From an uncultured Chloroflexia bacterium (lineage in GTDB: Bacteria > Chloroflexota > Anaerolineae > Anaerolineales > Villigracilaceae): a DNA stretch of 64,000 nucleotides. Numbering within the stretch: the first letter of the stretch is position 1; each line of letters starts with the position of its first letter. The DNA lies in NCBI GenBank assembly GCA_963793795.1, contig CAWCBN010000010.1, forward strand, positions 345,200-409,199, in the 5' to 3' direction. The translations under genes and the position numbers were made by a program. Below the pieces are notes generated by a model. It made no database searches. It saw nothing but the letters and a program-made list of their open reading frames with translations, and was not told the origin of the DNA. Shown one piece after another: positions 1-64,000 of the stretch.

Positions 1-1065
1 ATGCGTTCGCGCTACCCGATCGATTCCCTGGCAACTTTACGTCGCGTCTATACACCCGGCGTGGCAGAAGTGTGCCTGAAGATTAACAAGGATCCGAAAC
101 TGGCGCGCATGTACACTTCCATCAGCCATTTGGTTGCCATTGTCACCGATGGAACGGCTATCCTGGGCTTGGGGGATATTGGTCCCGTGGCTGGTATGCC
201 AGTCATGGAAGGTAAGGCAATGCTCATGGAATCGCTTGTTGGTCTGTCAGGTGTGCCAATTCTCTTGAACACCAAGGATCCTGATGAGATCATCAAAATC
301 GTGGCAGCCATAGCCCCCACGTTCGGCGCCATACAGCTGGAAGATATTTCAGCCCCGCGCTGTTTCAGGATCGAAGAAGAACTTCAAAAGCAATTGGACA
401 TCCCTGTCATGCACGATGACCAGCATGGGACAGCGGTTGTTTGCACAGCCGCGCTGACCATCGCCGCGCGCAAGACCAAACGCAATTTGCGCAAGGCAAC
501 GATCGGCCAGATCGGCCTGGGGGCGGCCGGAAATGCCATCGCCAAGATGCTCATGCGCATCACCGGTAACCCGGTCTATGGCGCTGATCTGAGCAAGGAT
601 GCGATCAAGCGGCACGTAGCCAACGGTGGCAAGGCCTCCACCCTGGAAGAGATCATGGCGAACTGCGATATCGTGATAGCCACCACCGGGGCTCCAGGTC
701 TCATTAAATCCGAAATGGTACGCAAGGGACAGATCATCCTCGCCTTGTCCAACCCGCGACCCGAGATTGAACCCGAGGAAGCCCGCAAGGCAGGCGCAAT
801 CTATGCTGCGGATGGAAAATCCGTCAACAATGTGCTTGGTTTCCCCGGCATTTTCCGAGGTGCCGTGGACACCTGGTCGCCGCGTATCACACCCGAGATG
901 CTGGAGGCTGCCGCCTATGCCATTGCTGATGCCACTCCCGAGAACGAATTTGTACCCAGCCCATTGGATAAGAAACTCCACGAAGCGGTTGCCCATGCCG
1001 TGGCAACAAAAGCCATCGAGCAGGGATTGGCCCGCGCTGATTATGTGCCGTACGTCCGTGAATAA
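1..1065 (+). CDS. NAD(P)-dependent malic enzyme, 5'-truncated by window edge
   Basis: ORF is open to position 1. Motifs YTPGVAEVC, DGTAILGLGDIG, HDDQHGTAVV and GLGAAG (Rossmann) are typical of malic enzymes. The family normally has some tens of residues before YTPGVA, so the ATG at 1 is probably internal. Confidence 0.9.
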   Translation: MRSRYPIDSLATLRRVYTPGVAEVCLKINKDPKLARMYTSISHLVAIVTDGTAILGLGDIGPVAGMPVMEGKAMLMESLVGLSGVPILLNTKDPDEIIKIVAAIAPTFGAIQLEDISAPRCFRIEEELQKQLDIPVMHDDQHGTAVVCTAALTIAARKTKRNLRKATIGQIGLGAAGNAIAKMLMRITGNPVYGADLSKDAIKRHVANGGKASTLEEIMANCDIVIATTGAPGLIKSEMVRKGQIILALSNPRPEIEPEEARKAGAIYAADGKSVNNVLGFPGIFRGAVDTWSPRITPEMLEAAAYAIADATPENEFVPSPLDKKLHEAVAHAVATKAIEQGLARADYVPYVRE

Positions 1066-1093
1066 AATAACAGAATAGGAAATTGAAAAGCGA

Positions 1094-1125
1094 ACCGCCC
1101 GGCATAAACCGGGCGGTGTCTATTA
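1094..1125. terminator. Rho-independent terminator hairpin between convergent genes
   Basis: ACCGCCCGG-CATAAA-CCGGGCGGT, a 9-bp perfect stem, followed by GTCTATT. It sits between the malic enzyme stop (1065) and the aminotransferase stop (1168). Confidence 0.6.
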
Positions 1126-1167
1126 AGAGTTGACTTCTAGATTTGTTGAGAAAGTCTCCCAAATGAT

Positions 1168-2405
1168 CTACAACTTCTTATTCTCTGCCACCAGTTCCTT
1201 GAGCACCATCCCAAGACGGGTGATCCCTTCACGGATCGCTTCCGGTTTCGAGTAGGAGAAATTGATGCGCATGGTATTCTCGCCCCCTCCATTGGGGTGG
1301 AAGGACAAACCGGGTACAAAAGCCACCTTGCGCTGAATGGCTACCTTCAACACTTCGGCAGCGTCCATCCCCTTCGGCAGGATACCCCACAGGAACATAC
1401 CTCCCTGGGGATGGGTCCAGCGCACCTCGGATGGGAACAACTCGTCCATTGTCTCCAACATCACATCACGGCGCTCTTTGTATACCTGGCGAATGAATTT
1501 GACGTGTTCATCGATAAATCCGCCTTTTCCCACCTCATAAGCTACGTACTGGTTGAACGTGGCCGAGTGGAGGTCCGCAGCTTGTTTTGTCATCACCAGC
1601 TTCCGGATGACCTCGGGTGGAGCGACGATCCAGGCCAGCCGCAGTCCCGGTGCCAACAGCTTCGAAAAGGTGCTCAGGTAGATCACATTACCGCTGTAAT
1701 GACCGCCATTGGGTCCGCGGTAGTCGCTGTCCAGGGAGACCACTGATGGCAGGTGTTCTCCTTCGAAACGCAATTGGCCATATGGATCATCTTCGATGAT
1801 CGGCACACCGTATTTATCTGCCAACTCCACCAATTGCTTTCGGCGTTCCAGGCTGAGAGTGGTGCCCGAAGGATTTTGGAAATTAGGTAATACATAGATG
1901 AATTTCGGCCCCACCCGCAGAGCTTTCTCCAGCTCGTCCACGATCATTCCATTTTCATCGGCGGGCACAGAGACATAATTGGCCCCGTACGCATTCCATG
2001 CTTGTAAAGCACCCAGGTAAGTCGGGGATTCAACGACGATATGATCCCCATTGTTAATGAATAATCGACCGATGAAATCAAGTGCTTGCTGGGAGCCAGA
2101 GGTGATAAGAATATTATCTGCGGTGATATCGATCCCAAAGCGTTGAGCATGCCGGGCGATCATTTCCCGCAGAGGCCGGTACCCTTCAGTGGTACCATAT
2201 TGCAAGGCCTGCGCCCCACATTTCTCCAATACGGTAATGCATGCCTTCCTTGAACTGGTGCAGCGGAAAGACCTCCGGGGCAGGCAGACCTCCAGCAAAG
2301 GAAATGATATCAGGCTGCTCGGTGAGTTTCAGCAAGCTCCCTTATGATCGAGCTCCCCATCCGCTGGGCGCGGTAGGCATAACGGTACTCCCAGGGTGTT
2401 TGCAT
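1168..2405 (-). CDS. PLP-dependent aminotransferase class I/II (2-aminoadipate/MocR-type), two frameshifts in the 5' part
   Basis: Long ORF 1168..2298 contains QYGTTEGY, SGSQQALD, YVLPNFQNPSG and STFSKLLAPGLRLAW (PLP lysine block). The N-terminus MQTPWEYRYAYRAQRMGSSIIRE / LLKLTEQPDIISFAGGLPAPEVFPLHQFKE lies in two other frames. Single extra bases near 2336 and 2246 restore one frame. AAGGAG precedes the ATG at 2405. Confidence 0.85.
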
Positions 2406-2436
2406 TCATACTCCTTGTTTTGGGATATTTGTAGCG

Positions 2437-2477
2437 AAAAAAAAGCCTGACAGGTATGATTAGCCTGTCAGGCTTTT
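2437..2477. terminator. Bidirectional-looking terminator hairpin
   Basis: AAAAAAAAGCCTGACAGG-TATGATTAG-CCTGTCAGGCTTTT: an 11-bp perfect stem with an A-run 5' and a T-run 3'. Confidence 0.6.
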
Positions 2478-2590
2478 ACTGACCTTTTAGTGCCAGAACG
2501 AATATTCGCAGGATTCGATGCATGGCACTATAATCTTACCTTGTTTTGACCTGCGATGCAATATGACACCTGTCAGGTTTGGAGATTGAC

Positions 2591-4063
2591 ATGCGCGCAT
2601 TTTCTACATTTGCCCTGCTCCTGCTCACTGGGATGCTACTATCCTCCTGCGTACCCGCACCTTCTTCAACACCGGTGGAGTACATCCGTTCCCGTCTGTG
2701 GAGACGGGAGTTGCGGGGTGCTCGAAGATACGAAAAACTGCCCGCAGGATTGTCTTTATGTACCCGCTGCCGGTCAAACCCAGACGACCTATATCAAATC
2801 GGAAGGCGATAGGTAACATTGCCATCCAGATCGCCTATCCTGAGACACCGCGCTATTCTGAAGGCGCTGGAGTGGTTGTGTTGGTCGCACCAATTTTCAC
2901 CGAAACCAACGGCTTCATCAACCAACCCGACCTGACTTCAATAGGATTGATCCAGGTAAGTTATCTGTGGCCTGGAAAAATTGATGGTCGCACCCGCATT
3001 GCAAGCGAAGGCGAATTTGATTTCGGCGGTGAAAAATCAATCCAGGTATTGAGGGATGTGATCCGTTTCGCCGCTGGTCGCCAAAGCGACATACAACGGC
3101 AGGATGATCGACTCCCTGGTCCCCTTAACTCCATTGATAGAGGAAATTGGCCTGTATGCATTCTCCGACGCCGGGATTGCTGCCGTCAATGTGCTGGCAC
3201 AATATGGAGATGACCTGCCCGGGCTGCAATACTTGATCGGTCGTGAGAATCCCACCAACGACACCATCGCCTGCCAGGAGATTGGGCATTACGAAAATGG
3301 GCTACCGGTGGAGAATCCGTTCTATTTATACCCCACCAGCTACAGCCCTCATTCAATATCCGTCAATTATGGCACCTTGCGCTGGGATCCCACCTACTCG
3401 GAAAACAACACAAATTTCGTCGGTCGTCCCTACCTGGATCTGGATGGAAATAATTCAGCCACCACGGGCGATCACATCTTCGCCTGGCAGGTACCGGTGA
3501 TGTTCGGGAAACGCTATTATTCCACGGCATTGACACAGGCACTCCTAGACCTGGGAGCATTAACCAGCGACACCTGGCCTGCTGACCTTGCCTCGCCCCA
3601 GGAAGCTCGTGAGGCCTGGGCATCCCTGCAGATTGTTAACCGCTTTCAGGATATCGCAAAACTTCAGAATTCCGATTTCAACGTGATGCTTGTTTTTTCT
3701 CAAAATGACAACACCCAGGTGGCTGCTGACAAGCCTCACATCCACCAGGCCTATCAGGGTTTTCGATTCGAAGCCCAACCTTCAGGCGCGCAACTGCGCT
3801 GGATCCGTCTCAATCCCGATCGGGCTTATATTCAACTGTTCCTCCCTTCAGCAGGAGCCAACTACCCGGACAATCCGGCGAATACCTCTCCCGAAGATTG
3901 GTTAAAGATCGGAGACTGGGCTTACCCTGGGATTGGAACGGCTGGCACGATCGTACCCCTGGCGGCCGTGGCAGAGATGGCTGATCGAACCCATGCCGGT
4001 CGTTGGGACGAGAATCTCGGTGCAGTTATTTATCCATATTCTCCGTCACCCCCCACACCTTGA
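2591..4063 (+). CDS. Uncharacterised secreted lipoprotein, three frameshifts
   Basis: Signal peptide plus lipobox MRAFSTFALLLLTGMLLSSC. The reading frame moves 2->0->1->2 near 2685, 2810 and 3100. Pieces are VCGDGSCGVLEDTKNCPQDC (Cys-rich motif), then IGNIAIQIAYPETPRY..., then ORF 3104..4063. No confident family assignment. Confidence 0.55.
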
Positions 4064-4093
4064 TAGAACCTTCCCCACTGTCTCGGAAATAAG

Positions 4094-4142
4094 CAATGAC
4101 CCATCCTGGTTAGTGATCCTGGATGGGTCATTGTTTATTTTT
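4094..4142 (+). terminator. Rho-independent terminator
   Basis: CAATGACCCATCC...GGATGGGTCATTG, a 13-bp perfect stem, followed by TTTATTTTTT. Confidence 0.7.
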
Positions 4143-4151
4143 TGCTTGTTG

Positions 4152-6168
4152 CTATTTCAGGGATTTTTCAAACCAGCGCAATATATGGTTCAACCGGGCG
4201 ATGCGCCGGTCGGTACGCCCCGTGCGCGAGAGCCCATGGAATTCATCAGGGAAACGTACAAATTCAGTATCCACGCCCATCCGCTTGAGGGCGACGAAAA
4301 CCTGTTCACTTTGCTCGATCGGGCAGCGCAGGTCGCCTTCATTGTGAATGACCAACGTGGGGGTTTTGGCATTCTTGATATATGCCATTGGCGACATGTC
4401 CCACCATTTCTGAAAATCCTTGAAGGGGGGTTCTGCTTCGACTTCGTGTTCGAAGGTCCAGTTGATATCGCTTGAGCCCCATTCGCTGATAAAATTGCTC
4501 ACGCAGCGTTGGGTCACGGCGGCCTTGAATCGCTCGGTATGACCGATGATCCACACAGTCATGTATCCGCCGTACGAACCACCTGTTACACCCATGCGTT
4601 TCACGTCTATGTAGGGTTTCTTGGCGATGAAATCAGCCCATGCCATCAAGTCGGCATAATCCGCACCCCCCCAGGAGCCCCAGATCGCCCGGGCGTGTTC
4701 TTCGCCATATCCGCGTCCACCCCTGGGATTGCAGAAATGAACCACAAATCCTTTCGAGGCAAGGTAGTTGAATTCGTGCATAAAGAACTTGCCATATTGC
4801 GTGATCGGTCCTCCGTGGATCTCGAGGATGGAGGGGTACTTCTTTTTTGGGTCGAAGTGTGGTGGATACATGATCCAACCCTGCAGATCATTCCCCGCAG
4901 CACCCTTGAACCAAACCTCCTCCACGCGGCTCATCTCCAGGCTGTCGAGAAGGTCGCGGTTCAGGCGTGTCAGGTGCCGGGTTCGTCCGCCATCCGTCAG
5001 CTCACGGACGTAGATCTGCCCAATATCCTCCATCTGACCGAAGAAATAGGCGATCCTGGTCTGCGCTTTATCGAGGGTGAACGCGCCGACCGCGCCACCC
5101 TCCCCCACCACATCGCACAGGTCGTCGCCACTCACCGCAATGGATTTGAGCACTGCTGAACCATGGATGGCTGCCTGGAAGTAGAGCCGCTTGCCGTCCA
5201 GCGACCAGGTTGGTCGCATCCATTCAGTGGATCCGCAATCATTGATCACATCCGGGGAGGTGTGGATATCATAGCGGGCAGTCAGGTTTTTGGCCGGTTT
5301 TCCTCCGCTAACAGGAAGGATCCATAGGCGAATTGTTCTTATAACTATAGCCGAAACCTTTACCTTCCACTCCAAAGAATGCAATCCATTTGCCGTCAGG
5401 AGAAAAGGAAGGATACCACTTGGCGCCTTCAGGAGTTTTCAGTTTACGCGCCTCTCCTCCACTCACCGGCTGCAGGAAGAGGTCATCCAGTTCCTCCTGG
5501 TCCGGATCCGCAGTCCGGTTGGAGAGGAAGGCAATGGATTGACCATCAGGGGAAAAGGCCGGGTTGACCTCATCCCACACCGGGTGGTCGGTGATTTGCC
5601 GGCCTTTGCCAGTGCGGACATCAATGATCCAGATGTGGGTGCGCTCCTTTGGCAGGTAACCATAACCATCCAGCTTATAAAACAAGCGGTCGTAATGGCG
5701 GGCAACTACGCCTAATTTTTTCTTCTGCTCATCCTTTTCGCGCTCCAGCACATCGGCATCCGTTTTTCGGACTGTACAAAGCAGTTTGCGCCCATCCGGT
5801 GACCAGGAGATTTCACCGATCTCGCCTTCGATGGAAGTCAACTTGCGTGCTTCGCCACCGTCGAAGGGGATCAGGAAAATTTGAGCAGGCTTGTCCTTGT
5901 TGGAGCGATTCGAAAGGAAAGCGATGATTTTCCCATCCGGGGACCAGCGTGGAGAAGTGTCAGACTGGTCGCCATGGGTGAATTGTCTCGGCGCTCCCCC
6001 TTCCACCGGCACCAGCCACAGGTTGCTGAATTTCTTCTCGGTTTTCCGCTCCACCCGCTGGATGCGGTAGATCACATGCTTCCCATCCGGGGAGAGGCGG
6101 GGTTCAAACAATAGTTCAATGCGGTAGAGATCTTCGGCTGTGATCAAGCGTTTCTTGGCTGCAGGCAT
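4152..6168 (-). CDS. S9 family serine peptidase (acylaminoacyl-peptidase / prolyl oligopeptidase-like), one frameshift
   Basis: N-terminal beta-propeller part (5308..6168) has repeated SPDG blocks. C-terminal alpha/beta hydrolase part (4152..5384) has the GGSYGG nucleophile motif and a C-terminal HG. The pieces join at ...GYSYKN / RLWILPVSGG near 5340 (one extra base). Confidence 0.9.
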
Positions 6169-6259
6169 GAAATCTCCTTGTTCCTTAAATCAATGTGAAA
6201 TGATCCCAAGAGAAAGAGAATACTCGAATTAAATTATAACCCTTTGTAACAATTGCGAT

Positions 6260-7093
6260 TTATAAAAATGTCTCCAGCATGTTCCCCACCTCGACCATAT
6301 TGAAGACTGGTCCATCCACGCACACCAGTTTCTCTCCCAGGTTGCACCGCCCGCATTTTCCCAGTCCGCAGTGCATGCGCGCCTCCAGGGTGACGTAATT
6401 CCATTCGGGTAAAAATCCCATCCTTGCCAGCAATCGAGTCGTGTGATGGATCATCACCGGGGGACCGCAGGTGATGGTCGCTGTATTCCTGGATGCAGGC
6501 GAGACTTTCTCCAATAACTGTGTGATAAGGCCGGTTTCATGCGTCCAATCCGCATCCGCGTTATCCACCGTGAGGTGCAGTGAGGTATCGGGGGCGGACC
6601 GCCACTCGTCATATTCATCGGTGAATACCAGCAGGTCAGGGCGGCGGGCAGCCCACAGGATGGTCAAATGTCCGTACTCGGCGCGGTGTTCGAGTACATG
6701 CTGGATGACCGGTCGCAGCGGTGCCCCGCCAATACCGCCACCCAGTACCACCAGGTTCTTGCCCTTGAACTTGTCCATCGGGAAATGATTGCCCAGCGGT
6801 CCTCGCACCCCCACGATATCACCGTCGCCCAATTCATGCAGACCGGTTGTCACGGTTCCAAGCCTTGCCACCGCGAATTCGATCACCGGTCCCCTCTCCA
6901 CTGCATTGGCGATCCCAAAGGGAGCTTCTCCCAATCCAAAGGCCGAGACAAAAGCGAATTGTCCAGGTAGATGGTTCTGAAATGCCCTACCAGCACCGTT
7001 CAACAATTCCAGTCGAAATAACTTGATCTCAGATGCCAGGTCGCGCACCTCAACCAGTTTCGCCAGGTGGGGCATCATCGGATTCCAGCTCAT
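6260..7093 (-). CDS. FAD/NAD(P)-binding 2Fe-2S oxidoreductase subunit (sulfhydrogenase gamma / FlxA / AsrB-like)
   Basis: Ferredoxin-reductase-type fold blocks (LVVLGGGIGGAPL) and C-terminal cysteine cluster CGLGKCGRCNLGEKLVCVDGP. The start ATG overlaps the upstream stop (ATGA). Confidence 0.75.
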   Translation of the reverse strand: MSWNPMMPHLAKLVEVRDLASEIKLFRLELLNGAGRAFQNHLPGQFAFVSAFGLGEAPFGIANAVERGPVIEFAVARLGTVTTGLHELGDGDIVGVRGPLGNHFPMDKFKGKNLVVLGGGIGGAPLRPVIQHVLEHRAEYGHLTILWAARRPDLLVFTDEYDEWRSAPDTSLHLTVDNADADWTHETGLITQLLEKVSPASRNTATITCGPPVMIHHTTRLLARMGFLPEWNYVTLEARMHCGLGKCGRCNLGEKLVCVDGPVFNMVEVGNMLETFL

Positions 7094-8103
7094 CTTATTA
7101 ACTCCAGGTCTGCCAGAATTTCACTGATGTCCACACCCGCCGGGCAGAGTTCGATGCAACGACCGCAACCGGTGCAGGCAATCCCGGCACCCAGGTGGTA
7201 TTGTTCGGGAAAATACAAAACCTTGCACATGAACCTGTTGCGCAGGCGATCGCCTTTTTCCGGGCGGGCACGATGTCCACCCGCCACGCGGCGATAGTTC
7301 TCACCGGCGCAACTATCCCAGCAGCGGATGCGCTCGAACTGACCAGGTTGCAACGCTTCATCGCGAACGACAAAGCATCGGCAAGTGGGGCAAACGTATG
7401 CGCAGGCACGGCAGGAAAGGCATCGCTCCGAAATTCTCTCCCAATATTGATCAGAAAAATGCTCCTTCCACTTCTCTTTTGAAAGATTCTGAAAACCTGT
7501 TTCCGAACGCGTATGGCTGTCCTCAGTTTCCTTCCACTCCCCGCCGGGTATCAGGAAACGGCCTTTCTCCGTCACGGCTTCAACCAGAAAGCCCTCGCTG
7601 GTTTCGTACAACATGATGTCCATTCCGCTGGAGTCGTCCGGGGTGCCACCTGTCGAGGTACAGAAGCAACTGGGACCCAATTCACGGCAAGCCAGGCCAA
7701 TCAGGGTGGTATTCTGGCGCCGACGGGCATAAAAGGGATCAACAGGATGGGTATCCATGAACAGGTTGTCCAGCAGCAAGGCGCCCCGGGCATCACACGG
7801 GCGAACACCGAAGACAACCGTTTCCCATTCAGGATAATTCTCCTCAAGGGCGATTTCCTGCCCGGTCTTCTGAATGGTGAACAATCGCTCCGTTGGTGGA
7901 AAAAAGGCTTCCTTCAGAGAGAGAAGCGGGCGAGTGAACGATGTTGCTATCTCCCCGCTGGTTTTCACACGCTTGTACAGGAGAACTCCGGATTTTTTAC
8001 TGGGAGCGATCAGGTTGCGCGCGGCAGCGATCCCATCCAGCCAACCCTGCATTTCGGTCCTTGAGATAAGCCAGTGCTTATGAAGAAGCATCGCATTGCT
8101 CAT
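7090..8103 (-). CDS. 4Fe-4S dicluster subunit (sulfhydrogenase beta / FlxB / AsrA-like)
   Basis: Cluster motifs CLSCRACAYVCPTC and CTGCGRCIELCP. Start chosen at MSNAMLLHK (8103), 1 nt after the upstream stop, rather than the longer ORF start at 8181. Confidence 0.7.
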   Translation of the reverse strand: MSNAMLLHKHWLISRTEMQGWLDGIAAARNLIAPSKKSGVLLYKRVKTSGEIATSFTRPLLSLKEAFFPPTERLFTIQKTGQEIALEENYPEWETVVFGVRPCDARGALLLDNLFMDTHPVDPFYARRRQNTTLIGLACRELGPSCFCTSTGGTPDDSSGMDIMLYETSEGFLVEAVTEKGRFLIPGGEWKETEDSHTRSETGFQNLSKEKWKEHFSDQYWERISERCLSCRACAYVCPTCRCFVVRDEALQPGQFERIRCWDSCAGENYRRVAGGHRARPEKGDRLRNRFMCKVLYFPEQYHLGAGIACTGCGRCIELCPAGVDISEILADLELIR

Positions 8104-8104
8104 C

Positions 8105-9448
8105 TCAGCCTTCCTTGTACTCACCGGAAAGAACTGTAACCACCGGGGATGGCACAACATCCACCCCGGCAAGGAAACCAAATTCTTCTTCCATCACTTG
8201 CGTCATCCTGCGGTTGAGCAGGCTGATGGGGATCTCCATTGGGCAGGCACGCTCGCATTCATTGCATCCCACACATCGACCTGCCAGGTGATATGCACGG
8301 ATAAGGTGAAAAGTGCGTTTTTCATTGTTGCGAATACCCATGCCAATCCAGGTTGAATCTTCCTGCTCTGCCAGGCAGGTGGGACAGTTGCACATTGGAC
8401 ATGCCTGGCGGCAGGCATAGCAACGGATGCAGCGGTCAAATTGGGAGATCCAGAATTCCATGCGTTCAGAGGGTGCGGCCGTCATAAGCTCGGACACTTT
8501 TTCTTCACAGCAGGATGTTAAGCGGGGAATGTAACGCGAGGTGGCACCCCCGATCAAGGTGTCACATACCGTCGGAACCGCCTCCTGGCAGGTGATGCAG
8601 CGGGTCTGAAGATCTCCATCGTGGTCGCAAATCCCTTCACAGGCCACGCCCAGTACATGCAGCTGGTCGCGTTGGAACTGGTTTTCCGCCAGCATCACGT
8701 TGATCGCTTTGCTGTCACACGGCTTGACCACCACTGCCACCTTCTTGGGAGGCTCCTTGCCAGAGGCTTTCAACTTGGACGGCAGATAGGATGTCAGGTT
8801 GTTGGTCGCCTGTGGATTCCATACCAGGCGGGCGGCATCCTCAGGAGAATATGCAAACGACGGGCGCGTCCGTCCATTCCTCCCAACCTCGTACCCGATG
8901 ACGCACCCGACCTCACCATTGCCAAGCAGCTCTTTTGCCTTGGCGCGGATGGCGTCTGTTTTCCCCGCGCAGTCAGTGACGGGCATCGGGATGGAAGCAG
9001 TGATCGATGGTAGAGCCTCCATAACAGGCTCCCAGGCGCCCGGGGGAATGCGCCAGGACGCAGGTCCCAGTTGGCGGACTGATTCGGTGAACTCGGTCAC
9101 GATATGAGCGAAGTGTTCGCCCTCGGAAGCAGAGACCCAGTCCAGGCGCAGCCGTTCAGGTTCGAGCCCAACAAAGGTTAACAGGTTGTGGAGGAGAGGA
9201 AATCGTTTTGCAGCACGGTGATTGCCGGAGTCGTAATGGCATTCCCCGATGTGACAACCGAGAATGATCACACCGTCAGCCCCCTGGTCGAAGGTCCGAA
9301 TGACCAGCTCGGGGGATACACGTCCGGAACAAGGCACGCGCACCGCGCGGATATTCGCCGGGGATTTCATCCTCGCAATACCAGCAGTGTCGGCTCCCGT
9401 GTAGGAACACCAAGTGCAGAGGAAGGCGATGATCTTGGGTTCGTACAT
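8105..9448 (-). CDS. MvhD-domain / 4Fe-4S ferredoxin fusion protein (FlxD-FlxC-like)
   Basis: N-terminus IIAFLCTWCSYTGAD...VPCSGRV...GADGVIILGCHIGECHY matches the methyl-viologen-reducing hydrogenase delta subunit fold. C-terminus has CIRCYACRQACPMC and CVGCNECERACP. Confidence 0.8.
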   Translation of the reverse strand: MYEPKIIAFLCTWCSYTGADTAGIARMKSPANIRAVRVPCSGRVSPELVIRTFDQGADGVIILGCHIGECHYDSGNHRAAKRFPLLHNLLTFVGLEPERLRLDWVSASEGEHFAHIVTEFTESVRQLGPASWRIPPGAWEPVMEALPSITASIPMPVTDCAGKTDAIRAKAKELLGNGEVGCVIGYEVGRNGRTRPSFAYSPEDAARLVWNPQATNNLTSYLPSKLKASGKEPPKKVAVVVKPCDSKAINVMLAENQFQRDQLHVLGVACEGICDHDGDLQTRCITCQEAVPTVCDTLIGGATSRYIPRLTSCCEEKVSELMTAAPSERMEFWISQFDRCIRCYACRQACPMCNCPTCLAEQEDSTWIGMGIRNNEKRTFHLIRAYHLAGRCVGCNECERACPMEIPISLLNRRMTQVMEEEFGFLAGVDVVPSPVVTVLSGEYKEG

Positions 9449-9486
9449 CCAATACTCCTAAGAGGATCTTTATCCTTGGTTCACCA

Positions 9487-12400
9487 TCAAGCCAGCGCGC
9501 CGATGATCTCAGCCACCAACTCGCGATCGTCAAAATGGATCAAGGTCACAGCCTTGTTTTGGCACGCGGCTGCGCACGTACCGCATCCTTTACAAAGGAA
9601 ACTGTTTACCTGTGCCACGGCATTGACCAACTCAACGGCGTGATACGGGCAGGCTGCCACACACTGCCCGCATCCGGCACATCTTTGCAAATCCACCTCG
9701 GCGATGGATGGGTCGAGGGCGATCATGCCCTGGTCCATGAGCGAGAGTGCTGCCGCCGAGGCGGCACCCGCCTGCGCCACGCTGTCTGGAATATCCTTGG
9801 GCGACTGGCATGCACCGGCAATGTAGATGCCTTCGCTGGCTGTTTCCACCGGGGCAAGCTTGGGATGCCGCTCGGAGAAGAATCCATCGCGTGTTCGGCT
9901 GATGCCAAATTTCGCCGCCACCTGCGCGGAATCCGCCTGCGGTTCGAAACCGGTCGCCAGGATGACCATATCCACATCCACGTGATCAGGCTGTCCATGG
10001 AAGGCTTCCGTCCAGGTAACTCGCAGGCCGTCATCCACGTGGGTGATATCATGCACCTTGCCGTGATGGAAGTTCACACCCATCTCTGCAGTGCGGTTGT
10101 AAAATTCTTCATATCCCTTGCCGAACGAGCGCATATCCCGATAGATCTCATGAACCTCGGCACCAATATACTCGTGGACCAATTGTGAAAACTTAAGTGA
10201 ATACATGCAGCAGGCGCGTGAACAATATTCGTTCGTGGTCGCATCGCGTGAGCCCACGCAATGGACAACAGCCACCCGTTTCGGTGTTCCCCCATCAGCG
10301 AGCAGTACTTTCCCGTTGGTGGGTCCGGAGGCATTGATCAGGCGTTCAAATTCAATGGCTGTCAGGATGTTCGCCAACTTTCCATGATTCAATTCGGGGA
10401 GGCGCGCGGGGTCAAAGTCACGAAAACCGGTCGCCAGGATGATGGTTCCCACCATAAACTCGTCATGGGTTTCTTTTGCATTGTGATCGATGGCTCCCCG
10501 GTCGCAGGCGGCTACGCATTCCAGGCACTCACCACAAGTCCCGCAGCGAACGCAGCGTTCAGCCTCGATGAGTGCTTCCTCTTCTGTAAGGGTCAGATCC
10601 ACCTCATTAAAATTGTGATAACGTTGCGCCAGCGGAATGGTGTGAATGCCAACCCTGTGTTTCCCGGAGGCCTCCCCATGAGCGATGCGCGTCCGCACTT
10701 CGGACTCGGTCAACGCCACGGTAGGTGGAAGGCTTGGCTCACTAATACCCGCAGCTCCCCGCAGGTAGCGATCCATGCAACGGGCGGCATGATGACCTTC
10801 ACCGATCGCATCCACCACGTAGAAGGTGGAACCGCGGTGAACATCACCGGCAACAAACACCCCCGGGAGCGTGGTCATCATCTCCTCATCGGAATCGATC
10901 CCGTTCCTGGCAAGCTTGACCAGCCCATCCTTAGGGAGAAATGACAGGTCGCAACCCTGACCGGTCGCCCAGATGACGATATCCGCCGGTAACACGTGCT
11001 CACTGCCGGGAAGTTCGTCGATCAGGATGCGCCCTTTTTCGTCGTAACCATGGTATTCCGTGCGCACGCATTTCACGCCGGTGACCTTGTCGTCCTCAAT
11101 GAGGATCTCCTTGAACATGGTGGCGCCGCACATTTTCACGCCTTCCTCTTCGGCGATCTCCACCTCCCACTCAAATCCGGTCATTTCACCCTTGGGCTTG
11201 CGGAAGATCATGCGGCATTCCCGTGCGCCGATGCGGATTGCGGAACGGGAACAGTCGAGGGCAACATTTCCGCCGCCGATGACCGCCACCCGTTTTCCGG
11301 TGAGATCGGGCGGGGTGCCAAGACATACCTGTTTGAGAAAAGGCAGGCTGAGCAGGTTGTCGGGATGATCCTTGCCCGGAATGTCCACCTTCTTGGCGAT
11401 ATGTGCACCCGAGGCAACCAGGACTGCATCAAATGGGTGAGCCGATGAACCCAGCCCGCCTGACAATAACCCGGGGATGTCATCGATCCAGGTATTGAGT
11501 TGCAATTCCACGCCCTCATCGAGGATCTGCTGGATCTCCCAATCGAGCATTTCATAGGGCAGGCGGTGGGGTGGGATGCCGACCCGGATCATGCCGCCTG
11601 CTTTCGGCTGGGCATCAAACACCTGCACCGCATGTCCGAGCCGCACCAGGTCAAGGGCAGCAGTCAGACCTGCCGGTCCGGCTCCGATCACGGCGACCTG
11701 TTTCCCCGTCGGCGTGGGTTTATGCTGGAAGGGAGTCCCGACGATGGACTTGTCGCGCATGTTCGGAAGCAGCTCACGATGAGCGTAAGCCCAATCCGCC
11801 ACGAAGCGCTTGATGCCCATGATATTGACGGGTTCATCCACCTTGCCGCGCGAGCAGGCAGCCTCACAGTTGCGGTTGCAAACACGTCCGCACACCGATG
11901 GGAAGGGATGCTCGCGGCGGATCGCCCAATAGGCATCCGCATAACGTTTCTGCCGGACCAGGGTGATATAACCCATGGCACGCTGGTCGGTGGGACAGGC
12001 AGCCCGGCACGGCGCCACACCCTTCTTGTCAATCACAAACGCACCGGGCACCGCCTGGGCTGAAAACCGGTAGGCTGCCTTGCGATTTGAGAGGCCGCGG
12101 TCAAACTCGTTGCTGACCTCCACCGGGCAAACGGAGGCGCAGTTGCTGCAGCCGGTACACTTGGTTTCATCCACGTAGCGCGGCTTGCGGCGGACCCGTA
12201 CCTGGAAATTTCCCACATAACCTGAAACAGACTCGATCTCGCTGTAAGCCAGGAGCTTTATTTTTGGGTGGCGTCCCACGGACACCATTTTCGGTGTAAG
12301 TATTCAGGCCGCACAGTCGAGCGTTGGGAAGGTCTTATACAGTTGGGCCATGTGCCCACCGATGCTCGACTCCCGCTCAACGAGATAGACCTGCTTCCCG

Positions 12401-12897
12401 GCGTCTGCCAGTTTTAGAGCCGCTTCGATACCCGCAATACCTCCACCGACGACAAGCGTGGCGGGAGTCATCTGTACCTGGCGCATGTCCAGCGGGTGAT
12501 GATAATGTACACGCTGGACCGCGGCAGAGACCAGAGAGCATGCTTTCGTGGTCGCCTGTTCCCGGTCCGCGACCACCCACGAGCAGTGTTCGCGGATGTT
12601 TGCCATCTGGAAGAAGAAAGGGTTCAACCCTCCCTCGGCGCAAGCCCGGCGAAAGGTCGGTTCATGCATCAGGGGCGAACAGGAGGCCACCACCACCCGG
12701 TTGACGCCCAGGTCCAGGATGTCCTGCTTGATGAGATCCTGTCCCGGGTCCGAGCACATGTAGGTGTAGTCGCGGGCAACGACCACGTTTTCCAATTTGC
12801 GGGCAAAATCGGTCACCGCGGCAACATCCACAGTCGCGGCGATATTCGTCCCGCAATGACAGACATAAACACCGGTTTTTATCTTGGAAAGATTCAT
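9487..12897 (-). CDS. hdrA: HdrA-like flavoprotein with inserted GltD/NfnB-like NAD(P)H module; predicted selenoprotein (TGA at 12304-12306 read as Sec)
   Basis: ORFs 12304..12897 and 9487..12288 are in the same frame, separated by TGA plus 5 codons (TFPTLDCAA-U-ILTPK-MVSVGRHP). HdrA hallmarks: VYVCHCGTNIA, GGGIAGIEAAL, C-terminal CAGCGQCVAACP / CKGCGTCAAAC. The internal module has PCRAACP, VCGRVC, VAVIGAGPAGL and VAVIGGGNVALD. Confidence 0.85.
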
Positions 12898-12967
12898 GCA
12901 CTCTCCTGTTGACTGCCTGGCAGCTTACCTGAGCACACTTGTCATTTGACTCACGCGGCGAACCGGC

Positions 12968-14953
12968 TCATGCCAGGGATAAAATACCATCAATCTCCGC
13001 CATGAGCTGGTCATTGGTGAAGCCGTTCTGGACGGCTGCACCAGCCGGACAGGCGGCAACGCAGGCTCCGCATCCCTTGCACAATACCTCGTTAACCTGC
13101 GCGACTTGTTTTCCATTCCATTCGACCATCGAGACAGCGCCATAAGGACACAGCCCTTCGCAGGTGTGACAGGCGCCACATTTTTCTGCAACGATGTATG
13201 AAGTGAACGGCTCCAGGTCCACCGTACCATGATCGAGAAGGGAGATTGCCGCGGCAGCTGCTGCTCCGCCGTGGGCGACACTATCCGGGATGTCCTTCGG
13301 TCCCTGGCATGTGCCCGCCAGGAAAATACCGTCACTCATGGTTTCCACCGGTGCCAGCTTGGGGTGCTTCTCCAGGAAGAATCCATCCGGGCTGCGGCTG
13401 ATCCCAAACCGGGCACCCACCTCGTGCTGGTCGTCCTGGGGTTCCATGCCGGTGGAAAGGACGACCATGTCCACGGCCGTCTTGAGCGTTTGCCCGCTAT
13501 ACACATCCCTGGCAATGACCGCTAACCGCCCATCAGTCTGCTCGACGCGAATGTCGCCATCGAAGCGGGCGAAATGAACTCCATGGTCCTCGGCGCGGTG
13601 GTAAAAGTTCTCGTAATCCTTTCCAAAGGCGCGCATATCCCGGTAGAACTCCACCACTTCCGCACCCACGTATTCCCTTACCAAGGTGGCTAGTTTTAAG
13701 GAATACATGCAGCAAACGCGTGAGCAATATTCGTTTTCAACTCCACGTGAGCCGACACAATGCAGGATTGCCACCTTCCTTGGTTTTTCTCCATTCTTGA
13801 GCAACACCCTGCCGCTTGTCGGACCGCCGGTATTGATCAGTCGTTCCATCTCCATGCCGGTGAAAACATTCGGCAAGGTGCCATAGCCATATTGAGCAGC
13901 CCGGTGCGGGTCAAAGTCGCTAAAACCGGTCGCCAGGATGATCGTGCCAACTTCGATCTCCTCGTGTTGTTCCACCTGTTCAAAGTCGATCGCCCCCACC
14001 GTGCAGAATTTTTCACAGGCGCGGCATTTCCCGGACTTGAAATAGGCGCAGTTCACGGTGTCGATGACCGGGACGCGCGGCACCGCCTGCGGGAATGGGT
14101 AATAGATGGCGGCACGGTTGCCCCACCCAAGGTCGAACTCGGAGGGGATCTTCTTCCACGGGCATTTATCAATGCAGGTTCCGCAACCGGTGCACAAGGA
14201 CTCGTTCACATAGCGCGGCTTGCGGCGAACGGTCACGGTGAAGTTGCCCACATAGCCGGCAACGTTTTCGACCTCGCTGTAGGTCATCAGCTTGATGTTG
14301 GGGTGGCGTCCCACGGACACCATCTTGGGGGTGAGTATTCAGGCTGCGCAATCGAGGGTTGGAAATGTTTTGTACAGGCGCGACATGTGCCCGCCGATGG
14401 ACGGTTCGCGCTCCACCAGGGTTACCTGTTTGCCCGAATCAGCCAGGCGGAGGGCTGCCTCGATCCCGGCGATCCCCCCTCCGACAACCAGCGCGGCCTG
14501 CTTCAGCCCCACCTGGCGCATTTCCAGCGGCACCTGCCAGCCCACGCGCCGCACAGCAGCCGCCACCAGCGCCTTGGCTTTCTCCGTTGCGGCAACGGGA
14601 TCCGCAGTGACCCACGAACAGTGCTCACGGATGTTGACCATCTGGAAGAGGAAGGGATTTAAGCCTGCCTCGGCGCAGGCACGCCGGAAGGTGCCCTCAT
14701 GCATGTTCGGACTGCAGGAGGCCACAACAATGCGGTCCAACCCTTCCTTGCGGATATCTTCAGCAATGAACGCCTGGCCGGGGTCTGAGCACAGGTAGGC
14801 ATAGTGGCGGGTAACGGTCACATGGGGCAGGGTAGCAGCAAATTGGGTGACTGCTTCCACATCCACAGTTGCGGCAATGTTCGTGCCACAGTGGCAAACA
14901 TAAACGCCGACGCGGGGCGAACCCTGCTTCGGCGCGGGTTGGGAGATCGTCAT
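12968..14953 (-). CDS. hdrA: Heterodisulfide-reductase subunit A-like flavoprotein; predicted selenoprotein (TGA at 14339-14341 read as Sec)
   Basis: ORFs 14339..14953 and 12968..14323 are in the same frame, separated by TGA plus 5 codons (TFPTLDCAA-U-ILTPK-MVSVGRHPNI). Canonical HdrA layout of about 661 aa: CHCGTNIA, GGGIAGIEAAL, inserted ferredoxin CTGCGTCIDKCP, C-terminal CGACHTCEGLCP / CKGCGACVAACP. AAGGAGA lies before the ATG. Confidence 0.9.
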
Positions 14954-15038
14954 GGCAGCGTCTCCTTTCCTTCAGGCAGCGATGAACTTACCAATAGTGC
15001 CACCTCTTCGGTAGATATGAAAATTTATCTTGGTATCA

Positions 15039-15057
15039 TTGTGTGATTTTTACACAA
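15039..15057. promoter_or_regulatory. Candidate operator palindrome upstream of the hdrA operon
   Basis: TTGTGTGATTTTTACACAA (6-bp arms TTGTGT/ACACAA). It lies about 85-105 nt upstream of the hdrA start at 14953. It resembles CRP/FNR or Rex half-sites (TGTGA / TTGTGAA...TTCACAA) but with imperfect spacing. Confidence 0.3.
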
Positions 15058-15130
15058 GGAGATTTAAGTGATATTCATCCTCTCTTCCGGTGCAGGATGG
15101 CAGGCGCCAATTCCGCTGTTTTTCCTCCCC

Positions 15131-15844
15131 TTACGAGCTTTTCGCAGCCTCCTTCCGACCATTCATTCCCAGGTACATCTCCTGGATAGTGGACTCCATC
15201 AGTTGCTTCAAGCGATTTCGCTCCACCCCTGCCGGGTTGAGTGGATCATAAGCCACCGGCTTGCCCACCTGCACGACCTTGTCCGGGTGGACAGCAACCG
15301 GGTAGAAGGGGAGATTCTTCCCCGTCTCGGTGTGGTATCGCTCGCCGAGGCGGGCAAACGTCCGTTGGAAGGGCTGCATCCGGGTCAGCGGATCCATGGG
15401 CAGGCGGTTGTCTTCCGGGAAAATCAACAGGAAACCTCCCTGGCGGATAATCTCCATGCTCATCTCGAGCGTGGTGCGCATGCGTTCATAATCGCCGCGA
15501 TAGACCGGGATGCAGCCGAGGGAATAGAAAAGGGGCACGACAAGCTTGCATAATCCGCGTGAGAACCAGCGGCTGAAAGGCGGTTTGAGGTGCAGCTGCC
15601 TTTCGGCAAAATCCCATTGGAGCCAGGCAGGCGCCAGTTCCCCGTCCATCATGTCCGCAACCACCCAGCCGTGTAAATACAAGGGGAAGGAACAGGATAC
15701 GCCGATCGGACCCATGGCGTCGAGGTGATTGGCGACGAAAACCGCCGGGCCTGCCTGCGGCAGGTTTTCACCCCCGACCAGTTTGCCGCGCCAGAGGAAC
15801 AGATCCACCGTCCTAACGATGAATTTGTACAGGGATTGACGCAT
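15131..15844 (-). CDS. Lysophospholipid/1-acylglycerol-3-phosphate acyltransferase family protein
   Basis: 237-aa intact ORF with blocks VFVANHLDAMGP and LLIFPEDNR, as in PlsC-type acyltransferases. GGGAGA lies before the ATG. Confidence 0.65.
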   Translation of the reverse strand: MRQSLYKFIVRTVDLFLWRGKLVGGENLPQAGPAVFVANHLDAMGPIGVSCSFPLYLHGWVVADMMDGELAPAWLQWDFAERQLHLKPPFSRWFSRGLCKLVVPLFYSLGCIPVYRGDYERMRTTLEMSMEIIRQGGFLLIFPEDNRLPMDPLTRMQPFQRTFARLGERYHTETGKNLPFYPVAVHPDKVVQVGKPVAYDPLNPAGVERNRLKQLMESTIQEMYLGMNGRKEAAKSS

Positions 15845-15850
15845 TCTCCC

Positions 15851-17372
15851 TCATAACAAGTTCAATCGCGGTCGATATTGGATTGCCTCCCCCAGGTGAG
15901 GGGGTTGGATGGTCTCGCTTCCCGCCAGGTCAGCGATCGTGCGGGCGAGCTTCAGCACGCGGTGATAGGCGCGCGGCGGAGAGTTGGAGCTGGTTCATCG
16001 CCGCATGCATCAGGGATTGACCTGTTTCATCCAGCGCACAGAACTTGCGCACTTCCGCCGGGCGCATCTCGGCATTGCAGGTCAATCCGTCAGACCCGAA
16101 ACGCCTGCGCTGGCGATCACGCGCCAGCTCCACGCGGGCACGGACGGACGCCGAGGGTTCGCCGGTGCGGGTATCGGATAATTTTTCAAATTCAACGCGT
16201 GGCACCTCGATGTGGATGTCGATGCGGTCGAGCAGGGGACCGGAGATGCGCTTCTGGTACTTGGTCACCACCATCGAGGAACAGGTGCAGGGTTTCAGCA
16301 GGTCGCCATAATAGCCGCACGGGCAGGGATTCATGGCGGCAACCAGCTGGAAATTGGCGGGGAAGGTCAGCGAGCCCTGGGCGCGGCTGATGGTGACGAC
16401 CTTGTCCTCCAGCGGCTGGCGCAGCACCTCGAGCACGCGCATGCCGAACTCAGGCAGCTCGTCCAGGAAGAGAACGCCGCGGTGAGCCAGGGAGATCTCG
16501 CCCGGATGGGGCCAGTTGCCTCCGCCGACCAGGCCGGCATGGCTGATGGTGTGGTGCGGCGAGCGATAGGGCCGGTGGCGCAGGAGCGGAGTCCCGGGGG
16601 GTAACTGGTCGGCAACGGAATAGATGCGGGTCACATCCAGCGCTTCTTCGATGGGCATTTCGGGCAGGATGCCGGGGAGGGCACGCGCCAGCAGGGTCTT
16701 CCCCGCCCCGGGAGGGCCGACCATCAAGACGTTATGCCCACCCGCGGCAGCCACTTCCATGGCACGCTTGACATGCTCCTGTCCCTTGATCTCGCTGAAG
16801 TCGGTCGGAAGCATCAGGGGGGCGTCGGGCACCTCCTGGCGCTGGTAGGGAGGGATGAGCTCCCTTCCGGCAAGGTGGTTGTAGAGCTGCGCCAGCGAGG
16901 AGACGGGGATCACTTCCAGGTCGGGGATGAGGGCTGCCTCGGCGGCATCCATGGCGGGAACGACGATGCGCTTGAAGCCGTTCTGCCGGGCGGTGGCAGC
17001 CATGGGCAGCACGCCGCGGGCATGGCGCACGCCGCCATCCAGGGAAAGTTCGCCGACCACGAGCATGCTTTCGGCCACCTGCGGAGGGAGGATGCCGGTG
17101 TAGATCAGCACGCCGAGGGCGATGGGCAGGTCGTATGCCGGGCCTTCCTTGCGCACCGTGGCGGGAGCCAGGTTGACCACCAGGCGGCGGCGAGGGAAAG
17201 GCACCCCGGCGTTGCGCACGGCGGCCTGGACACGCTCGCGGCTCTCCTGGACGGCTGCGTCGGGCAGACCAACGACGGTCATGCCGGGGAGGCCCTGGGT
17301 GTAATCCACTTCCACTTCGACGATCACCCCATCCAGGCCGATCACTGCGCAGGAGAAGACGCGGGCAAGCAT
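15851..17372 (-). CDS. comM: YifB/ComM family Mg-chelatase-like ATPase, one frameshift near the 3' end
   Basis: Start [15 protein letters not shown]. Walker A GPPGAGKT, Walker [11 protein letters not shown], then PCPCGYYGD. The C-terminus [43 protein letters not shown] is recovered by removing one base in the GCGCGC run near 15972-15976. The long upstream extension in the ORF track (to 17951) is low-complexity and not believed. Confidence 0.9.
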
Positions 17373-17399
17373 CCGTCTAGTGTAGACGAGGATGGCGGA

Positions 17400-17720
17400 G
17401 GAGTCAACGGAGGAGAGAAGGTGAGCAGGGAGCGGAGAGCAGAGAGTAGGCATTGGGTAATCAGGTGACCAGGTAATCAAGTAATCAGGTGACCAGGGAG
17501 CAGAGAGCAGGCGATTGGAGAGCAGATAAAGAAGTTGCATGATGCCTGCACCGGCAAGGCACAGGTGTCCTGGACGGACAGGCAGGCACAATTGCAATCC
17601 ATAATTGAGGAACGACTGGAACGAATATTGCAGGAAGTGAGGAGGAGTGAGCAGAAGAGTAGAGAATAGGAAAAGAATATATTCGAGAGTGGAGAGTATT
17701 CGTTCCTCAGTATCGAAGGG
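17400..17720. repeat. GA/CT-rich word repeat region (family also at 34421-34530 and 59990-60082), with an internal 16-bp direct repeat
   Basis: Words GAGAGCAG, GTGAGCAG, GAGAGTAG. It shares the 14-mer TACTCTCCACTCTC (revcomp of 17685-17698) with 60062-60075, and CTACTCTCTG (revcomp of 17440-17449) with about 60008-60017. GTAATCAGGTGACCAG occurs at 17457-17472 and 17481-17496. Confidence 0.6.
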
Positions 17721-18196
17721 GAACGAATGGGATGTCACTGCCAATTCCGAGAGATCGCATTTGAGGAACATCGAGGAACAATTAATCTTAAGCTTTCCTG
17801 GTGGAAAGAACGCTTGAATGGTCCCATGGTTTGATAGGAATTCGGAGAATGGCTCGGTGAGGAAGGAGGTCAGATTCATGGTTGCAGGAGAGAAAAAAAG
17901 ACGGCAGGGAAGAAACAGCCTTCCCGTGCCGATGGAGGGATTATAACACAAATGTTCTAATTGGATAAAGGGGAAAAAACACTCATTTGCTTTAAGTACT
18001 AATCGAAAATGCTTTCTTCAACAGATTGGCTGGGTGAGGGCACACCAGCAGGGCTTCCCCGTTCAGGGATGTCAGACCATCAGTACGTCTTGGACAAAAA
18101 GCAGGTTATTTTCATTCCCATTCTTTTATATCTATACTGTAGGGGATGCTATATAATGATCAGATAGCAATCTTAATTGACACGTGAAAGGATTTC

Positions 18197-19367
18197 ATGG
18201 ACAGATTATTTAAACAACCATTTGACGACATTGGGGAGAATGAATTAAGGATATTGTTGATAGAAAAGTTCGAGAATATGTTAGTTTGGATTATAAACAA
18301 TTGTATAGCAATAATCATAAGGGGATCGTAGATCTTCTTACAGATGTTACTGCAATGGCAAATTCTAGGCGGGGTATATCATTATTGGCATTGAAGAAGA
18401 TTTCAGGCGCATCCGATGGTACTCCTAAATGTATTGTTGGTATCGAGAATGGAGATATTGAAGCCAATCGGATACAAAATGTGTGTTTTGATTCTATTGA
18501 TGAAATAATTATTGGCCTTCGTGTCCGAGACATTCCATTAAGCAATGGAAAGCATTGTGTAATTATCCAAATCCCCAATAGTGTAAAAAAACCTCATATG
18601 GTGTTGTACGAAACACCGTTTATTTTCTACCAGACATGGAAGATCGAATATAAGAATGGACATGAAACAGGTTAGGACATGGTGATTAGCATGACTTCAT
18701 ATCAGACATCATTACAATCATTTATTGAGAACCGTGTGAAGGAAAATTTAGAATTCGCTCACTCTGTCCCTTTATTCTATTCATGGCCACTCCAATTTAC
18801 GTGGGCGAGAAAAGTTGGATCCCCTTCAAGAAAAATATCGGAACCTTTTTGATAATGAATATGAGCAGTATATACAAGATTATCAATATGATGGTGTGTA
18901 TGCAGGTAAAACCCATCCCAGGATATTTGGCATTGAAGGAATAATCCAAATCTCCATCTCCAGATAACATTCCTCTGAAGCGTTTACGACTTTATAGAAA
19001 TGGGCATTTCGAATTTTACAGAAATAATGTTCCTTATCCAGATGAGAATCGGCCCCAAAACGAATGCCAATATCCCCGTATCTCATTGTTGCAGAATCAT
19101 TAAATTTCTTATCTGTTATGCGACAAGTAATTACGATTTCCGAAATTACCGATCCTTTAGCGATTACATTAATCTTGGATCTGTATGTCGAGACTTCAAT
19201 TGCACGATAGATATAGATTGCAATCTGAAAATTTAGTATGGAATGATATATTATTACAAATAGATATAACCGTGACCGATCTTGATAAATTGGAAGAAAT
19301 TGCTTCTTATATAATGGATCGAATATACAATTCCTATGGATATGAAAAAGAACCTCCACTTCGATGA
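18197..19367 (+). pseudogene. AlbA_2 (Schlafen-like putative DNA-binding) domain protein, at least 5 frame disruptions
   Basis: Pieces found in three frames: MDRLFKQPFDDIGENELRILLIEK / VREYVSLDYKQ...VTAMANS / AGYIIIGIEED / DGTPKCIVGIENGD...GKHCVIIQIPNSVKKPHMV / RHGRSNIRMDMKQVR / ...EEIASYIMDRIYNSYGYEKEPPLR. This follows the AlbA_2 pattern (EFK...AfaN..GG.iiiGv...P). One break is a shortened A-run. Confidence 0.5.
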
Positions 19368-20081
19368 AAATATGAAATTCAAATTAAGAGATGGTATCCG
19401 TTTAGATAAGTAATTAGAAGAAATCAATCAATTAAGACAGGCTGGGCCGGAAAAGGGCGGTGTAATCCTGGCAAAATGGCTATTCGAGGTGATCATGAAG
19501 GGATGGATAGGATCGTATAATTTGTGAATTTTATTGGTTGGAAAATGTGTCGGGTATTTATGCTTATCCTTTACACTTGTCCTAGCACAGGGGTAGGATA
19601 TATAATGAATTAACCAAATATCTAGAAAACCGCTTTGCTATATTTAGCGAAAAGGAAATCCTATGTCCTGTTTGAGTGGAATACTATTTATCTTAGGATT
19701 GCCTCTTCGTACCGTTTACGCCCTCCAGAAAAAACTGAACAAAAGAATAAGTTATGGCTCGTTATAGGTATAATTTTCATAGCCGTGGGGGGTGTTTTAT
19801 TATTCTTCAAATGACCAAAACTGCACAAATTCTTGCGGTGATCCTAAGAATTGCATAGATTTGCATTAATTCGATATCTTTACTCAATCGAACAAAAAGA
19901 CCGATGCTTCTCGATACTTTTTGTCCTGACTCCTACTATAAGAGGTAAATACTCAGTATTCATTGTAGAAATGCTAGAATTGCAATGTAGATCAACCTTA
20001 CAAATCGCCTTGGATAACTACTATTATCGTATAATTATTAGTTACAATCGAGGGATTAGTTTTCTTCATCGAAGTAAACTT

Positions 20082-20664
20082 ATGAACGTTTATCGCCAAA
20101 AACTACTAAATACGGTCTTGTTCTTTGCTATAGAAATGAAATATCTAAAATTAACTAAGTTGATGAAGCTTCTTAACTTCTTCGACTTTGAGCACTTTAA
20201 GGAACAGGATATCCATCAATAGGTTTAGAATATTATGCCTTTGCCAAAGGTCCAGTCCCAAAGAAATTCTGGTTAGAAATAAAAGACGGAGAACCCCCAG
20301 CGGACATGCTGGATAAGTGGCAATTTTAGAAAAACGGCACTGGGATTTTAGAAAAAAGTAATTGAATTTATTCCAAAGCCTAAAGTGCTAGTGGACTACA
20401 CGTATATCATGTGGTCGTGAAGAAAGCAATACTTGAAAAGTTGGCGTTTATTTACAAAGACGCGGATGCTGCAACAATGTCGAAAATTTCACATGAAGCT
20501 GAGAAGCCTTGGGAAATTACAATAAAGGAAAAAGGCTTAAACGCAGAGATTGATTATATGTTAGCTATTGACGAGAGCTCTCCAATAAAACGTGAAGAAG
20601 GTCGGAAAATTTGCATGACCTTTTTGAAATTATGAAAGCGTTTGATATTGAACCTGCGAAATAA
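20082..20664 (+). pseudogene. Panacea (DUF4065, SocA-like) antitoxin-domain protein, at least 3 frame disruptions
   Basis: MNVYRQKLLNTVLFFAIEMKYLKLTKLMKLLNFFDFEHFKE / GYPSIGLEYYAFAKGPVPKKFWLEIKDGEPPADMLDKWQF matches the DUF4065 core (K.qKLLYf.Df.h...G..itG..Y.A...GPVP). The C-terminal piece is ...SHEAEKPWEIT... / MKAFDIEPAK. Confidence 0.65.
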
Positions 20665-20667
20665 AAT

Positions 20668-21094
20668 ATGCCACAACCCGGGGATATTATCTTTTTTTCT
20701 CTAAGGAGTATACATTTGAAGATGGGAGTAAAGGGGATAAATTGTTTGTTGTCCTAAATACTCCTGATCTTGAAGAACCTTGTTCTGTTTTAAAAAACCA
20801 CCTCTCTCAACCAGCAAGGTATTTTCATTGTGTCAGGGGATGCAATAGTAATGACAGGTGTTTTTTTGCCCCGAAATCATGGCAGGTGTGCTTTAAAGTG
20901 GATACCTATATTCAACTTCCACAGATAATTGAATTTCCAGCTGCCAATCTTTTAAGAGATCGTTTTGCGGAATTATTAATTTCATACCCCCGCTTTCAGC
21001 TGATTGTCTTGCACAACTAAAAAGCTGTTTGGCAACTTTCAAGGATGATATATCTCAAACCCATTGGGCATTTATTTATAAAGCGAAATCATAA
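20668..21094 (+). pseudogene. Putative toxin partner of the Panacea antitoxin (unassigned family), frame-disrupted
   Basis: ATG lies 3 nt after the antitoxin stop. Sequence MPQPGDIIFF / SKEYTFEDGSKGDKLFVVLNTPDLEEPCSVLK..SQPARYFHCVRGCNSNDRCFFAPKSWQVCFKVDTYIQLPQIIEFPAANLL / ...LSADCLAQLKSCLATFKDDISQTHWAFIYKAKS. Assignment is by position only. Confidence 0.35.
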
Positions 21095-21119
21095 TCTCTC
21101 TTTTTTATTTGAGACATTG

Positions 21120-21341
21120 AATTCTATTTTGAAACGATTGGAAGGAATTCCGACTATAAAGGTGGCTCGGGTTGGCAAATCCGGAGCGATTTATTGCTTG
21201 TTATTCTTGCGCCGATTTTGAAGGGATACGTCGGAAAGGGCAACGACGGTCATACTGGAAATGCCCTAGGTGTAATCCACTTGCACATCAACAATTACAC
21301 CATCTAAAACGATCCCAGCAGGAATATACTCTGGTAAGCAT
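21120..21341 (-). pseudogene. Ghost 5' fragment of a second, low-GC comM/yifB homologue (about residues 1-75)
   Basis: Minus strand reads MLTRVYSC / AGIVLDGVIVDVQVDYT*GISSMTVVALSDVSLQ / AINRSGFANPSHLYSRN. The intact comM has [67 protein letters not shown]. The fragment contains a stop and frameshifts. Confidence 0.6.
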
Positions 21342-21469
21342 CAGAAATGGTTAGATGTGGATAGACTTAATCAATGGGGGAAAATATAACAAAGTCGAAA
21401 GCAAGTATTAAATTAGTTTATGGAGATTTACAATTGTCCCACCATGGAAAATTTGAGTACTTTAGGCGC

Positions 21470-21589
21470 ATGATGAAAGTATCCCCCTCCCGGAAAAAAT
21501 CGAATAAAGGAAAAACTCCTTTCATTACCTTATGCGAGGCAGGGAAAATAAGGCATGAATTAGCGGAAAAACAATCGGTAGAAAGCTGG
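21470..21589 (+). pseudogene. Ghost 5' fragment of a hexosaminidase-like gene
   Basis: AGGCGCATGAT..ATCCCCCTCCCGGAAAAAATCGAA at 21465-21515 mirrors the true hex start at 25285-25335 (MINIIPLPEKIE). Similarity extends upstream to CACCATG (21438 vs 25257). The fragment is truncated by the 3' end of the STAND gene. Confidence 0.4.
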
Positions 21590-24500
21590 CTACACCCGGT
21601 TCACTTTCTCGAGTGCGGCGCGAGACAGCGCCGCGTAAGGTGCAGCATGCAGTTCTTCAAAGGCGGTCAATGCGCGTGAGTAATAGTCGCGCGCTTGCTC
21701 TTTATCTGACTGGGTACAAGCCAGTTCACCCATCTCAAACAGGGTGCGACCGATTTGCCAGGGGGCTGGATAGGAGGTGAAAATTTCCAAGGCTTTTTTG
21801 AAGCGGGCTTCCGCCTGGGAATACTCAGCAGCCAGAGTGTGCGCCACGCCCCAAGCGCGATGGGCAATGGCCATGTGCAGCTTGTGATCAATAGACGTGG
21901 CGGTTTCTTCGGCAAGCGCGGCATATTTTCCCAGCAACACAGGGTCGCGCTGCTGCGCTGCCGCGTCAACCAGCAGTGCGTAATATCTATGACTACTACC
22001 GGAAGCGGCACCCCTTGCCAGGTCGATCTTGAACGCGGCATCCAAATGCTGCTGCATCAGGGCGAACTCGCCCTCCGCCATCAACGGCAGGCTCAGTCAA
22101 TAATGTTGCTCCCGCCCCCACTGTTCGGCAGAGCCGACGATACCTGTCATGATGGCTTCCGATTCTTTCCGTTGTGTGACCGATAGATCCATCTCGCCGC
22201 GCATGGCATGAATGCTGGCGTTAACTGCAATTCTAAAACAAGAAACCCCTATCTTCTCGAGGGGATAACGCTGCTGCATATCCCGTGATTTTTCCTCCAG
22301 GCTGAGGATCTCGTCCCAGCGATCCAGCCGGAACAGGCTGCGGGTTCTCTCGTCGAGTGTGGCAAATTCCAGATCGACCGCCTGAATTTGAATGGCAAGA
22401 CTCTCTGCCTCCAGGAGTATGGGAATGGCTTGTGCATATTCGCCGACTCTCTCCAGTGAGTCACTGGTGTCAAGCAAGACAATGCACCGTTCCCGCATGT
22501 TATTGAAGTGCACATCATGGCTGATCGCCAGTCGGCGTAGATTAACCTCCAGGTTCTCACGCCAAAGTCCGCGCCAAAAAAACAGGTAGGCAAGTGTACC
22601 GAGAGCTTTGGATAATTCAACTGTTGCCTCCAGTTTCTCAGCCATTTCCACTGCGGTGCGCCCATATTGTTCTGCCAGGTCCAAATTCACGGGAATGCGA
22701 ACATAGACTGCATATGAAGACAGCTCGGTCAGCAGGCGGATCTTTTCCAGGCTTGGGGGTTCCCTTTCAACCGATTTCAGTGCCTTTTCGAGGCTGGTGC
22801 TCGAGGCTGCGGCAATCTCTACAAGAGGCTTGAATTGGTATAAGTCAACAGCCCATCTCAGACTACTTACTGTATGCAGGATCTTTCCGTGCAGGCGCAT
22901 CTCATTCATTTTGTCTGCGCCTTCCACGTTTTGCCACCATTCGAGCGCTTCCAGGTAACGTGGGATCGCCTGGGTACCCACGCCAAGAAGCAATTGAACG
23001 TCAGCCAATTGTTCCATCGCCCGTGCCAATCGCAACCCTGGTTGTGTGCTGCCCGCTTGCTGCGACCAGACGAGTGCGGCCTGCAGATTGGCGTATTCCG
23101 CACCCAACGCATTCAACCAGATCAATTGCTCCGCACCGTTCAACTTTGGTTCGGCCTGCTCCGAAAAGGAGAGGAAAAACTCCAGGTGACTGAGGCGCAA
23201 GGATTCTTCTTCACCCGATGCCAGCAACTTATCCTTCGCATACTGCCGAATCGACTCCAGCATGCGATAGCGCGCCTGCTTACTCTTCTCCTCAGCGATA
23301 ATCAGCGATTTGTCCACCAGCCTCAACAGGATATCCATTACTTCGGAGGAGAAACTATTGAATCTTCGGCAGGATCAGGATCTGCGCAGACCGACTCGGC
23401 TGCTTCCAGGGTCCAATCACTGACAAACACTGCCAACCGCCGCAACACCAGGCGTTCGGGTTCCGACAACAGGTCGTAGCTCCATTCGATCGTGGCGCGC
23501 AGGGTTTGCTGCCGAGGCAGTGCGGTGCGACTGCCACTCGTGAGTAACCGAAAACGGTCGTCCAGGCGATCTGAAATCTGATCCACCGAAAGCCCTTTAA
23601 CACGAGCGGCTGCCAACTCAATCGCCAGTGGAATCCCATCCAACCTTGAACAGACTTGCGCCACGGCGGGAGCATTCTCGTTCGTAACGATAAAATCTGA
23701 CTTGACCGCTACTGCGCGTTCGATGAACAGCCTGACAGAATCGTATTGCGTCAGGCGTTCGAGAGAAGGCAGATGCTGTGCATCGGGCAACGAAAGCGAC
23801 GGGACATGAAAAGACATTTCACCCGCCATCCCCAAAGCCTCACGACTGCTCACCAGGATTTTTAAATGCGGGCAGGCGTGCAGTAATACATCGGCGAGTT
23901 GGGCACTGGCTTCCAAAAGGTGCTCGCAGTTATCCAAAAGCAATAATACTTTTTTTGCCCGCAGATGGTCTTGCAGCGCAGTCATCAACGGACGCCCCTC
24001 CTCCACGTGCACGCCCAGCACCGCTGCCACCGACTGCAGGACAAGCTCGGGATTTGATACGGATGCCAATTCGACCAGCCACACGCCATCTGGGAAGGCG
24101 TCAAGCAGCTCCGCACCAACTTGAAGAGAATGCCGCGTCTTGCCGACGCCGCCTGAGCCCGTGAGCGTTACCAGGCGATTGTGCTCCACCAGATCCTTGA
24201 TCTCAGCGATTTCTTTCTCGCGTCCGATGAAGCTGGTTAATTGGATGGGCAGGTTGTTTGGAATGCTATTGAGTGTTTGCAGAGCGGGAAAGTCTTGTAC
24301 CAAATCCGGTGCCACTGCCTGCCAAAGGTGTTCGGGATTGAGCAGACCTTTCAGACGATGTTCCTTCATATCCCGTAAACTCACACCCGTGGGAAGTTCG
24401 CCAAGCAACAAGTCGGTACTGGTGGTGGAAAGCAGGATCTGCCCACCATAGGCAGTCGACATCACGCGTTGGGTGCGTGCCAATGTCGAATAGCCGGTAT

Positions 24501-24893
24501 ACCCGCCGGATCCATCCGCGTTTTTTCCAGCCTGGGCTGCGCCTGTGTTTATCCCCATGCGTACTTTGATGGGTGTATCCCCCCAATTTTCAGTCTGCAA
24601 TCCACGCTGTGCAGCGAGGGCGGCATCTAGTGCTGCGCCTGCGGTGTGGAATGCGACGCAAAATGCATCACCAATGATCTGAAAAACATGACCCCTCGTG
24701 ACTGTATCATCGCCGACTGCAAAATGGCGTGATGGCGTTCTCTCAGTGCCTCCCAGGTGTCGCGATGTTCCTGGGCGAGTTTGGTGCTGCCTTCGATGTC
24801 GGTGAATAGGAAGGTGACGGTGCCGGAGGGGAAAGTAGACACGCTGATCCTCCCATCCCCCGGATGATATCTTCCTGCCCGGGGAATGTTCAC
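21590..24893 (-). CDS. Class III adenylate/guanylate cyclase - NB-ARC/AAA ATPase - TPR (STAND) signalling protein; 2-3 frameshifts plus one in-frame TGA
   Basis: Cyclase blocks SGTVTFLFTDIEGST and HVFQIIGDAFCVAF (frame change near 24700). P-loop VTLTGSGGVGKT, then LLLLDNCEHL and DGIPLAIELAA. The TPR-like C-terminal half is 22097..23338 (frame change near 23340). TGA at 22097-22099 is in frame with ORF 21590..22084. Confidence 0.85.
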
Positions 24894-24906
24894 TTATTTA
24901 ATTACC

Positions 24907-25236
24907 TTATGCCATCCATATATGTTTGAAGCTTAATGGTACTACTTCTTTAATAATAAATATCAATTTGGGAATATATTCACGATGATCGCGGATCGAG
25001 CTACCTATTTTGTAATAAAGACGTAATTTAACATCTTTGGGTGACATCCCCGCAATGGCAAAACCATCTCCTGGTTTTTTCCAGCACTCTTGTATTGTCA
25101 TCCTCACATTCAGGGACTTATGGCTGCCACCAGCTGGAAATTGGCGGGGAAGGTCAGCGACCGCTGGGCATGGATAATGGTACAAGCTTGTCCTCCAGCG
25201 GCTGGCGCAGAACTTCCAGCAAACGCATACTGATTA
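24907..25236 (-). pseudogene. Ghost internal fragment of a comM/yifB homologue (about residues 300-410)
   Basis: 25111-25236 aligns by eye at roughly 85 percent identity with comM 16321-16450 (CCAGCTGGAAATTGGCGGGGAAGGTCAGCGA...CTTGTCCTCCAGCGGCTGGCGCAG). It encodes [14 protein letters not shown]...[10 protein letters not shown]. It then decays into AT-rich sequence that is still recognisable (LYYKIGSSIRDHREYI vs [18 protein letters not shown]). Confidence 0.6.
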
Positions 25237-25290
25237 TTGTTTAAGAGTTATCTTATGCACCATGTTCCAAAATCAGCGTACAATAGGCGC

Positions 25291-26885
25291 ATGATCAATA
25301 TCATCCCCCTCCCGGAAAAAATCGAAAAGACAAGCGGTGAATTCCAGCTCAGCGCGGATACTGTAATCCACAGCGATGAGGCCAACAAGGCGAACGCGAA
25401 AATCCTGCATGACCTGCTGAGCCCACCGACCTCCTTCCCGCTTCCCATCCAACAGGGAGAGCCTTCAGCGACAACAAAAGGCATCGTCCTGCGGCTGGAC
25501 CCGGCATTGAAGGCACTTGGTGAGGAAGGCTACCGGCTGGAAGTGCGTCCTGAGGCGGTTCTGCTATCCGCTCCCACCACCACGGGTGTGTTTTACGCCA
25601 TCCAGACCCTGCGCCAGGTGCTGCCGGTGGAAATCGAAGGTAGTGTCCCGCAAGCGGGCGTGGTGTGGAAGGCTCCGTGCGCGCTGATCGAGGACAAGCC
25701 GCGTTTCCCTGGCGTGGGTTCATGCTGGACGAGGGACGCCACTTCCAGGGCAAGGAAACTGTGAAATCACTGCTCGACCTGATGGCGCTGCACAAGATCA
25801 ACGTCTTCCACTGGCATCTCACCGAAGACCAGGGCTGGAGGATCGAGATCAAGCGTTACCCAAAGCTTACCGAGGTGGGGGCGTGGCGTGAGGGAACAAG
25901 TTTCACCTTCATCAAGAAGGAGCATAACGGCATTCGCCACGGCGGATTCTACACGCAGGAGGAGATCGGCGAGATCGTCGCCTATGCCGCCGAACGGCAC
26001 ATCCTGGTGGTACCGGAGATCGAGATCCCGGGGCACTCACGCGCGATACTGGCAGCCTACCCGGAACTCTCCTGCACAGGCGGTCCCTTCGATGTTGCCA
26101 CCCATTTCGGCATCCTACCGGATATTTGCTGCGCCGGGAAGGAGGCGACCTTCACCTTCTGGCGCAATGTGCTGGACGAGGTGGTGGAGCTGTTCCCCTC
26201 GGCGTACATCCATATCGGCGGGGATGAAGCCCCGAAGGTGCGCTGGAAAAATTGCCCGGACTGCCAGCGGCGCATCCGTGCAGAAGGGTTGAAGGACGAG
26301 CACGCCTTGCAAGTGTACGTCACCAACCACATGGCTGAATACCTGGCTTCCAAGGGCCGCCGCCTGATGGGCTGGAACGAGATCCTCGAGCCGGGATTGG
26401 CACCTTCGGCGGTGGTCCATTTCTGGGTCGGCGGCAGGGACAAGCTGATCCAGGCGATCCGGGAAGGCAGGCAGGTGGTCATGTCCACCTACCTGGATGC
26501 CTACCTGGACCACAATCACCGCCTGATGCCGTTGAGCCGCGCCTACCGGTATGATCCTGTCCCCAAGGAGTTTGCAGGATCCGAGGCAGGGAACATCATG
26601 GGGTTGGAATTCCCGCTGTGGACGGAGTGGGTGTGGAGCCGCGCCCGGCTGGATTACCAGGCCTTCCCCAGGTTGACGGCGATGGCCGAGGCAGGCTGGA
26701 CGCAGAAGGACAGGAAGAATTTTCTGAATTTCCGGCTCAGATTGGGGCATTTCCTGCGCAGGTTGGACCTGCTGGGCGTGGGGTACGCGCCGCTGAACGA
26801 GGCGGAACCCCCATTCTGGAAACGATGGGGCAGCGAAGCCACCCTCGCCCTGGTGCAGACGAAAGTGGCACAGCCGCGCAAATAA
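25291..26885 (+). CDS. GH20 beta-N-acetylhexosaminidase, one frameshift
   Basis: MINIIPLPEKIE...EDKPRFP / WRGFMLDEGRHF...HWHLTEDQGWR...IHIGGDEAP (catalytic D-E pair). One base is missing in TTCCCTGG near 25710, which joins ORFs 25237..25764 and 25665..26885. Confidence 0.9.
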
Positions 26886-26921
26886 CGTATCTACTCAAAT
26901 TCGCATTTTTTCATTGAACCT

Positions 26922-27072
26922 GTGATTGCGAGGAGCGTTTTTCCCTGGCACCGCCCGCGCACCCCGCGATCTGCGCGGGGCAGGTGGCAGGTGTGCGACG
27001 AAGCGATCTCAAAATAGACAGTTTTACCATGCCAACAGAGGATTGCTTCGCCGAAACGGCTCGCAATGACAC
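26922..27072. repeat. Two inverted copies of a GTCATTGCGAG...GCGA(C)GAAGCAATC(C)TC-type element with a nested GC hairpin
   Basis: GTGATTGCGAGGAGCG (26922-) plus GCGACGAAGCGATCTC (26995-27010) on one side. The reverse complement of 27028-27072 (GTGTCATTGCGAGCCGTTTCGGCGAAGCAATCCTC) is on the other. An internal hairpin CCCCGCG-ATCTG-CGCGGGG is present. Confidence 0.5.
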
Positions 27073-27106
27073 AAGTGAGTAGGTTCAGTAAACTGGTATA
27101 AACCAT

Positions 27107-27152
27107 CCCGCCCCGGTGCACATGCCGGGGCGGTCTTGTTTATTATTTTTTT
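27107..27152. terminator. Rho-independent terminator between hex and dnaA (convergent)
   Basis: CCCGCCCCGG-TGCACATG-CCGGGGCGG followed by TCTTGTTTATTATTTTTTT on the plus strand. On the minus strand it lies about 10 nt after the dnaA stop. Confidence 0.65.
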
Positions 27153-27161
27153 GAGGGGGGG

Positions 27162-28532
27162 TTATAGAGCAGCAGTACCGTAGAGCTGGTTGCGCATCTG
27201 CACCACCTGGCGGCGGACCTTGTCGTCGCGTTCGAGCAGGTCGGCGATCTTCTCGCAGGCGTACATGACCGTGGTATGGTCACGCCCACCCAATGCCTGC
27301 CCGATCTGGGGCAGTGAGATGTTGGTTTCGCGCATCAGGAACATGGCGATCTGGCGCGGCAGGGCAACCTCACGGGTGCGCTCCGGGCTGAGCAGGCGGC
27401 TCACAGACAGGTTGAAGGTGCGGGCGACCACGTCGACCACGGCATCCGGTTTGACGTCACCACGCTGCGGCAGGAGGTCAGCGAGAGCCGTCTCCGCCAG
27501 TTGGGGGGTGAGGGACATACCGCTCAGTTCTGCAAAGGCGACGATACGGTTCAGGGCGCCTTCCAGCTCGCGGATGTTGGACTGAAACCTGCGGGAGATG
27601 AACTCCATGATCTCGGGCGGTATCGTCCGCCCCAGGCGCTCGCATTTTGTGCGCAGGATGGCCAGGCGTGTCTCGAAATCAGGCTGCTGGATGTCGGCAG
27701 TGAGACCCCACTCGAAGCGGGAACGCAGGCGCTCCTCCAGCGTGTACAGGGATTTTGGAGGCCGGTCGGAGGACACAATGATCTGCTTGTTCTGCCCGTG
27801 GAGAGTATTGAAGGTATGGAAGAATTCTTCCTGCGTGGATTCTTTCCCGGCGATGAACTGGATGTCATCCACCAGCAGCACATCCGCGGAGCGATATTTC
27901 TCGCGGAAGGCCTGGGTGGTATGGGTGCGGATGGCATTGATCAGGTCGTTGGTGAATTCCTCGGACGAAACATAAAGAACGTGCAGCCCGCGCTCCTGGC
28001 AGGCATTGCCGATGGCGTGCAAGAGATGGGTCTTGCCGAGACCCACCCCTCCGTAAAGGAAGAGCGGATTGTAGGCCGTGGCGGGTTGTTCGGCAACAGC
28101 CTGTGAGGCAGCATGCGCCAGGCGGTTGTTGTGCCCGACGACAAAATTATCAAATGTATAGCGGGGATTGAGGGTTACCGATGTATGGCGAGGAGCTACC
28201 GTTTCGACGGCAGATGAAGTGTCCGGGTCAGATCCTGGAGTGGAACCTTTTTCATTACCATTTCCAGCATTGACCACAAAACACACGTCCACTTCCCTGT
28301 TCATGATCCCCTTCAGGACACTGGTCACCGTACTGGCGAGGCGGTTATCCAACCAATCGCGGGCATAGGCATTGCGCACGCCAATGGTGAACAATCCTTC
28401 TTCGAAGGTGACCAGTTGGGTATCACGAACCCAGGTATCGAAAGATGCTTTCGGCATCTCCATCTGGAGCTGGCCCAGAGCCGACTGCCAGGCAACAACG
28501 GCGTCCATCTTCTCCTCCAATAAACCGTTCAC
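27162..28532 (-). CDS. dnaA: Chromosomal replication initiator protein DnaA
   Basis: Intact 456-aa ORF with NPLFLYGGVGLGKTHLLHAIG (Walker A), LLVDDIQF (Walker B), SNIRELEGAL, and C-terminal DNA-binding helix GGRDHTTVMYACEKI. GGAGGAG lies before the ATG. Confidence 0.97.
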   Translation of the reverse strand: MNGLLEEKMDAVVAWQSALGQLQMEMPKASFDTWVRDTQLVTFEEGLFTIGVRNAYARDWLDNRLASTVTSVLKGIMNREVDVCFVVNAGNGNEKGSTPGSDPDTSSAVETVAPRHTSVTLNPRYTFDNFVVGHNNRLAHAASQAVAEQPATAYNPLFLYGGVGLGKTHLLHAIGNACQERGLHVLYVSSEEFTNDLINAIRTHTTQAFREKYRSADVLLVDDIQFIAGKESTQEEFFHTFNTLHGQNKQIIVSSDRPPKSLYTLEERLRSRFEWGLTADIQQPDFETRLAILRTKCERLGRTIPPEIMEFISRRFQSNIRELEGALNRIVAFAELSGMSLTPQLAETALADLLPQRGDVKPDAVVDVVARTFNLSVSRLLSPERTREVALPRQIAMFLMRETNISLPQIGQALGGRDHTTVMYACEKIADLLERDDKVRRQVVQMRNQLYGTAAL

Positions 28533-28824
28533 GATTGCGATACTTACGACGAGGGATGGGTAGATAAACCCGCTGTTCGCACAGCGGGACTACCGATCAA
28601 GTTATTTTGTCCAAGTCTTACAAGGCGGGGAACCTGATACCCATCGATCTGGATACATTCTAGCAGAAAGAAGGGATTCATTCCATACGGCTAGCCTACG
28701 CTAGCTTAAAAACTTTGGGTATTTTAAGGTGAGGCAAACCTTAACGAAAGTCATATCTAGAACCCGTGTTCTAGCAGGGTTTGTCCTCCTGATTTACCGC
28801 CACCCCCTCTGCCTCCCGTGTGCA

Positions 28825-28844
28825 TACCCCCATATATGGGGGTA
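28825..28844. repeat. Perfect 20-nt palindrome in the kinase-dnaA intergenic region
   Basis: TACCCCCATATATGGGGGTA read directly from the sequence. A second 7-4-7 inverted repeat, CTAGAAC-CCGT-GTTCTAG, is at 28757-28774. Confidence 0.8.
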
Positions 28845-28972
28845 CCTATTTTCACTTGGCTGGCAACTGCTGCCAAGCGGACGAACCTTAAAGATTCGAT
28901 TCCTCGATTTTCAACAGGTGGAGATCACGTGAAACAAACTTTTCTGCGTTTCGGCTTGTGTCCATCACTGAC

Positions 28973-30664
28973 TCAACGAAGGCGCTCGCGTGCCGAGCGG
29001 GGTACCCAGGCGAGTATGGTCGTTCCCTCGCCGATGATCGAGGTGATATCCAGGTCACCGCCCACATTGGCAACGCGCGTCTGCATGTTGGCAAGACCGT
29101 GCCCAACGGTCCTGGTGACAGCATTCAGGTCGAAGCCACGTCCATTGTCGTAGAGCTCGAGCAGGACCCGGTCAGGGGTTGTCCATAGGTCGACAGACAC
29201 CTTGGTTGCGCGGGCATGTTTGGCTGTATTTGCCAGGCTCTCCTGGCAAATGTGGAACAATGCCATGGCATTATTCTGGGGCAGATCGTTCAAGAACTCA
29301 CTCTTCGGCCCCGCAAGGGTCACTTCCACCTTGGTGTTATGCCGAAACTCGGCCACGAGCCGTTCGAGCCCCTCGATCAGGCTTTCGCCGCGCAATTGGC
29401 GCGGGCGGAGATCCAGGATGTAATTGCGGATGTCGCGGATGGTGCGATTGATATCCTCCACTCCCCTGGACAGGCGTTCTTCGGCGACCTGGGGATTTTC
29501 GCGCAATTGCAGGCGGGCATTTTCCAGCGACAGCCCGACGCCATAGATGGATTGAATGATGCCATCGTGCAGATCCATGCCGATCCGTTCACGTTCCTCG
29601 AGAACCGCAAGGCGGCGAACATTGGAATGCAAACGTGCATTCTCGATGGCGGTGCCGGCTTCCGCACCCACCGAGACCAGCATTTGCAATTCCTTGTGGG
29701 TGAGCGATTTCCGGTCGCGGGTGGCGATGGTCAGCACACCCACCGCCTCGCCGCGCGAGGTCAAAGGGATGCAGGCAATCTGCTTGAAACCGGCATCCAC
29801 CACTGCCTGGCGGACTGCGCCGTCATCACGCTCGAGATGGCTGCTGACAACAGCTTTGCGGTTCTCGGCGGCCTTGCCGATCATCCCCTCGCCTATCTTG
29901 AAGCGGTTGCGGGTCCAGAAGGCTTCGGCGGCTTCCCCGCGATGCAGGGTCAAACGCAGGGTTTCGTTATCATCTTCCAGCAGGAAGATCTCCCCAGCTT
30001 CCACCTTGAAATGAGCCATCAACAGGGCGAGGGTCTTGTTCAGGATGTCGTCCAGTTCCAGGGAGGAGCCCATCGCCAATCCGACCTGGTTCAGGAGTGC
30101 CAGTTCATCATTACGGCGCGCCAATTCCTTGTCATGTTCCTGCAATCTTTCATATAAGTGAGCATTGTCGATCGCTGCAGCGGCATAGGCAGCCAACATT
30201 TCGATGATCATCTCATCATCGGGAGTGAATTCTGCGGCGCCCTCTTTCTCGGTAAGGTAGATCTGCCCCAATTGGCGCCTGCCCAGGCGGATGGGCACAC
30301 CCAGCAGGGAATGCATCTCGGCATGCCCGGCGGGAAAACCTACACTGCGCGGGTCGGCAGATATCTCCGGGAGGCGAATATTTCCGCCATCGCCGTGCAT
30401 CAGGGCACCGATCAGGCCGTGACCACGCGGTGGATGGGGAATGCGCTTGATCTCTTCGCTAGTCATCCCGATGGTGATGAACTTTTTTAGGTTTCCACTT
30501 TCATCCAGAACCCCCACAGCTGCATACCGAGCCCCAGCCTGCTCGCAGGCGATGGAAGCCACTCGCTCGAGAAGCGTTTCCAGGGAAATATTCTTTACCA
30601 ATTCGAGACTTGCCCGGTGCAGGGCAATCAGCCTGTCTTGCAGTTCTTCACGAGTCAGGAGCAT
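28973..30664 (-). CDS. Tandem-GAF sensor histidine kinase (DevS/DosS-like; HisKA_3 + HATPase_c)
   Basis: Intact 563-aa ORF. GAF-A block GLIGALM...LRLPEISADPRSVGFPAGHAEMHSLLGVPI...IYLTEKE..FTPDDE resembles DevS/DosT. HisKA_3 motif ERERIGMDLHDGIIQS. ATPase blocks DNGRGF and GHGLANM. Confidence 0.88.
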   Translation of the reverse strand: MLLTREELQDRLIALHRASLELVKNISLETLLERVASIACEQAGARYAAVGVLDESGNLKKFITIGMTSEEIKRIPHPPRGHGLIGALMHGDGGNIRLPEISADPRSVGFPAGHAEMHSLLGVPIRLGRRQLGQIYLTEKEGAAEFTPDDEMIIEMLAAYAAAAIDNAHLYERLQEHDKELARRNDELALLNQVGLAMGSSLELDDILNKTLALLMAHFKVEAGEIFLLEDDNETLRLTLHRGEAAEAFWTRNRFKIGEGMIGKAAENRKAVVSSHLERDDGAVRQAVVDAGFKQIACIPLTSRGEAVGVLTIATRDRKSLTHKELQMLVSVGAEAGTAIENARLHSNVRRLAVLEERERIGMDLHDGIIQSIYGVGLSLENARLQLRENPQVAEERLSRGVEDINRTIRDIRNYILDLRPRQLRGESLIEGLERLVAEFRHNTKVEVTLAGPKSEFLNDLPQNNAMALFHICQESLANTAKHARATKVSVDLWTTPDRVLLELYDNGRGFDLNAVTRTVGHGLANMQTRVANVGGDLDITSIIGEGTTILAWVPRSARERLR

Positions 30665-30752
30665 TTGGTAGACCTCTGCGTAATTCTACTCTATTTGTCC
30701 GAATTCTGCCAGTTTGATAGATTTTGCCAGCGACACCTGTTAGAATCTGCCC

Positions 30753-32027
30753 ATGAGCACTTCCCGAATTCCTGGTTTTTATATCCTCCCTCCCGACCAA
30801 CGGTTGGACAAGCTGACCAGCGCAGCAGGACTCCCCGATGGGCAACTTTCCGCACTTCGTTCGAACCTGAGCCCCGAGCAGGCTGATCACATGGTCGAAA
30901 ATTCTGTGGGTACCTTCAACCTTCCGCTGGGGATCGGCTTGAATTTCGTGGTGAACGGACGCGAGGTGCTGGTCCCGATGGCGATCGAAGAGCCCTCGGT
31001 CATCGCCGGGGCATCCTTCATGGCAAAACTTGCGCGTGCCGGGGGTGGGTTCATTGTCACCACCGATGAGCCGCTCATGATCGGACAAATGCAGGTCCTG
31101 GATTTGTCTGACATCGATGGCGCCCGCCTGGCATTGCTGGAGCACAAGGTCGAATTGCTCACTGCAGCAGACGAGATCGACCCCATATTGAAGAAATTGG
31201 GCGGCGGGGCACGTGACCTGGAAGTACGCATCATCCCCGAATCCCCGATTGGACCCTTCCTGGTGGTGCACCTGGTCTACGATGTGCGCGATGCCATGGG
31301 CGCCAACGCAATCAACACCGCCTGCGAGACACTTGCGCCGCGCATCGAACAGATCACCGGCGGGCGGGTGCACCTGCGCATCCTCTCCAACCTGGCTGAC
31401 CGGCGCCTGGCCCGCGCTCACTGCACCATCCCGGTGGCGGACCTGGCATTCGACGATTTTACCGGCGAACGGGTGCGCGATGGCATCATCGAAGCCTGGG
31501 CATTTGCGGCTTCTGACCCATATCGCGCCGCAACGCACAACAAGGGCATCATGAATGGTGTGGACGCGGTGGTCATCGCCACGGGCAATGACTGGCGCGC
31601 CATCGAGGCCGGGGCACACGCCTACGCGGCACGCAGCGGACGTTACACCAGTCTCTCCACCTGGGGCAAGGATGAGAATGGCAACCTGGCAGGCACGTTG
31701 GAATTGCCCATGGCAGTGGGCATCGTTGGCGGGGCGACCAGGGTGCACCCGGCAGCCAAAGCCGCGCTCAGGATGATGGACATCCAAAGCGCCAGGGATT
31801 TGGCCGGCATCATCGCCGCCGTGGGGCTGGCGCAGAACCTGGCTGCCTTGCGTGCCCTGGCCACCGAAGGCATCCAGCGCGGGCACATGACGCTGCATGC
31901 GCGCCAGGTGGCAATCGCCGCGGGTGCTGGCGCTGATCTCGTCGAAAAGGTCGCTGCCCAAATGGTGGCGGAGAAGGCCATTCGTCTCGACCGGGCTGAA
32001 GAGATATTGCGCTCCATGACTTCATAG
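30753..32027 (+). CDS. mvaA: Class II (bacterial-type) HMG-CoA reductase
   Basis: Intact 424-aa ORF with ENSVGTFNLPLGIGLNFVVNG, MAIEEPSVIAGAS, DAMGANAINT, ATHNKGIMNG and GTVGG-like IVGGATRVHP blocks typical of class II HMGR. Confidence 0.92.
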   Translation: MSTSRIPGFYILPPDQRLDKLTSAAGLPDGQLSALRSNLSPEQADHMVENSVGTFNLPLGIGLNFVVNGREVLVPMAIEEPSVIAGASFMAKLARAGGGFIVTTDEPLMIGQMQVLDLSDIDGARLALLEHKVELLTAADEIDPILKKLGGGARDLEVRIIPESPIGPFLVVHLVYDVRDAMGANAINTACETLAPRIEQITGGRVHLRILSNLADRRLARAHCTIPVADLAFDDFTGERVRDGIIEAWAFAASDPYRAATHNKGIMNGVDAVVIATGNDWRAIEAGAHAYAARSGRYTSLSTWGKDENGNLAGTLELPMAVGIVGGATRVHPAAKAALRMMDIQSARDLAGIIAAVGLAQNLAALRALATEGIQRGHMTLHARQVAIAAGAGADLVEKVAAQMVAEKAIRLDRAEEILRSMTS

Positions 32028-32084
32028 TCCCAAACGTGATTACTGACTTGGAATCCTATTCCTCCTGATAAGGAGAATTCTTTA

Positions 32085-33155
32085 ATGACCGAAAACAAAA
32101 CCCTGCTCAAGCCCTCCCGACCCACCGGCATCGTCGGCTATGGTGCCTACGTGCCGCGCTACCGGCTCCCGGCACGCGAAGTCACGCGTGTCTGGGCTGG
32201 AGGGCGCACTGCCGGCATGCCGATCAAGGAAAAGGCCGTCCCCGGCATGGACGAGGACGTGGTCACCATGTCGCTTGAAGCCGTGCGTAATGCCATGAAG
32301 CGCGCCTTGATCGATCCAGCCGAGATCCGCGCGGTGTGGATCGGCTCGGAATCCCATCCTTATGCGGTCAAGCCGACTTCCACCATCGTCGCCGAAGCCA
32401 TCGGTGCCGCGCCGCATGTCCAGGCAGCCGATATGGAATTTGCCTGCAAGGCTGGGACCGAGGCGATGGTCATGGCGATGGGCATGGTAGGCTCGGGCAT
32501 GGCTCGCTATGCCGTGGCAGGAGGTCTCGACACTGCCCAGGGAAAGCCTGGCGACGCCCTCGAGTACACCGCGGCAGCAGGCGGCGCAGCCTTTGTCATC
32601 GGCCCGGCGGATGAGAGCCTGGCGGTGATCAACGCCGCCTATTCGTATGTCACCGACACCCCCGATTTTTGGCGCCGCGAATACCAGCATTATCCCGAAC
32701 ACGGCAACCGTTTCACCGGCGAGCCAGCCTATTTTAAACATATCGTCTCTGCCGGCAAGATCATGATGGATGCGCTGGGAACAAAAGCCACGGACTACAC
32801 CTGGGCTGTCTTCCACCAGCCAAATACCAAGTTCCCCCAACGGGTTGGAGCGTTGCTCGGATTCAACGCAGAGCAGATCGCCCCCGGGCTGCTCTCCCCC
32901 GTCATCGGCAACACCTATGCCGGCGCAGCGATCATCGGGCTCACCGCAATCCTGGATGTCGCCAGCCCGGGTGACCGCATCCTGATGGTCTCCTTTGGCT
33001 CCGGCGCAGGGTCGGACGCATTCGATATTACCGTGACCGGGAAATTGCTCGAAAGGCGCGACCTGGCACCCAAGACGCAGGAATACATTGCCCGGCGTAC
33101 CGAGATCGACTATGCCACGTACGCCCGGTTACGAGGAAAGATAGCCACCAAGTGA
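32085..33155 (+). CDS. HMG-CoA synthase, short archaeal-type (about 356 aa)
   Basis: [13 protein letters not shown]..., [23 protein letters not shown] (active-site Cys region), FHQPN and GNTYAGA blocks. AAGGAGA RBS. The size and its thiolase/DUF35 neighbours match the archaeal-type enzyme. Confidence 0.9.
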
Positions 33156-33256
33156 TCCGGCACCAGGCAACAGGCAACCAGGAAAGAACCCTGGTTGAAT
33201 GGCTGGTCACAGGCGAGAAGACGAAAAGAAAGACCTATTGATCAAGAGGCAAATTC

Positions 33257-34423
33257 ATGACTGATGTCGTCATTGCTGGAATCGGACAAATCCCCGTCGG
33301 CGAGCATTGGGACACCTCCCTGCGCTCCATGGCTGTGCGTGCCATCCAGGCAGCCATCGCTGACTCGGGGGGTATGAAACCGCAAGCGCTGTATGCCGGG
33401 AATGCACTGGCTGCCAACCTGTCCCGCCAGGCCCATATTGGCACACTGCTGGCTGACTATGCCGGCCTGACCGGCATCGAGGCGGCTGCCTTTGAAGCCG
33501 GCGGTGCCTCTGGCGCGGCTGCCCTGCGCCAGGCGACCCTGGCGATCAAGAGTGGATTGGTGGACGTGGCGCTCGTGGTCGGAGTGGAGAAATATACTGA
33601 CAAGATCGGCCCCGACCTGGAGGAATCCACCTCCACCCTGACCGATAGTGAGTATGAGGCCGTCCACGGGCTGACGCTTACCGCCCAGGCTGCCCTGCTG
33701 GCCCGGCGGTACATGTTCGAGTTCAACGTCCCTGCAGACGGGCTGGCGGGTTTCGCCCTCACCGCACACGCCAACGGTGTGGGGAATAAAAATGCCATGT
33801 ATCGCAAGGCCATCGCACTGGAGACTTACCAAAAAGCCGAGATGGTGTGCGATCCGCTCAACCTGTTTGACATTGCCCCCCTCGCCGACGGCGCCGCAGC
33901 CCTCCTCCTGGCGCGCGGCGACCTGATTTCGGCTGGTTTCTCCAATCCTGTGGTCCGCATCGCCGCCTCCGCCTCGGCAAGCGACTCGCTGGGGCTGCAT
34001 GACCGCCCCGATCCACTGGAATGGAATGCGGCCCGGCGGTCCATTGAGAACGCCCTGCAAAAAGCCGGTTTCAGCAGGGAGCAGGTGGACCTGTTCGAAT
34101 ACTGTGATGCATTCTCGATCCATGCCGCCCTCTCGCTGGAAGCCGCCGGATATGCGCAGCGCGGACAGGGTTGGAAACTGGCTGCAGACGGATCCATCTC
34201 CCTGACCGGCCAGATCCCTTGTGCCACGCTGGGGGGGCTCAAAGCGCGCGGCAATCCACTCGGAGCCAGCGGCGTTTACCAGGCGGTCGAAGCCACGCTG
34301 CAGTTACGCGGCAACGCAGGGACCAACCAGATCACAGGCGCCAGGGTGGCGATGATCCAAGCCCTGGCAGGTCCGGCGTCCCTGGCAGTCACACATATTT
34401 TGGAGAGGATGGAGAAGAGTTAG
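33257..34423 (+). CDS. Thiolase (acetyl-CoA acetyltransferase), archaeal-type
   Basis: Intact 388-aa ORF. Thiolase-fold blocks VVIAGIGQIPVGEH, VVGVEKYTD, LFEYCDAFSI, GGLKARGNPLGASG. Confidence 0.9.
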   Translation: MTDVVIAGIGQIPVGEHWDTSLRSMAVRAIQAAIADSGGMKPQALYAGNALAANLSRQAHIGTLLADYAGLTGIEAAAFEAGGASGAAALRQATLAIKSGLVDVALVVGVEKYTDKIGPDLEESTSTLTDSEYEAVHGLTLTAQAALLARRYMFEFNVPADGLAGFALTAHANGVGNKNAMYRKAIALETYQKAEMVCDPLNLFDIAPLADGAAALLLARGDLISAGFSNPVVRIAASASASDSLGLHDRPDPLEWNAARRSIENALQKAGFSREQVDLFEYCDAFSIHAALSLEAAGYAQRGQGWKLAADGSISLTGQIPCATLGGLKARGNPLGASGVYQAVEATLQLRGNAGTNQITGARVAMIQALAGPASLAVTHILERMEKS

Positions 34424-34544
34424 TGAGAAAGTGATTAGAGAGTCGTCACTGCATTGTTGCAAACTCTCTTCACCACTACTCAATTCCTGCTCACTGTTCT
34501 CTGCTCTCTCTCGCTCTCTCTTCTCTCTAGTTTCTGGAGGTCTT

Positions 34545-34947
34545 ATGGAAATTGCTCGCCATTGGCGCTTGAAAGAACAACGTTACAACCTGGTCGGCAC
34601 AACCTGCACACAATGCGGTGAAAAATCCTTCCCGCCGCGCGACATCTGCCCAAAGTGCGGAGGCGAGGGCAAAGACAGCATTCGCTTTCAGCGGAAAGGG
34701 TGAAGTGTACTCGTTCACCTCGATCTACGAAGCCCCCACCGGCTTTGATGAAAGCGCACCCTATACCGTGGCATTGGTGCGGCTCAAGGAAGGCCCGCTG
34801 GTGACCGCCCAACTGACCGACCTGGGTGATGACCTGCCCCAGATCGGTATGCCAGTGGAAATGGTCACACGCCGTCTGCGCTCCGACGGTGATGAGCGCG
34901 GTATGCTAATATATGGCTATAAGTTTAGACCCGTACTGCAAGCCTGA
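34545..34947 (+). CDS. DUF35 OB-fold/zinc-ribbon protein (thiolase-HMGCS scaffold type), one frameshift
   Basis: GGAGG RBS, then MEIARHWRLKEQRYNLVGTTCTQCGEKSFPPRDICPKCGG (CxxC...CxxC zinc ribbon) / FAFSGKGEVYSFTSIYEAP...VALVRLKEGPLVTAQL (OB fold). The frame change is near 34680. Confidence 0.8.
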
Positions 34948-35075
34948 GAACATATGCTAATCTATCCCCATTAGGGGACAGGCGGCTATAAGTTCAGACC
35001 TGTACTGCAAGCCTGAGAACATATGCTAATTTATCCCCATAAGGGGACAGGCGGGTATAAGTTCAGGCCGATGTT
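34901..35075. repeat. About 2.5 tandem copies of a 69-bp unit that duplicates the DUF35 gene 3' end plus a small hairpin
   Basis: Native end 34902-34951. Full unit 34952-35020: ATATGCTAATCTATCCCCATTAGGGGACAGGCGGCTATAAGTTCAGACCTGTACTGCAAGCCTGAGAAC. Partial unit 35021-35075. Each unit contains TCCCC-ATTA-GGGGA. Confidence 0.85.
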
Positions 35076-35113
35076 CGCCGGTTCGCGGTGAATTCCAGAA
35101 TTCTCACACCAAT

Positions 35114-35146
35114 AAAGCGTCTTCCTGAATTGGAGGGCGCTTTTTT
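35114..35146 (+). terminator. Rho-independent terminator of the mevalonate operon
   Basis: AAAGCGTCTTCC-TGAATT-GGAGGGCGCTTT (12-bp stem with two G-U pairs) followed by TTTTTT. Confidence 0.7.
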
Positions 35147-35449
35147 CTCAAACCAGAAAATCCATTCAACCTACTGGTAAGTTTTCATATTGATACGCAG
35201 TTGAGCGCGTGGATAATAATCATAGTAAGGCGGATCATGTAAAGTACATAAACCAGGGTAAAGAAAAATTCCACCCTCTTTAGTATAGTACAGGGTAATT
35301 GTTCCAATTTGGAGATTAACTGGTATGATTAATAAACAGCCAACATGCTGTCATATTAAGGTTTCAATTCTAGCTGAGACCCTTTGACAGAAATGTGTCT
35401 TCCTGAGAGTAAAGAGTTATATACTGCTTGATGATTAGGCGTTTTGCTT

Positions 35450-36403
35450 ATGAATAGTAAAAGTGCCAACAAACTCACCTTCGGGATCTCACTTGGACCG
35501 GTACCGCCCTGGAAACGAATCGTTGAAGAAGCACGATTGGTTAAATCTTTGGGCTTTGATAAGCTCTGGCTGCCGGATCATTTCGTTAATCCGCAAGACA
35601 AAGGGATGGATTGGTTCGATTGCTGGAGTGTGCTGACCGCATTGGGAACCCAAACAGATAAGATCATCCTGGGGAATTTGGTTGCCAGTATGACCTTGCG
35701 GAATCCAGCCATCCTGGCGCGGATGGCACTCACCCTGGATCATATCTCTGGCGGACGGCTGGAATTGGGTATTGGTGCCGGTGGATCCCCGAGCTGCCAC
35801 AAGATGACCGGCGTTCCCAACTGGGAACCGCATGAGCGCTCAGAACGCTATAAGGAATTTGTAGAGATCCTGGAGCACATGTTGAAGAATGAAGTAACCA
35901 CATACCATGGAAAATATTACAATATTCAAGAAGCACATATGCACCCAAAGTTTATTTCGAGGCCCCACCCGGCTTTAAACGTGGCAGCCCACGGCCCGAA
36001 GGCTTTATGGCTTGCTGCAAAGTATGGGGACGCATGGAATAGCTATAACCCTGGAAAGGACTTAACCCCCAAACAAAGCAGCGAGATCATCCGTCAACGC
36101 TGTAGTCTGTTATGTGAGTTCGCCAATGAAGCTGGGCGTGATCCAAAACAGATTGGACGAACATTCATCTTTGGATGGACGTCAGACGGCTTGTTCCGCT
36201 CCATGGACGCGTTTTATGATGCCATTGGGCGCTACGCTGAAGCCGGTATTAATGATTTTTGTTTTCTGTATGCCAATGGAGTTGATAGCTGGAAGGAACA
36301 AGCCATTACAACCGAGGATCTGCTGCACCGGATTGCCTTGGATGCAATTCCTACTCTGAGACATAAGATAAATGCATCTGTCTCATCAGGGATGAGCGGG
36401 TAG
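35450..36403 (+). CDS. LLM-class (luciferase-like) flavin/F420-dependent oxidoreductase
   Basis: Intact ORF with FDKLWLPDH, LTLDHISGGRLELGIGAG and HPKFISRPHPALNVAA blocks typical of luciferase-like monooxygenases. Start set at the ATG 6 nt inside the TTG-initiated ORF. Confidence 0.85.
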   Translation: MNSKSANKLTFGISLGPVPPWKRIVEEARLVKSLGFDKLWLPDHFVNPQDKGMDWFDCWSVLTALGTQTDKIILGNLVASMTLRNPAILARMALTLDHISGGRLELGIGAGGSPSCHKMTGVPNWEPHERSERYKEFVEILEHMLKNEVTTYHGKYYNIQEAHMHPKFISRPHPALNVAAHGPKALWLAAKYGDAWNSYNPGKDLTPKQSSEIIRQRCSLLCEFANEAGRDPKQIGRTFIFGWTSDGLFRSMDAFYDAIGRYAEAGINDFCFLYANGVDSWKEQAITTEDLLHRIALDAIPTLRHKINASVSSGMSG

Positions 36404-36699
36404 GAACCAAAGTGGGGCGCGAGTGCAATCCCATCGGCAGGCTGATAGAGCATACTCCGGAGTGGTGGAATTTTCCACTCAAAAAGAGGAGTACACTTGG
36501 CTTTAGGCAGGTCCGCCAAATCTGTGTTTATCTCGTCCCAACCAGCGGGTAAGGCAAGCAATATACGTAAATGAGTGTTGCTGTATTGAAAGTTTGTTTG
36601 CCATCAGAGGATTTTAGGTTGAATTACCCCATTTAAAGCCAAAGTAATCAAAGAGATGATTGGCAGATATCAGCTCACTTTATACAGAGGATTAAGAAA

Positions 36700-37289
36700 T
36701 GAATAACATGAATCCCAAGGTTGATTTCTTTTTTAGCAAAGCCGAAACAATGGCACGACGAATTCGAGAAATTAAGAATGATCATCCTTGACTGCGGGCT
36801 GACCGAAGAATTGAAGTGGGGAGTACCTTGTTACACGTTTCAGAAAAGCAACATCGTTCTAATCCATGGATTTAAAGAATACTGTGCGATCCTGTTTGTC
36901 AAAGGTGCCTTGTTACAGGATGACCACGGGCTTCTGATCCAACAAACGGAGAATGTGCAGGCGGCGCGCCAGATCCGGTTCACCACTGTTCGGGAAATAG
37001 TGGAGTTGGAACCCATCTTGAAAGCCTATGTTCATGAAGCAATTGAAGTGGAAAAAGCCGGTCTGAAAGTGAATTTTAAAAAGGCTACAGAATTCACCAT
37101 TCCTGAAGAATTTATCAATAAATTGGAGTCGAGTTCCTGGCCTTGCAAGACGCTTTTGATGCATTGACTCCGGGACGGCAAAGAGCATACATTCTTTATT
37201 TCTCGGCGCCCAAACAATCCAAAACCCGGGAGTCAAGGATTGAAAAATGTTTACCGCAAATTCTCAATGGAAAGGGATTAAATGATTAG
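36700..37289 (+). CDS. YdeI/DUF1801 family protein, two frameshifts
   Basis: [15 protein letters not shown] / [32 protein letters not shown]...[21 protein letters not shown]...EEFINKLE / ...[44 protein letters not shown]. Frame changes are near 36750 and 37130. Confidence 0.75.
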
Positions 37290-37406
37290 ATGATTCGATG
37301 AGAAAGAATATGGAATCGCACTTTTCGATATTTTTCCCTGGTCGACCGCAAGAACATATTGACTCAAATTCTGTTTACACACCCTTCAAAAGAGGTAAGA
37401 AAAAAT

Positions 37407-37982
37407 ATGAACAACATGAATAGCAATAATAAGGAGTTGTCATCAGAACAACGTGAAGAAATCCTCAGAACATTGAAGACCCGTTTTGAGAAAAACATGC
37501 ACCGCCATCAAGGTATCGAATGGGTGAAAGTACAAGCCAAGCTCGAAGCTCACCCTGAAAAACTGTGGTCACTCCATGAAATGGAAAGAACTGGCGGTGA
37601 ACCGGATGTTATTGGTCATGATCAAAAGACGGGCGAATACATTTTTTATGATTGTTCAGCAGAAAGCCCAATAGGCCGCAGAAATGTTTGTTACGACCGT
37701 GAAGCGCTGGAATCAAGGAAAGAAAATAAGCCAAAGGATTCCGCATTGAATATGGCAGCTGCCATGGGCATCGAGATTTTAACGCGAAGACAATATCGAG
37801 AGTTGCAGAAACTTGGAAATTTCGATACGAAAACATCGAGCTGGTTGAAAACACCTTCAGAAATCAGGCAACTCGGCGGTGCCATCTTCGGTGATCGTCG
37901 CTACAACCATGTCTTCGTGTATCACAACGGTGCCGAGTCTTACTATGGCGCCAGGGGATTCCGTGGCTCACTGAGGGTCTAG
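37407..37982 (+). CDS. DUF4256 domain protein
   Basis: MNNMNSNNKELSSEQREEILRTLKTRFEKNMHRH...MERTGGEPDVIG...FYDCSAESP...GGAIFGDRRYNHVFVYHNGAESYYGARGFRG matches my recollection of DUF4256. AGAGGT lies before the ATG. Confidence 0.75.
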   Translation: MNNMNSNNKELSSEQREEILRTLKTRFEKNMHRHQGIEWVKVQAKLEAHPEKLWSLHEMERTGGEPDVIGHDQKTGEYIFYDCSAESPIGRRNVCYDREALESRKENKPKDSALNMAAAMGIEILTRRQYRELQKLGNFDTKTSSWLKTPSEIRQLGGAIFGDRRYNHVFVYHNGAESYYGARGFRGSLRV

Positions 37983-38025
37983 GATCATCCACAAACGCCA
38001 AAATTATCCACTTCCATTACAAGCT

Positions 38026-38062
38026 CCGCCCCCGGTACTCAAGCCGGGGGCGCTGTCTATTT
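38026..38062 (+). terminator. Rho-independent terminator
   Basis: CGCCCCCGG-TACTCAAG-CCGGGGGCG followed by CTGTCTATTTT. Confidence 0.7.
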
Positions 38063-38082
38063 TCATGTGCTGTACTTTTCCG

Positions 38083-38308
38083 ATGCTCATTGATCTCTTC
38101 GGCGGGACATTTGATCCGCCCCACCTGTGTCACCTGGCTCTCAGCCGGGCGGCACAAACCGGGCTCGAGCTCGACCGCCTGTTGTGGCTGCTCACCCCAA
38201 ATCCACCGCACAAGCGCGGGTGTGCCATCACCCCACTCGTCCACCGCTTGGCAATGGTGGAAATTGCCCTCGACGGACAACCTTTCGAACTCTCCCGCCT
38301 GGACATTG
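38083..38308 (+). pseudogene. Duplicated 5' fragment of nadD (about 75 codons)
   Basis: MLIDLFGGTFDPPHLCHLALSRAAQTGLELDRLLWLLTPNPPHKRGCAITPLVHRLAMVEIALDGQPFELSRLDI. By eye it is more than 90 percent identical in nucleotides to 39406-39632. Homology stops abruptly at 38308. Confidence 0.8.
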
Positions 38309-38482
38309 CCGGAAATCTTCTTTTTCGGGGTGATGCCCATCTGCATCAAGCGGTCATCGCAGCATTGACTGCCACTGCATGGATTTTCACCAGGACTTCA
38401 GCTCCTGCGCGGCGGGTTTTTCCACCTCAGGGAGGACAAGAACGTCAGGTGAATTGGTCTTATCGTAGATGACTGCCTTCAT
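38309..38482 (-). pseudogene. Truncated N-terminus of a zinc-type (MDR) alcohol dehydrogenase/quinone oxidoreductase
   Basis: MKAVIYDKTNSPDVLVLPEVEKPAAQELK / VLVKIHAVAVNAA, the typical MDR N-terminus. The ATG overlaps the XRE stop (ATGA). The reading breaks off where the nadD fragment begins. Confidence 0.55.
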
Positions 38483-38718
38483 TTTCCTTCTCTTTCTTTC
38501 CCTTGTATCTCATGGTCGAAGACTTCGCCAATATTCACTCCGAATGCATCAGCGATGCGAAAAGCAAGCTCGAGTGAAGGCGAATACTTCCCGGCTTCCA
38601 CGGCGAGGATCGTCTGCCTGGAAACGCCAGCTTTCTCCGCAAGTTCCGCCTGGGTCATTTCATTCGTAAAGAAGCGCAGTTTCCGAATGTTGTTCGTCAC
38701 GATGATTTTTCTACCCAT
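38479..38718 (-). CDS. XRE-family helix-turn-helix transcriptional regulator
   Basis: MGRKIIVTNNIRKLRFFTNEMTQAELAEKAGVSRQTILAVEAGKYSPSLELAFRIADAFGVNIGEVF, a classic Cro/C1 HTH. The start overlaps the upstream gene end by 8 nt. Confidence 0.85.
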   Translation of the reverse strand: MGRKIIVTNNIRKLRFFTNEMTQAELAEKAGVSRQTILAVEAGKYSPSLELAFRIADAFGVNIGEVFDHEIQGKEREGK

Positions 38719-39217
38719 GGGCGATGCCCTTTCTGTAAAAATACAATTGGGTAATCCCTTCAAGAATTGAACCGGTGCTGAAGGAAAGGAACATGATATT
38801 GAGCATCACCGATGTGGAATAATCCATGACCAGGTATATGAGTGCGGTAACAAATCCGATCCCGGCGATAAAGAAACCGACTCGCATGGATTTCAACTCG
38901 ATCAACTTATCCATTTCATCTTCCACCATCTCCGCCCCTATTGATCGCTCGATATCCTTGTCTTCACAGTTTTCATCCTGGATTTTCTTCTTCACAGCAA
39001 TTGCTATCGAGAGCAATATGTGAAATATGATCTGGATGATGATGGATGCCGCAATCCCAATCCCAATGAAAACCAAGATGGTGCGTGCCCAGAATTTGAG
39101 ATCGTCGGCCGCCACTGCGCCTGCATTAACACGACCAAATGCATAAATGCAATAGGCGGTGATGATCAATGCCCCCGTTATGATACTTACTACCGTTCGT
39201 TTTTCCTGGTATGACAT
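38711..39217 (-). CDS. Small multi-pass membrane protein paired with the XRE regulator (DUF2178-like?)
   Basis: 168-aa ORF with four hydrophobic segments (VVSIITGALIITAYCIYAF, ILVFIGIGIAASIIIQIIFHILLSIAIAV, VGFFIAGIGFVTALIYLV, MLNIMFLSFSTGSIL). Membrane-protein plus short XRE pairs are common. Confidence 0.6.
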   Translation of the reverse strand: MSYQEKRTVVSIITGALIITAYCIYAFGRVNAGAVAADDLKFWARTILVFIGIGIAASIIIQIIFHILLSIAIAVKKKIQDENCEDKDIERSIGAEMVEDEMDKLIELKSMRVGFFIAGIGFVTALIYLVMDYSTSVMLNIMFLSFSTGSILEGITQLYFYRKGIAHG

Positions 39218-39405
39218 GGTTCGTTCTCCTTTGTATGTAAACTAGAATAAACAAATAGTATCATATATTTTACATAATGTCAAGTATTCTTTACATTGTA
39301 CAAGATCAATTCATGACCAGCCAGGTGAAATACTTGAGCAAATCCTCCTGATCATGCAACAAGTCTTCGCACAGGAACCGCACCTCCCAGTGTTATACTT
39401 CGTCC

Positions 39406-40018
39406 ATGCTTATTGGTCTCTTTGGCGGGACATTCGATCCGCCCCACCTGGGACACCTGGCTCTCAGCCGGGCAGCACAGACCGGGCTCGAGCTCGACCG
39501 CCTGTTGTGGCTGCTCACCCCAAATCCACCGCACAAGCGCGGGCGTGCCATCACCCCACTCCATCCACCGCTTGGCAATGGTGGAAATCGCCCTCGACGG
39601 ACAACCTTTCGAACTCTCCCGCTTGGATATTGACCGCCCCGCGCCACACTACGCCTTGGATACCGTCAGGTTATTGGCAGAACAGGTCCCCGAGGCGAAG
39701 ATCATTTACCTGATGGGCAGCGACTCGCTCAATGACCTGCCCAAGTGGCACCAGCCACTGGCATTGATATCTGCCCTTCATTATATTGGTGTGATGCGAC
39801 GTCCCGGAGAAAATCCAGACCTTACGGCCCTTGAGCGGGAGCTTCCCGGCTTGACCGCCAAGGTCCGCTTTGTGGATGCGCCTCCGCTAGCCATCTCCTC
39901 CTCGGATATCCGCTCCCGGGTTAGAAGTGGGGAAACCATTGACCATCTTGTCCCCCCGGGTATTGCTCAATATATCCGTGAACACCAACTGTACCGATCC
40001 CCTCACCACAAATCCTGA
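39406..40018 (+). CDS. nadD: Nicotinate-nucleotide adenylyltransferase, one frameshift
   Basis: MLIGLFGGTFDPPHLGHL (H/TxGH motif)...NPPHK... / IHRLAMVEIAL...LMGSDSLNDLPKWH...ISSSDIRSRV. There is one extra C in CACTCCATCC near 39561; the upstream duplicate fragment lacks it. Confidence 0.9.
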
Positions 40019-40047
40019 TCGATCAAGAAGCCTCAAACCAAAAATCC

Positions 40048-41239
40048 ATGTCCCTCCTCCTCGACGCCCTTTTCAATTCCGTAGCTTACGGTCACTTCAT
40101 CGTAGATGTTCTCAACGGTCAGCGTGCCCTGTTACTCACCTACTGGAGCCAGAGTATGGGGATGACCAATACCAAACTGGCGCTGGTCACCACCATCTAC
40201 ATCTGGGTGGCATCCCTCTCCCAACCCATTTTCGGCTGGTTGACCGACCGCTTCCGCAGGACACGCCTCATGGCTGCCGGCGGCATCCTGTGGATGACCG
40301 CTTTCTTCGTCCTGGCGCTATTCCTGCCCGGGCAGATGGCCATACCCTGCATCATCCTCGGTTCCCTGGGTTCGGCTGCCTTCCATCCTGCCGGCACGAT
40401 GCAAGCCACCCTGCGCGGCAGGATCCTGCTGGCCGGGCGCGAAACAACTTCCACTTCCTGGTTTTTTCTCTTTGGGCAATTCGGTTATTTCCTCGGTCCC
40501 ATCATTGGCGGCCCCCTGCTCCAACAGTTTGGCACGCCCGGATTGATCCTGCTGGCGGCACCTGCGCTGGTGATCGGGTTGAACGCCATGTGGAGGCTGC
40601 GGCATGCCATGCCAGCACCCAAAGCAGATCTTGTTGGAAGCCACGAGCCCCGAAACGCTCTCGGAGCCCGGGAAAGGATCCAACAGGGCACAAATTGCCG
40701 GGAAGGGCTTCATCCTTGCCCTAATCGTCGTTGCCGCCCTGCAGGCGTGGGCGCAGCAGAATATCAACACTTTCCTGCCCAAGTTCCTGAGCGACATCGG
40801 GCAAACTCCCGCGATCTATGGTCTGATGGCTGGTTTATTCATGGGTGGTTCGGCGCTCGGCAACGTGGCGGGTGGAAACCTTGCCGATCGCTTCGGGAGA
40901 CAGCGCGTCGCAACGATCATGCTTGCCTTGGCTGTCATCCCGCTCTTTATCATCTCACAGATCGGATTTTCCCCCTGGCTGTACTTGTTGATCCCACTTT
41001 CCGGAGCGCTGACCGGCGCGGTGCACAGCATCATCGTCGTGTTGGCGCAGCGTCTCCTGCGCGGCGGGATGGCCCTGGCCTCCGGACTCATCCTGGGTTT
41101 CATGTTCTCGTCCGGTGCGCTTGGCACGCTTCTCTCCGGCCCGATCGCGGATCAATGGGGATTCCCCCCGGTCTTCCTACTGACCGCAGGGTTGGCGCTT
41201 ACCGCCTCACTTGTCACCTTGTTTTTAAAAGAGAAATAA
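40048..41239 (+). CDS. MFS transporter, one frameshift
   Basis: The N-terminal half has the GWLTDRFRRTR loop motif. The C-terminal half (ORF 40604..41239) has GGNLADRFGRQR. 12 hydrophobic segments in total. The frame change is between about 40600 and 40700. Confidence 0.85.
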
Positions 41240-41259
41240 GAATAAGCCGGTCCAAGCGA

Positions 41260-42201
41260 TCAGTCCTGCTGGCGGACCAGCAAGCGCTTGAACGCTTCGC
41301 GCCCCCAATGCACCCCACGCAGGTGTTCAAGACGGGAGGCAAAACGAGCCGGCATCAAACCAAATACACGCGGGATCACATCCACGGGGCAGGTGCGATC
41401 CGTTGCCAGGTAATCCATCCAGAAAACAGATGTGGGGAAGCGTGGGAATGAAGCCTCCATAAACATGGTCAAAAGCCGCAGGGAGGGGGTACCCCAGGGG
41501 ATGATCAGGCGGGGCCGGTGGATCACCTCCATAATCGTTTCGACCACCTGGCGCAGGGTCAGCGTCTCTGATCCGCCAACTTCATAAGTCTGGTTCACCA
41601 CGTCCGGGTTGTCCAACGCCCACACCAGGCAGGTCACGATATCCTCCACCCACAACGGCTGGACGAGAGTCTCGCCCTTTGCAGGCAGGGGCAACAGGCC
41701 CGGCGAAATCGCCAGCAGCATGGCCAAGCCGCTGGTGAACATATCCCCGGGTCCAAACAGGATCGACCCGCGGAAGATGGTATAGGCCAGGCCGGATTTG
41801 CGAATGAAATCCTCGGCGATCCCCTTGGCCTTGAGCACCGGGAAACCGGCGGCACGGTCGGCATCCAGGTGGCTCAAGTAGAAGATCCGCTCCACGCGTG
41901 CATCCACCGCGGCCTCGACCAGGTTGCGCGTCCCGTCAATGTCCACAGCCTGCAGGTTGGCGCGCCCGCCTTGCGCTTCCCCACCAGCCAGGTGGTAGAC
42001 CGCATGAACCCCGCGCAGGGCTGCCCGCAAGCCGCGGACATCCCCCAGCCCGGTCACTGCCACTTCCACCGGGACACCAATGGGCAGGTTGGGTGAGCGA
42101 AGCGAAGGGCGCAGTAAAATGCGCACCCGCTGCCCACTCTCAACCAACTGGCGGGTGAGAGCACGGCCAATGAAACCCGTCGCTCCGGTCATCAGGATCA
42201 T
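41260..42201 (-). CDS. NAD(P)-dependent epimerase/dehydratase family (SDR, NDUFA9/NmrA-like) protein
   Basis: MILMTGATGFIGRAL (Rossmann GxxGxxG) chosen as the start. Intact ORF. Confidence 0.8.
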   Translation of the reverse strand: MILMTGATGFIGRALTRQLVESGQRVRILLRPSLRSPNLPIGVPVEVAVTGLGDVRGLRAALRGVHAVYHLAGGEAQGGRANLQAVDIDGTRNLVEAAVDARVERIFYLSHLDADRAAGFPVLKAKGIAEDFIRKSGLAYTIFRGSILFGPGDMFTSGLAMLLAISPGLLPLPAKGETLVQPLWVEDIVTCLVWALDNPDVVNQTYEVGGSETLTLRQVVETIMEVIHRPRLIIPWGTPSLRLLTMFMEASFPRFPTSVFWMDYLATDRTCPVDVIPRVFGLMPARFASRLEHLRGVHWGREAFKRLLVRQQD

Positions 42202-42282
42202 GCAGAGATTATAAAGGTTTCCCCCGCGGCGGGCAATGCGTTCCGGCAACCCGCTCCACCCACACCAGGTGGCGACACTCCC

Positions 42283-44845
42283 CTATGGGACTGCGTAGAC
42301 AACCACATCCCCCGAGCGGAAACCCTCCACGAGGTTGCGCTGGAACTTGATCTCATTAAGATTGTACTCAAGTCGTTCCAGGGTTCCAACCACCACGTAG
42401 CGGATTGCATATTTCTGCAGGATGGATTGAGCCTGCTCCCATTCACCGGCCTGGTACAGCAGGGCAAGGTCACCCCTTCGCCTGTCCTGCTCTTCGAATG
42501 TGCCGCGCCATTGATATTCATGCCACCACCAGCCAATGACCGCAGGCTGACCGGAATATACCGATATCCGTCCATACATCGAATAAGCGTCATTACTGGC
42601 TGCCTCGGCAACAACACCAAGAGGTTGACCAGCCAACCAATCTGCCGCTGCGGCATCATCGGGATACATTTCGTGAAACAGCCTGGCTCCATCCAGCGTC
42701 CAGACAGAGGCAGCGGTGCGCAGGGGAGTCGGGTCGCCAGTGGCACGCGCATTCTCCAATGACTGTACAAAAGCCGGGATTTGGAAGTTGTTCGTCTTGT
42801 TGGGCAGGGCAAAAACGGGGAATGCCACCGCTGCCAGGAGCACCAGGCTCAACCCGCAAGAGTAGATCCATTTCCAAGCCCCGCGCAGTTCATGAAGCAT
42901 CACGGCTGCACCAAAGGCTGCTGACAGGCCCCATAATTGCCAGGCTTGAAAATAGAACTTGAAGACTGTGTTGAGGCGATAACCAAACAAATCACGCAAA
43001 TAGATGAACTCGGGGGCCAGGACGACGATCCCACCAAGAAGAACCAGGAAGAGAACAAAGGAAGAAGGCTGAAGATCGGGAGAAGAGGGGAGTGGGTCGT
43101 CGGGGGAATTTTCAGCATCTTCCAACTCTGGCTGCTTGTTCCCCATGCGGGCAAGGAAAGCCAGGCTGGGAATGAGCAAGGCGAGCAAGGTCAGTAGGCT
43201 GGCGATGGACTGGAGCCGCTTGAGCGAGGCCGCCTTCCAGAAAGGGAACATGTCGGAAAATCCCTGGGAGGCGAGATAATTTGCGCTGAACTCCGGGAGC
43301 CTGATTTGCACCAGCAAGGCAAGCAGCCACGAGAAGATCCATAACAAAAGCGCCACGCCAAGCCCCAGCCCGAGCCCGATCTTCCAGTTCGCAGGAAGTT
43401 TTTCCACCCGCCAAAGATAGGCAAGAAAAGCAAACAACACCAGGAAAAGAGGCCCGAACATCACCCATAGGTGCGCACCCCGCGTGGATGAATCCAGGTT
43501 GGGAAGGATGCCACCCGCCTGGGAAGAGAAGCCGACATAAAAAGGCAGGTAGAAAAGGATGGCAAGCAACCCGAGTGGGATAGCGAAGGCAAACAGGTCT
43601 TTTAACCGCTGCCAGCTCCAACCTGAGGAACGGGCATGCCCGAGCACATAAGCCCCTGTCAAAAGTGCCATGCCAAACAGGATATCCCAGGTGTTCAGGA
43701 AAGCCATGCCGCCCAGGAGCAACGCGCCGAAGAAGAAATGCTGCGGGCTCACCGGAAGGCGGTACCAACGCAAGTTCATCTCTCCCTTCCAGCCACCCAG
43801 GAACAAGTTTAGCGCCGCGGCGGCAAGCAACAGGCCGAACGGCATCGCCAGGACATGCGGGTGCAGGTCGCCCAGCATGTAGGAGAAAGCCGGGAATTCA
43901 TCGATGATCTCGCGCACGTTGCCAGCCAGGTCAGTATCCTGGATGACGCGCGAGTCCTGCCACCACCAGATGTAGCGCGTGGGGGTCCATTGCAGCGGCA
44001 GGGCAGGCGGCTGGTCGAGATGCTTGATCCCCAACCAGGTCCAGAATGCTGATGTTGGCGCCCCTTCAGCAGGGAATTTCCAGAAGAGGCCGCGACTGTG
44101 AAGCACTTCCAGGAAGCCGGCAAAATTGGAGACAAAAAGCAGGAACAGAGGCCCAAGCATGGGTAAGCCAATGGAAGGCTTGTTGGTACCCTGAGCATAT
44201 TTCAGACGCCAGGCTGCCAGAAGGTTGTACACTATGCCGTAGGCGCCGATGAAACTCAGAGCAAAGACAAGCGCGCAGCATCAGGTTGTGCGCCACTGCC
44301 CCGGAAGTGGCAGTGGCTTTTGCCAGCATGGCGGTCATCACATAGCCAAAATAATAGTACGAGATCGAATAGCCTGAAAGCCAGGGGTCGTGCGGAGGGA
44401 AAACAGGGGAGCGCAGGATGGCATTGATGAATGCCAGTTCCATTGTCTTTTCTCCGCCCGCCGTTTCGATGTTCGGATTGGACGCCCGAACGAATGCCCA
44501 GGCAGCAAACACCAGGAAAAAGAGCAATTCCACGGTGATCACGACCCGGGCGTTGGTCTTGATCCAGGACAGGATGGAATTTCCGCGGTTTGCCAGGGAT
44601 TTCCAGAATACGAAGGCGCTCAAGCCGAAAACAAGCAGGAAGGAGAAAAACAATCCGCCGTTATTGTTCTGGATAACGCCCAGGGAGGCCAGGATCCAGA
44701 AAATATATCCCCAGAACAGGAGACTGAGCGCACGCGCCAGGCTGAATCCCCGATCAGCCAGGGCAGGGAAGAGCCGCCATGCCAGCGGAAAGGTGATCCA
44801 GCCGAGGAGGGTGATGAGCAGGTACCAGGCAAAGAAGTGGATCAT
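42283..44845 (-). CDS. DUF2298 (chlor_Arch_YYY) polytopic membrane protein, one frameshift
   Basis: N-terminus MIHFFAWYLLITLLG...GGEKTMELAFINAILRS..FPPHDPWLSGYSISYYYFGY (signature YYY motif). It continues as ...LVFALSFIGAYGIVYNLLAAWRLKY after one extra base near 44270. Highly hydrophobic throughout. Confidence 0.8.
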
Positions 44846-45510
44846 GAAGACCCGTTCCGACCAACTCCTGCACCAGGAGAGGCAGGCGAAAGGAGTTTGA
44901 CCATGCGGAAATAGCCCTTACCGGCTTGTGCAGCACCCTGCCGATAAAACTGGGCGTGGCTGACGTGGTAACCGGTGCGCTCGTAGAGACGCCGGGCGCT
45001 GGTATTGTCCATATCCACGCACAAGGAACAACGGGTAATTTGCAGCCCGAGAGCTTGTTCTTCGGCGAAAGCCAACAGGCGTGATCCAAGCCCGCGTCCC
45101 TGGAATCCCGGCAGGACGGCAACATTGCTCAGGTAATACTCCCCGGGCAGCGCTTCCTTCCCGGGAATGCACAATGCACGCCATACCAGGCGTGCCAGCG
45201 CGGGCAGGCTGAACCAACCTACCAGGGACAACCCGGTCTCCAGGTCCAGCCCGTGAACATCCCCGCCAGGGTAAGAGACCAGGATTCCGGCAGGCATGTT
45301 TTCCAGTTCCAGGATCCAGGCATATCGATAGCTCAGGCGGTTCCTGCCTGGGCTGCAATAAAGGGTGGTGATCGTTTCCATGACCGTCCGCTGCGGTTCA
45401 CTACCGAAGATGTAATCAGCCAGGCACCCCATGGTCTGGTAGAGCAGTTGGGCTGCAATGGGTGCATCATCGGGAAGGGCAGGACGGATCACGATCGTTT
45501 CTTCACTCAT
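44842..45510 (-). CDS. GNAT family N-acetyltransferase
   Basis: VAVLPGFQGRGLGSRLL (acetyl-CoA binding Q/RxxGxG/A) and ARRLYERTGY blocks. Overlaps its neighbours by 4 nt on both sides. Confidence 0.8.
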   Translation of the reverse strand: MSEETIVIRPALPDDAPIAAQLLYQTMGCLADYIFGSEPQRTVMETITTLYCSPGRNRLSYRYAWILELENMPAGILVSYPGGDVHGLDLETGLSLVGWFSLPALARLVWRALCIPGKEALPGEYYLSNVAVLPGFQGRGLGSRLLAFAEEQALGLQITRCSLCVDMDNTSARRLYERTGYHVSHAQFYRQGAAQAGKGYFRMVKLLSPASPGAGVGRNGSS

Positions 45511-45851
45511 GGCAGCGGCAGTTCAAAAGTGCCCTGCGTCCCGGCGGGAAAGTCCAGGACACGGAGCACGGCATCCAAATTTAGAAAGCCATAAATATGG
45601 GGGAATAACTCATCCGCCTTGTCGGTGCCAGGTTCCCAGCGGATATCCGGCTCGACCACGGCAGGATCAATTTCAAGCAGCACCAGTCCGCTTTGACCAC
45701 GATAAAATGCGTTGGCGACGCGCACGACCTGGTCAGAAGTGGAACAATGGATAAATCCCTGGCTGGCCAATGAGTTGGCGCGATAAGCACCCGTTTCCTG
45801 GGCGGCAGCCCAGGCAAGCCGGGTGGTAATGTGGTAGATCAACCTGCTCAT
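45507..45851 (-). CDS. DUF952 domain protein
   Basis: MSRLIYHITTRLAWAAAQETGAYRANSLASQGFIHCST..Q....AN.FY......LVLLEID...V...IRWE......ELFPHIYG.LN..AV matches my recollection of DUF952. Confidence 0.75.
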   Translation of the reverse strand: MSRLIYHITTRLAWAAAQETGAYRANSLASQGFIHCSTSDQVVRVANAFYRGQSGLVLLEIDPAVVEPDIRWEPGTDKADELFPHIYGFLNLDAVLRVLDFPAGTQGTFELPLP

Positions 45852-48800
45852 GGTTGCACCTCGTACAAGACTGTCTCTCCGTCACGGTAAACTTCATTCC
45901 AATAGACGCCGTTGTACTGCTCGAATTTTTCCAGGCCATCCGGGGCTTCAAGCGGGACAGGACCGCTCGGAGCGCCGGGAGCATACTTGGCACGTTCCAA
46001 TTGACCTACGATAATATAACGGACATCGTACTTGTCCAGGAATTTCAGGGCAGAGTCAATCTCGGTCGTTGCATAGAACGAATCCACCTCCAGCCCGCGT
46101 TGGATGACCTGGGTGGAGAAATAGACGCGCTGTTGCTGCTCGTGCCACTGCCAGCCGACCACATCCGGCAAGCCTGTATAAATGGAAAATCGCGCCAACC
46201 AGGTATATTGGACACCTGCCGGAGCAGCCTCAACGATGACCGGCGAACCCTGGACATTCTCCTGCATCCAGCGAATGGCGCGATAATCCTCAGCCGTGCT
46301 GAAGGTGCGCCCGAACTCACCATAGGTGGCATATTGCATATAGCTCATGCTATCCAGGGTGTGCGGGGCTTCAGGGATCCAGCGGTCGCGGATCTTGTCA
46401 GCGCCGCCGATGAGCAGCACCAGCGCCGCGCCGCTGATCAGCAGCGTGGACATCACCTGCCAAAATCCACGCCATCCCGGTAGCCACTTGTGGATCGCGC
46501 CGAGAACCCAGACAAATCCCGCCCCTGCCGGGATCCCTAGCAGGAACCAGGACTGCACGCCAAACTTGTACAGCGTGTTCATCCGCCCCACATCGCCTGC
46601 AACCACGATCAACTCGGCCATCATGGTCAGGAACAACCCGGTGCCGGTCATGAACAACATCAAGCGCTTGACATCCGATAATCCCGGACGGAAGAGCAAC
46701 AGCACTGCCGCCCATACCGCCAGGGGCAGGGCAAGCCACAGGATGGTAACCCCGTTCCATGGGGGTGTCTGGCTGGGGAGCATCACCCATGCCTGTTGAC
46801 CGATGAGCACCAGAATCGCCAGGATCACACCGCTGAGGATGAGTTCGCGGTAGGGGCGCAACTTCTTAAGCGCAGAAACAGGCGTTTCGGCCAGCCATTG
46901 GCGCGTCTCCCACGCCATCCAGGAAACAATGAAGAATAACGGTACCCCCCACTGGGTCAGGTAAATGGAAAGGGGTGTGCGCGGCCCGGTCCATTTACTG
47001 ACCGATGAATAAGCCTGCCCGAACCAGTGGGAGAAGGGTTGGAACATGAGCAGGGAAAGGCCAACCAGGATCGCCAGGGCTCCACCGGTCAACAGCAGGC
47101 GCTTGATGCCATCCGAGAGGGGAAGAGCCAGGCGTTCCGGTTTGCAATAACGCCAGGTTGCATAAGCCAGGGCGAGGATCCCGAAGACGAAGTAAGTGTA
47201 GTAATCCCAGGTGTTGGTTGGTTTCAATGCGCCGATGACCAGTGCACCCAGGAAGAAACCCAGCACGGCATCCGTAGTGCTCTTCCATTGCATCCTGGAT
47301 TGAAGCAGCGAGATCACCCATGCGATCACCAGAACGGCGAGCATGTAGGCGATCATGTGAGCATGCAGGTCGGAATAGAGGAAGGTGAACAGGGGAAATT
47401 CGTAAAAATCACCGTAGGGATAGGGGAAGATGCGCGTGGAGAACCAGTACCAGTCCCCATGGATATAGGGCAGATTCATCCCAGCCAGGGTCAGGAAGAA
47501 TCCTTTCAGCGTCCACCATGTCTTTTCCAACAGGTTGGCGCCTTCGGTAATTCCCCCTGGCGCTCCGTTGCGCTGGAAACCCAGCATGAACATGCGCACG
47601 ATCCCCAGGTTGCCCAGCAGGAGGACTGCCGACGAAGTGCTCGCGCCAGCCAGGATTTTCTGGAAGTGAGTTTTGTACGACCAACCGCCTTCTGGAAGGT
47701 GGGGCCGGATCAGGTTGTAGCCGACAGAGAAGGTGGCGACTCCCAGGATGGCAAAAAGGGTCGGCAGGATGAAGTTGAAGGCAATGGAAGGAACGATGCC
47801 CAGCAATTTAACCGGCGTGGCGACAATGACCGAACCAAAGTAATAATAGTTGATATACCCGCCCGCAAACCAGGCATCATAGGGCGGGAAAGTGGTGCTC
47901 TTTAAAATGGCGTTCAACTGGGCGAAGTTCATCGGACGTTCGCCACCCTTGGATGGATGCCACAGGTCTGGATTGCCGATGCGAATGAACAGGTCAAGCA
48001 GGAAGAAGGCCAGGAAGAGCAATTCCAGGAACAGGTAGAGTTTCCAGCGGCGACCCCACTCATCCTTTAACCCTTCACGCTGGCGCCATGCCTGCCAACC
48101 ACCAAACAGGGCCACACACCCCAGGGCAATGCCAATGGTACCCTTGCTGTAAGGAATCCCCGCTGAACCGGCAAGCCAGGCAAGCCAGGCCCAGAGCAGC
48201 AGTCCGACAATGCGCGCCAGGGGATAACCGCTGTCAGACAGGCCTGGCAGGGCAGCCCGCACCACCGGAAAAGCAAACAAGCCTACCAGGAAGATGACCA
48301 GGTACCAGATCACCAGTCCAAGGTATGGATATTTGTTCTGCAAGGCATCGGTATGGAACAGGTCTGACCATGTTCCGCCTTCCTGCTGCGCCAGGCGTTG
48401 TCCCGCAGGTAGCATCAGGTCCTTATAATCGTCGGCCTGTCCAGGCAGGAGGTATACAACACCACCCAGGTCCACCGACCCGAGGATGGTCTGCACTTTA
48501 AGCGGATCGTAACCGGCATTCTTCTTGAAGATGAGCACCTTGGGGTGATCATAAAAAGTAAAAGCTTCCTCCGCCGGTTGGTCGTTGATCACCAGGGAAC
48601 CCAGCGTGGGGTAATCGGTGAAAGTGGCGACCAGATCGAAGCCAAGCTCCTCCTGGAACATGCCGGGTTCAGCCTCGCGGTAACAGCGGATGATATCCTC
48701 CCCCTTCGGACAGCCAACCAGGGCACGATAATACGCCGTGGTCAATGGATAGCGTTCCGGGAGGCGGGTGATCTGGGCATACTGGTGGTTGGTGGGAATA

Positions 48801-50856
48801 AGGATGTAATCGCCGACATCAAGGATGGATTGGTAGCGAGCCAGCTTGTCGGCGTTGTCTGGCCAGTAGACCTGCAACACTTCTCCCAGGTACAGGCCTC
48901 CAAAACCATCGTACCCGCCCACCCGGAAGGGCAGCGTCCAGTCATAATCCGTTTCGTTGATAAGCACCGATCCGGAAAGGAACATGGACCCGCCGGAAGT
49001 GTCCAGCACCAGGTAAAGCATCTGGCCGCTTGTCAGCGCCACCGGCTGCTCGAAGGTAAAAGTCACCGCTTCGCCGCGCAGCTCATTGATGGGGGTGAAA
49101 TTCCTGCTCACGGAGGCGGTTGCGAGTACCTGCCCGGGCAAGGGATCCGGTCCGGTTGCCAGGCGCAGGGTCAGGGTTTGCAGACCGGAAGCAGTCGTAT
49201 CCATCACGTGCGGCAGGTACACGGAGGTTAAAATACCCTCCTGGTTGGCAATAAATGCCGTTTGAGATGGGACTCCCGCCTGGATTTGGGTGACGGAGGA
49301 AAATGGCAAGGGTTGCTGGTGCGTCGTGCCTTGCGGGGTCAGGATCTGCAGGTTGATCGGGGCTGGTGCGTTGCTGTACAACCAGTTCGACGCGGCGATG
49401 CGCGGCTCGTCACGGGTATAGATGCTGGTGAAGGCATATGCCCAGCCAGCGGTCAGCAACAGGACAACGGTTCCCAAAATAATGGAGGCCAGCCGGTAGA
49501 CCACGGACCACCGACTAAGCCCCTGGATGCGCGCGCCTTTATCCCACAGCCAGGCAAGAAACCAGGCTGCCATCAACGCCAGGAACGGATAGATCGGCAA
49601 CTGGTAGCGCATGGTCGGGTTGTATTGCAGCGACTGCCAGCCGAAGTAGAATGCCGTCCACGACCAGAGCAGCAGGTGCCGGCGCCATTCCCCTTTGAAC
49701 ATGCGCCAAGCCCATCCACAGGAAACCGATCCAGGAGAGGATTCCCAGGGGCAGCCCCAACCCCCAGGTGGTCAGGTTCTCAAACGAATAAAAGTGCGTG
49801 CGGCGCGCCCATTGCAGGTTCCAGGGGATATCGCTGTTGGGGGTGGCCTGCAGGCGTTGTTCGCGGATCTTGTCCAGCCATAATTGGTTGATCCCCAGCC
49901 CATCGAAGGCATAGGGTTGAAAAATGCGGAAGGCAAGGATGGCTATGAATCCACCGGCAAACAGGGCAGCAAGAATCAGCTGCCTTTGCGCGGGAGCCAG
50001 GGGTTGGCCGCGCTTCCAGTAGCGGACCAGGAAGGCCAGCGGCAGGAGCAGGGCCAGCGGGTAGGCATTCAATTTTGACGCCACGGACATGCCATACGCC
50101 AGTCCGAAGAGGATGCTGAAAATAAATTCGCGCTTTTTGATCACCTGCAGCAGGACAGGAGGAGGCTTTCAAATGCCCATCCAAGACCAGGCCATCATTG
50201 GCGATATCTTCTTCTGGATCATATGAAGTTTTTCCCCCAGCGATGATCTCCACGGCAAAATAAGCCGCCAGGATCATGAATGTGACCGCGAAGTTATCTG
50301 TCGTGTAGAAATGCGATTGCTGGATCTGCATCACAGCCAGGGAGGAAAAAATGGCCGCAAGCAGGGCAACGCGCCGGTTGTACAGCCGCGCGGCGACCAG
50401 GTAGAGCAGGAATATCGTCACCAGGTCGGCAACGGCGGACATCTGGCGCCCAAACAGCTTCAAGTCCCCCATCTGCCCGGACCACTGCGCCACGTAGCGG
50501 ACGATGAAGATCGGCAGGGAGCCATAGACATAGGCATTATGACCCCGGTTCTGGGGGTTGAGCGGCGAGCAGGCGGTGTCGAAATATCCGCCCCACTCCA
50601 GGCAATCGGTGAAGGTTTCCGGGTAGGCTGCCCTCCAGGGTTGATTTTCCACTGTGGGAGCAGGTCCCAGTAGATCAGAGGACGTCCCTATCGGCGCAAT
50701 GTCGTAGGTGGTCGAGGTGACCGTCAACTCATCGGGGTGCTGGTGCTGTAATTCCCCCCAGTCGCTGCCGGTAAAGCGCAGCCAGGCCGCAGCGGCCAAC
50801 ACGACCAGGAGCAGGATATCATACAGCCAGGGAAATTTCTCTTTGGATCTAAGCAT
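45848..50856 (-). CDS. Giant (about 1670 aa) polytopic membrane protein: N-terminal GT-C/ArnT-PMT-like region fused to a DUF2298 'YYY' region; two frameshifts
   Basis: Three ORFs (49780..50856, 49539..50144, 45848..49702) join at ...GHLK/PPPVLLQVIKKREF (extra base near 50162) and ...IGFLWMG/WRMFKGEWRRH (extra base near 49709). The C-terminal part contains FPPYDAWFAGGYINYYYFGS. Confidence 0.75.
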
Positions 50857-50880
50857 AGATTTTTATGTGTTCTTCTTTGA

Positions 50881-53091
50881 CTATTGATCAGCCGGAACGG
50901 AGTAGATCAGGAAATCCTTGCCTTCCAGTCTTGTCCTGGAATTATAGCGGCTCCATGTTCCGGCTGGATAAAGTAGTTCCAAGCGCGCCTTGCCTATTTC
51001 GTCTTCCAAATTGACAATGAACAATTTTGGTCCCTGCGCAGCCAGCGTGGTGTCCAGGTCCTCCGGCCAGACACCGAAATCCCGGTTCGGGATGCCCGCC
51101 CATACACCCGGCAAGCGGGTGTCCACCCAGTACGGGTAGGGAACGATCCAGGTCGTGTCTGTCTCGCCGTATGTCTGCCCGAATTGCTTGATCACCGCCC
51201 CCATCTCGGAGGAATTCCAGGCGCCGCCATCGAACTGCCTGGCGTATTGATTGAAGACCAGGTTATAGTTCTGGGCGGCTGACCAGGTGATCAAACCCAG
51301 TGCCAGGCCCCAGGCAAGCAGCGCGCCACCCCGCCCGGTCAGTCGGGTGCGGATCGTGGTCAATAATCCATCCAGCGCCAGCGCCACGATGACAAAAACC
51401 GGCACCAGCGCACCGCCAGCCCGGTTCAGGGCAGGATTCTCAGCGGGGAAAGCCAGGGACAGGATCGACGGCATCTGCAACAGGGGGATGGAGAGCAACA
51501 GGAATAGATCCACCCAGTTCCGATTCTTGATATAGCGTACCAGCAAGAGCACGAACCCTGCAATAAACAATGCAGCAGAAACGATATCCAGCGCCGGGCG
51601 GTGGGTCACCGAATGAACCCAGATCTCACCGTCGTCCCAGTTGAACATCTTCAGGGCATTCCACAGGTTCGAGAAGAAGAGCTGCACGGCAGGACCCGGA
51701 AGGGGCGCCTCCGAACTGCCCAGCCGGGAAAAAGCCCGGCTGCCAAATCCGCCCGGATCTTCCAGCCAGTAGCGCAGAAGCGGCAGAAAAATGACCAGCG
51801 CGGCCGCTGCCAGGATCATCAACCAGACGACAGCCTGCTTGCGCGTGCCTTTCGACTGGCGGTGGAGCAGGAACAAAACAAAGGCAGTCACCACCACGAA
51901 GGGCAGGATGCGGATGGGGCTATAGCCATGCAGACCGATCCCCAGGGCGATGCCGGAGAGGATGAAATCGTTGCGATTACGCCTGCGCAATCCACGCAGG
52001 AGGTAGAACAGGGTGGGAGCCACAAAAAGCGGATAGAGCGGGAAGCGCAATCCCACCCGGCTGATGACATTTGGCCAGTAGGCGATACCGGCAAAGAGCA
52101 AGGCCAGCAATGCCACCCGCTTCCCGCCGAGTTCCCTGCCAAGCAGGTAAATGTACGGCAGGGTAGCCAACCCGCAAAGCACCGTCCCGATCTTGAGGCT
52201 CATAAAAGACAGCCCCGTACCAAACAGCCAGGAAACGAACGCCGTCAGGTAGATCTGGATGGCCTCGCGACCGGTGTTGCGCGGGAAGAATATGTGGGTT
52301 TGCCCCTGAGTTACATCGTATACATCGAGGATCTTCTCGGCATGGTCGCTGAAAGGCTCGGAGGGGACGCCATTGATGTTGTAGACGCGGAAGAAGATCA
52401 CGACCGCAGCCACGACCAACACCAGCAGGGTCCAACGCACATTTGTGCTTCGCCACGCATTCGTTGTCAGCGCGCGCCATGCCCGTTTCCACCACGGCTC
52501 CCCGGCAGGGACTTTGACCCAGAATGCCCAGGCAAAGAAGGCGATCGCCAGGAGCCACAAGGACAGATTCCACAAGGTAAACATATTTCCCTGGAAGGCT
52601 GGAGAGTCCCCCATGAACGCTACCCTGCCCAGGAAAACGAAAGCAATGAGTGAAAAGACAAGTGCCAAAATTAACGGGATCAGGCGCACCCGCAGCGGAT
52701 CGGAGCCTTGACCTTGCTCGGGCAGTTCAGCCGGTTGCCATTCCCCCCTCAGGGCCGCCTGCACCAGGAAGATCAACCCTATCCCATATAGGAATAATCC
52801 CGGAAGGAAAACCCTGTCCGTTGAGGGTTCAAGAGTTCGCTGGGCGGTCAAGGTGAATAAAAGTGCCAGGAGCGAGCGCCAGGGGAATTTCTTAAAATCC
52901 CAATCACGCGACGGCTGTTCGAGAGGAGGGACCGCTGAATCTGCCATGACAGGCAGATCATCTTCCGGCAATCCTGGTGTTTCATCGTCAGCGGCTGAAG
53001 GCTCGTCATCGCCAGGGAGGATGACCTTATTGCCCTTCTCCCAGAATTGCAGTTTTGATTTCAAATAATCAAGGACGCTTGGTTCTTCCAT
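50881..53091 (-). CDS. GT-C fold membrane glycosyltransferase (family 39 / ArnT-like)
   Basis: Intact 736-aa ORF. It has an acidic/proline-rich N-terminus, then more than 10 hydrophobic segments and a large C-terminal soluble domain. FSDHAEKILD...FFPRNTGREA resembles the periplasmic-loop region of ArnT/PMT-type enzymes. Confidence 0.75.
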   Translation of the reverse strand: MEEPSVLDYLKSKLQFWEKGNKVILPGDDEPSAADDETPGLPEDDLPVMADSAVPPLEQPSRDWDFKKFPWRSLLALLFTLTAQRTLEPSTDRVFLPGLFLYGIGLIFLVQAALRGEWQPAELPEQGQGSDPLRVRLIPLILALVFSLIAFVFLGRVAFMGDSPAFQGNMFTLWNLSLWLLAIAFFAWAFWVKVPAGEPWWKRAWRALTTNAWRSTNVRWTLLVLVVAAVVIFFRVYNINGVPSEPFSDHAEKILDVYDVTQGQTHIFFPRNTGREAIQIYLTAFVSWLFGTGLSFMSLKIGTVLCGLATLPYIYLLGRELGGKRVALLALLFAGIAYWPNVISRVGLRFPLYPLFVAPTLFYLLRGLRRRNRNDFILSGIALGIGLHGYSPIRILPFVVVTAFVLFLLHRQSKGTRKQAVVWLMILAAAALVIFLPLLRYWLEDPGGFGSRAFSRLGSSEAPLPGPAVQLFFSNLWNALKMFNWDDGEIWVHSVTHRPALDIVSAALFIAGFVLLLVRYIKNRNWVDLFLLLSIPLLQMPSILSLAFPAENPALNRAGGALVPVFVIVALALDGLLTTIRTRLTGRGGALLAWGLALGLITWSAAQNYNLVFNQYARQFDGGAWNSSEMGAVIKQFGQTYGETDTTWIVPYPYWVDTRLPGVWAGIPNRDFGVWPEDLDTTLAAQGPKLFIVNLEDEIGKARLELLYPAGTWSRYNSRTRLEGKDFLIYSVPADQ

Positions 53092-53112
53092 GTTCCACCC
53101 GGTGAGATGGGA

Positions 53113-53826
53113 TTACCCTTTCCTGGCGATCACGATCATGCTTTCTCCCCATTGTAGCGGTAAAAAAGGGAATCCGCTAATGGCCTGCAGACCCCCCGGC
53201 GCGCCGAAAAACACCTTCTGGAGGGATTTCGGGAAGAATTTTATATACGGTGCGTCCCAAAACCCATCAGAAAAGATCTTCCTTGGTGTAAATCCTGCAG
53301 AACGGAGCAGTTCAAGCCATTCCTGAGGAGCCTTGAGGGAAATGTGGGTCGGATCCTGGTAACCGATCCAGCGCTCCCCTTTCCACGGCTTGAGCAACGA
53401 AGCCAGGTTTGGCGTGGACAGGATCAGTGCCCCACCAGGGGCGGTGACGCGTGCCATCTCGGCAATGGCTTTCTCCGGGTGGGGGAGGTGTTCCACCACG
53501 TGCTTGGCAATCACCACATCGAAGGCTCGATTCGCAAAAGGGAGCTCCCCCGCACTCGAGGCGATATGTGCCGTCTGCCGGGCAACCTGGTGGGATTGCT
53601 GCAAAGCCCAATGGTTCACATCGCTGGCAACAGCCTGGAAGGTGCCTTCCAATTGTCCAATGAGATGACCCAGCCCGGAACCGATCTCCAGCAGCCGCTT
53701 CCCACCTTTGCCATATCGCCGCGCCAGGATGGCATAGAACCGGTTCGACCACCAGTATTGGCTGTACCGGGCAAAAGAAACATCCTTGTAGGTGTGGGTG
53801 CTGAAATATTTCTCGTCGAAGGGCAT
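53113..53826 (-). CDS. Class I SAM-dependent methyltransferase
   Basis: RLLEIGSGLGHL (motif I), FDVVIAKHVVEHL, PGGALILSTPN. Confidence 0.8.
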   Translation of the reverse strand: MPFDEKYFSTHTYKDVSFARYSQYWWSNRFYAILARRYGKGGKRLLEIGSGLGHLIGQLEGTFQAVASDVNHWALQQSHQVARQTAHIASSAGELPFANRAFDVVIAKHVVEHLPHPEKAIAEMARVTAPGGALILSTPNLASLLKPWKGERWIGYQDPTHISLKAPQEWLELLRSAGFTPRKIFSDGFWDAPYIKFFPKSLQKVFFGAPGGLQAISGFPFLPLQWGESMIVIARKG

Positions 53827-53868
53827 AGGAGGGCAGCGTTATGCAGGCGGTAAGTCATCACCTGGCGA

Positions 53869-54627
53869 TCAGATTTTTTTTCGGGCAACGTAAAACGTGA
53901 AAGTCCCATCCTCCACCGGTTCCACGGAAGCGTACCTGCGGACAAGTTTCTCCGTCAGGAACAAATTCCATCTCGCCGGGGCGAGGATCCAGCGACCGGT
54001 ACATTTTCGCGCCACCAGGGACGGCAACCCGAAATAGTGACCCCATTCTAACACGCGCATCGCGGCCGGAGAAAAATAGTGCCAGTATTTCTCCAAGCGG
54101 AAACCCGCCTGCTCCAAACGCGCCTGCCAGGCATCCGGACCGTCGGCGTGCACTACGCGCGAAATACGGCGGAACCAGGCGGTGTATTTCCTGCCCAACA
54201 GGCGCGACAGCGACAATTCGGAGAGGTAGCGCTCATTGGGTACGCAAAAGTAAAATGGTGCTCCCGGCTTGAGAACGCGGTTCACATCAGCCAGAACCGC
54301 ATCTATATGAGGAATGTGCTCCAGGACCGAGTTACTGAATGCCGAGGCAAAGGTTCCGCCTGGAAAAGGCGCCTGCGCGGCATCCGCTTCCACGAGCAAG
54401 TCGTAGGCTCCCCCCTTCCTGGCTTCATGGATGGGGGCATGCCAGGGATCGAGGCCCACCTCGATCTTGCGCTCAAAAGTCAGCCTGGCGAAGTGACCGT
54501 CACCGCAACCCACATCCAGGGTCGGGGCAGGAAGCTCGAGCGTCTGGTAAAAAGAGGCTTCCACCGCCCGAATGAGGGCACGAAAGTAAGGCAGGTCACG
54601 CAGGTGGAGAAAAAGGAAATCTTTCAT
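53869..54627 (-). CDS. Class I SAM-dependent methyltransferase
   Basis: TLDVGCGDGHF (motif I), FASAFSNSVLEHI, PGAPFYFCVPN. Confidence 0.8.
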   Translation of the reverse strand: MKDFLFLHLRDLPYFRALIRAVEASFYQTLELPAPTLDVGCGDGHFARLTFERKIEVGLDPWHAPIHEARKGGAYDLLVEADAAQAPFPGGTFASAFSNSVLEHIPHIDAVLADVNRVLKPGAPFYFCVPNERYLSELSLSRLLGRKYTAWFRRISRVVHADGPDAWQARLEQAGFRLEKYWHYFSPAAMRVLEWGHYFGLPSLVARKCTGRWILAPARWNLFLTEKLVRRYASVEPVEDGTFTFYVARKKI

Positions 54628-54660
54628 CGGCCGATCAGGGTGTATGTCATCCGTCCAGGA

Positions 54661-55816
54661 TTAATGCATCAGACTCTTGAATAATTTTTCATATTCCTGT
54701 GCGACCCGATCCGGATCATACTGGCGGGTCAGTTCTGCGGTGTCGCAGTGGTATTTTTCCTTTTCGGCAAAGATCGCCAGCAATGCCTGCGCCAGGGCGG
54801 AGCTGTCGCCGATGGGAAAAACCTTTCCCATCGCATGCATCTGCACCGGGCGACGCACACCCGGCAGCGCTGAAGCCACGCAGGGAATATTATGGAGCAT
54901 TGCCTCCACCTGCACCAGCCCAAAAGCTTCCGTGGAGTTGAGCGATGGAACCACCAGCACATCGAGATTGGGATAGAAACGCATTCATCTGTTTTGGGTT
55001 GAGCACACCCAGGAACGTCCATTGCCCCCTGGATTGGTATTCAGCGATGCGCGGCATCAACCTTGCGGCATAGGCCTGCTCACCCAGCACGTTTTCGAAT
55101 TGCCCGGCGAACAATACCTGTGCATGGGGATATTTCTCCATTACTTGTGGCAGGGCGTCCAATAGTACTTCCACACCCTTTTCGGCGGCAAAGCGCGCCG
55201 CCATGCCGATCACGGGGCGGAATTCACGGGTATGGTGGGCAATGGCAAATTCCTGCGCAGCACCCGGGATGGGGTCGGGAAGCTCCACCGGCGGAAGGAA
55301 GGCGGTCAGCTTATGCCGGTACCGGGAGAGAAATGGCGAGTGATCCGCATAATCCTGGGTATAGGTCACGATATGGTTCGCCAGGAGCCCGGCAAGGCGG
55401 TTCTGGAAATGTACCACGCTGTTGACCAGCCGATTGAAACCTCCAGGCGGCATATCCAGGTCGCAATGATAGGTGAGCACTGCAGGTTTCCTGAACAGGC
55501 GGGCGCGCAGTGCCACACCGGGTGCATCAAACTGGGGCAGGTGAAGCTGCACCACATCGTGTTCCCAGACCAGCTTGGTGGCAACCAGGCCAAAAGTGGG
55601 GGCGATGACACCCTTGCTGACGCGCAAGGCCACCGGGATGCGCACCACGCGGACGCCATCCATCATTTCTTCAGCCGGCAGGGAATTGTCGTAGCGGGTG
55701 GTCATGACCGTAACCTGGTGCCCTCTGCGGGCAAAGCTGCGCGCCAGGCGTTCGGCATAGATCGTCAGGCCTGAAGTATGCGGCCGGTAATAGGTGAGGA
55801 CGGTGAGTATTTTCAT
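54661..55816 (-). CDS. GT4 (GT-B fold) glycosyltransferase, one frameshift
   Basis: MKILTVLTYYRPHTSGLTIYAERLA...; the C-terminal half is YPNLDVLVVPSLNSTEAFGLVQVEAMLHNIPCVAS (EX7E region). The frame change is near 54985. Confidence 0.85.
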
Positions 55817-55885
55817 CTGGAAGGTCAAGCTGAAATGGATTGCCAGGCGGGCTGGATCACAACGCTTCTGCCGCGAGGCTGTGAG

Positions 55886-56821
55886 CTATTTTATGTAATG
55901 ATGGTGATTCATGGTGAAGTCACAATACAGGGTGGAGGGTGTGCATTCTTCGCATTCCAGTTGCAGTGTGGAATGGGTGATCCCGTATTTTCGCGCCAGC
56001 ATCTCGCACACCTTTCCTTGCACTTTAGAGCCGGCGCTGACAGGAATATCGTCGGTGACAAGATGGGCAGAGAGGGTGCGCAGGCTCTGGGTGATGCTCC
56101 ACACGTGCAGATCGTGGACGCCGCGCACCCCTTCGATCGAAACCATGTCCTGCTGCAGGGCATCCATATCCACGTCACCCGGGGTGGATTCCATGAGTAT
56201 GTGAATGGACTCACGCAGGATGCCCCACGCGTTCCACAGGATCAGGAAACCGATCAGGACGCTTACCAGCGGGTCGAGCCAATTCCAAGCCGTGAAGCGG
56301 ATGATGATCCCGGCGATCACCGCTCCCAGGGTGGAAAACACATCGCCCATCAGGTGCAGGAACGCCGACCGGATGTTCAGGTCATTTTCCGCGCCCCGGC
56401 GAACCAGCAGAGCGGTGGTCAGGTTGACGATGACCGCGGCAACGCCCACGCCGATCAGGATGTTCGCCTGCACCGCGGGAGGATTGATAAAACGCTTGTA
56501 GGCCTCGTAGAAAATTCCCAGGGCGATCACAGCCAGGGTTGTCGAGTTGAACAGCGCCACCAGGATTCCGGCACGATGGTAGCCATACGTTTTCCCTGAA
56601 TGGGAGGGTTTGTTGGTGACCCACAACGCCCACCAGGTAAGTCCCAACGCCAGCACATCGGTGAAATTGTGCGCCGCGTCGGTCAGCAATGCCAGCGAAT
56701 TCGCCACGACCCCGGCGACGATCTCGACAATGACAAATCCAAGCGTGATCGCCAGGGAGAGTGCCAGGCGGCGAATGGTGCTGCGGGTCAGGTCTTGAGC
56801 TTGTGAGTGTGCGTGTTCCAT
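55886..56821 (-). CDS. Cation diffusion facilitator (CzcD/ZitB-type) metal efflux transporter
   Basis: Intact 311-aa ORF with SLALLTDAAHNFTDV, HLMGDVFSTLGAVIA, a C-terminal cytoplasmic domain and a His-rich tail (NHHHY). Confidence 0.9.
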   Translation of the reverse strand: MEHAHSQAQDLTRSTIRRLALSLAITLGFVIVEIVAGVVANSLALLTDAAHNFTDVLALGLTWWALWVTNKPSHSGKTYGYHRAGILVALFNSTTLAVIALGIFYEAYKRFINPPAVQANILIGVGVAAVIVNLTTALLVRRGAENDLNIRSAFLHLMGDVFSTLGAVIAGIIIRFTAWNWLDPLVSVLIGFLILWNAWGILRESIHILMESTPGDVDMDALQQDMVSIEGVRGVHDLHVWSITQSLRTLSAHLVTDDIPVSAGSKVQGKVCEMLARKYGITHSTLQLECEECTPSTLYCDFTMNHHHYIK

Positions 56822-56898
56822 TATCGGGCAGGATTATAACCCAGGCAAATGAAAGCTGGCGAAGCAAAGGCTGCGGAGGTCATCCTTCCAACCGGTTC

Positions 56899-59489
56899 TC
56901 AAGCACTGCGGATTTTCGCACCCAGTTCGAATTCCAGTCTCTTCAGGATGCGCGCCCGGATCCCAGCCACATCCTTGTCGGAGAGGGTCTTGTCGAATGC
57001 CTGGTAAGTGAGGCTGTATGCCAGGCTTTTCTTCCCGGCGCCGACCTTCTCGCCCCGATATACATCGAAAAGGCGTACATTGGAGACGATCTTCCCGCCA
57101 GTTTGACGGATCAGGGTCTCCACACGCTCGGCAGGCATACTCTCATCAACAACGAGAGCCAGGTCTTCCAGCACTGGCGGAACTGTGGGAACGGCCTCTG
57201 TCTGGCGGATTGCAGGTACGAGTCCCAGCAAGGCATCCAGGTCCAGGTCGGCTGCCAGGACGGCTGTTCGGAAGGCTGCCGGCCAGTCATACTGGGCACG
57301 CGCCTCGGGATGCAGTTCGCCGAAAACGCCGATCTTCCTGTCGCCCGATTGCAGCCGCGCACATTTTCCAGGATGAAAACTGGGGTGATTGCTTGGCTCG
57401 AAGCGGACATCCGGGATGCGCAATGCTTCCAGCAACGAGACGAGGATCCCTTTTAGATCATAGAAATCCATCGGCGTGCTGTCCGCCGGTTGCCAGCCCG
57501 GAAGGCTGCGCGGCCCGGAGAGGACAATGGCCAGGCGGCGAAGTTCGTCAGGCAGACCATCCGGTTCTTCAGAAACCAGGAAAGCCGGGCCAATTTCGAA
57601 CAGCATGACCCGCTCGCGTATGCGGGCATTTCGTTCAGCAGCGTCCAGCACGCTGGCAAGGACACTATGGCGCAGGAATCCCTTTTCATACGCCAACGGA
57701 TTGGCAATCCGCAGGTAAGGCTGGTCGTATTGCGGCCCGTTCTTTGGCAGGCGGCGGTTTTCCTTTTCCGGCTTGGTCCAACGGTAACTGATGATCTCGG
57801 TCAGTCCCTGGTACACAAGCAGGTCACGAACTCGTTCCTCCACATCCAGGTCCGAATTACCCAGTTGGGGAGGGAGCTTGTCGGAAATGCGCGTCTCGGG
57901 GATGTTTTCATAGCCGTACACCCGGGCGAGCTCTTCGATGATGTCAGCAACACCGGTGATCCCCTCGCCAATGTCAAGGCGGTGGTCCGGGACGGTGACT
58001 TTGATCATCGCGGGAATGGTCGAAAGCCCGATCCCAGGATTCAAGTTGTCAACTTCGCACTTGAATTCCAGGAGGCTGAGCAGCCGGACGATTTCTTCTG
58101 TGGAGAGGCTGATGCCCAGCCAGCGTTTTACATCTGACGAGCGCAGGTATACGGTGGGATCCTGCCGTGGTGCAGGGTAATTGTCCACCAGCCCGGGATC
58201 AACCTTCCCGCCAGCCCAGGCTTGCATCAGTTCCAAACCGCGGCGGACACCGCGCTCGGCCATGGATGGGTGGACACCGCGCGAGAACCGGTAGGAGGCT
58301 TCGGAGGGCAGCATGAGTGCCCGGGTGGTCTTGCGGATGTTGATAAAGTTCCAGGCCGCGCCTTCGAGCAGGATGCTGGTGGTCTTGTCGCTGATCTCCG
58401 ACTCCAGGCCGCCCATGACGCCGGCAATTGACAGGGCTCCAGCTTCATCACAGACGAGCTCGGTTGAGCCGTCCAGTGTTCGTTCCACATTGTCGAGGGT
58501 GGTCAGTTTCTCGCCCGGCATTGCAGTGCGGGTGATGATCTTGACTTTCCTGCTTTCAGGACCTGGTTTGCGTTTTTTCAGCACGTCATGATCGAAGGCG
58601 TGCAACGGCTGTCCGATCTCGAGCATCACGTAGTTGGTGGCATCCACGATATTGTTAATCGGGCGCATACCCGCCATCTTGAGCCGGCGTTGCACCCATG
58701 CCGGGCTGGGACGCAGTTCTATGCCATCGATCAAACCCAGTACGAAGCGCGGGTTCAATTCAGGGTCAGTGATCTCGATCTCTGCGAATTCACCCCTGGC
58801 GGACACCGGTTGTTTTCCGCCGGTTGAACCCTGTTTCAAGGATTTACCGGTCATGGCTGCGATCTCCCTCGCCAGGCCGAGCATGGAAGCACAGCGCGAT
58901 AACTGGGCAGCAATTTCACCTCCAGCACGGCGTCTCCCATGTAGTCTGAGAGCGGCGTGCCCGGCTGGGGAGCATCCTCCTCCAGGAGCATGATCCCTTC
59001 GTGCTCATCGGAAATGCCCAGTTCCTTCTCCGAGCAGACCATGGAGTAGGAGTCAACCCCGCGGATCTTGGCCCGCTTGAGGATGGTCAGCACCTGTCCT
59101 TCCTGGTGACCATCGTAGATCTGCGCGCCTTCCTTGGCATAAGCCACATTAAGCGGTCTCTTTAACGGCCCGATGCCTTTATACTCGAACAGGTTCGGCG
59201 CGCCGGTCAGAACGACGTGTTCCTGCTGACCGTCAAAAAGCTTGCATAACACCAACCGGTCGGCATTGGGATGCGGCAGCACCTCGGAGATGGAGGCGAC
59301 GACGATCTTCTCGCGGTCCCAGGCCAGGCCGGTGACGTGTGCATCCACACTGCCCGGCTTGGGCATGGGCAGTCCAATGACCTGCAGTGCTTCCACTTCC
59401 ATGCCTGCCATGGTGATGAGCCGGGCAAGCTCCTCTACAGGCATGTCGATATCTACAAAATCTCGCAACCAGGATAAGGGGGCTTTCAT
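56899..59489 (-). CDS. pheT: Phenylalanine--tRNA ligase beta subunit, one frameshift
   Basis: MKAPLSWLRDFVDI start, tRNA-binding domain, B3/4 and B5 domains, C-terminal FDX-ACB-like end. It joins GDAVLEV / EIAAQLSRCASMLGLAREIAA, with one base missing near 58917. Confidence 0.95.
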
Positions 59490-59685
59490 TAGCAACTCCT
59501 TGATATCAGATAAATCAGAGAGCAGGGAACAGTTCAATTCTCTTCCAATGTTATCAGGTTGTATCAGGAATTTCGGACAATTCGGTAAATAGTATTTGTG
59601 TGAGAGGAGCCTGGTTCGTTTGCTCCTTGTTTGCTGCGTTTGAGGTAGGCAATGTAACCATTAACATGCGAACAATTCGTGACTT

Positions 59686-59988
59686 TCATTGAAATTTCCT
59701 TGAAAAGAGTTCTGGTATGAATATTTGCTTCAAAGGCAAAAGGAGATGACTTAAAGTTTCTTCCAGAGAGCCTCTGGCATTATAGCAAAAACGAACATTC
59801 TCTTGAAAATAAAACGTCCATACCCTTCGGCAATATTCGCAGAAATACTGAGAATGAGCGCCGAAGCTGTAAGCCAAGGTTCCACTTTTCTTCAAGGGTA
59901 GCAGCGGTAGGACACCACGGTAGACGTGCAGTGCAAAATCCTTGGCTCGCTGCCAGACTTCCAACCTCTGTAATCCTTGCAAGCTCAT
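59686..59988 (-). pseudogene. Four-helix-bundle protein (23S rRNA intervening-sequence protein family), frame-disrupted
   Basis: LEVWQRAKDFALHVYR...LP / EEKWNLGLQLRRS / ...ANIAEGYGR-like / NARGSLEETLSHLLL is spread over at least 2 frames. The pattern matches the family (l.vWqkA..l...vY..t..fP..Ek..L..QlrRa..Si..NIAEG..r......f...A.GS..E..t.l.la). Confidence 0.55.
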
Positions 59989-59989
59989 T

Positions 59990-60082
59990 CGACTCTCCTT
60001 TTTCCACTACTCTCTGTTCTCTATCACTGCTCTCATCTTTCTATTCACTGATCTCCGTCTCTACTCTCCACTCTCTTGTCCA
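59990..60082. repeat. CT-rich word repeat (same family as 17400-17720 and 34421-34530)
   Basis: CCACTACTCTCTGTTCTCTATCACTGCTCTC...CTCTACTCTCCACTCTCTTG. It shares 10- to 14-mers with the other two loci. Confidence 0.6.
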
Positions 60083-61137
60083 TTAGAACTGCTCCAAAAA
60101 TCTCAAATCATTTTCCCAGAAATAGCGAATGTCGTTGATGCCGTACTTTAGCATGGCGATGCGCTGGACGCCAAAACCGAAGGCAAAACCGGTATAGATC
60201 TCGGGGTCATAACCGCCATTTTTCAACACAACGGGATGCACCATGCCGCTCCCGCCAATCTCCAGCCAACCACCACCGCAAACATTGCAGCCCTTGCCGC
60301 CGCACTGGAAGCATTCGATGTCAAACTCCGCGGACGGCTCTGTGAAGGGGAAGAACGACGCCCGGAAGCGCGTCCGGGCCTGGGAGCCGAACAAGCGCCG
60401 TGCCATGTCGGTCAGCGTCCCTTTTAGGTCGCTGAAGGTGATGCCCGGGCCGACCGCAAGTCCCTCCAACTGGTCGAATTGCGTCTCGTGGCGCGCATCC
60501 ACCTGTTCGTAGCGGTACACCATGCCCGGTAGGATGATGCGCACCGGTGGTGGATTTTGCGGGTCCCGCGCCGACATCTCACGCATGGCGCGGATCTGCC
60601 CGGGGAGGTATGCGTACGCAGCACGATCGGGTTGTCACCGCGACCTTCCGCCTCGATGAAGTAGGTATCCTGCATGTCACGTGCCGGATGACCAATGGGG
60701 AAATTTAGCAGTTGGAAATTGTATTCGTCGCTTTCGACCTCGCGCGATCGGTACACCTGGAAGCCCATCTCGGCAAAGACACGATACAGTTCACGCAGGA
60801 TCTGCGTGTCGGGATGCAGGCGGCCCATTGGCACTCTTCGCCCGGGCAGGGTGACATCCAATTTATCCTGTTCGAGCGAACGCCTGAGCGATGCCTGGTT
60901 CAGCTCTTCGGTTTTCAGGGCGAACGCCGCCTCGAGGGCTTTTTTAACTTCGTTGGCCTGTTGACCGACGAGAGGGCGTTGCTCCTTCGGTAATGTCCCC
61001 AGTACAGTGAAAACCTGCATCAGGGCGGAGGAGCGTCCCAGGGAGGCGACGCGCCATTGTTCCAGGGCAACCTCGTCCTGCACACCGCTTAAAGCGGCAA
61101 GCGCTGTTTTTTCAATTTCCTTCAATTGTTCGAGCAT
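60083..61137 (-). CDS. pheS: Phenylalanine--tRNA ligase alpha subunit, one frameshift
   Basis: GGAGGCAGGT precedes ATG ([10 protein letters not shown]). [11 protein letters not shown] (motif 1 region), LRTHTSPG / QIRAMREM (one C missing near 60600), [16 protein letters not shown] (motif 2), [13 protein letters not shown] (motif 3). Confidence 0.95.
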
Positions 61138-61147
61138 ACCTGCCTCC

Positions 61148-61420
61148 AAAAAGAAAATTCCCGTCCAGCCATGGGACGGGAAGGGACTCCCGCGGTACCA
61201 CCCAATTTAGCCGCCAGCGCGACTCGCTTATACCGACCATCATCGGCTCCCCCGCTAACGCTGGGGCTGCAATTCAAACTACTGTGCAGGGAAGCAATAT
61301 GCCCTGCGGTTCCCTTGAACAACTCGGGAGGGAACTTCGGTCAGGTTCCACCGTGGGCAGGTCTCAGTCCATGCCTGCCCTTCCCTGTCGACTTCCGCTG
61401 ACGTACTTTCCTCCGTCAAT
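61148..61420 (-). promoter_or_regulatory. T-box riboswitch leader (Phe specifier) with intrinsic terminator, upstream of pheS
   Basis: Minus strand contains the T-box motif AAATTGGGTGGTACCGCGGGAG (61208-61187). A terminator follows immediately: TTCCCGTCC-CATGGCT-GGACGGGAA plus TTTTCTTTTT (61182-61148). Stem I base GGAGG...CCTCC has GAAG-TTC-C in the 3' side of the internal loop (TTC at 61334-61332, a Phe codon). Confidence 0.85.
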
Positions 61421-61447
61421 GTTTTTAACGCATACCTATTCATAGCT

Positions 61448-61475
61448 ATTATCTGCAGAACAGGTCACCTGTCAA
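61448..61475 (-). promoter_or_regulatory. Candidate sigma-70-type promoter for the T-box/pheST transcript
   Basis: TTGACA (61475-61470), a 16-nt spacer, then GATAAT (61453-61448), about 30 nt upstream of Stem I. Confidence 0.45.
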
Positions 61476-61482
61476 GGGCGCG

Positions 61483-61514
61483 AAAAAAGGATCGGTCCCA
61501 ATGGGGACAGATCC
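61483..61514 (-). terminator. Rho-independent terminator after the small lipoprotein gene
   Basis: GGATCTGTCCC-CATT-GGGACCGATCC (one internal mismatch) followed by TTTTTT on the minus strand. Confidence 0.65.
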
Positions 61515-61554
61515 TTTGTAAAAGCGAAGGAATCTGGGCTACAGCGGAGCAAGA

Positions 61555-61943
61555 TTAGCGTGCACCACTATCGTAGATGATCGTCATCTCGGTCATTACC
61601 CCTTCCACAACAACGATCTGGTAATCCGTGGCAATGGGAAACTTATCCTCGCTATACGGGTGAATGTAATAGACGCCCGGCTCAATTTCGTATTCAAAGA
61701 TTCCTTCGTCATCCGTCAAAAAGCGGTCGATTTCTTCCATCTTCTGGTTGTAGACAACAAGCGTTGCCTGGTAAGGTACCTGGCTGAAACAGTCGGTGGC
61801 GACCTGTTCCCCGAACATTCTGCCAGGAAGACCTCACCCTTGATGCCGGTCTTGCCTGTCGGTGTGGGTGTGCCATCCGCGCCTCCACAGGCTGAGAGGA
61901 AAAGGACCAGGACCAGCAACGGGAATAAAATAACCTTCTTCAT
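61555..61943 (-). CDS. Small lipoprotein, one frameshift
   Basis: MKKVILFPLLVLVLFLSACGG (lipobox LSAC)...GIKGEVFL / ...FGEQVATDCFSQVPYQATLVVYNQKMEEIDRFLTDDEGIFEYEIEPGVYYI. This is beta-sandwich-like, resembling carboxypeptidase-regulatory-like domains. The frame change is near 61830. Confidence 0.55.
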
Positions 61944-61946
61944 TTA

Positions 61947-62729
61947 CTATGACTCCTTATTAGAATTTAAATTCATCTGCCAGAGAATGCGCAGACCGTC
62001 CAGTGTAAGCCATGGAGCAATGATATTGATCACCTTGGTCTCCCTGGCGACAATTTCTGCCAGCCCACCCGTGGCGATCACCTTCATGTTCTCACCAAGC
62101 TCAATGCGGAAGCGCGCCACCATCCCCTCGACCATGCTCACATATCCGAATAACAGACCCGATTGCATCGCATGGACCGTGTTCCTGCCGATGACATTCG
62201 GCGGGCGTTGCAGGTCGATGCGCGGCAGCTTGGCGGCACGGGCGAACAGCGCTTCTGCCGCCAGGTTGATGCCAGCCGTGATAGCCCCACCCAGGTAATC
62301 ACCTTCCTCGGTCAGCGCATTGAAAGTCGTTGCCGTCCCGAAATCGATGATGCACGCCGGGCCTCCATACAACTGCTTGGCTGCCACTGCATCGCACACC
62401 CGGTCTGCGCCGACTGCTTTTGGATCTTCGTAGCGAATGCGAATGCCAGTTTTGATTCCCGTGTCCACTACCAATGGTTCCAATTCGAGGTATTCGTGGC
62501 AGGCCTGGATCACGCGCCCGGTCAATGGGGGAACGACCGAGGCAAGGGAAATTCCCTCCAGGTCCTGGCGTTTGAGCCCGGCATGTTCGAGCAGCCCCAG
62601 TAACTGCAAGCCATATTCATCCGGCATGCGCGCATGGTCGGTTGCCAGGCGCCAGTGGAAGGCAAGCCTGTCGCCTTCGTAAAGGCCAATCGTCAAGTTG
62701 GTGTTGCCGACATCGATGGTGAGTAGCAT
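61947..62729 (-). CDS. coaX: Type III pantothenate kinase
   Basis: MLLTIDVGNTNLTIGLY..., IIDFGTATTF, GGLAEIV: the typical CoaX/Baf blocks. Intact 260 aa. Confidence 0.92.
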   Translation of the reverse strand: MLLTIDVGNTNLTIGLYEGDRLAFHWRLATDHARMPDEYGLQLLGLLEHAGLKRQDLEGISLASVVPPLTGRVIQACHEYLELEPLVVDTGIKTGIRIRYEDPKAVGADRVCDAVAAKQLYGGPACIIDFGTATTFNALTEEGDYLGGAITAGINLAAEALFARAAKLPRIDLQRPPNVIGRNTVHAMQSGLLFGYVSMVEGMVARFRIELGENMKVIATGGLAEIVARETKVINIIAPWLTLDGLRILWQMNLNSNKES

Positions 62730-62733
62730 GGGC

Positions 62734-64000
62734 TTATTTTACCGCTTCTATGATCTCCGCTACCAGATCATAACGCTGGAATTGCGGCATGATATAAACT
62801 CCCTGCGCCCAGGTCTTGACCTGTTCGATGAGCTCAATGGCGATGCGCACGCCTTCCCTGCTGGCGTCTTCTCCTGCCTTCTCCATCCTCCGGCGGGTTT
62901 CTTCGGGAACGACGATGCCGGGCACCTCGTTGTGCAGGAAATTGGCATGTTTCAAGCTGACCAGCGGCAGGATGCCCACCAACACAGGTTTATTCAGAGG
63001 AGATCCGTTACTCAAGGCGTATTGATCCAGGAAGGCTTTGGCCACCTGCGTGTCGTAGATAGGCTGGGTCAGGAAAAAGTCTGCGCCTGCTTTGACCTTG
63101 CGCTTCAAGTTCTTGATCTCACTCTCGACATCTGGTTGGCATAGGTTCAACGCCGCACCCACGAAGAATGCAGTCGGTTGCCCGATGGAAACGCCGGAAT
63201 GGTCGACTCCGCTGTTAAATCCTTGTTTGATGAGCTTGATCAAGCCGGAGGGCACCAGATCGTAGTTGTCGGTGGCTTCGGGATAGTCGCCGATCGAGGT
63301 GGGGTCGCCCATGACCACGAAAATATTCCGCAGATCCAAGGGCATGCGCGGCAAGCAGGTCGCCCTGCACACGCAGCAGGTTGCGCCCGCGCGTGGGGAA
63401 GTGTAGCGTTGTCTCGATGCCAACCTTGCGTTGGACGGTGTCACACACCGCCCAGGCGGACATCCTCATGCGCGCCATCGGGCTGTCAGCCACGTCGATC
63501 ACATCGGCTCCGGATTCCTTGAGCAGCGACGCCCCCGCGACCAGCTTCTGGGTGGCGAGACCGCGCGGCGGATCCATTTCGACGGCGAGGATGAATTTTC
63601 CTGCAGCCAGTTTCTGCGCCAGTTCGGAGGCGGCCTCTGCGGACTGGAAATCAACAGCTACATCGGAACTCGGAGCCAGGGCTTCAACGACTACAGAGTG
63701 GTTGGCAATCCAGTGTTTTGCGCATCGCGGCGATATGGTCGGGTGTCGTTCCGCAGCAGCCGCCGATGACATTCGCACCAGCTCTCCAAAAATCGAGCAC
63801 ATAATCACGGAAGTATTCCGGCGCAGCGGCGTACATGACGCGCCCACCAGCATGCTCCGGCCAGCCTGCATTCGGTTTTACCCAGTACCTTGCCCCGGGC
63901 ACCGCCTGGCGCATCTGGCGCAGGATGCGGATCAGTTGTGCGGGACCGCCGGAACAGTTGACGCCGATGACATCCGCCCCTGCAGCGTGCAAGGCGCGCG
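62734..64000 (-). CDS. yitJ: Bifunctional homocysteine S-methyltransferase / 5,10-methylenetetrahydrofolate reductase (YitJ-like), 5' end outside window, at least 2 frameshifts
   Basis: The Hcy-methyltransferase end GGCCGTTPDHI is in ORF 63684..63992. The MTHFR part FILAVEMDPPRG...HFPTRGRN is in 63215..63871, and IFVVMGDPTSIGDYPE...FFLTQPIYD...VLVGILPL is in 62734..63444. Frame changes are near 63700 and 63400. Confidence 0.85.

What the first reader, a model, noticed from the sequence alone, without database searches (positions are those of the whole stretch)
6260..14953. HdrA-HdrA(NfnB)-MvhD/FeS-FlxB-FlxA-like operon without HdrBC
- Five co-directional, tightly spaced or overlapping genes (ATGA overlap at 7090-7093; 1-nt gap at 8104).
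- They encode two Sec-HdrA flavoproteins, an MvhD-ferredoxin fusion, a 4Fe-4S subunit and an FAD/NAD(P)/2Fe-2S subunit.
- This resembles the Flx(Flox)ABCD-HdrABC NADH-dependent systems described in Desulfovibrio, but in reversed order.
- It also has two NAD(P)H-type entry points: the FlxA-like subunit and the NfnB-like insert.
- No HdrB/HdrC (CCG-domain) gene is in the window, so the disulfide or other terminal acceptor is not evident.
- It is also the longest stretch of the window (8.7 kb) with no frame disruption.
Basis: partly seen in the sequence, partly recalled or inferred. Interest (0 to 1): 0.65.

Follow-up and report, generated by a model that had tools for sequence, protein, structure and literature searches.

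The report
HdrBC-less HdrA–HdrL–Flx redox operon
This is a real five-gene operon, conserved in many uncultured Anaerolineae, for a soluble iron-sulfur flavoprotein complex that looks like a heterodisulfide reductase without its disulfide-reducing subunits and probably shuttles electrons between NADH, NADPH and ferredoxin.

Summary
Window 6260-14953 (minus strand) carries five tightly packed genes:
- a selenocysteine HdrA;
- a selenocysteine HdrA with a ~500-aa NfnB/GltD-like insert ("HdrL" type);
- an MvhD fused to an FdhB/FlxC-like FeS module;
- a HydB/FlxB-like FeS protein;
- a HydG/FlxA-like FAD/NAD(P)H/[2Fe-2S] protein.

Neither the window nor the operon flanks encode HdrB or HdrC.

Among related Chloroflexota loci with enough upstream sequence, 44 of 53 show the same five genes in the same order with no CCG gene upstream. 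Six more distant relatives lack the HdrL gene. They instead carry hdrB, with hdrC read in one of them, directly upstream of a single Cys-type HdrA. That is the canonical Flx-Hdr layout. So an ancestral HdrCB looks to have been swapped for a duplicated HdrA plus an NfnB-type port.

The parts are known. HdrL was described in Desulfobacterium and ANME-1, and Flx-Hdr in Desulfovibrio. This combination, and its spread in Anaerolineae, did not turn up in the literature I searched.

My best mechanistic guess, at modest confidence, is a ferredoxin-coupled NADH/NADPH transhydrogenase-like bifurcating complex built on an HdrA/HdrL heterodimer. I rate it a new variant of a known kind, of moderate interest.

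The parts
14954..15130 (-). Upstream intergenic region of the operon. It is AT-rich and carries the Shine-Dalgarno-like GGAAAGGAGA before the hdrA1 ATG.
   Evidence: Sequence read. No consensus sigma-70 site was found on the minus strand, so the promoter itself is not identified.
12968..14953 (-). hdrA1: a 661-aa selenocysteine HdrA (71.6 kDa) with an FAD-binding thioredoxin-reductase domain and six [4Fe-4S] sites. Sec is at residue 205.
   Evidence: Translation. Pfam and NCBIfam results. Full-length match to PDB 5odc_A at E = 1e-219. All cluster cysteines of the solved HdrA are conserved.
14339..14341 (-). In-frame TGA (Sec205) of hdrA1, equivalent to Cys197 of the solved HdrA.
   Evidence: The position is TGA in 85 and TGC in 5 of 90 orthologous copies.
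14304..14322 (-). SECIS-like hairpin of hdrA1: an 8-bp stem with a GUG loop, starting 16 nt after the UGA codon.
   Evidence: strand folding. The same hairpin appears in loci L001, L002 and L004. Its z-score is only about -1.4, so the support is conservation and position, not folding energy.
9487..12897 (-). hdrL: a 1136-aa selenocysteine HdrA (123.3 kDa) that carries an NfnB/GltD-like insert. Sec is at residue 198.
   Evidence: PDB 5odc_A matches in two stretches that flank the insert. All HdrA cluster cysteines are conserved.
12304..12306 (-). In-frame TGA (Sec198) of hdrL.
12269..12287 (-). SECIS-like hairpin of hdrL, with the same sequence as the hairpin in hdrA1.
10498..12045 (-). NfnB/GltD-like insert of HdrL (about residues 285-800). 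It has a Fer4_20 two-cluster domain and FAD- and NAD(P)H-binding Rossmann motifs, and it interrupts the inserted ferredoxin domain of HdrA. The helix-plus-Cys segment that is N-terminal in NfnB lies at its C-terminal end, so the module is circularly permuted.
   Evidence: Pfam Fer4_20 at residues 295-373 and Pyr_redox_2 at 400-698. PDB 9bov_A at 1e-83, 9n5u_A, 8oh5_C and 4ylf_B at 2e-62, with alignments.
9056..9448 (-). MvhD ([2Fe-2S]) domain of the fusion protein P3, residues 1-131.
   Evidence: Pfam FlpD at 4e-51. PDB 5odc_D at 9e-47. Foldseek 5odh_D.
8105..9055 (-). FlxC/FdhB-like FeS module of P3, residues about 132-447. It has fifteen conserved cysteines, among them two CxxCxxCxxxC ferredoxin-type motifs.
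   Evidence: The C-terminal part matches FdhB/ElpB (7bkb_E at 8e-24, 8rvu_E). The AlphaFold model (pLDDT 69.6) gives Foldseek matches to 7bkb_E and 8rvu_E over about 374 columns, and to FrhB and HCAR. Conserved Cys are listed.
7090..8103 (-). P4: a 337-aa HydB/ShyB/AsrA/FlxB-like FeS protein (Fer4_22).
   Evidence: Pfam. NCBIfam ShyB at 2e-54, below the cut-off. PDB 9nez_B, sulfhydrogenase I beta, at 5e-40.
6260..7093 (-). P5: a 277-aa HydG/AsrB/FlxA-like FAD/NAD(P)H/[2Fe-2S] protein.
   Evidence: Pfam NAD_binding_1 plus DHODB_Fe-S_bind. PDB 9nez_C at 5e-48 and NfnA 4ylf_A at 1e-16.

Best explanation
The five genes form one operon for a soluble, FeS-rich flavoprotein complex of the Flx-Hdr kind. 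In this version the disulfide-reducing HdrBC module has been replaced by a second HdrA paralog and an NfnB/GltD-type pyridine-nucleotide module.

**Proposed wiring** (inferred by homology with the solved Mvh-, Fdh- and Elp-Hdr complexes):
- HdrA1 and HdrL form a heterodimer. Each donates its selenocysteine (the Cys197 equivalent) to the partner's N-terminal [4Fe-4S] cluster.
- The FlxA-like subunit exchanges a hydride with NAD(P)(H).
- Electrons then pass through the FlxB-like subunit, the FlxC/FdhB-like half of P3 and its MvhD [2Fe-2S] cluster to the bifurcating FAD of the HdrA core.
- The low-potential branch leaves through the inserted ferredoxin domains. In HdrA1 this domain is free to reduce ferredoxin. 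In HdrL it is wired into the NfnB-like FAD/NAD(P)H site.

**Predicted reaction.** The complex has three visible ports: two pyridine-nucleotide sites and one ferredoxin site. No disulfide site is present. I therefore think it most likely catalyses a reversible, ferredoxin-coupled exchange between the NADH and NADPH pools, as Nfn and Stn do (Fd_red + NADH + 2 NADP+ <-> Fd_ox + NAD+ + 2 NADPH, or a close variant).

**How sure each part is.** The gene content, the Sec codons, the synteny and the absence of HdrBC are shown. The heterodimer, the electron path and the net reaction are inferred.
For: **Anatomy**
- Gene structure, domains and cofactor motifs.
- No transmembrane segments.
- Both HdrA paralogs keep every cluster cysteine of the solved HdrA and carry Sec at Cys197.
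- That residue ligates the partner's N-terminal cluster, and tandem HdrA genes have been proposed to form heterodimers (PMC9012536).

**Conservation**
- The five-gene order is strictly conserved in 44 species-level Chloroflexota loci with no CCG gene upstream.
- All 6 loci without the NfnB insert have an HdrB-like CCG gene upstream and a single Cys-type HdrA.
- This perfect anticorrelation argues that HdrL together with the extra HdrA functionally replaced HdrBC.
- A rough NJ tree places HdrA1 and HdrL as sister paralogs, with the HdrB-linked HdrA outside them.

**The NfnB-like module as a nucleotide port**
- A second cluster type (hdrC-hdrB, fused HdrL/HdrA, mvhD, with no Flx genes; L071) resembles Sfum_0819-0824 (PMC5947623). 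There the NfnB insert is the only visible NAD(P)H port. So the window operon holds two nucleotide ports and no acceptor other than ferredoxin.
- The insert resembles most closely the GltD-like NADPH domains of the transhydrogenase StnA and of NfnABC (9bov_A, 8oh5_C, 9n5u_A).

**Electron-path template**
- PMC12350162: donor, then HA1/HA2, then the MvhD cluster, then FAD'. HA4' leads to HdrC. HA3 leads to HA5'/HA6' in the inserted ferredoxin domain.
Against: - There is no biochemical, expression or proteomic evidence. No RNA run holds this sequence.
- Both HdrA paralogs keep the four Cys of cluster HA4, the gateway to HdrC. That fits a still unidentified high-potential partner.
- The NfnB-like module sits on what is the low-potential exit in canonical HdrA. 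That position is awkward for a simple Nfn-type energy scheme.
- The nucleotide specificity of both sites is unknown.
- Some relatives have two HdrL copies per HdrA (L002, L004, L007, L044, L046), so the stoichiometry is unsettled.
- I saw only 64 kb of the genome. An hdrBC, hdrD or dsrC elsewhere cannot be excluded. The search was inconclusive.
Confidence: 0.4

Rival explanations
1. The complex is still a disulfide (or other high-potential acceptor) reductase. It bifurcates electrons from NAD(P)H to ferredoxin and to a partner encoded elsewhere, such as HdrBC, HdrD, a DsrC-like protein or another thiol carrier, which docks at the conserved HA4 cluster.
For: - The HA4 ligands are conserved in both paralogs.
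- Thermodynamically, NAD(P)H-driven ferredoxin reduction needs a high-potential acceptor. That is established knowledge of flavin-based bifurcation (PMC5861303).
- Other Hdr clusters with hdrCB exist in related genomes, sometimes right next to this module (L071 and L083).
Against: - No CCG gene lies next to the module in 44 of 44 syntenic loci, and none lies anywhere in the 64-kb window.
- The hdrCB found near the module in L071 belongs to its own complete cluster, with its own HdrL/HdrA fusion and MvhD.
- The loss of hdrCB coincides exactly with the gain of HdrL.
Confidence: 0.27
2. The complex is an electron-input module. It is a non-bifurcating or confurcating NAD(P)H:ferredoxin (or polyferredoxin) oxidoreductase that feeds or drains low-potential electrons for another enzyme, and it has no transhydrogenase role. 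The two nucleotide sites simply accept both NADH and NADPH.
For: - In NfnABC and Stn the GltD-like domains are plain NADPH entry sites, not the bifurcating centre (PMC11829005 and PMC10482914; abstracts seen).
- The Flx-type module is regarded as an NADH dehydrogenase (PMC4287179; PMC10920352).
Against: - Uphill reduction of ferredoxin from NAD(P)H alone is not feasible without a coupled exergonic branch.
- Keeping two complete HdrA flavoproteins would be unexplained.
Confidence: 0.18
3. The last two genes are the beta and gamma subunits of a group 3b [NiFe] sulfhydrogenase, or of an AsrAB sulfite reductase, and the cluster serves H2, sulfur or sulfite metabolism.
For: The best solved-structure matches are P. 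furiosus sulfhydrogenase I beta and gamma. The NCBIfam hits are ShyB, HydB, AsrA and HydG, AsrB.
Against: - All scores lie far below the equivalog cut-offs, for example 185 bits against 690.
- No hydrogenase or AsrC match appeared among the window ORFs scanned with Pfam or among the called genes of loci L001-L005. The other 80 loci were not searched for these subunits.
- The same two proteins are FlxB and FlxA in Flx-Hdr systems.
Confidence: 0.04
4. The TGA codons are real stops or sequencing errors, and the hdrA genes are broken. The window does contain indel-type frame disruptions.
For: pheT, pheS, an S9 peptidase and metF appear split in this window. That shows the assembly is error-prone.
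Against: - Both TGAs are in frame, at the codon of Cys197.
- The position is TGA in 85 and TGC in 5 of 90 copies in the related loci, and it is followed by a conserved hairpin.
- Sec at this position is documented for HdrA (PMC2702500; PMC1794560 listed).
Confidence: 0.02

Closest known systems
FlxABCD-HdrABC (Flox/Hdr) NADH dehydrogenase/heterodisulfide reductase of Desulfovibrio vulgaris and other anaerobes (Ramos et al. 2015, as cited in PMC10920352 and PMC4287179)
   Same: - FlxA-, FlxB- and FlxCD-like subunits with the same domain content and nearly the same sizes, next to an HdrA.
- A soluble complex.
- Distant Chloroflexota relatives of this very cluster carry hdrB directly upstream of hdrA, with hdrC read in L084.
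   Different: - No HdrB or HdrC.
- Two HdrA paralogs instead of one, both with selenocysteine.
- One paralog carries an NfnB-like NAD(P)H module.
- The gene order is reversed.
- I made no direct sequence comparison with the Desulfovibrio proteins, because I could not obtain their sequences.
HdrL, the 'large' HdrA/glutamate-synthase fusion of Desulfobacterium autotrophicum HRM2 (PMC2702500). The same architecture occurs in Syntrophobacter fumaroxidans HdrABC/HdrL (PMC5947623) and as ANME-1 HdrA9-11 (PMC9012536).
   Same: [quoted passage not shown]
- Followed by an mvhD gene.
- Often a selenoprotein.
- Tandem arrangement with a plain hdrA is known.
   Different: - Here it is combined with a Flx-type NAD(P)H module and lacks HdrBC, FdhAB and DsrABC neighbours.
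- The lineage is Anaerolineae (Chloroflexota), not Desulfobacterota or ANME.
- No HdrL-containing enzyme has been characterised biochemically in the literature I could search.
Ferredoxin-dependent transhydrogenases NfnAB (4ylf, 5jca), Stn (8oh5, 9bov) and NfnABC/Bfu (9n5u)
   Same: - A GltD/NfnB-like FAD plus 2x[4Fe-4S] NADPH module, with best PDB matches of 1e-83 to 2e-62.
- An FNR/PyrK-like FAD/[2Fe-2S] subunit distantly like NfnA.
- A predicted ferredoxin port.
   Different: - The scaffold between the sites is an HdrA dimer plus MvhD and FlxBC-like FeS proteins, not NfnA or NuoF-type subunits.
- The candidate bifurcating flavin is the HdrA FAD.
- The activity is untested.
Mvh-, Fdh- and Elp-HdrABC complexes of methanogens (5odc, 7bkb, 8rvu; PMC12350162)
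   Same: - The HdrA core has all cluster ligands.
- An MvhD connector is present.
- The FeS module attached to MvhD is FdhB/ElpB-like.
- The complex is obligately dimeric through Cys197/Sec.
   Different: - The donor is NAD(P)H through FlxAB-like subunits rather than H2, formate or F420H2.
- There is no HdrBC and no heterodisulfide.
- A heterodimeric core is predicted.

Membership tests
FlxABCD-HdrABC (Flox/Hdr) | FlxA: an FAD/NAD(P)H-binding subunit with a [2Fe-2S] cluster | tested here: met
   P5 has NAD_binding_1 plus DHODB_Fe-S_bind. It weighs 30.3 kDa against 31.0 kDa for D. vulgaris FlxA. There was no direct alignment to FlxA.
FlxABCD-HdrABC (Flox/Hdr) | FlxB and FlxC FeS subunits, and FlxD (MvhD-like), with C and D fused in D. 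vulgaris | tested here: met
   P4 carries Fer4_22 and is HydB-like. P3 is MvhD plus an FeS module of 49.2 kDa, against 54.1 kDa for FlxCD.
FlxABCD-HdrABC (Flox/Hdr) | An HdrA flavoprotein encoded next to the flx genes | tested here: met
   Two HdrA genes, both complete.
FlxABCD-HdrABC (Flox/Hdr) | HdrB (two CCG domains with non-cubane clusters) and HdrC in the same cluster | tested here: not met
   - No CCG motif in any frame of the window.
- No PF02754 among the scanned ORFs.
- None upstream in 44 of 44 syntenic loci, but present in all 6 loci that lack the NfnB insert.
HdrL-type HdrA (HdrA/GltD fusion) | An NfnB/GltD-like insert with FAD and NAD(P)H motifs inside the inserted ferredoxin domain of a complete HdrA | tested here: met
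   It matches the descriptions in PMC2702500 and PMC9012536.
HdrL-type HdrA (HdrA/GltD fusion) | Co-located mvhD gene | tested here: met
   P3 starts 38 nt downstream of hdrL.
NfnAB transhydrogenase | Stand-alone NfnB with two [4Fe-4S] clusters, FAD and an NADPH site | tested here: not met
   The module is present only as an insert in HdrL and is circularly permuted relative to NfnB. Its NCBIfam scores are below the cut-offs.
NfnAB transhydrogenase | An NfnA partner (FAD, [2Fe-2S], NAD site) forming a heterodimer with NfnB | tested here: inconclusive
   P5 matches NfnA only weakly (4ylf_A at 1e-16) against 5e-48 for sulfhydrogenase gamma. Physical pairing cannot be tested with these tools.
NfnAB transhydrogenase | Ferredoxin-dependent NADH:NADP+ transhydrogenase activity | not testable with these tools
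   This needs an enzyme assay.
Sulfhydrogenase (group 3b [NiFe] hydrogenase, alpha-beta-gamma-delta) | Beta and gamma subunits at equivalog level | tested here: not met
   ShyB scores 184.6 bits against a cut-off of 690. HydG scores 168 bits against 650.
Sulfhydrogenase (group 3b [NiFe] hydrogenase, alpha-beta-gamma-delta) | [NiFe] large (alpha) and small (delta) hydrogenase subunits in the cluster | tested here: not met
   Pfam scans of the window ORFs and the called genes of loci L001-L005 show no hydrogenase subunit next to the module. Loci L006-L085 were not searched for these subunits.
Bacterial selenoprotein HdrA | In-frame UGA at a position that is Cys in homologs, followed by a SECIS hairpin | tested here: met
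   The hairpin rests on conservation and position, because its folding z-score is weak. The Sec machinery (selABD, tRNA-Sec) is not in the window, so it remains untested.

The most novel reading that the evidence does not exclude
The operon encodes a further structural class of ferredoxin-dependent NADH/NADPH transhydrogenase, alongside NfnAB, NfnABC/Bfu and Stn. It would be built on a selenocysteine-containing HdrA/HdrL heterodimer with two candidate bifurcating flavins (the HdrA FAD and the NfnB-like FAD). It would have arisen in Anaerolineae when the HdrBC module of a Flx-Hdr complex was replaced. It would then be a main redox-balancing enzyme of a very abundant, mostly uncultured soil, sediment and wetland lineage.
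Probability: 0.3. Interest if true: 0.7.

Novelty: new variant of a known kind. Interest (0 to 1): 0.5.

Why it matters
HdrA is one of only four known scaffolds for flavin-based electron bifurcation. All characterised HdrA enzymes use HdrBC or a substrate-specific partner as the high-potential exit.

Here the module drops HdrBC, doubles HdrA and adds an NfnB-type port, and it is conserved in dozens of species. A relative of its MvhD fusion protein is encoded in more than 500 species genomes, although that count also includes the canonical HdrB-linked type. This makes it a clean natural experiment on what HdrA can do without a disulfide.

It gives the long-hypothetical HdrL proteins a defined, self-contained context that can be expressed and assayed. 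It may also explain how Anaerolineae balance NADH, NADPH and ferredoxin.

A practical point follows. Gene callers split both selenoproteins at the TGA, so the system is largely missed in current annotations.

Tried and rejected
- **Exact look-up of the P3 protein** in the contig collection found nothing. The window's own contig context beyond 64 kb could therefore not be read.
- **Search for HdrB in the source genome.** I queried with an Anaerolineales HdrB and looked for a hit on the 484,417-bp source contig. None was among the top 120 hits, all at 71% identity or more. This is inconclusive, not a negative.
- **Expression.** No public run holds the sequence closely. DNA runs share at most 0.12 of the sampled words and RNA runs share none. 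Laying wetland metatranscriptome contigs at 80% likeness gave only short pieces on conserved HdrA stretches from other organisms. That is not usable as co-expression evidence.
- **Promoter and terminator scan.** It gave nothing above shuffled expectation on the minus strand.
- **Profile comparison of P3 with P4.** It aligned only the C-terminal FeS domain. The apparent shared (K/R)PCD...G(V/L)xC(E/R) motif in the preceding domain is my own reading and is unverified.
- **Sulfhydrogenase, AsrAB and stand-alone Nfn membership.** All rejected on score cut-offs and missing partner subunits.
- **Pseudogene reading of the TGAs.** Rejected on conservation.
- **Structure prediction of HdrL.** Not attempted, because model coordinates are not returned and cluster-to-cluster distances could not have been measured.

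Full report
**1. What is in the sequence**

The finding's interval holds five minus-strand genes:
- hdrA1, 14953-12968
- hdrL, 12897-9487
- P3, 9448-8105
- P4, 8103-7090
- P5, 7093-6260

The intergenic distances are 70, 38, 1 and -4 nt. All five genes have ATG starts and Shine-Dalgarno-like motifs. No protein has a hydrophobic stretch typical of a membrane helix.

Upstream lie an acyltransferase and a ComM/Mg-chelatase-type ATPase. Downstream lies an S9 peptidase behind a 91-nt spacer. The operon therefore begins and ends inside the window.

**2. The two HdrA genes and their selenocysteines**

HdrA1 (661 aa) matches the crystallised M. thermolithotrophicus HdrA over its full length (5odc_A, E = 1e-219).

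HdrL (1136 aa) matches the same structure in two pieces that flank a ~500-aa insert.

Each gene has one in-frame TGA within the same motif TLDCAA-U-ILTPKM. The codon aligns with Cys197 of the solved HdrA. According to Chadwick et al. (PMC9012536), that residue ligates the N-terminal FeS cluster of the partner protomer and makes HdrA an obligate dimer.

The evidence that these are genuine Sec codons:
- An identical 8-bp hairpin with a GUG loop starts 16 nt after each UGA codon and recurs in orthologs. Its folding energy alone is not significant.
- In the 44 related five-gene loci the position is TGA in 85 copies and TGC in 5. This Sec/Cys interchange is the classic signature of a real Sec codon.

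All cysteines that build the six [4Fe-4S] clusters of HdrA are conserved in both paralogs. That includes the four ligands of HA4, the cluster that normally hands electrons to HdrC.

**3. The insert in HdrL**

Residues ~285-800 carry a Fer4_20 two-cluster domain plus FAD and NAD(P)H Rossmann motifs.

The best solved relatives are the GltD-like domains of:
- the transhydrogenase StnA (9bov_A at 1e-83; 8oh5_C);
- NfnA of the Bfu-type NfnABC (9n5u_A);
- NfnB itself (4ylf_B at 2e-62; 5jca_L).

The helix-plus-Cys segment that is N-terminal in NfnB lies at the C-terminal end here, as it does in Stn.

The insert splits the inserted ferredoxin domain between its two Cys motifs. This is the HdrL architecture named in Desulfobacterium autotrophicum (PMC2702500). 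The same architecture was described for ANME-1 HdrA9-11 (PMC9012536). It has been detected in the proteome of S. fumaroxidans but has never been characterised enzymatically (PMC5947623; PMC12142623).

**4. The other three proteins**

- **P3** is an MvhD domain (5odc_D at 9e-47) fused to an FeS module. The C-terminus of that module matches FdhB/ElpB of the Fdh-Hdr and Elp-Hdr complexes (7bkb_E at 8e-24). An AlphaFold model of moderate confidence (pLDDT 69.6) matches FdhB/ElpB over ~374 columns, and also FrhB and HCAR. Fifteen cysteines outside the MvhD part are invariant or nearly so in 24 homologs.
- **P4** is homologous to P. furiosus sulfhydrogenase I beta (9nez_B at 5e-40).
- **P5** is homologous to sulfhydrogenase I gamma (9nez_C at 5e-48), and more weakly to NfnA and PyrK. 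All of these scores lie far below the NCBIfam equivalog cut-offs.

In size and domain content, P5, P4 and P3 equal FlxA, FlxB and FlxCD of D. vulgaris (31.0, 39.4 and 54.1 kDa; PMC10920352). I could not align them directly.

**5. No HdrBC**

- A loose CCG-domain pattern finds nothing in any of the six frames of the 64-kb window.
- Pfam scans of 42 other ORFs found no CCG domain.

**6. Relatives**

Homologs of HdrL and P3 are very numerous in metagenomes. The named ones are almost all Anaerolineales or Chloroflexota MAGs. Nearly all HdrL homologs are called as ~930-aa fragments, which means they are cut at the same TGA.

A scan of one genome per species found at least 564 stretches that encode a P3 relative. 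The best 80 loci are Chloroflexota, apart from one Acidobacteriota-labelled MAG.

My tblastn and motif analysis of 85 loci showed:
- Of 53 loci with at least 5.7 kb upstream, 44 show HdrA-HdrL-P3-P4-P5 with no CCG gene upstream. The other 3 did not meet my automated thresholds.
- Variants carry a second HdrL copy.
- The 6 loci without an NfnB insert have P3 at 41-46% identity to the window's. Every one has a single Cys-type HdrA with an HdrB-like CCG gene directly upstream. In L084 I read the full order hdrC-hdrB-hdrA-P3-P4/P5. This is the canonical Flx-Hdr arrangement.

A rough NJ tree without support values places the HdrA1 and HdrL clades as sisters, with the HdrB-linked HdrA outside them.

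The simplest history is that an ancestral hdrCBA-flxDCBA cluster duplicated hdrA, one copy acquired the NfnB-like module, and hdrCB was lost.

Two genomes (L071 and L083) also carry a separate hdrC-hdrB, fused HdrL/HdrA, mvhD cluster without Flx genes. It is analogous to Sfum_0819-0824.

**7. Mechanism**

The template comes from the Mvh-, Fdh- and Elp-Hdr structures (PMC12350162):
- donor flavin/FeS, then HdrA N-terminal clusters HA1/HA2, then the MvhD [2Fe-2S], then the bifurcating FAD of the partner HdrA;
- the high-potential electron goes through HA4 to HdrC and HdrB;
- the low-potential electron goes through HA3 to HA5/HA6 of the inserted ferredoxin domain, where polyferredoxin or ferredoxin binds.

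Mapped on this operon:
- P5, P4 and P3 form the NAD(P)H-linked arm.
- HdrA1 and HdrL form the dimeric core.
- HdrA1 offers a normal ferredoxin port.
- The ferredoxin port of HdrL is wired into an NAD(P)H-binding flavin module.

In clusters that have HdrL plus HdrBC but no Flx genes, the NfnB-like module must be the nucleotide port. Here there are two nucleotide ports, one ferredoxin port and no disulfide site. The exact anticorrelation between HdrL and HdrB within this cluster family (44 to 0 against 0 to 6) suggests that the new port replaced the disulfide port.

I therefore favour a reversible ferredoxin-coupled NADH/NADPH exchange, Nfn- or Stn-like, at about 0.4 confidence.

The main rival, at about 0.27, is that a high-potential partner encoded elsewhere still docks at the conserved HA4. 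Minor rivals are a plain NAD(P)H:ferredoxin input module, a sulfhydrogenase or Asr role, and broken genes.

**8. Known or new**

All the building blocks are known. HdrL, tandem HdrA heterodimers, Flx-Hdr and Sec-HdrA are all in the literature.

My full-text searches found no description of this HdrBC-less HdrA-HdrL-FlxDCBA combination or of its prevalence in Anaerolineae. The library is incomplete. For example, I could not read the 2021 review of HdrA modules by Appel et al., which is cited in PMC10920352.

I rate it a new variant of a known kind, with interest 0.5.

**9. Limits**

- I have no expression, proteomic or biochemical data.
- Only 64 kb of the genome was visible.
- The P3 model has moderate confidence.
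- The tree is a simple distance tree.
- The window shows indel-type frame breaks in essential genes. It probably comes from an error-prone long-read assembly, but the operon itself reads through cleanly apart from the two conserved Sec codons.

Noticed in passing
window 56899-61428 (minus strand): A pheS-pheT operon sits behind a T-box leader (RF00230, 61169-61428). Both essential genes are frame-disrupted. pheT is split into 58851-59537 (tRNA_bind) and 56899-58884. pheS (60424-61149) stops after about 91 of 246 positions of the catalytic-core profile. This suggests indel errors in the assembly rather than real pseudogenes.
   Followed up: partly
window 4152-6168 (minus strand): An S9 prolyl-oligopeptidase-type protease is split into a PD40 beta-propeller ORF (5308-6168) and a catalytic ORF (4152-5384). 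The two ORFs overlap by 77 nt in different frames, which indicates a frameshift.
   Followed up: partly
window about 18000-21500: A low-GC island (36-41%, against about 55-60% around it) contains only short ORFs. One is a Schlafen/AlbA_2 fragment (18286-18675). There are no meaningful repeats. It may be decayed foreign DNA.
   Followed up: partly
window 27162-28532 (minus strand): A dnaA gene, complete with its N-terminal, ATPase and C-terminal domains, shows that the window lies near the chromosomal replication origin. I looked for neither the origin nor DnaA boxes.
   Followed up: no
window 62734-63871 (minus strand): A partial MTHFR (MetF) ORF covers profile positions 99-262 and appears split from its N-terminal part. 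MetF is a known partner of HdrABC-MvhD in acetogens, but here it lies 48 kb from the hdr operon and has no metV beside it.
   Followed up: no
window 42283-53091 (minus strand): Two large DUF2298 membrane proteins (649 and 1284 aa) and two PMT_2 glycosyltransferase-like proteins form a cluster with methyltransferases and a GT4 enzyme. Its strong positive AT skew (0.14-0.25) presumably reflects a cell-envelope glycosylation locus.
   Followed up: no
L071 11900-18458 and L083 14242-21339: Next to the five-gene module, two related genomes carry a second Hdr cluster. In L071, where I read the genes, it runs hdrC-hdrB, then a 1518-aa fusion, then mvhD. The fusion joins an N-terminally truncated HdrL (Cys type) to a complete HdrA. 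The layout resembles the fused-HdrA type of Moorella and the S. fumaroxidans HdrABC/HdrL cluster.
   Followed up: partly
L025, L027, L034 (HdrA/HdrL genes upstream of position 10001): Natural Cys (TGC) variants occur at the Sec position of HdrA and HdrL in three related species. They would be convenient for heterologous expression without the Sec machinery.
   Followed up: partly
L002, L003, L007, L015 (extra HdrL upstream) and L004, L005, L044, L046 (two HdrL in tandem): Some relatives carry two diverged HdrL copies per HdrA. The NfnB parts are about 58-87% identical to the window's. These may be isoforms with different nucleotide specificity.
   Followed up: no
L011 13956-15709 and L076 2488-4173: A second, distant (about 30-43% identity) HydB/HydG-like gene pair lies near the module in two loci. 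I did not examine it. It could be AsrAB or a true sulfhydrogenase beta-gamma pair.
   Followed up: no
window 22097-24600 (minus strand): Adjacent AAA_22/AAA_16 NTPase and TPR_12 proteins, with a further TPR ORF at 21590-22084, border the low-GC island. The arrangement is STAND-NTPase-like.
   Followed up: no

What the first reader, a model, noticed from the sequence alone, without database searches (positions are those of the whole stretch)
12286..12312. In-frame UGA on the conserved DCxxC cysteine of the large HdrA paralogue: predicted selenocysteine
- The ORF track splits this gene at TGA (minus strand, 12306-12304).
- The two ORFs are in the same frame and are separated by exactly five sense codons: ...KTFPTLDCAA-TGA-ILTPK-MVSVGRHPKI.
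- In Cys-type HdrA this stretch reads DCxxCIL.PKM, so the stop falls precisely on the second cysteine.
- HdrA is an established selenoprotein family: Sec-type HdrA occurs in Methanococcus and in some deltaproteobacteria.
- The joined CDS 9487..12897 is 3411 nt (1137 codons including the stop).
- A random nonsense mutation at this exact codon, repeated in the paralogue, is very unlikely.
Basis: partly seen in the sequence, partly recalled or inferred. Interest (0 to 1): 0.75.

Follow-up and report, generated by a model that had tools for sequence, protein, structure and literature searches.

The report
Selenocysteine codons in two HdrA genes
Two neighbouring flavoprotein genes (HdrA and its large HdrL-type paralogue) of an Anaerolineae-like bacterium each carry an in-frame UGA that almost certainly encodes selenocysteine. 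This is a correct call, but it is an ordinary new example of a selenoprotein family that has been known for a long time.

Summary
On the minus strand, the large HdrA paralogue (9487..12897, HdrL type) has an in-frame TGA at 12306..12304. The small HdrA (12968..14953) has one at 14341..14339. Both read DCAA-TGA-ILTPKM.

- **Position:** the TGA falls on the second Cys of the DCxxC motif. This is Cys197 of the solved Methanothermococcus HdrA, and the residue (X197 in PDB 9SFI) that a 2026 cryo-EM study names Sec197 in Methanococcus maripaludis HdrA.
- **Conservation:** the same TGA occurs in 161 distinct sequence contexts from Anaerolineae/Chloroflexia assemblies and metagenomes. Orthologous five-gene operons with TGC/TGT also exist.
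- **SECIS:** an 8-bp hairpin with a GUG loop lies 24 nt downstream and meets all four published bacterial SECIS criteria. Its stem codons are frozen at synonymous sites. The loop codon and flanking codons vary freely, and Cys-type orthologues vary at the stem codons. A few sequences carry compensatory changes.
- **Stop usage:** TGA is an ordinary stop for 17 of 39 genes in the window, so the code is not reassigned.
- **Not tested:** no selA, selB, selD or tRNA-Sec lies in the 64 kb.

Verdict: predicted selenoproteins, a new member of a known kind, of low surprise.

The parts
9487..12897 (-). Large HdrA paralogue (HdrL type): an HdrA with an inserted NfnB/GltD-like NAD(P)H-flavin module. It is 1136 residues with selenocysteine at residue 198.
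   Evidence: Translation has a single internal stop. Pfam finds Fer4_20 at residues 295-373 and Pyr_redox_2 at 400-698, inside HdrA-like flanks. The insert matches NfnB chains 4YLF_B and 5JCA_L at E=1e-62. NCBIfam finds HdrA models plus an NAD(P)-binding PRK12771 match. Cys-type orthologues are 1132-1136 aa. A Shine-Dalgarno-like AGGAGA lies upstream of the ATG at 12897.
12304..12306 (-). UGA, predicted selenocysteine codon of HdrL (C-A-A-U motif).
   Evidence: It aligns with Cys197 of 5ODC and X197 of 9SFI. It is TGA in every Anaerolineae/Chloroflexia homologue recovered from the genome scan.
12269..12287 (-). Predicted bacterial SECIS hairpin of HdrL: UGGUGUCC-GUG-GGACGCCA, at nt 20-38 counted from the U of UGA.
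   Evidence: MFE hairpin; coordinates verified. It has an 8-bp stem, a 3-nt loop starting G-U, 24-nt spacing and -11.3 kcal/mol. It is the only structure conserved in the alifold of 32 sites. Stem codons are invariant at synonymous sites.
12968..14953 (-). Small HdrA paralogue, 661 residues with selenocysteine at residue 205.
   Evidence: Translation. It matches 5ODC_A at E=1e-219 over residues 12-657. Cys-type orthologues are 657-681 aa. A Shine-Dalgarno-like AAGGAGA lies upstream of the ATG at 14953.
14339..14341 (-). UGA, predicted selenocysteine codon of HdrA.
14304..14322 (-). Predicted SECIS hairpin of HdrA, identical in sequence to the one in HdrL.
8105..9448 (-). MvhD/VhuD-like (FlpD) iron-sulfur protein with an extra C-terminal Fe-S domain. 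It is Cys-type, with no internal TGA.
   Evidence: Pfam FlpD at residues 6-128, E=4e-51. NCBIfam VhuD and HdrA2 C-terminus. The same gene order is seen in L001, L017, L018 and L020.
7090..8181 (-). ShyB/HydB/AsrA-like iron-sulfur subunit. The real start is probably downstream of the listed TTG, because the listed ORF overlaps the mvhD-like gene.
   Evidence: Pfam Fer4_22. NCBIfam sulfhydrogenase beta and AsrA. Orthologues are 337-347 aa.
6260..7093 (-). ShyC/HydG/AsrB/PyrK-like FAD/NAD(P)-binding [2Fe-2S] subunit.
   Evidence: Pfam NAD_binding_1 plus DHODB_Fe-S_bind. NCBIfam hydrogenase gamma and AsrB.

Best explanation
Both UGAs are selenocysteine codons. During translation of the hdrA and hdrL mRNAs, an 8-bp hairpin with a G-U-N apical loop lies 24 nt after each UGA. 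Its stem starts 16 nt after the UGA. It acts as a bacterial SECIS element. It recruits SelB-GTP-Sec-tRNA(Sec) to the ribosome, so the UGA is read as Sec instead of stop.

The products are full-length selenoproteins of 661 and 1136 residues. Each has a C-x-x-U motif in the thioredoxin-reductase-like FAD domain. This is the same position as Sec197 of M. maripaludis HdrA, where a Cys-Sec selenylsulfide has been proposed to relay electrons between FAD and a [4Fe-4S] cluster.

The two proteins are encoded with an MvhD-like, a ShyB/AsrA-like and a ShyC/AsrB-like subunit. Together they look like a soluble NAD(P)H-linked HdrA-type flavin/iron-sulfur complex, probably electron-bifurcating or confurcating, without HdrBC.

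Shown here: the position of the TGA, its conservation, the RNA-level constraint, translation of the intervening codons, and homology. Inferred: that Sec rather than another residue is inserted, that the genome carries the sel machinery, and the enzymatic role of the complex.
For: 1. **Cys/Sec column.** The TGA sits on the Cys/Sec column of HdrA. All full-length homologues matched have DC[AS][AS]C. It aligns with Cys197 of 5ODC and X197 of 9SFI_A. The depositing paper calls that residue Sec197.
2. **Conservation.** There are 32 TGA sites in 15 assemblies plus the window, in both paralogues, while the one deltaproteobacterial locus has TGC.
3. **Cys-type orthologues.** Operons with the same five-gene order encode uninterrupted proteins of 657-681 and 1132-1136 aa.
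4. **SECIS criteria.** The hairpin meets all four published bSECIS criteria (PMC13188914): a 3-nt loop, G then U first, an 8-bp stem, 24-nt spacing and -11.3 kcal/mol. Only about 2% of the 2000 TGA trinucleotides in the window are followed by an equally good hairpin.
5. **RNA-level selection.** Stem codons are V7 GTG in 154/154, S8 TCC in 158/161, G10 GGA in 158/158 and R11 CGC in 148/151. The loop codon V9 uses all four Val codons (H=1.39 bits), and flanking 4-fold codons have H=1.2-2.0 bits. In seven Cys-type orthologues the same codons have H=1.45-1.58 bits and the hairpin is lost. In the 32-site set the four stem codons are the four lowest-entropy codons of 21 degenerate codons, which has probability 1/5985 under a simple rank argument.
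6. **Pairing register.** 98.8% of pair cells are paired in register, against 25-61% when the register is slid. G22-C36 changes to A-U in 3 distinct sequences, and 3 others have an alternative 7-bp hairpin with a GGU loop.
7. **Intervening codons.** The five codons between the TGA and the next ATG change almost only synonymously, with one Thr-to-Ser exception in 32 sites. No Shine-Dalgarno sequence precedes that ATG, whereas both true starts have one.
8. **Stop usage.** TGA terminates 17 of 39 genes in the window, including hdrA and hdrL themselves.
9. **Lineage plausibility.** SelB and Sec-type formate dehydrogenases are reported in Anaerolineales single-cell genomes (PMC4959059). tRNA(Sec) is reported in Chloroflexi (PMC5389517). 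Chloroflexota are represented in BSepDB.
Against: - **Machinery not seen.** No selA, selB, selD or tRNA-Sec was found in the 64-kb window or in about 1 Mb of related loci. The rest of the source genome could not be read, so the machinery is not demonstrated for this organism.
- **Stem nearly invariant.** Compensatory evidence rests on only 6 of 161 sequences.
- **Loop constrained by coding.** The G and U of the loop are also fixed by the conserved Val codon, so loop conservation is not independent of protein constraint.
- **No curated match.** No Rfam family matches the element.
- **Assembly quality.** The assembly has indel errors elsewhere, so the raw sequence is not flawless.
- **No experiment.** There are no experimental data for selenium incorporation.
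Confidence: 0.92

Rival explanations
1. The genes are naturally split. UGA terminates translation, and the ATG five codons downstream re-initiates. HdrA and HdrL would then each be made as two polypeptides that assemble, and the second Cys of the motif would be dispensable.
For: Gene callers annotate the pieces as separate proteins. P0005 is a 451-aa database entry identical to the C-terminal piece, and about 20 related clusters start at MVSVGRHP. An ATG lies only five codons after the stop. Split hdrA_N/hdrA_C arrangements are reported in Deltaproteobacteria (PMC1794560).
Against: - The five codons between the stop and the ATG keep the ILTPK peptide of Cys-type homologues and change almost only synonymously in 161 contexts, so they are translated.
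- No Shine-Dalgarno motif precedes that ATG, unlike the true starts.
- That Met is itself a conserved internal residue of all Cys-type HdrA.
- Termination and re-initiation does not explain the synonymous-site freeze of a hairpin placed at SECIS distance.
- The stop falls exactly on the residue that is Sec in the M. maripaludis enzyme.
Confidence: 0.03
2. UGA is recoded with the help of the hairpin, but to cysteine rather than selenocysteine. This would use a SelB-like factor and a tRNA(Cys) with a UCA anticodon, the selC*/selB* system. Another possibility is near-cognate read-through.
For: A selC* tRNA(Cys)-UCA with a second selB copy has been described in some Deltaproteobacteria and Nitrospirae (PMC5389517). 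Nothing in the window identifies which tRNA decodes the UGA. Cys is functional at this site in orthologues.
Against: - That system has not been reported in Chloroflexota in the papers read.
- Canonical tRNA(Sec), SelB and Sec-type formate dehydrogenases have been reported in the phylum.
- Keeping a costly UGA plus SECIS in more than 160 sequence contexts only to insert Cys has no obvious advantage over TGC, which sister lineages use.
Confidence: 0.03
3. The TGA is a sequencing or assembly error, a recent nonsense mutation, or a sign that the genes are pseudogenes.
For: The window has apparent single-base indels in essential genes. pheS is split at a CCCCGGG run near 60590, and pheT, a DUF2298 gene and an MTHFR gene are also split. 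Base-level quality is therefore imperfect.
Against: - The same TGA is present at the same codon in both paralogues here.
- It is also present in 15 independent assemblies, including contigs with short-read assembler names (k141_...), and in over 100 metagenome contigs.
- Both reading frames stay open and conserved on both sides.
Confidence: 0.01
4. UGA is reassigned genome-wide to a sense codon, as in Mycoplasma (Trp) or Gracilibacteria (Gly).
For: None beyond the two in-frame TGAs.
Against: - TGA is the most frequent terminal stop in the window, used by 17 of 39 genes with family support, including hdrA and hdrL themselves.
- Only these two of the 61 internal TGAs with open frames on both sides have homologous sequence continuing across the TGA.
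Confidence: 0.01

Closest known systems
Selenocysteine-containing HdrA of Methanococcus maripaludis (PDB 9SFI/9T1S; Sec197) and its Cys-type counterpart in Methanothermococcus thermolithotrophicus (PDB 5ODC; Cys197)
   Same: There is full-length homology: E=1e-219 to 5ODC_A and 5e-192 to 9SFI_A. The C-x-x-U/C motif sits in the same thioredoxin-reductase-like FAD domain, and the UGA aligns exactly with residue 197. An MvhD/VhuD-like partner is encoded next to it.
   Different: - The host is bacterial, so the SECIS lies inside the coding sequence right after the UGA. In archaea it lies in the 3' UTR (PMC13188914).
- No HdrB/HdrC (CCG-domain) genes and no hydrogenase or formate dehydrogenase genes are in the cluster or elsewhere in the window.
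- The substrate is therefore unlikely to be CoM-S-S-CoB.
HdrL (HdrA/glutamate-synthase-small-subunit fusion) selenoproteins HdrL1 and HdrL3 of Desulfobacterium autotrophicum HRM2; HdrABC/HdrL of Syntrophobacter fumaroxidans
   Same: It is a large HdrA-like protein with an NAD(P)H-binding GltD/NfnB-like module, followed by an mvhD gene. It contains Sec in D. autotrophicum, and a tandem hdrL/hdrA locus exists there (PMC2702500; PMC5947623). The window protein shows the same domain make-up.
   Different: - The lineage here is Anaerolineae-like Chloroflexota.
- The operon partners are ShyB/AsrA-like and ShyC/AsrB-like subunits, rather than DsrABC or HdrABC.
- I did not align the D. autotrophicum sequences, so identity of the Sec position with HdrL1/L3 is assumed, not tested.
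Consensus bacterial SECIS element (bSECISearch model of Zhang and Gladyshev, as summarised in PMC13188914)
   Same: All four criteria are met: a 3-9 nt apical loop and a 4-16 bp upper stem, a G in the first two loop positions followed by G or U, 16-37 nt between the UGA and the loop, and MFE of -7.5 kcal/mol or lower.
   Different: - It is a minimal hairpin without a conserved lower stem or internal loop.
- It is almost invariant in sequence across two paralogues and 161 contexts, because it overlaps the conserved peptide MVSVGRH.
- Binding to SelB has not been tested.

Membership tests
Selenoprotein HdrA family (Sec-type heterodisulfide reductase subunit A-like flavoproteins) | Full-length homology to HdrA | tested here: met
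   E=1.1e-219 to 5ODC_A over residues 12-657. NCBIfam HdrA/HdrA2 models match at 1e-108 to 1e-152, below their equivalog cut-offs, as expected for non-methanogen homologues.
Selenoprotein HdrA family (Sec-type heterodisulfide reductase subunit A-like flavoproteins) | In-frame UGA aligned with the column that is Cys in Cys-type members and Sec in known Sec-type members | tested here: met
   DC[AS][AS]C in all full-length homologues matched. Cys197 in 5ODC. X197 in 9SFI_A, called Sec197 by the depositors.
Selenoprotein HdrA family (Sec-type heterodisulfide reductase subunit A-like flavoproteins) | UGA conserved in orthologues, with the reading frame conserved on both sides | tested here: met
   32 sites in 15 assemblies plus the window and 161 distinct contexts overall. 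The intervening codons ILTPK evolve synonymously.
Selenoprotein HdrA family (Sec-type heterodisulfide reductase subunit A-like flavoproteins) | SECIS element immediately downstream of the UGA | tested here: met
   Hairpin at nt 20-38 after the UGA. It meets the four published criteria, shows synonymous-site constraint absent from Cys-type orthologues, and has a few compensatory changes.
Selenoprotein HdrA family (Sec-type heterodisulfide reductase subunit A-like flavoproteins) | Genome encodes selA, selB, selC (tRNA-Sec) and selD | not testable with these tools
   None is in the window or in about 1 Mb of related loci (ARAGORN; tblastn with E. coli SelA/SelB/SelD). The rest of the 484-kb source contig and of the genome could not be fetched. 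The literature supports the trait in Anaerolineales and Chloroflexi.
Selenoprotein HdrA family (Sec-type heterodisulfide reductase subunit A-like flavoproteins) | Selenium actually incorporated at the site | not testable with these tools
   This needs 75Se labelling or mass spectrometry.
HdrL (large HdrA / GltD-NfnB fusion) | HdrA N-terminal and FAD domains, an inserted NAD(P)H-binding GltD/NfnB-like module, and an HdrA C-terminal part with ferredoxin domains | tested here: met
   Pfam layout. The insert matches NfnB (4YLF_B, 5JCA_L) and GltD structures at 1e-46 to 1e-62. NCBIfam finds two HdrA stretches flanking PRK12771/gltD models.
HdrL (large HdrA / GltD-NfnB fusion) | Followed by an mvhD-like gene | tested here: met
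   The FlpD/VhuD-like gene 8105..9448 lies 38 nt downstream. The same order holds in L001, L017, L018 and L020.
Canonical HdrABC CoM-S-S-CoB heterodisulfide reductase | HdrB and HdrC (CCG-domain catalytic subunit) encoded with HdrA | tested here: not met
   No CCG-domain protein appears among the ORFs scanned across the window, or in the gene lists of the orthologous operons. The proteins are HdrA-like flavoproteins, not a demonstrated heterodisulfide reductase.
Consensus bacterial SECIS model | 3-9 nt apical loop, 4-16 bp upper stem, G in the first two loop positions, 16-37 nt from the UGA to the loop, MFE of -7.5 kcal/mol or lower | tested here: met
   Loop GUG (3 nt), 8-bp stem, 24-nt spacing, -11.3 kcal/mol at both sites. 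Criteria are taken from PMC13188914.

The most novel reading that the evidence does not exclude
The five-gene module has two Sec-flavoproteins (HdrA and HdrL) followed by MvhD-like, ShyB/AsrA-like and ShyC/AsrB-like subunits, and no HdrBC. It could be an uncharacterised NAD(P)H-linked electron-bifurcating complex that is widespread in sediment and soil Anaerolineae. More than 120 metagenome contigs carry the Sec form.

The C-x-x-U selenylsulfide would be the functional relay next to the bifurcating FAD. Closely related Sec-type and Cys-type operons co-exist, at 75-77% protein identity. They would then be a natural matched pair for testing what the Cys-Sec pair of HdrA does. The 2026 M. maripaludis structure paper explicitly leaves that question open.
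Probability: 0.25. Interest if true: 0.5.

Novelty: new member of a known kind. Interest (0 to 1): 0.2.

Why it matters
**Annotation.** The public record splits each gene into two ORFs. The 451-aa fragment P0005 is identical to the C-terminal piece. Reading the UGA as Sec restores two full-length redox enzymes. It also marks the organism as a selenium user.

**Biology.** This adds an Anaerolineae clade to the known Sec-HdrA and Sec-HdrL lineages. It also supplies a very clean SECIS example, with frozen stem codons beside a freely varying loop codon. It provides Sec/Cys orthologue pairs that could help test the proposed selenylsulfide relay in HdrA-type bifurcating enzymes.

**Limits.** It does not change any concept. 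HdrA has been listed as a selenoprotein family since the first prokaryotic selenoproteome surveys.

Tried and rejected
- **Curated RNA families.** Rfam at gathering threshold over the window, and at E up to 10 over 12150..14450, gave no SECIS-like family. It found only a T-box elsewhere and two chance hits.
- **tRNA-Sec.** ARAGORN found none in the window or in 141 related loci. Unusual 8/4 tRNA(Sec) forms might be missed.
- **Sel proteins.** tblastn with E. coli SelA, SelB and SelD against the window and all loci gave no hits.
- **Source contig.** Exact look-ups of P0005 and of the MvhD-like protein found nothing on record. The cluster look-up gave no accession or name. The organism is therefore inferred only from relatives at 74-82% identity, which are Anaerolineae, Anaerolineales or 'Chloroflexia' MAGs.
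- **Gene conversion between the paralogues.** I looked for it as an explanation of the identical TGA-plus-hairpin cassette. The identical-codon fraction is only mildly raised around the site (0.60-0.65 against 0.17-0.70 elsewhere in the N-terminal 350 residues), and the Cys-type pair shows similar or higher values. There is no clear signal.
- **Direction of Sec/Cys conversion.** A neighbour-joining tree of the N-terminal 275 residues separates HdrA from HdrL, with Cys-type orthologues next to or within each Sec clade. It has no support values, and several long-read MAG sequences are frameshifted. The direction is unresolved.
- **Extended lower stem including the UGA.** This was considered because single-sequence folds suggested one for HdrL. 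Alifold over 32 sites conserves only the 8-bp hairpin, so it was rejected.
- **Other selenoprotein genes in the window.** None was found. The MvhD-like gene, whose family is often Sec-containing, is Cys-type here.
Full report
**1. The observation**

The minus strand reads GAC TGT GCG GCC TGA ATA CTT ACA CCG AAA ATG GTG TCC GTG GGA CGC CAC, with the TGA at 12306..12304. The ORF list shows 12304..12897 (197 aa) and 9487..12288 (933 aa) in one frame. Translating 9487..12897 gives 1137 codons with this single internal stop.

The neighbouring gene 12968..14953 has the same DCAA-TGA-ILTPKMVSVGRHP, with the TGA at 14341..14339. A scan of every in-frame TGA with at least 60 open codons on both sides lists 61 sites. 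Only these two have homologous protein sequence continuing across the TGA.

**2. What the genes are**

The small gene is a full-length HdrA homologue. It matches Methanothermococcus thermolithotrophicus HdrA (5ODC_A) at E=1.1e-219 over residues 12-657.

The large gene has the same N-terminal and C-terminal parts. It carries an inserted Fer4_20 plus Pyr_redox_2 module at residues 295-698. This module matches NfnB and glutamate-synthase small-subunit structures (4YLF_B, 5JCA_L, 2VDC_G) at 1e-46 to 1e-62. That is the 'HdrL' architecture first described in Desulfobacterium autotrophicum (PMC2702500).

Three genes follow on the same strand:
- an MvhD/VhuD-like protein with an extra Fe-S domain (8105..9448);
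- a ShyB/HydB/AsrA-like Fe-S protein (7090..8181);
- a ShyC/HydG/AsrB-like FAD/NAD(P)-binding protein (6260..7093).

No CCG-domain HdrB/HdrC is present in the window. The proteins should therefore be called HdrA-like flavoproteins, not a heterodisulfide reductase.

**3. The TGA falls on the Cys/Sec column**

Of the 120 best database homologues, the full-length ones that match the motif read DC[AS][AS]C-ILTPKM. The closest relatives (80-85% identity, about 20 clusters) are truncated entries starting MVSVGRHP. They were called from the ATG after the same stop.

In 5ODC the aligned residue is Cys197. In 9SFI chain A the aligned residue 197 is the non-standard X. 9SFI is the M. maripaludis Hdr-Vhu-Fwd model. 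Its authors describe Sec197 as forming, with a cysteine, a selenylsulfide-like bridge between cluster A3 and the FAD. They state that the role of this Cys-Sec pair is unresolved (PMC13518236).

**4. Conservation of the TGA**

A genome scan returned 14 loci. Thirteen are from Anaerolineae, Anaerolineales, 'Chloroflexia' or Chloroflexi MAGs at 74-82% identity, and one is deltaproteobacterial. Together with one ENA contig and the window, there are 32 sites in both paralogues. Some genomes have a third copy. All 32 have TGA at this codon, and the deltaproteobacterial locus has TGC.

Combined, there are 176 sites and 161 distinct 108-nt contexts.

Orthologous operons with the same five-gene order exist with TGC/TGT. 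They encode uninterrupted proteins of 657-681 and 1132-1136 aa. That matches the joined lengths here (661 and 1136 aa). This rules out a sequencing error, a recent nonsense mutation and pseudogenes. The window does contain apparent single-base indels elsewhere.

**5. The downstream RNA element**

Both sites are followed by the identical hairpin UGGUGUCC-GUG-GGACGCCA, at nt 20-38 counted from the U of UGA. Its window coordinates are 12269..12287 and 14304..14322.

The published bacterial SECIS model requires four things (PMC13188914):
- a 3-9 nt apical loop and a 4-16 bp upper stem;
- a G in the first two loop positions, usually followed by G or U;
- 16-37 nt between the UGA and the loop;
- an MFE of -7.5 kcal/mol or lower.

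Here the loop is 3 nt (G-U-G), the stem is 8 bp, the spacing is 24 nt and the energy is -11.3 kcal/mol. About 5% of the 2000 TGA trinucleotides in the window have some hairpin passing these criteria, and about 2% have one this stable. The hairpin alone is therefore only suggestive.

The comparative signal is much stronger. In 161 contexts the stem codons are effectively frozen:

| Codon | Location | Usage |
|---|---|---|
| V7 | stem | GTG 154/154 |
| S8 | stem | TCC 158/161 |
| V9 | third base is the third loop nucleotide | GTG 94, GTT 49, GTC 16, GTA 2 |
| G10 | stem | GGA 158/158 |
| R11 | stem | CGC 148/151 |

Flanking four-fold codons have 1.2-2.0 bits of synonymous entropy. In seven Cys-type orthologues, which encode the same or a very similar peptide, the stem codons vary (1.45-1.58 bits). 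The equivalent window folds at only -2.8 to -9.4 kcal/mol.

In register, 98.8% of pair cells are paired, against 25-61% with the 3' partner slid by 1-3 nt. Three distinct sequences have G22-C36 replaced by A-U. Three more have a different 7-bp hairpin with a GGU loop at the same place. Alifold over 32 sites conserves only this hairpin, and a lower stem including the UGA is not supported. No Rfam family matches.

**6. Alternatives**

- **Termination and re-initiation.** The five codons between the TGA and the ATG keep the ILTPK peptide and change almost only synonymously. No Shine-Dalgarno motif precedes that ATG, whereas AGGAGA and AAGGAGA precede the true starts.
- **Genome-wide reassignment.** This is excluded, because TGA ends 17 of 39 family-supported genes in the window, including both hdr genes.
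- **Hairpin-dependent insertion of Cys.** A selC*/selB*-like system is known from some Deltaproteobacteria and Nitrospirae (PMC5389517). It cannot be excluded without the genome, but nothing points to it.

**7. What could not be tested**

No tRNA-Sec, selA, selB or selD was found in the window or in about 1 Mb of related loci. The source contig could not be retrieved.

Published work reports the following:
- Sec-specific elongation factors and Sec-type formate dehydrogenases in Anaerolineales single-cell genomes, and a SelB gene in Anaerolinea thermophila (PMC4959059);
- tRNA(Sec) of the 8/4 type in Chloroflexi (PMC5389517);
- selenoprotein-rich Chloroflexota in BSepDB (PMC13326102).

The trait is therefore plausible for the lineage, but it is not shown for this genome.

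**8. Comparison with what is known, and novelty**

HdrA is among the first recognised prokaryotic selenoprotein families. It occurs in Methanococcales, Deltaproteobacteria and Clostridia (PMC1794560; PMC13188914). HdrL selenoproteins and tandem hdrL/hdrA loci are described in D. autotrophicum.

What is particular here is the host clade, an Anaerolineae-like lineage, and the operon partners. The SECIS is also near-invariant and shared by two paralogues. I found no paper describing Sec-HdrA in Anaerolineae, but large databases may already hold these entries. I file it as a new member of a known kind. The interest is low for a specialist, with some value for annotation and as a clean Sec/Cys comparison set.

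The direction of Sec/Cys conversion and any gene conversion between the paralogues remain unresolved.

Noticed in passing
window 60083..61149 (-), junction near 60590: pheS is split into two overlapping ORFs in different frames. Pfam tRNA-synt_2d profile positions 1-91 fall in one ORF and 94-246 in the other. At the junction the sequence CTGCGTACGCATACCTCCCCGGGCAGATCCGCGCCATGCGT reads LRTHTSP, then loses the frame in a CCCCGGG run. This looks like a one-base indel in an essential gene, so probably an assembly error.
   Followed up: partly
window 56899..59537 (-); 42283..44845 (-); 62734..63871 (-): Three more genes look frameshifted. pheT has its tRNA_bind N-part separate from the B3_4/B5 body. 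A DUF2298 membrane protein has profile positions 2-142 and 169-488 in two ORFs. An MTHFR gene has profile positions 2-98 and 99-262 in two ORFs. Together with pheS, this suggests indel errors typical of long-read assemblies.
   Followed up: partly
window about 17950..21500: There is an AT-rich island, with GC 0.34-0.39 against 0.55 for the window. It lies between the Mg-chelatase-like (ComM/YifB-type) gene and a TPR/AAA gene cluster. It contains only short, fragmentary ORFs. One (18286..18675 +) has a weak AlbA_2/Schlafen-like match (E=5e-6). It may be a degraded foreign insertion.
   Followed up: partly
window 61169..61428 (-): A T-box leader (Rfam RF00230, 94.7 bits, just above the gathering score of 93) lies directly upstream of pheS. 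This is consistent with tRNA-sensing control of the pheST operon.
   Followed up: no
window 27162..28532 (-): A dnaA gene is present, with the DnaA_N, Bac_DnaA and Bac_DnaA_C domains. The window may lie next to the chromosomal replication origin. The flanking intergenic regions were not examined for DnaA boxes.
   Followed up: no
window 30753..34423 (+): A three-gene set encodes HMG-CoA reductase, an HMG-CoA-synthase-like protein and a thiolase. It looks like the upper mevalonate pathway. Long spurious ORFs lie on the opposite strand.
   Followed up: no
window 42283..53091 (-): A cluster encodes large membrane proteins: DUF2298 (1284 aa, plus a second, split copy) and two PMT_2-type glycosyltransferases. 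Two methyltransferases and a GT4 glycosyltransferase follow. This is probably a cell-envelope glycosylation locus.
   Followed up: no
L010 (2478, 6150, 8132), L011 (6913, 10589, 12588), L087 (three pattern matches): Some related genomes carry a third HdrA/HdrL-like copy with the same TGA and the same hairpin. The Sec-type module has therefore been duplicated repeatedly in this lineage.
   Followed up: partly
L011, L014, L015 (MFD-named MAG contigs): The HdrA/HdrL reading frames in these loci contain 3-7 extra stops within 275 codons around the site. This points to frameshift errors in these assemblies. They gave long branches in the tree and should not be used for evolutionary inference.
   Followed up: no
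window 12307..12315 and 12301..12303; same positions in the paralogue: Codons flanking the UGA also show reduced synonymous variation in the genome set: TGT 30/32, GCC 30/32 and ATA 31/32. Cys-type orthologues use TGC and ATC/ATT. The bias weakens in the larger metagenome set (ATA 105, ATT 51, ATC 5). It may reflect a local context effect on UGA decoding, or simply shared ancestry.
   Followed up: partly

What the first reader, a model, noticed from the sequence alone, without database searches (positions are those of the whole stretch)
10560..12027. About 480-aa GltD/NfnB-like NAD(P)H module inserted into the ferredoxin insertion site of HdrA
- Compared with the adjacent canonical paralogue, the large HdrA carries an extra segment. 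It sits between ...AFVIDKKG and ERCVRCGTCGECLECVAACD.
- The segment has the hallmarks of glutamate-synthase small-subunit / NfnB-type proteins: PCRAACP...VCGRVCNRNCEAAC for the N-terminal Fe-S sites, then two dinucleotide folds VAVIGAGPAGL and VAVIGGGNVALD, and VFVAGD.
- This would put an NAD(P)H site directly on a flavin-based electron-bifurcating scaffold.
- From memory, similar large fusions were named HdrL in Desulfobacterium autotrophicum. They remain biochemically uncharacterised.
Basis: partly seen in the sequence, partly recalled or inferred. Interest (0 to 1): 0.65.

Follow-up and report, generated by a model that had tools for sequence, protein, structure and literature searches.

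The report
HdrA with built-in NAD(P)H module (HdrL)
The gene really encodes a heterodisulfide-reductase A flavoprotein with a glutamate-synthase-small-subunit-like NAD(P)H module spliced into its ferredoxin domain; this architecture is already described (HdrL, "type III HdrA") and common in metagenomes, but I found no report that any example has been studied biochemically.

Summary
On the minus strand, 12897-9487 encodes a 1136-aa HdrA read through one in-frame TGA (selenocysteine, 12306-12304). Removing aa 294-787 leaves 644 aa that align end to end with crystallised HdrA (E 2.6e-213). The excised ~490 aa is a GltD/NfnB-type module (Fer4_20 + Pyr_redox_2). It sits exactly between the two cysteine motifs of HdrA's inserted ferredoxin domain.

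It is not a chimera. More than 100 independent assemblies carry the same architecture, as do at least 73 of the 150 best-matching 50%-identity clusters, across many phyla.

What this analysis adds:
- The module is closest to the non-bifurcating NADPH module of Bfu-type NfnA/StnC. It has the same permuted segment order and a Lys where NfnB has its Glu cluster ligand.
- Both hdrA and hdrL are selenoprotein genes with a conserved SECIS-like hairpin.
- In Anaerolineales the operon is hdrA-hdrL-mvhD/flxC-flxB-flxA with no hdrBC. HdrL loci from six other lineages all carry hdrBC.

Inferred function: an NAD(P)H port on HdrA's ferredoxin arm, possibly forming an Hdr-based NADH/NADPH/ferredoxin transhydrogenase. 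Verdict: new member of a known kind, moderate interest.

The parts
9487..12897 (-). hdrL: 1136-codon HdrA-type flavoprotein gene with Sec198 and a nested GltD-like module
   Evidence: Translation. Pfam. PDB hits to HdrA in two stretches flanking hits to NfnA/StnC/NfnB. Gene callers split it at the TGA into 197 + 933 aa.
12304..12306 (-). In-frame TGA read as selenocysteine (aa 198)
   Evidence: Aligns with Cys197 of 5odc_A. Homologues P0017 and P0032 have Cys there ('DCAACILTPKM'). This Cys is conserved in the diverse HdrL sequences that cover the position.
12269..12287 (-). SECIS-like hairpin (8 bp, GUG loop) starting 16 nt after the UGA of hdrL
   Evidence: Fold. The same hairpin is kept at nucleotide level in all 7 TGA-bearing hdrA/hdrL genes examined. 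It is disrupted in the 2 Cys-codon genes despite near-identical protein sequence.
10543..12018 (-). Inserted GltD/NfnB-type module, aa 294-785
   Evidence: Excision restores a full-length collinear HdrA. Best PDB sequence hits: 9bov_A 1.1e-83, 9n5u_A 6.8e-76, 8oh5_C 2.1e-66, NfnB 4ylf_B 1.7e-62. Foldseek ranks the same targets first.
11779..12018 (-). Fe-S part of the module (Fer4_20-like, aa 294-373): Cys297, 301, 340, 344, 348 (plus the variable Cys336) and Lys363
   Evidence: Pfam Fer4_20. These Cys are at least 90% conserved in a 93-sequence alignment. Lys363 aligns with StnC Lys170 and with the Glu in NfnB 'GRLERFV' (PMC10482914).
10804..11700 (-). FAD and NAD(P)H dinucleotide folds (aa 400-698): GAGPAG, Arg445, GGGNVA, Arg566-Lys567, VFVAGD
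   Evidence: Pfam Pyr_redox_2 7.3e-48. Motif positions. Alignment to NfnB/StnC.
10543..10752 (-). Linker plus the segment that is N-terminal in NfnB/GltD (RYHNFNEVDLTLTEEEALIEAERCVRC), supplying Cys782 and Cys785
   Evidence: The HMMER alignment to 4ylf_B splits in two: query end vs chain 15-44, query start vs chain 46-461. The order is collinear with 9bov_A and 8oh5_C. Cys782/785 (C579/C582 in P0001 numbering) are invariant or nearly so.
12124..12159 (-). First Cys motif (CTGCSNCASVCP) of HdrA's inserted ferredoxin domain, upstream of the insert
10504..10536 (-). Second Cys motif (C-GE-C-LE-C-VAA-C) of the inserted ferredoxin domain, directly after the insert
   Evidence: Aligns with 'C-IE-C-GL-C-AKV-C' of 5odc_A. 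Invariant or nearly invariant in the 93-sequence alignment.
12968..14953 (-). Canonical hdrA paralogue (661 codons), Sec codon at 14339-14341, SECIS-like hairpin 14304-14322
   Evidence: 61% identical to HdrL minus its insert.
8105..9448 (-). MvhD (FlpD) domain fused to a HydB/FlxC-like Fe-S protein (447 aa)
   Evidence: Pfam FlpD 4.1e-51 plus Fer4_8. NCBIfam VhuD / HdrA2 C-terminus. The C-terminal 317 aa are distantly related to the next gene.
7090..8106 (-). HydB/ShyB/AsrA-like Fe-S protein (FlxB-like)
   Evidence: NCBIfam ShyB 2.4e-54, HydB 2.6e-45. Pfam Fer4_22.
6260..7093 (-). HydG/AsrB/PyrK-like FAD/NAD(P)H/[2Fe-2S] protein (FlxA-like), a second pyridine-nucleotide site
   Evidence: NCBIfam PRK08345 4.7e-61, HydG 2.7e-49. 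Pfam NAD_binding_1 and DHODB_Fe-S_bind.

Best explanation
What it is (shown). A selenocysteine-containing HdrL / 'type III HdrA'. It is a complete HdrA: N-terminal cluster domain, FAD-binding thioredoxin-reductase fold with the Lys409 and Glu356 equivalents, inserted ferredoxin domain and C-terminal ferredoxin domain. The loop between the two cluster motifs of the inserted ferredoxin domain carries a ~490-aa GltD-type module holding FAD, an NAD(P)H site and two [4Fe-4S] sites. The module is circularly permuted relative to stand-alone NfnB/GltD: PCxxxCP comes first, and the NFxEV...RCxxC helix comes last and runs straight into HdrA's second ferredoxin motif. It shares that order, and a Lys at the odd-ligand position of the FAD-proximal cluster, with the NADPH module of Bfu-type NfnA/StnC.

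How it most likely works (inferred).
- The module acts as a non-bifurcating NAD(P)H dehydrogenase, converting between two-electron and one-electron transfer.
- The GGGNVA and Arg566-Lys567 motifs favour NADPH.
- Its two clusters connect in series with the two clusters of the inserted ferredoxin domain. This hard-wires a pyridine nucleotide to the arm of HdrA's bifurcating FAD that normally serves free ferredoxin.

What the operon may do (more speculative, about 0.35-0.4).
- The conserved five-gene operon offers three redox ports and no HdrBC. The ports are NADP(H) on HdrL, ferredoxin on the intact inserted domain of the partner HdrA, and NAD(H) on the FlxA-like subunit, fed through FlxB/FlxC-MvhD.
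- The complex would then be an Hdr-based Nfn/Stn-like NADH/NADPH/ferredoxin transhydrogenase.
For: Identity
- Collinear HdrA after excision of the insert.
- Pfam, NCBIfam and PDB hits.
- AlphaFold model with pLDDT 92 and pTM 0.85. Foldseek top hits are 9bov_A, 9n5u_A and 8oh5_C (525-559 aligned columns), then NfnL/NfnB (TM 0.78-0.79) and HdrA.

Cofactor sites
- 7 conserved Cys in the module, 4+4 Cys in the split ferredoxin domain, and conserved Arg445.
- The Lys409 and Glu356 equivalents are present (criterion from PMC12054007).

Non-bifurcating analogy
- Lys363 aligns with StnC Lys170 and CsNfnA Lys170, where NfnB has its Glu ligand.
- In those enzymes the GltD-type FAD lies at the end of the electron chain and does not bifurcate (PMC10482914; PMC11829005).

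Arm assignment
- The inserted ferredoxin domain is the low-potential output socket in Hdr and in BCRII (PMC9012536; bioRxiv 10.64898/2026.04.10.717634).

Operon
- hdrA-hdrL-FlpD/FeS-Fer4_22-NAD_binding_1 is conserved in five independent Anaerolineales loci, and none of them has a CCG/HdrB gene.
- No CCG-domain protein was found among the window's larger ORFs scanned.
- HdrL loci of six other lineages all carry HdrC + HdrB and lack an Flx-like trio. In those loci the GltD module is the only recognisable donor site, which supports an NAD(P)H input/output role.
Against: - Nothing here is biochemical. Nucleotide specificity is read from motifs only. The nearest relatives have 'CRGMR' rather than 'FRK', and other clades have an acidic 'C-L-E'. 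The 2025 survey argues for NADH.
- Wiring NAD(P)H (about -320 mV) to the low-potential arm makes thermodynamic sense only if the roles of the arms are re-assigned. That cannot be seen from sequence.
- HdrBC or another high-potential partner may be encoded elsewhere in the genome. Only 64 kb of this genome and 20-kb flanks of relatives were seen.
- Arg445, which contacts flavin N5 in NfnB, is retained, so bifurcation at the GltD flavin is not excluded.
Cluster-to-cluster distances were therefore not measured.
Confidence: 0.6

Rival explanations
1. The HdrL complex serves an unlinked HdrBC-like or other high-potential acceptor, as HdrL does elsewhere. NAD(P)H, entering through the GltD module and/or the Flx-like module, would be bifurcated at the HdrA flavin to ferredoxin and to a disulfide or another acceptor (DsrC-like protein, fumarate-reductase-type partner). 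The enzyme would then be a Flx-Hdr-type NAD(P)H:heterodisulfide/ferredoxin oxidoreductase, not a transhydrogenase.
For: - All six HdrL loci from other lineages have HdrC (Fer4_8) + HdrB (CCG) adjacent, mostly with MvhD.
- S. fumaroxidans HdrABC/HdrL is abundant only with sulfate (PMC5947623).
- HdrL and HdrA here keep the thioredoxin-reductase-domain cluster motif (CVGSRD...CSRACC), the cluster that hands electrons to HdrC in canonical complexes (PMC9012536).
Against: - No CCG-domain gene lies in the operon, among the ORFs scanned in the 64-kb window, or in the 20-kb neighbourhoods of five related Anaerolineales loci.
- The operon instead carries a second HdrA and a complete Flx-like NAD(P)H module.
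Confidence: 0.25
2. The inserted module keeps NfnB-like bifurcating chemistry. HdrL would then hold two bifurcating flavins in series joined through their low-potential Fe-S arms, with NADPH bifurcated at the GltD-type FAD. This is the suggestion Chadwick et al. made for ANME-1.
For: - The module is homologous to NfnB/NfnL (E 1.7e-62, TM 0.78-0.79).
- The N5-contacting Arg is conserved (Arg445).
- An NfnA-like (PyrK/HydG-family) protein is encoded in the operon.
- Coupling of two bifurcation modules in one complex has a precedent in BCRII.
Against: - Lys, not Glu, sits at the proximal-cluster ligand position.
- The topology and the best matches are those of StnC/Bfu-NfnA, where the equivalent FAD was shown not to bifurcate.
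- By homology the PyrK-like subunit pairs with the HydB-like subunit rather than with the GltD module.
- No second exit from the GltD flavin is evident.
Confidence: 0.08
3. The TGA is a true stop, so there are two separate genes (197 aa and 933 aa) or a pseudogene and no 1136-aa protein is made.
For: - Gene callers split the gene at the TGA.
- No tRNA-Sec or sel genes lie in the window.
Against: - The TGA aligns with a universally conserved cluster-ligand Cys.
- Cys-codon orthologues are continuous 1132-1133-aa ORFs.
- The same TGA plus a conserved downstream hairpin occurs in 7 genes, and the hairpin is lost in the 2 Cys versions.
- HdrA and HdrL are known selenoproteins (PMC2702500).
Confidence: 0.02
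4. The insertion is an assembly chimera joining an hdrA gene and a gltD-like gene.
For: The window's own reads could not be found, so coverage at the junctions of this assembly is untested.
Against: - The same junctions, in frame and with shared Cys motifs, occur in more than 100 independent assemblies and in many phyla.
- Contigs from other samples span both junctions.
- The AlphaFold model is confident across both junctions.
Confidence: 0.01

Closest known systems
HdrL of Desulfobacterium autotrophicum HRM2 and S. fumaroxidans Sfum_0824 (Strittmatter 2009, PMC2702500; Sedano-Nunez 2018, PMC5947623)
   Same: One polypeptide combines HdrA with a glutamate-synthase-small-subunit-like NAD(P)H domain. 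It is followed by an mvhD gene. Some members are selenoproteins. Function has been inferred only.
   Different: - The Desulfobacterota-type representatives seen here (about 1475-1530 aa, e.g. P0122) lack the N-terminal HdrA domain and carry a long C-terminal extension. They sit next to HdrB/MvhD.
- The window protein is a complete HdrA plus insert (1136 aa). It sits with a second hdrA and an Flx-like trio, without hdrBC.
- I did not align the D. autotrophicum sequences themselves.
ANME-1 HdrA9-11 (Chadwick 2022, PMC9012536) and 'type III HdrA' (PMC12054007, 2025)
   Same: A ~500-aa NfnB/GltD-like insertion interrupts the inserted ferredoxin domain of an otherwise HdrA1-like protein. The Lys409 and Glu356 equivalents are kept. 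Predicted structures place the GltD module beside the inserted ferredoxin domain.
   Different: - Those are archaeal, and only nine sequences were surveyed. They were described as rare and recent.
- Here the architecture is bacterial (Anaerolineales) and turns out to be widespread.
- Gene contexts differ: mvhADG or multiple hdrA genes there, hdrA + Flx-like genes here.
NADPH module ('NfnL-like'/GltD domain) of Bfu-type NfnA (C. saccharolyticus 9BOV, T. sibiricus 9N5U) and StnC (S. ovata 8OH5)
   Same: - Best sequence matches (E 1.1e-83 to 2.1e-66) and best structural matches.
- Same permuted segment order, with the NFxEV..RCxxC segment after the Rossmann folds.
- Lys at the proximal-cluster ligand position and 7 conserved Cys.
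- The module is nested inside another Fe-S protein.
   Different: - The host scaffold is NuoG/FdhA-like there and HdrA here.
- StnC Cys114 is Ala here, and HdrL has an extra Cys336.
- The bifurcating partner is a HydBC-type FMN there and would be the HdrA FAD here.
NfnB/NfnL of NfnAB (T. maritima 4YLF, P. furiosus 5JCA)
   Same: Same fold and cofactor set: FAD, NADPH site and two [4Fe-4S] clusters. Identity is 33-34%, TM 0.78-0.79, and the N5 Arg is conserved.
   Different: - Circularly permuted relative to it.
- Lys instead of the Glu cluster ligand.
- No dedicated NfnA bound by homology.
- Covalently embedded in HdrA.
FlxABCD-HdrABC of Desulfovibrio (Ramos et al. 2015; from memory, cited as ref. 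52 in PMC7382037)
   Same: A HydG-like NAD(P)H/FAD/[2Fe-2S] subunit, HydB-like Fe-S subunits and an MvhD-like subunit are encoded with hdrA.
   Different: There is no hdrBC. FlxC and FlxD are fused. There are two HdrA-type genes, one of which carries its own NAD(P)H module.

Membership tests
HdrA (bifurcating flavoprotein subunit of soluble heterodisulfide reductase) | Full-length collinear homology to structurally characterised HdrA | tested here: met
   With aa 294-787 removed: 5odc_A residues 5-648, one stretch, E 2.6e-213. HdrA is recovered by Foldseek.
HdrA (bifurcating flavoprotein subunit of soluble heterodisulfide reductase) | FAD fold with the Lys409 and Glu356 equivalents, and Cys ligands for the N-terminal, TrxR-domain, inserted-Fd and C-terminal-Fd clusters (including Cys197) | tested here: met
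   GGGIAG, CCMYSLK, IEFERL, CVGSRD, 4+4 Cys in the inserted domain, 4+4 Cys in the C-terminal domain. Position 197 is Sec.
HdrA (bifurcating flavoprotein subunit of soluble heterodisulfide reductase) | Encoded with, and acting with, HdrB/HdrC | tested here: not met
   No CCG-domain gene in the operon, among the window ORFs scanned, or in five related loci. The rest of the genome was not seen.
HdrA (bifurcating flavoprotein subunit of soluble heterodisulfide reductase) | Flavin-based electron bifurcation activity | not testable with these tools
   Needs enzyme assays.
HdrL / type III HdrA | GltD-type FAD/NAD(P)H domain inside the inserted ferredoxin domain of a single HdrA polypeptide | tested here: met
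HdrL / type III HdrA | An mvhD gene immediately downstream (Strittmatter 2009) | tested here: met
   A gene with a FlpD domain lies at 9448-8105, 38 nt downstream. The same holds in relatives.
NfnB/NfnL (bifurcating subunit of NfnAB) | GltD-like fold with FAD, an NADPH site and two [4Fe-4S] clusters | tested here: met
   4ylf_B 1.7e-62, 5jca_L 7.6e-62. TM 0.78-0.79.
NfnB/NfnL (bifurcating subunit of NfnAB) | Glu ligand on the FAD-proximal [4Fe-4S] cluster | tested here: not met
   Lys363 ('GIKRFV') aligns with the Glu of 'GRLERFV'. Lys is the commonest residue found at this position in HdrL clusters.
NfnB/NfnL (bifurcating subunit of NfnAB) | Native segment order (helix + CxxC at the N-terminus) and a stand-alone subunit paired with NfnA | tested here: not met
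   The order is permuted and the module is embedded in HdrA. The operon's PyrK-like protein groups with HydG/AsrB and has a HydB-like neighbour.
Bfu-type NfnA/StnC NADPH module (non-bifurcating) | Permuted GltD module with Lys at the proximal-cluster ligand position and 7 Cys | tested here: met
   Collinear alignment of query 3-501 to 9bov_A 103-574 and 8oh5_C 103-573. Lys363 matches Lys170. Conserved Cys set.
Bfu-type NfnA/StnC NADPH module (non-bifurcating) | Host is a NuoG/FdhA-like subunit bound to a HydBC-type bifurcating core | tested here: not met
   The host is HdrA. There are no NuoF/NuoE-like genes in the operon.
Bacterial selenoprotein gene | In-frame UGA aligned to Cys in orthologues, plus a downstream SECIS hairpin | tested here: met
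Bacterial selenoprotein gene | Sec machinery (selABCD, tRNA-Sec) in the genome | tested here: inconclusive
   There are no tRNA genes in the window, and no sel-gene families appeared among the larger ORFs scanned against Pfam. The rest of the genome was not available.
FlxABCD-HdrABC | FlxA-, FlxB/C- and FlxD(MvhD)-like genes together with hdrABC | tested here: inconclusive
   Flx-like components are present by family hits. hdrBC is absent. Flx itself was recalled from memory, not aligned.

The most novel reading that the evidence does not exclude
In Anaerolineales, the conserved hdrA-hdrL-mvhD/flxC-flxB-flxA operon, which lacks hdrBC, would encode a third structural type of ferredoxin-dependent transhydrogenase after NfnAB and StnABC/Bfu-Nfn. 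An HdrA/HdrL heterodimer would couple NADPH (through the permuted GltD module on HdrL), NAD(H) (through the FlxA-like subunit via MvhD) and ferredoxin (through the intact inserted domain of the partner HdrA) at an HdrA-type bifurcating flavin.
Probability: 0.25. Interest if true: 0.7.

Novelty: new member of a known kind. Interest (0 to 1): 0.35.

Why it matters
HdrA is one of the few flavin scaffolds known to bifurcate electrons. Which partner plugs into its low-potential ferredoxin arm decides what chemistry a cell can drive near the thermodynamic limit. HdrL-type proteins hard-wire a pyridine nucleotide to that arm, and they turn out to be common in sediment, wetland and subsurface bacteria and archaea. 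I found no report that any has been purified.

The Anaerolineales version is a clean test case. It forms a compact five-gene operon with only NAD(P)H and ferredoxin ports. That makes one question directly testable by expression and assay: can an HdrA flavin run an Nfn-like transhydrogenase reaction?

The practical annotation point is smaller but real. Gene callers split both selenoprotein genes at the UGA and label the pieces 'FAD-dependent oxidoreductase' or 'heterodisulfide reductase subunit A'.

Tried and rejected
I used the 933-aa window ORF (P0001) for that search and for AlphaFold, so the N-terminal 203 aa are not in the model.
2. Read-coverage test of the assembly. No public run holds the window; the best runs share at most 12% of sampled words. 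Laying contigs of four related runs gave only fragments of relatives. These span the junctions but say nothing about this assembly.
It therefore returned mostly ordinary GltD-like genes and no close relative, and could not serve as a census.
4. Rfam found no curated SECIS family here, only a T-box. MFE z-scores of the hairpin regions are unremarkable (-1.2). The SECIS call rests on the comparison of TGA genes with Cys genes.
5. Model coordinates are not exposed, so inter-cluster distances and Fd-site occlusion could not be measured.
6. Single or multiple insertion events. A neighbour-joining tree of the HdrA core and separate identities for insert and core gave no clean answer. My 'no insert' label also included gene fragments.
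7. Pereira et al. 2011 could not be retrieved.
8. Plain NfnB membership was rejected: permuted order and Lys instead of Glu.


Full report
**1. What is in the sequence**

A minus-strand operon runs from 14953 to 6260. It contains:
- a canonical hdrA (661 codons);
- the large hdrA-type gene of the finding (12897-9487, 1136 codons);
- a gene for an MvhD (FlpD) domain fused to a HydB/FlxC-like Fe-S protein (9448-8105);
- a HydB/ShyB/AsrA-like Fe-S protein (about 8106-7090);
- a HydG/AsrB/PyrK-like FAD/NAD(P)H/[2Fe-2S] protein (7093-6260).

Both hdrA-type genes contain a single in-frame TGA in the motif FPTLDCAA-TGA-ILTPKM. This is why ORF finders and public gene calls split the large gene into 197 + 933 aa.

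**2. Checking the observation**

- Pfam places Fer4_20 at aa 295-373 and Pyr_redox_2 at aa 400-698 of the large protein. The paralogue has nothing comparable there.
- NCBIfam aligns the segment to GltD-family models: PRK12771 at 2.8e-120 and gltA at 3.6e-76.
- The cleanest test was to delete aa 294-787. The remaining 644 aa then align in one uninterrupted stretch to residues 5-648 of crystallised M. thermolithotrophicus HdrA (5odc_A, E 2.6e-213).
- At the join, HdrL reads 'IDKKG|GTCGECLECVAAC' where HdrA reads 'IDKE--HCIECGLCAKVC'.
- The excised protein is 61% identical to the neighbouring HdrA.

The insert therefore lies exactly between the CxxCxxCxxxCP motif and the CxxCxxCxxxC motif of HdrA's inserted ferredoxin domain. 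The only correction is at the C-terminal boundary. 'ERCVRC' belongs to the insert, so the insert is aa 294-785/787 (nt ~10537/10543-12018).

**3. Not an artefact**

- The 120 listed homologues (65-88% identical) from NCBI, JGI, ENA and Logan assemblies have the same architecture. Most are cut at the same TGA. A few, from Anaerolineales bacteria, are continuous 1132-1133-aa ORFs with Cys at that position.
- An exhaustive HMMER scan of 1.84 billion cluster representatives gave 150 best clusters. Of these, 73 carry both junction motifs 446-489 aa apart.
- Named members come from Syntrophaceae, Dehalogenimonas sp. WBC-2, Caldisericota, Asgard archaea and Pseudomonadales.
- A partial genome scan added Saprospiraceae, Thermoleophilia, Bacteroidales, Thermotogae and Desulfatitalea.
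- The window's own reads could not be located. Contigs of relatives, including metatranscriptome contigs, span both junctions.

**4. What kind of GltD module it is**

Against the PDB, the insert matches best the NADPH modules of:
- Caldicellulosiruptor NfnA (9bov_A, 1.1e-83);
- Thermococcus sibiricus NfnA (9n5u_A, 6.8e-76);
- Sporomusa StnC (8oh5_C, 2.1e-66).

Stand-alone NfnB/NfnL score lower (about 1e-62).

The alignments show why. In NfnB the segment 'RRRNFEEVALGYTLEEALEEAQRCLQCPT' (residues 15-44) immediately precedes 'PCVSGCP'. In HdrL the chain enters at 'PCRAACP' and runs through the Fe-S part and both Rossmann folds. About 45 linker residues follow. Only then comes 'QRYHNFNEVDLTLTEEEALIEAERCVRCGT' (17/30 identical to the NfnB segment), and the chain then continues directly into HdrA's second ferredoxin motif.

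The module is thus circularly permuted relative to NfnB/GltD and collinear with NfnA/StnC. The permutation puts its entry and exit points side by side, which is what allows it to be nested in a loop. The same cassette order occurs in other fusions met in passing (L019, L064, L085).

An AlphaFold2 model of the 933-aa ORF, built on a 93-sequence alignment, is confident throughout (pLDDT 92.1, pTM 0.85, no segment below 50). Foldseek ranks 9bov_A, 9n5u_A and 8oh5_C first (525-559 columns). HdrA structures and NfnL/NfnB (TM 0.78-0.79, rmsd ~3 A) follow.

**5. Cofactor sites**

Across 93 diverse sequences the following are invariant or at least 90% conserved:
- the module's Cys297, 301, 340, 344, 348, 782 and 785;
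- the four Cys of each half of the split ferredoxin domain;
- Arg445 (the N5-contacting Arg of NfnB);
- the FAD and NAD(P)H glycine motifs.

The residue aligned with the Glu ligand of NfnB's proximal cluster, and with Lys170 of StnC and CsNfnA, is Lys363. Lys is the residue most often found at that position in HdrL clusters.

In StnABC and CsNfnABC the equivalent FAD sits at the end of the electron chain. It was shown or argued not to bifurcate, and Lys170 is functionally important (PMC10482914; PMC11829005).

The HdrA part keeps the Lys409 and Glu356 equivalents used as bifurcation markers.

The NAD(P)H site reads GGGNVA with Arg566-Lys567 where NfnB/StnC have YRR, which suggests NADPH. Close relatives have CRGMR and other clades have an acidic C-L-E, so specificity probably varies.

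**6. Selenocysteine**

- The TGA aligns with Cys197 of HdrA. According to Chadwick et al., this Cys ligates the N-terminal cluster of the partner protomer on the low-potential path.
- An 8-bp hairpin with a GUG loop starts 16 nt after the UGA. It is conserved at nucleotide level in all seven TGA-bearing hdrA/hdrL genes examined (the window, L003, L004).
- The hairpin is disrupted in the two Cys-codon genes of L001, although the encoded peptide is almost the same.
- No tRNA-Sec lies in the window.

**7. Gene context**

- Five independent Anaerolineales loci keep the order hdrA-hdrL-FlpD/FeS-Fer4_22-NAD_binding_1/DHODB_FeS, often with 4-nt gene overlaps. Two of them have an extra hdrL. None has a CCG (HdrB) gene within 8-9 kb.
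- The rest of the window holds housekeeping genes: dnaA, pheT, coaX, glycosyltransferases. No CCG-domain protein appeared among the ORFs scanned.
- By contrast, HdrL loci from Dehalogenimonas, Syntrophaceae, Pseudomonadales, an unnamed clade, Asgard archaea and Caldisericota all have HdrC + HdrB next door. These loci mostly also have MvhD, and they lack an Flx-like trio.

**8. Mechanism**

Shown: the domain composition, cofactor motifs, topology and contexts described above.

Inferred: the module oxidises or reduces NAD(P)(H) at a non-bifurcating FAD. It passes single electrons through its two clusters into the two clusters of the inserted ferredoxin domain, and so reaches the HdrA flavin. That domain is the low-potential output socket in Hdr and in the BCRII complex. 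The 2025 survey reached the same general idea for archaeal 'type III HdrA'.

In lineages where HdrL sits with HdrBC and no other donor module, NAD(P)H must be the donor.

In the Anaerolineales operon the only ports are NAD(P)H on HdrL, NAD(P)H on the FlxA-like subunit, and ferredoxin on the partner HdrA. The simplest reaction is then an Nfn/Stn-like transhydrogenation. I hold this at about 0.35-0.4 given the identity, or 0.25 overall.

The main rival is an unlinked HdrBC-like partner (0.25). Double bifurcation at both flavins is less likely given the Lys and the StnC-like character of the module (0.08).

**9. Comparison and novelty**

The architecture is published under three names: HdrL (2009), HdrA9-11 (2022) and type III HdrA (2025). 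I found no biochemical or structural study of it.

The finding is therefore a real, correctly interpreted new member of a known kind. The points that may be new are incremental:
- the StnC/NfnA-type permuted topology and the Lys ligand;
- the breadth of distribution, far beyond the nine archaeal sequences called 'rare and recent';
- the Sec/SECIS pair in Chloroflexota;
- the Anaerolineales operon variant without hdrBC.

I did not verify that none of these has been noted elsewhere.

Noticed in passing
window 14339-14341 and 12304-12306 (TGA codons); hairpins 14304-14322 and 12269-12287, minus strand: Both tandem hdrA-type genes are selenoprotein genes split by gene callers. A conserved 8-bp hairpin with a GUG loop follows each UGA. 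It is lost in the Cys-codon orthologues of L001.
   Followed up: yes
window 12968-14953 vs 9487-12897; L001, L003, L004: The HdrA core of HdrL (aa 799-1062) is 58% identical to the adjacent canonical HdrA but only 38-53% identical to HdrL of other phyla. A neighbour-joining tree puts Anaerolineales HdrA as sister to Anaerolineales HdrL. This suggests lineage-specific duplication with gain or loss of the insert, or concerted evolution of a heterodimer pair.
   Followed up: partly
L004 and L005, 2772-11805: Some Anaerolineaceae relatives carry three tandem genes, hdrL-hdrA-hdrL, all with the in-frame TGA, ahead of the same Flx-like genes.
   Followed up: no
L086-L091 (Dehalogenimonas sp. WBC-2 CP011392.1, Syntrophaceae, Pseudomonadales, unnamed clade, Asgard, Caldisericota): HdrL in other lineages always sits beside HdrC/HdrB genes. 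In the Caldisericota locus MvhD is fused to HdrL, and fumarase, malic enzyme and a fumarate-reductase-like flavoprotein flank it.
   Followed up: partly
L019 6306-9422; L064 7467-9665; L085 7023-9905: The same permuted GltD cassette (PCxxxCP ... NFxEV..RCxxC) is fused to a NuoF-like protein, to a [2Fe-2S] N-terminal domain and, in Pseudobutyrivibrio, again lies between two CxxCxxCxxxC-type motifs. It looks like a mobile NAD(P)H plug-in for Fe-S proteins.
   Followed up: partly
HdrL cluster representatives P0121-P0270: The residues after the second beta-strand of the NAD(P)H fold fall into two classes, 'YRR' and an acidic 'C-[LI]-E'. This hints that different HdrL clades use NADPH or NADH.
   Followed up: partly
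window 18001-22000: A low-GC stretch (0.36-0.41 against about 0.55-0.60 elsewhere) with short, unannotated ORFs lies beside a ComM/Mg-chelatase-like gene (15930-17399, minus strand). It is possibly an inserted mobile or defence island.
   Followed up: no
window 4152-6168 (minus) and 56899-59537 (minus): An S9 prolyl-oligopeptidase-like gene and a pheT-like gene each appear as two overlapping or adjacent ORFs. These may be frameshifts or sequencing errors.
   Followed up: no
window 27162-28532 (minus); 61169-61428 (minus): dnaA is present, so the window may lie near the replication origin. A T-box leader (94.7 bits, Rfam gathering score 93) lies upstream of the pheS/pheT-like region.
   Followed up: no
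window 42283-53091 (minus): Two large DUF2298 membrane proteins (649 and 1284 aa) and two PMT_2-type glycosyltransferases form a cluster, in a region of strongly positive AT skew.
   Followed up: no

What the first reader, a model, noticed from the sequence alone, without database searches (positions are those of the whole stretch)
14321..14347. Second, independent in-frame UGA at the same position in the canonical HdrA paralogue
- ORFs 14339..14953 and 12968..14323 share a frame.
- The junction reads ...KTFPTLDCAA-TGA-ILTPK-MVSVGRHPNI, the same peptide context as in the neighbouring paralogue.
- The flanking codons differ at synonymous sites (GAT/GAC, TGC/TGT, GCA/GCG; CTC/CTT, ACC/ACA, CCC/CCG, AAG/AAA), so this is not a recent copy artefact.
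- The joined CDS 12968..14953 is 1986 nt.
- Two tandem Sec-HdrA genes in what looks like a Chloroflexota genome is worth recording.
Basis: partly seen in the sequence, partly recalled or inferred. Interest (0 to 1): 0.7.

Follow-up and report, generated by a model that had tools for sequence, protein, structure and literature searches.

The report
Selenocysteine codon in bacterial HdrA gene
The in-frame TGA is very probably a genuine selenocysteine codon, served by its own RNA hairpin, at the known selenocysteine position of the flavoenzyme subunit HdrA; it is a well-supported but expected case of a known selenoprotein family, found here in uncultured Anaerolineae (Chloroflexota) where gene callers cut the gene in two.

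Summary
The minus-strand CDS 14953..12968 (1986 nt) has a single in-frame TGA at 14341..14339. The joined 661-aa product is a full-length HdrA (PDB 5odc_A, E 2e-218).

The TGA aligns with Cys197 of a solved methanogen HdrA and with the non-standard residue X197 of PDB 9sfi_A. That is the position published as Sec197 in M. maripaludis, inside the family's CxxU motif.

A hairpin at 14322..14304 starts 16 nt after the UGA. It has an 8-bp stem and a GUG loop, and meets all four constraints of the bacterial SECIS consensus.

- In 14 Anaerolineae/Chloroflexota genomes, all 29 sites in both tandem paralogues keep the TGA.
- The four degenerate stem codons never vary, while flanking synonymous sites vary freely.
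- Cys-type relatives with the same five-gene operon carry TGC and have lost the hairpin.
- In metagenomes, 141 of 141 perfect hairpins follow TGA, never TGC or TGT.
- TGA is also the commonest ordinary stop codon in the window.
- The internal ATG has no ribosome-binding site, and the five codons between UGA and ATG change almost only synonymously.

Sec-HdrA, tandem hdrA-hdrA and selenocysteine use in Chloroflexota are all already published, so this is a new member of a known kind. No sel genes or tRNA-Sec could be checked.

The parts
12968..14953 (-). hdrA-like gene (paralogue A1). It is one CDS of 661 sense codons with Sec at codon 205, and its own terminator is a TGA at 12970..12968.
   Evidence: Translation. 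PDB 5odc_A E 2e-218, covering residues 12-657. NCBIfam HdrA2/HdrA models score 802 and 594 bits, below their equivalog cut-offs. Gene callers record only the 451-aa C-terminal fragment (P0005).
14962..14966 (-). Shine-Dalgarno AGGAG, 8 nt upstream of the ATG at 14953.
   Evidence: Read directly from the sequence. There is no comparable motif before the internal ATG at 14323.
14339..14341 (-). UGA read as selenocysteine. It is residue 205 and the second redox residue of the motif Cys202-Ala-Ala-Sec205 (CxxU).
   Evidence: Aligns with Cys197 of 5odc_A and with X197 of 9sfi_A. Sec197 is published for M. maripaludis HdrA. TGA is kept at 29/29 sites and 141/141 metagenome matches.
14323..14338 (-). 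A/C-rich 16-nt spacer (AUACUCACCCCCAAGA) between the UGA and the hairpin. It encodes ILTPK and the first base of Met.
   Evidence: The five codons show almost only synonymous changes: CTT/CTC, ACA/ACC, CCN, AAA/AAG, with one Thr-to-Ser among 29 sequences. They are therefore translated.
14304..14322 (-). Bacterial SECIS hairpin: 5' arm UGGUGUCC (14322..14315), loop GUG (14314..14312), 3' arm GGACGCCA (14311..14304).
   Evidence: Folds; where the hairpin is the only predicted structure the energy is -11.9 kcal/mol. The stem codons are invariant in 29 sequences while flanking codons vary. The hairpin is broken in Cys-type relatives. It meets the consensus constraints quoted.
9487..12897 (-). Tandem paralogue A2: an HdrA carrying a roughly 500-aa NfnB/GltD-like insertion in the inserted ferredoxin domain. 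It has its own Sec-UGA at 12306..12304 and an identical hairpin at 12287..12269.
   Evidence: The same kind of insertion is described for ANME-1 HdrA9-11.
8105..9448 (-). MvhD (FlpD) domain fused to a Fer4_8 iron-sulfur domain. This is the Cys form, with no internal stop.
   Evidence: Pfam PF02662 at 4e-51; NCBIfam VhuD.
7090..8181 (-). Sulfhydrogenase-beta/AsrA-like iron-sulfur protein (Fer4_22).
6260..7093 (-). Sulfhydrogenase-gamma/AsrB/PyrK-like FAD/NAD(P)-binding protein with a 2Fe-2S domain. It is the last gene of the conserved five-gene operon.
   Evidence: The operon order is conserved in the related loci.

Best explanation
The TGA at 14341..14339 (minus strand) is a selenocysteine codon inside a single 661-codon hdrA-like gene.

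Recoding (inferred from established bacterial Sec biology): while the ribosome translates the mRNA, a hairpin 16 nt downstream (8-bp stem, loop G-U-G, apical loop 24 nt from the UGA) acts as a bacterial SECIS. It recruits SelB-GTP-Sec-tRNASec, so Sec is inserted instead of RF2 terminating. Elsewhere in the same genome UGA is an ordinary stop.

Shown here: Sec205 is the second residue of a Cys-x-x-Sec motif in the thioredoxin-reductase-like FAD domain. It is the exact counterpart of Cys197/Sec197 of methanogen HdrA.

From the literature: that residue lies between the bifurcating FAD and the N-terminal [4Fe-4S] cluster. It has been described either as a ligand, in trans, of the partner protomer's cluster, or as half of a Cys-Sec selenylsulfide electron relay.

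Inferred context: the gene is first in a conserved five-gene operon made up of hdrA, hdrA with an NfnB-like insert, mvhD-Fer4, hydB-like and hydG-like. There is no hdrBC. The product is probably a soluble NAD(P)H- and ferredoxin-linked flavin-based electron-bifurcating complex in which the two Sec-HdrA paralogues dimerise.
For: - **Gene identity:** the joined product matches solved HdrA end to end (E 2e-218).
- **Position:** the UGA column is Cys197 in 5odc_A and the non-standard residue X197 in 9sfi_A. Sec197 is reported in M. maripaludis HdrA (PMC13518236). HdrA is listed as a CxxU selenoprotein family (PMC9312934; PMC1794560).
- **Homologues:** of the top 120 protein clusters, 95 have Cys at this position and 22 are truncated to start at MVSVGRHP, which marks them as miscalled Sec forms.
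- **Conservation:** TGA is present at 29/29 sites in 14 genomes, with 74-85% amino-acid identity on both sides of it.
- **RNA constraint:** of 25 fully conserved codon columns that are at least 4-fold degenerate, between -170 and +48, only four use a single codon. All four are stem codons (+7, +8, +10, +11).
- **Contrast with Cys forms:** L015 and L016, which carry the same operon, have TGC plus synonymous changes that break the stem.
- **SECIS consensus** (3-9 nt loop, 4-16 bp stem; G in the first two loop positions, followed by G or U; 16-37 nt spacing; MFE at most -7.5; PMC13188914): all four constraints are met, with a 3-nt GUG loop, an 8-bp stem, 24-nt spacing and -11.9 kcal/mol.
- **Not a reassigned codon:** TGA terminates 12 of 25 probable genes in the window, including this one.
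- **Not two genes:** AGGAG precedes the ATGs at 14953, 12897 and 9448, but nothing precedes the internal ATGs. The ILTPK codons between UGA and ATG vary almost only synonymously, with one Thr-to-Ser in 29.
- **Lineage plausibility:** SelB and Sec-FdhA are reported in Anaerolineales (PMC4959059), and Sec-type hydrogenases in Chloroflexota.
Against: - No selA, selB, selC (tRNA-Sec) or selD lies in the 64-kb window or in the fetched loci. Whether this genome can decode Sec is therefore inferred, not shown.
- The stem is invariant, so there is no compensatory covariation. Support comes from suppressed synonymous change and from the contrast with Cys forms.
- Folding energy alone is not significant against shuffles (z -1.07 for the 89-nt stretch).
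- Rfam has no matching family.
- There are no protein-level data.
- The 29 sites are phylogenetically related rather than independent samples.
Confidence: 0.9

Rival explanations
1. The UGA is a real stop. The locus encodes two polypeptides of 204 aa and 451 aa, the second starting at the ATG five codons downstream (a split HdrA).
For: Public annotation calls the 451-aa ORF as a separate protein (P0005). An ATG lies 15 nt after the stop.
Against: There is no Shine-Dalgarno motif before the internal ATG, while three operon genes have AGGAG. The five codons between the UGA and the ATG are kept as ILTPK, with almost only synonymous change; this is unexpected for untranslated spacer. The break falls inside the FAD-binding thioredoxin-reductase fold and removes the second half of the CxxC/U motif. 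TAA or TAG never replaces the TGA at any of 170 sites.
Confidence: 0.03
2. The UGA is read through without the Sec machinery, by near-cognate Trp, Cys or Arg tRNAs. The hairpin would act only as a generic read-through stimulator.
For: The sel genes could not be examined. Downstream hairpins can stimulate read-through in other systems (general knowledge).
Against: The site is the known Sec position of the family, where every other homologue has Cys. The hairpin fits the SECIS consensus, including the G-U at the start of the loop. Relatives that left UGA went to Cys codons and then lost the hairpin. The lineage is reported to have SelB.
Confidence: 0.05
3. The TGA is a sequencing or assembly error, or the gene is a decaying pseudogene.
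For: The window does carry apparent frameshifts in pheS, pheT and a DUF2298 gene, so the assembly is not error-free.
Against: The same TGA occurs in 13 other independent genome assemblies and 120 metagenome contigs. Both halves of the gene are under equal purifying selection. The errors seen elsewhere in the window are indels, not substitutions.
Confidence: 0.01

Closest known systems
Sec-containing HdrA of Methanococcales (M. maripaludis / M. jannaschii; Sec197; PDB 9sfi_A has a non-standard residue at 197)
   Same: Same protein family and domain order. Sec sits at the same alignment column in the same C-x-x-U motif.
   Different: Archaeal SECIS elements lie in the 3' UTR, whereas here the element is a hairpin inside the coding sequence. 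The methanogen enzyme works with HdrBC and Vhu/Fdh on CoM-S-S-CoB, whereas this operon has no hdrBC. The protein also scores below the NCBIfam equivalog cut-offs for the methanogen enzymes.
Bacterial Sec-HdrA selenoprotein family (Deltaproteobacteria and Clostridia; Zhang et al. 2006, PMC1794560)
   Same: Bacterial in-CDS SECIS, Sec replacing a redox Cys, several copies per genome, and tandem hdrA-hdrA arrangements.
   Different: The host phylum is Anaerolineae/Chloroflexota. The operon partners are NfnB-like, MvhD-Fer4 and HydB/HydG-like proteins, rather than glpC-hdrA-frhD-frhG-frhA. The MvhD here is a Cys form.
E. coli fdhF-type bacterial SECIS / consensus bSECIS model
   Same: A stem-loop just 3' of the UGA, with G then U at the start of a small apical loop, and spacing within 16-37 nt.
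   Different: The element here is a short perfect 8-bp stem with a 3-nt loop. No bulged U and no lower stem were detected. SelB binding has not been tested.
ANME-1 HdrA9-11 with an NfnB-like insertion (PMC9012536). This concerns the neighbouring paralogue.
   Same: A roughly 500-aa NfnB/GltD-like module interrupts the inserted ferredoxin domain of HdrA.
   Different: The example here is bacterial, Sec-containing, and paired in tandem with a canonical HdrA.
FlxABCD-HdrABC of Desulfovibrio. This comparison rests on my own knowledge and was not read here; only the term appeared in search results.
   Same: An HdrA combined with MvhD-like, iron-sulfur and NAD(P)H-binding flavoprotein subunits of the sulfhydrogenase beta/gamma type.
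   Different: There is no HdrB or HdrC, there are two HdrA paralogues, and there is an NfnB-like module.

Membership tests
HdrA family (heterodisulfide reductase subunit A-like flavoprotein) | [quoted passage not shown] | tested here: met
   5odc_A E 2e-218, query residues 12-657 against chain residues 3-649. Pfam Pyr_redox_2/FAD and Fer4 domains.
HdrA family (heterodisulfide reductase subunit A-like flavoprotein) | Membership of the methanogen CoB-CoM heterodisulfide reductase equivalogs, judged by the NCBIfam cut-offs. | tested here: not met
   802 bits against a cut-off of 1100 (HdrA2 model) and 594 against 1400 (HdrA model). No hdrB or hdrC is in the operon. It is therefore an HdrA-family protein, but it should not be filed as a CoM-S-S-CoB reductase.
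Sec-HdrA selenoprotein family (CxxU) | An in-frame UGA at the column of Cys197/Sec197, forming C-x-x-U. | tested here: met
   Alignments. Sec197 in the literature. CxxU listed for HdrA.
Bacterial selenoprotein gene | Homologues have Cys at the UGA position, and the reading frame is conserved on both sides. | tested here: met
   95 full-length homologues have Cys. Both halves are 74-85% conserved.
Bacterial selenoprotein gene | A bSECIS meeting the consensus: 3-9 nt loop, 4-16 bp stem, G in loop position 1 or 2, 16-37 nt from the UGA, MFE at most -7.5 kcal/mol. | tested here: met
   GUG loop, 8 bp, 24 nt, -11.9 kcal/mol. Criteria taken from PMC13188914.
Bacterial selenoprotein gene | Selection acts on the RNA structure itself, and the structure is lost when UGA becomes a Cys codon. 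| tested here: met
   Only the stem codons are invariant. The hairpin is broken in L015 and L016. 141/141 perfect hairpins follow TGA. There is no compensatory covariation, because the stem never varies.
Bacterial selenoprotein gene | The genome encodes selA, selB, selC (tRNA-Sec) and selD. | not testable with these tools
The literature reports SelB in Anaerolineales.
Bacterial selenoprotein gene | Selenium is physically present in the polypeptide. | not testable with these tools
   This needs 75Se labelling or mass spectrometry.

The most novel reading that the evidence does not exclude
The conserved Anaerolineae operon may encode a previously uncharacterised, HdrBC-less, selenium-dependent bifurcating enzyme. 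In this reading, a heterodimer of canonical Sec-HdrA and Sec-HdrA-NfnB exchanges Sec197 contacts with the partner's N-terminal cluster. Together with an NfnA/HydG-like NAD(P)H module and MvhD, it would work as an Hdr-built NADH/NADPH/ferredoxin transhydrogenase with up to three flavin sites. The lineage-wide, nucleotide-invariant SECIS would then reflect an unusually strict SelB specificity. That specificity could be used as a probe for other Anaerolineae selenoproteins.
Probability: 0.2. Interest if true: 0.55.

Novelty: new member of a known kind. Interest (0 to 1): 0.3.

Why it matters
**Annotation.** This gene and its neighbour are cut in two in public annotation. The 451-aa fragment P0005 is one example, and 22 of the 120 best protein clusters start at MVSVGRHP. 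Metabolic reconstructions of abundant soil, sediment and groundwater Anaerolineae therefore miss or mislabel two intact flavoprotein genes and overlook a selenium requirement.

**Biology.** The finding adds a clade, well sampled in genome assemblies and metagenome contigs, to the Sec-HdrA family. It comes with natural Sec/Cys pairs of the same operon, and two Sec-HdrA paralogues in one operon. Such pairs are useful material for the open question of what Sec197 does in HdrA: cluster ligand, or selenylsulfide relay.

It does not change any concept.

Tried and rejected
- **Rfam scan of the window:** only a T-box was found, with no SECIS family hit. This is uninformative, because no Rfam family matched the hairpin.
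- **Thermodynamic significance of the fold:** z was -1.07 and -1.66, too weak alone. It was replaced by the synonymous-site test.
- **tRNA-Sec search** in the window and in 16 loci: none found.
- **Wagner et al. 2017 structure paper:** not held. The role of Cys197 was taken from PMC9012536 and PMC13518236 instead.
- **NJ tree with 200 bootstraps:** it fixes the A1, A2 and A1+A2 clades at 200/200. It does not resolve whether the Sec forms are monophyletic within each paralogue (112/200 and 61/200). The direction of Sec/Cys change therefore rests on the shared hairpin, and on the Arg at +11 that the Cys forms of the clade retain, not on the tree.
- **Other TGA-bridged ORF pairs in the window:** none looks coding.
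- **Genome-wide UGA reassignment:** rejected, because TGA is the commonest terminator.

Full report
**1. The observation**

On the minus strand, the ORFs 14953..14339 (204 aa) and 14323..12968 (451 aa) are in one frame. Translating 14953..12968 gives 661 sense codons with one internal stop, in the context ...KTFPTLDCAA*ILTPKMVSVGRHPNI.... The TGA occupies 14341..14339.

The next gene downstream (12897..9487) has the same context around its TGA at 12306..12304.

**2. What the gene is**

With the stop masked, the product matches the solved HdrA of Methanothermococcus thermolithotrophicus (5odc_A) at E 2e-218 over residues 12-657. It also matches four other solved HdrA chains. Pfam finds the FAD/Rossmann domain and both ferredoxin-type domains.

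The NCBIfam HdrA models hit strongly, but below their equivalog cut-offs (802 against 1100; 594 against 1400). The protein is therefore an HdrA-family flavoprotein, and should not be assumed to be a CoM-S-S-CoB reductase.

**3. The position of the UGA**

- The stop aligns with Cys197 of 5odc_A.
- It also aligns with a non-standard residue (X) at position 197 of 9sfi_A, in the context KTFPTDDCAMXILAPKMV.
- The 2026 cryo-EM paper on the M. maripaludis Hdr-Vhu-Fwd complex describes selenocysteine Sec197 of HdrA. It places the residue next to a cysteine, between the FAD and the N-terminal cluster A3, and proposes a selenylsulfide relay (PMC13518236).
- An earlier reading of the methanogen crystal structure describes Cys197 as a ligand of the N-terminal cluster of the partner HdrA protomer (PMC9012536).
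- Reviews list HdrA as a selenoprotein family with a CxxU motif (PMC9312934). The motif here is Cys202-Ala-Ala-UGA205.

**4. Conservation**

A scan of species-representative genomes gave 13 Anaerolineae/Chloroflexota assemblies with 74-82% identity, plus one deltaproteobacterial locus.

- All 13 carry the tandem pair, and all keep TGA at this column in both paralogues. One of them, L009, has a third copy. Together with the window this makes 29 sites. The deltaproteobacterial gene has TGC.
- Amino-acid identity to the window is the same on both sides of the UGA: 74-85% for the N-terminal part and 74-85% for the C-terminal part.
- Among the 120 best protein clusters, 95 are full-length with Cys at this column. 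Another 22 are about 451-469 aa and begin exactly at MVSVGRHP, meaning they are Sec forms truncated by gene callers. The window's own C-terminal fragment is recorded that way in NCBI/ENA (P0005).

**5. The RNA element**

A hairpin starts sixteen nucleotides after the UGA: UGGUGUCC-GUG-GGACGCCA, at 14322..14304. The identical 17-nt core occurs only twice in the window, once after each UGA.

Across the 29 sites, 25 codon columns between -170 and +48 have a fully conserved amino acid that is at least 4-fold degenerate. Only four of those columns use a single codon in every sequence. They are Val+7 GUG, Ser+8 UCC, Gly+10 GGA and Arg+11 CGC, which are exactly the stem codons. Neighbouring Pro, Leu, Thr and Gly codons use two to six different codons. 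The loop codon Val+9 varies at its third base.

Cys-type relatives make the contrast. L016 has the same five-gene operon with TGC in both paralogues, and L015 has TGC with the identical peptide MVSVGRHP. Both carry synonymous or conservative changes that weaken or destroy the stem: UCG and CGU in L015, and GUC GCC GUC in the A1 gene of L016.

A metagenome scan used a pattern that accepted TGA, TGC or TGT in front of the perfect hairpin. The third loop base took all four values.

The element meets all four constraints of the published bacterial SECIS consensus (PMC13188914):

| Constraint | Consensus | Here |
|---|---|---|
| Apical loop | 3-9 nt | 3 nt (GUG) |
| Upper stem | 4-16 bp | 8 bp |
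| Loop start | G in position 1 or 2, followed by G or U | G then U |
| UGA to loop | 16-37 nt | 24 nt |
| MFE | at most -7.5 kcal/mol | -11.9 kcal/mol |

Limits of this evidence:
- The stem never varies, so there is no compensatory covariation.
- Folding energy against shuffles is not significant on its own.

**6. Alternatives**

- **Codon reassignment.** TGA ends 12 of 25 probable genes in the window, including this gene itself at 12970..12968. UGA is therefore not reassigned genome-wide.
- **Two separate genes.** AGGAG precedes the start codons at 14953, 12897 and 9448, but nothing comparable precedes the internal ATGs at 14323 and 12288. The five codons between the UGA and that ATG (ILTPK) change almost only synonymously in 29 sequences, with one Thr-to-Ser exception. 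This shows they are translated. A split would also cut the FAD domain and the CxxU motif.
- **Sequencing error.** The cross-genome conservation excludes this, even though the window does contain apparent indel frameshifts elsewhere.
- **Sec-independent read-through.** This cannot be formally excluded without protein data.

**7. What could not be shown**

The literature reports SelB and Sec-FdhA in Anaerolineales single-cell genomes, SelB in Anaerolinea thermophila (PMC4959059), and Sec-type [NiFe] hydrogenases in Chloroflexota (PMC13582414). The lineage is therefore known to decode Sec.

**8. Evolution**

In an NJ analysis of 45 sequences with 200 bootstraps, the canonical paralogue (A1), the NfnB-insert paralogue (A2) and the A1+A2 group are each recovered 200/200. 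Other Cys-type HdrAs fall outside.

Cys forms fall inside both paralogue clades. Their exact placement is unresolved: Sec-only monophyly is recovered 112/200 for A1 and 61/200 for A2.

Three observations point the same way:
- Both paralogues carry the same hairpin, base for base.
- The Cys forms of this clade retain the hairpin-specific Arg at +11, where other HdrAs have Gln, Met or Ser.
- L015 looks like a decaying hairpin.

The most economical reading is one Sec-HdrA ancestor with its SECIS, then duplication, then occasional Sec-to-Cys reversion. This is an inference. Gene conversion between the paralogues is an alternative.

**9. Context and likely function**

The gene heads a five-gene operon that is conserved in the related loci:

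| Order | Window coordinates | Product |
|---|---|---|
| 1 | 14953..12968 | hdrA (A1) |
| 2 | 12897..9487 | hdrA with a roughly 500-aa NfnB/GltD-like insert (A2) |
| 3 | 9448..8105 | MvhD-Fer4 fusion |
| 4 | 8181..7090 | sulfhydrogenase-beta/AsrA-like iron-sulfur protein |
| 5 | 7093..6260 | sulfhydrogenase-gamma/PyrK-like FAD/NAD(P) protein |

There is no hdrB or hdrC.

An NfnB-like insertion in HdrA has been described in ANME-1 archaea. Tandem hdrA-hdrA selenoprotein genes have been described in Deltaproteobacteria.

The likely product is a soluble NAD(P)H/ferredoxin-linked bifurcating complex. That step is inferred from domain content only.

**10. Verdict**

This is a real selenocysteine codon with its SECIS, at the canonical position of a known selenoprotein family, in a phylum already known to use Sec. 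It is a new member of a known kind. The case is well supported, useful for correcting annotation, and a source of natural Sec/Cys pairs, but it is not surprising to a specialist.

Noticed in passing
window 9487-12897 (-): The neighbouring paralogue is an HdrA whose inserted ferredoxin domain is interrupted by a roughly 500-aa NfnB/GltD-like NAD(P)H-flavoprotein module. It carries its own Sec-UGA (12306..12304) and an identical SECIS (12287..12269). A similar insertion has so far been described for ANME-1 archaeal HdrA9-11.
   Followed up: partly
window 6260-14953 (-); L016 8001-16608: The five-gene operon has no hdrB or hdrC. It contains an NfnA/HydG-like subunit and an NfnB-like module, two HdrA paralogues and an MvhD-Fer4 fusion. 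It is conserved in both Sec-type and Cys-type (L016) relatives. The substrate is unknown; it could be an Hdr-built NAD(P)H/ferredoxin oxidoreductase.
   Followed up: partly
window 14336-14338 and 14348-14350 (-); loci L001-L016: Codon choice next to the UGA is skewed. Ile+1 is AUA in 28 of 29 genome sites (AUA 85, AUU 51, AUC 5 in metagenomes). Cys-3 is UGU in 27 of 29, and Ala-1 is GCC in 27 of 29. In contrast, all four Cys-type sites examined (L012, L015 and both genes of L016) use AUC and UGC. This may be a local context effect on Sec insertion versus termination; it is unexplained.
   Followed up: partly
P0005 and 22 of the 120 clusters: Public gene calls truncate these Sec-HdrA genes to a fragment of about 451-469 aa starting at MVSVGRHP. 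JGI labels some of these fragments 'heterodisulfide reductase subunit A'.
   Followed up: yes
L009 2478; L010 2913; L078 (3 matches): Some relatives carry a third Sec-HdrA copy, of the A2 type, a few kilobases upstream of the tandem pair.
   Followed up: no
window 60083-61149 (-), 56899-59537 (-), 42283-44845 (-): pheS, pheT and a DUF2298 membrane-protein gene each appear split into two overlapping ORFs in different frames. These look like indel frameshifts, which suggests that the assembly carries indel errors. This has no bearing on the TGA, which is a conserved substitution-level feature.
   Followed up: partly
window 61169-61428 (-): A T-box leader (Rfam RF00230, 94.7 bits) lies directly upstream of pheS-pheT.
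   Followed up: no
window 27162-28532 (-): dnaA is present, so the window may lie near the chromosomal replication origin.
   Followed up: no
window 42283-53091 (-): A cluster of very large DUF2298 membrane proteins (one of 1284 aa) sits with PMT_2-type glycosyltransferases and methyltransferases.
   Followed up: no
L002, L010, L013, L014: In several 'MFD' long-contig assemblies the HdrA genes match only in broken pieces. This suggests frameshifts in those assemblies. The TGA and the hairpin are nevertheless intact in them.
   Followed up: no
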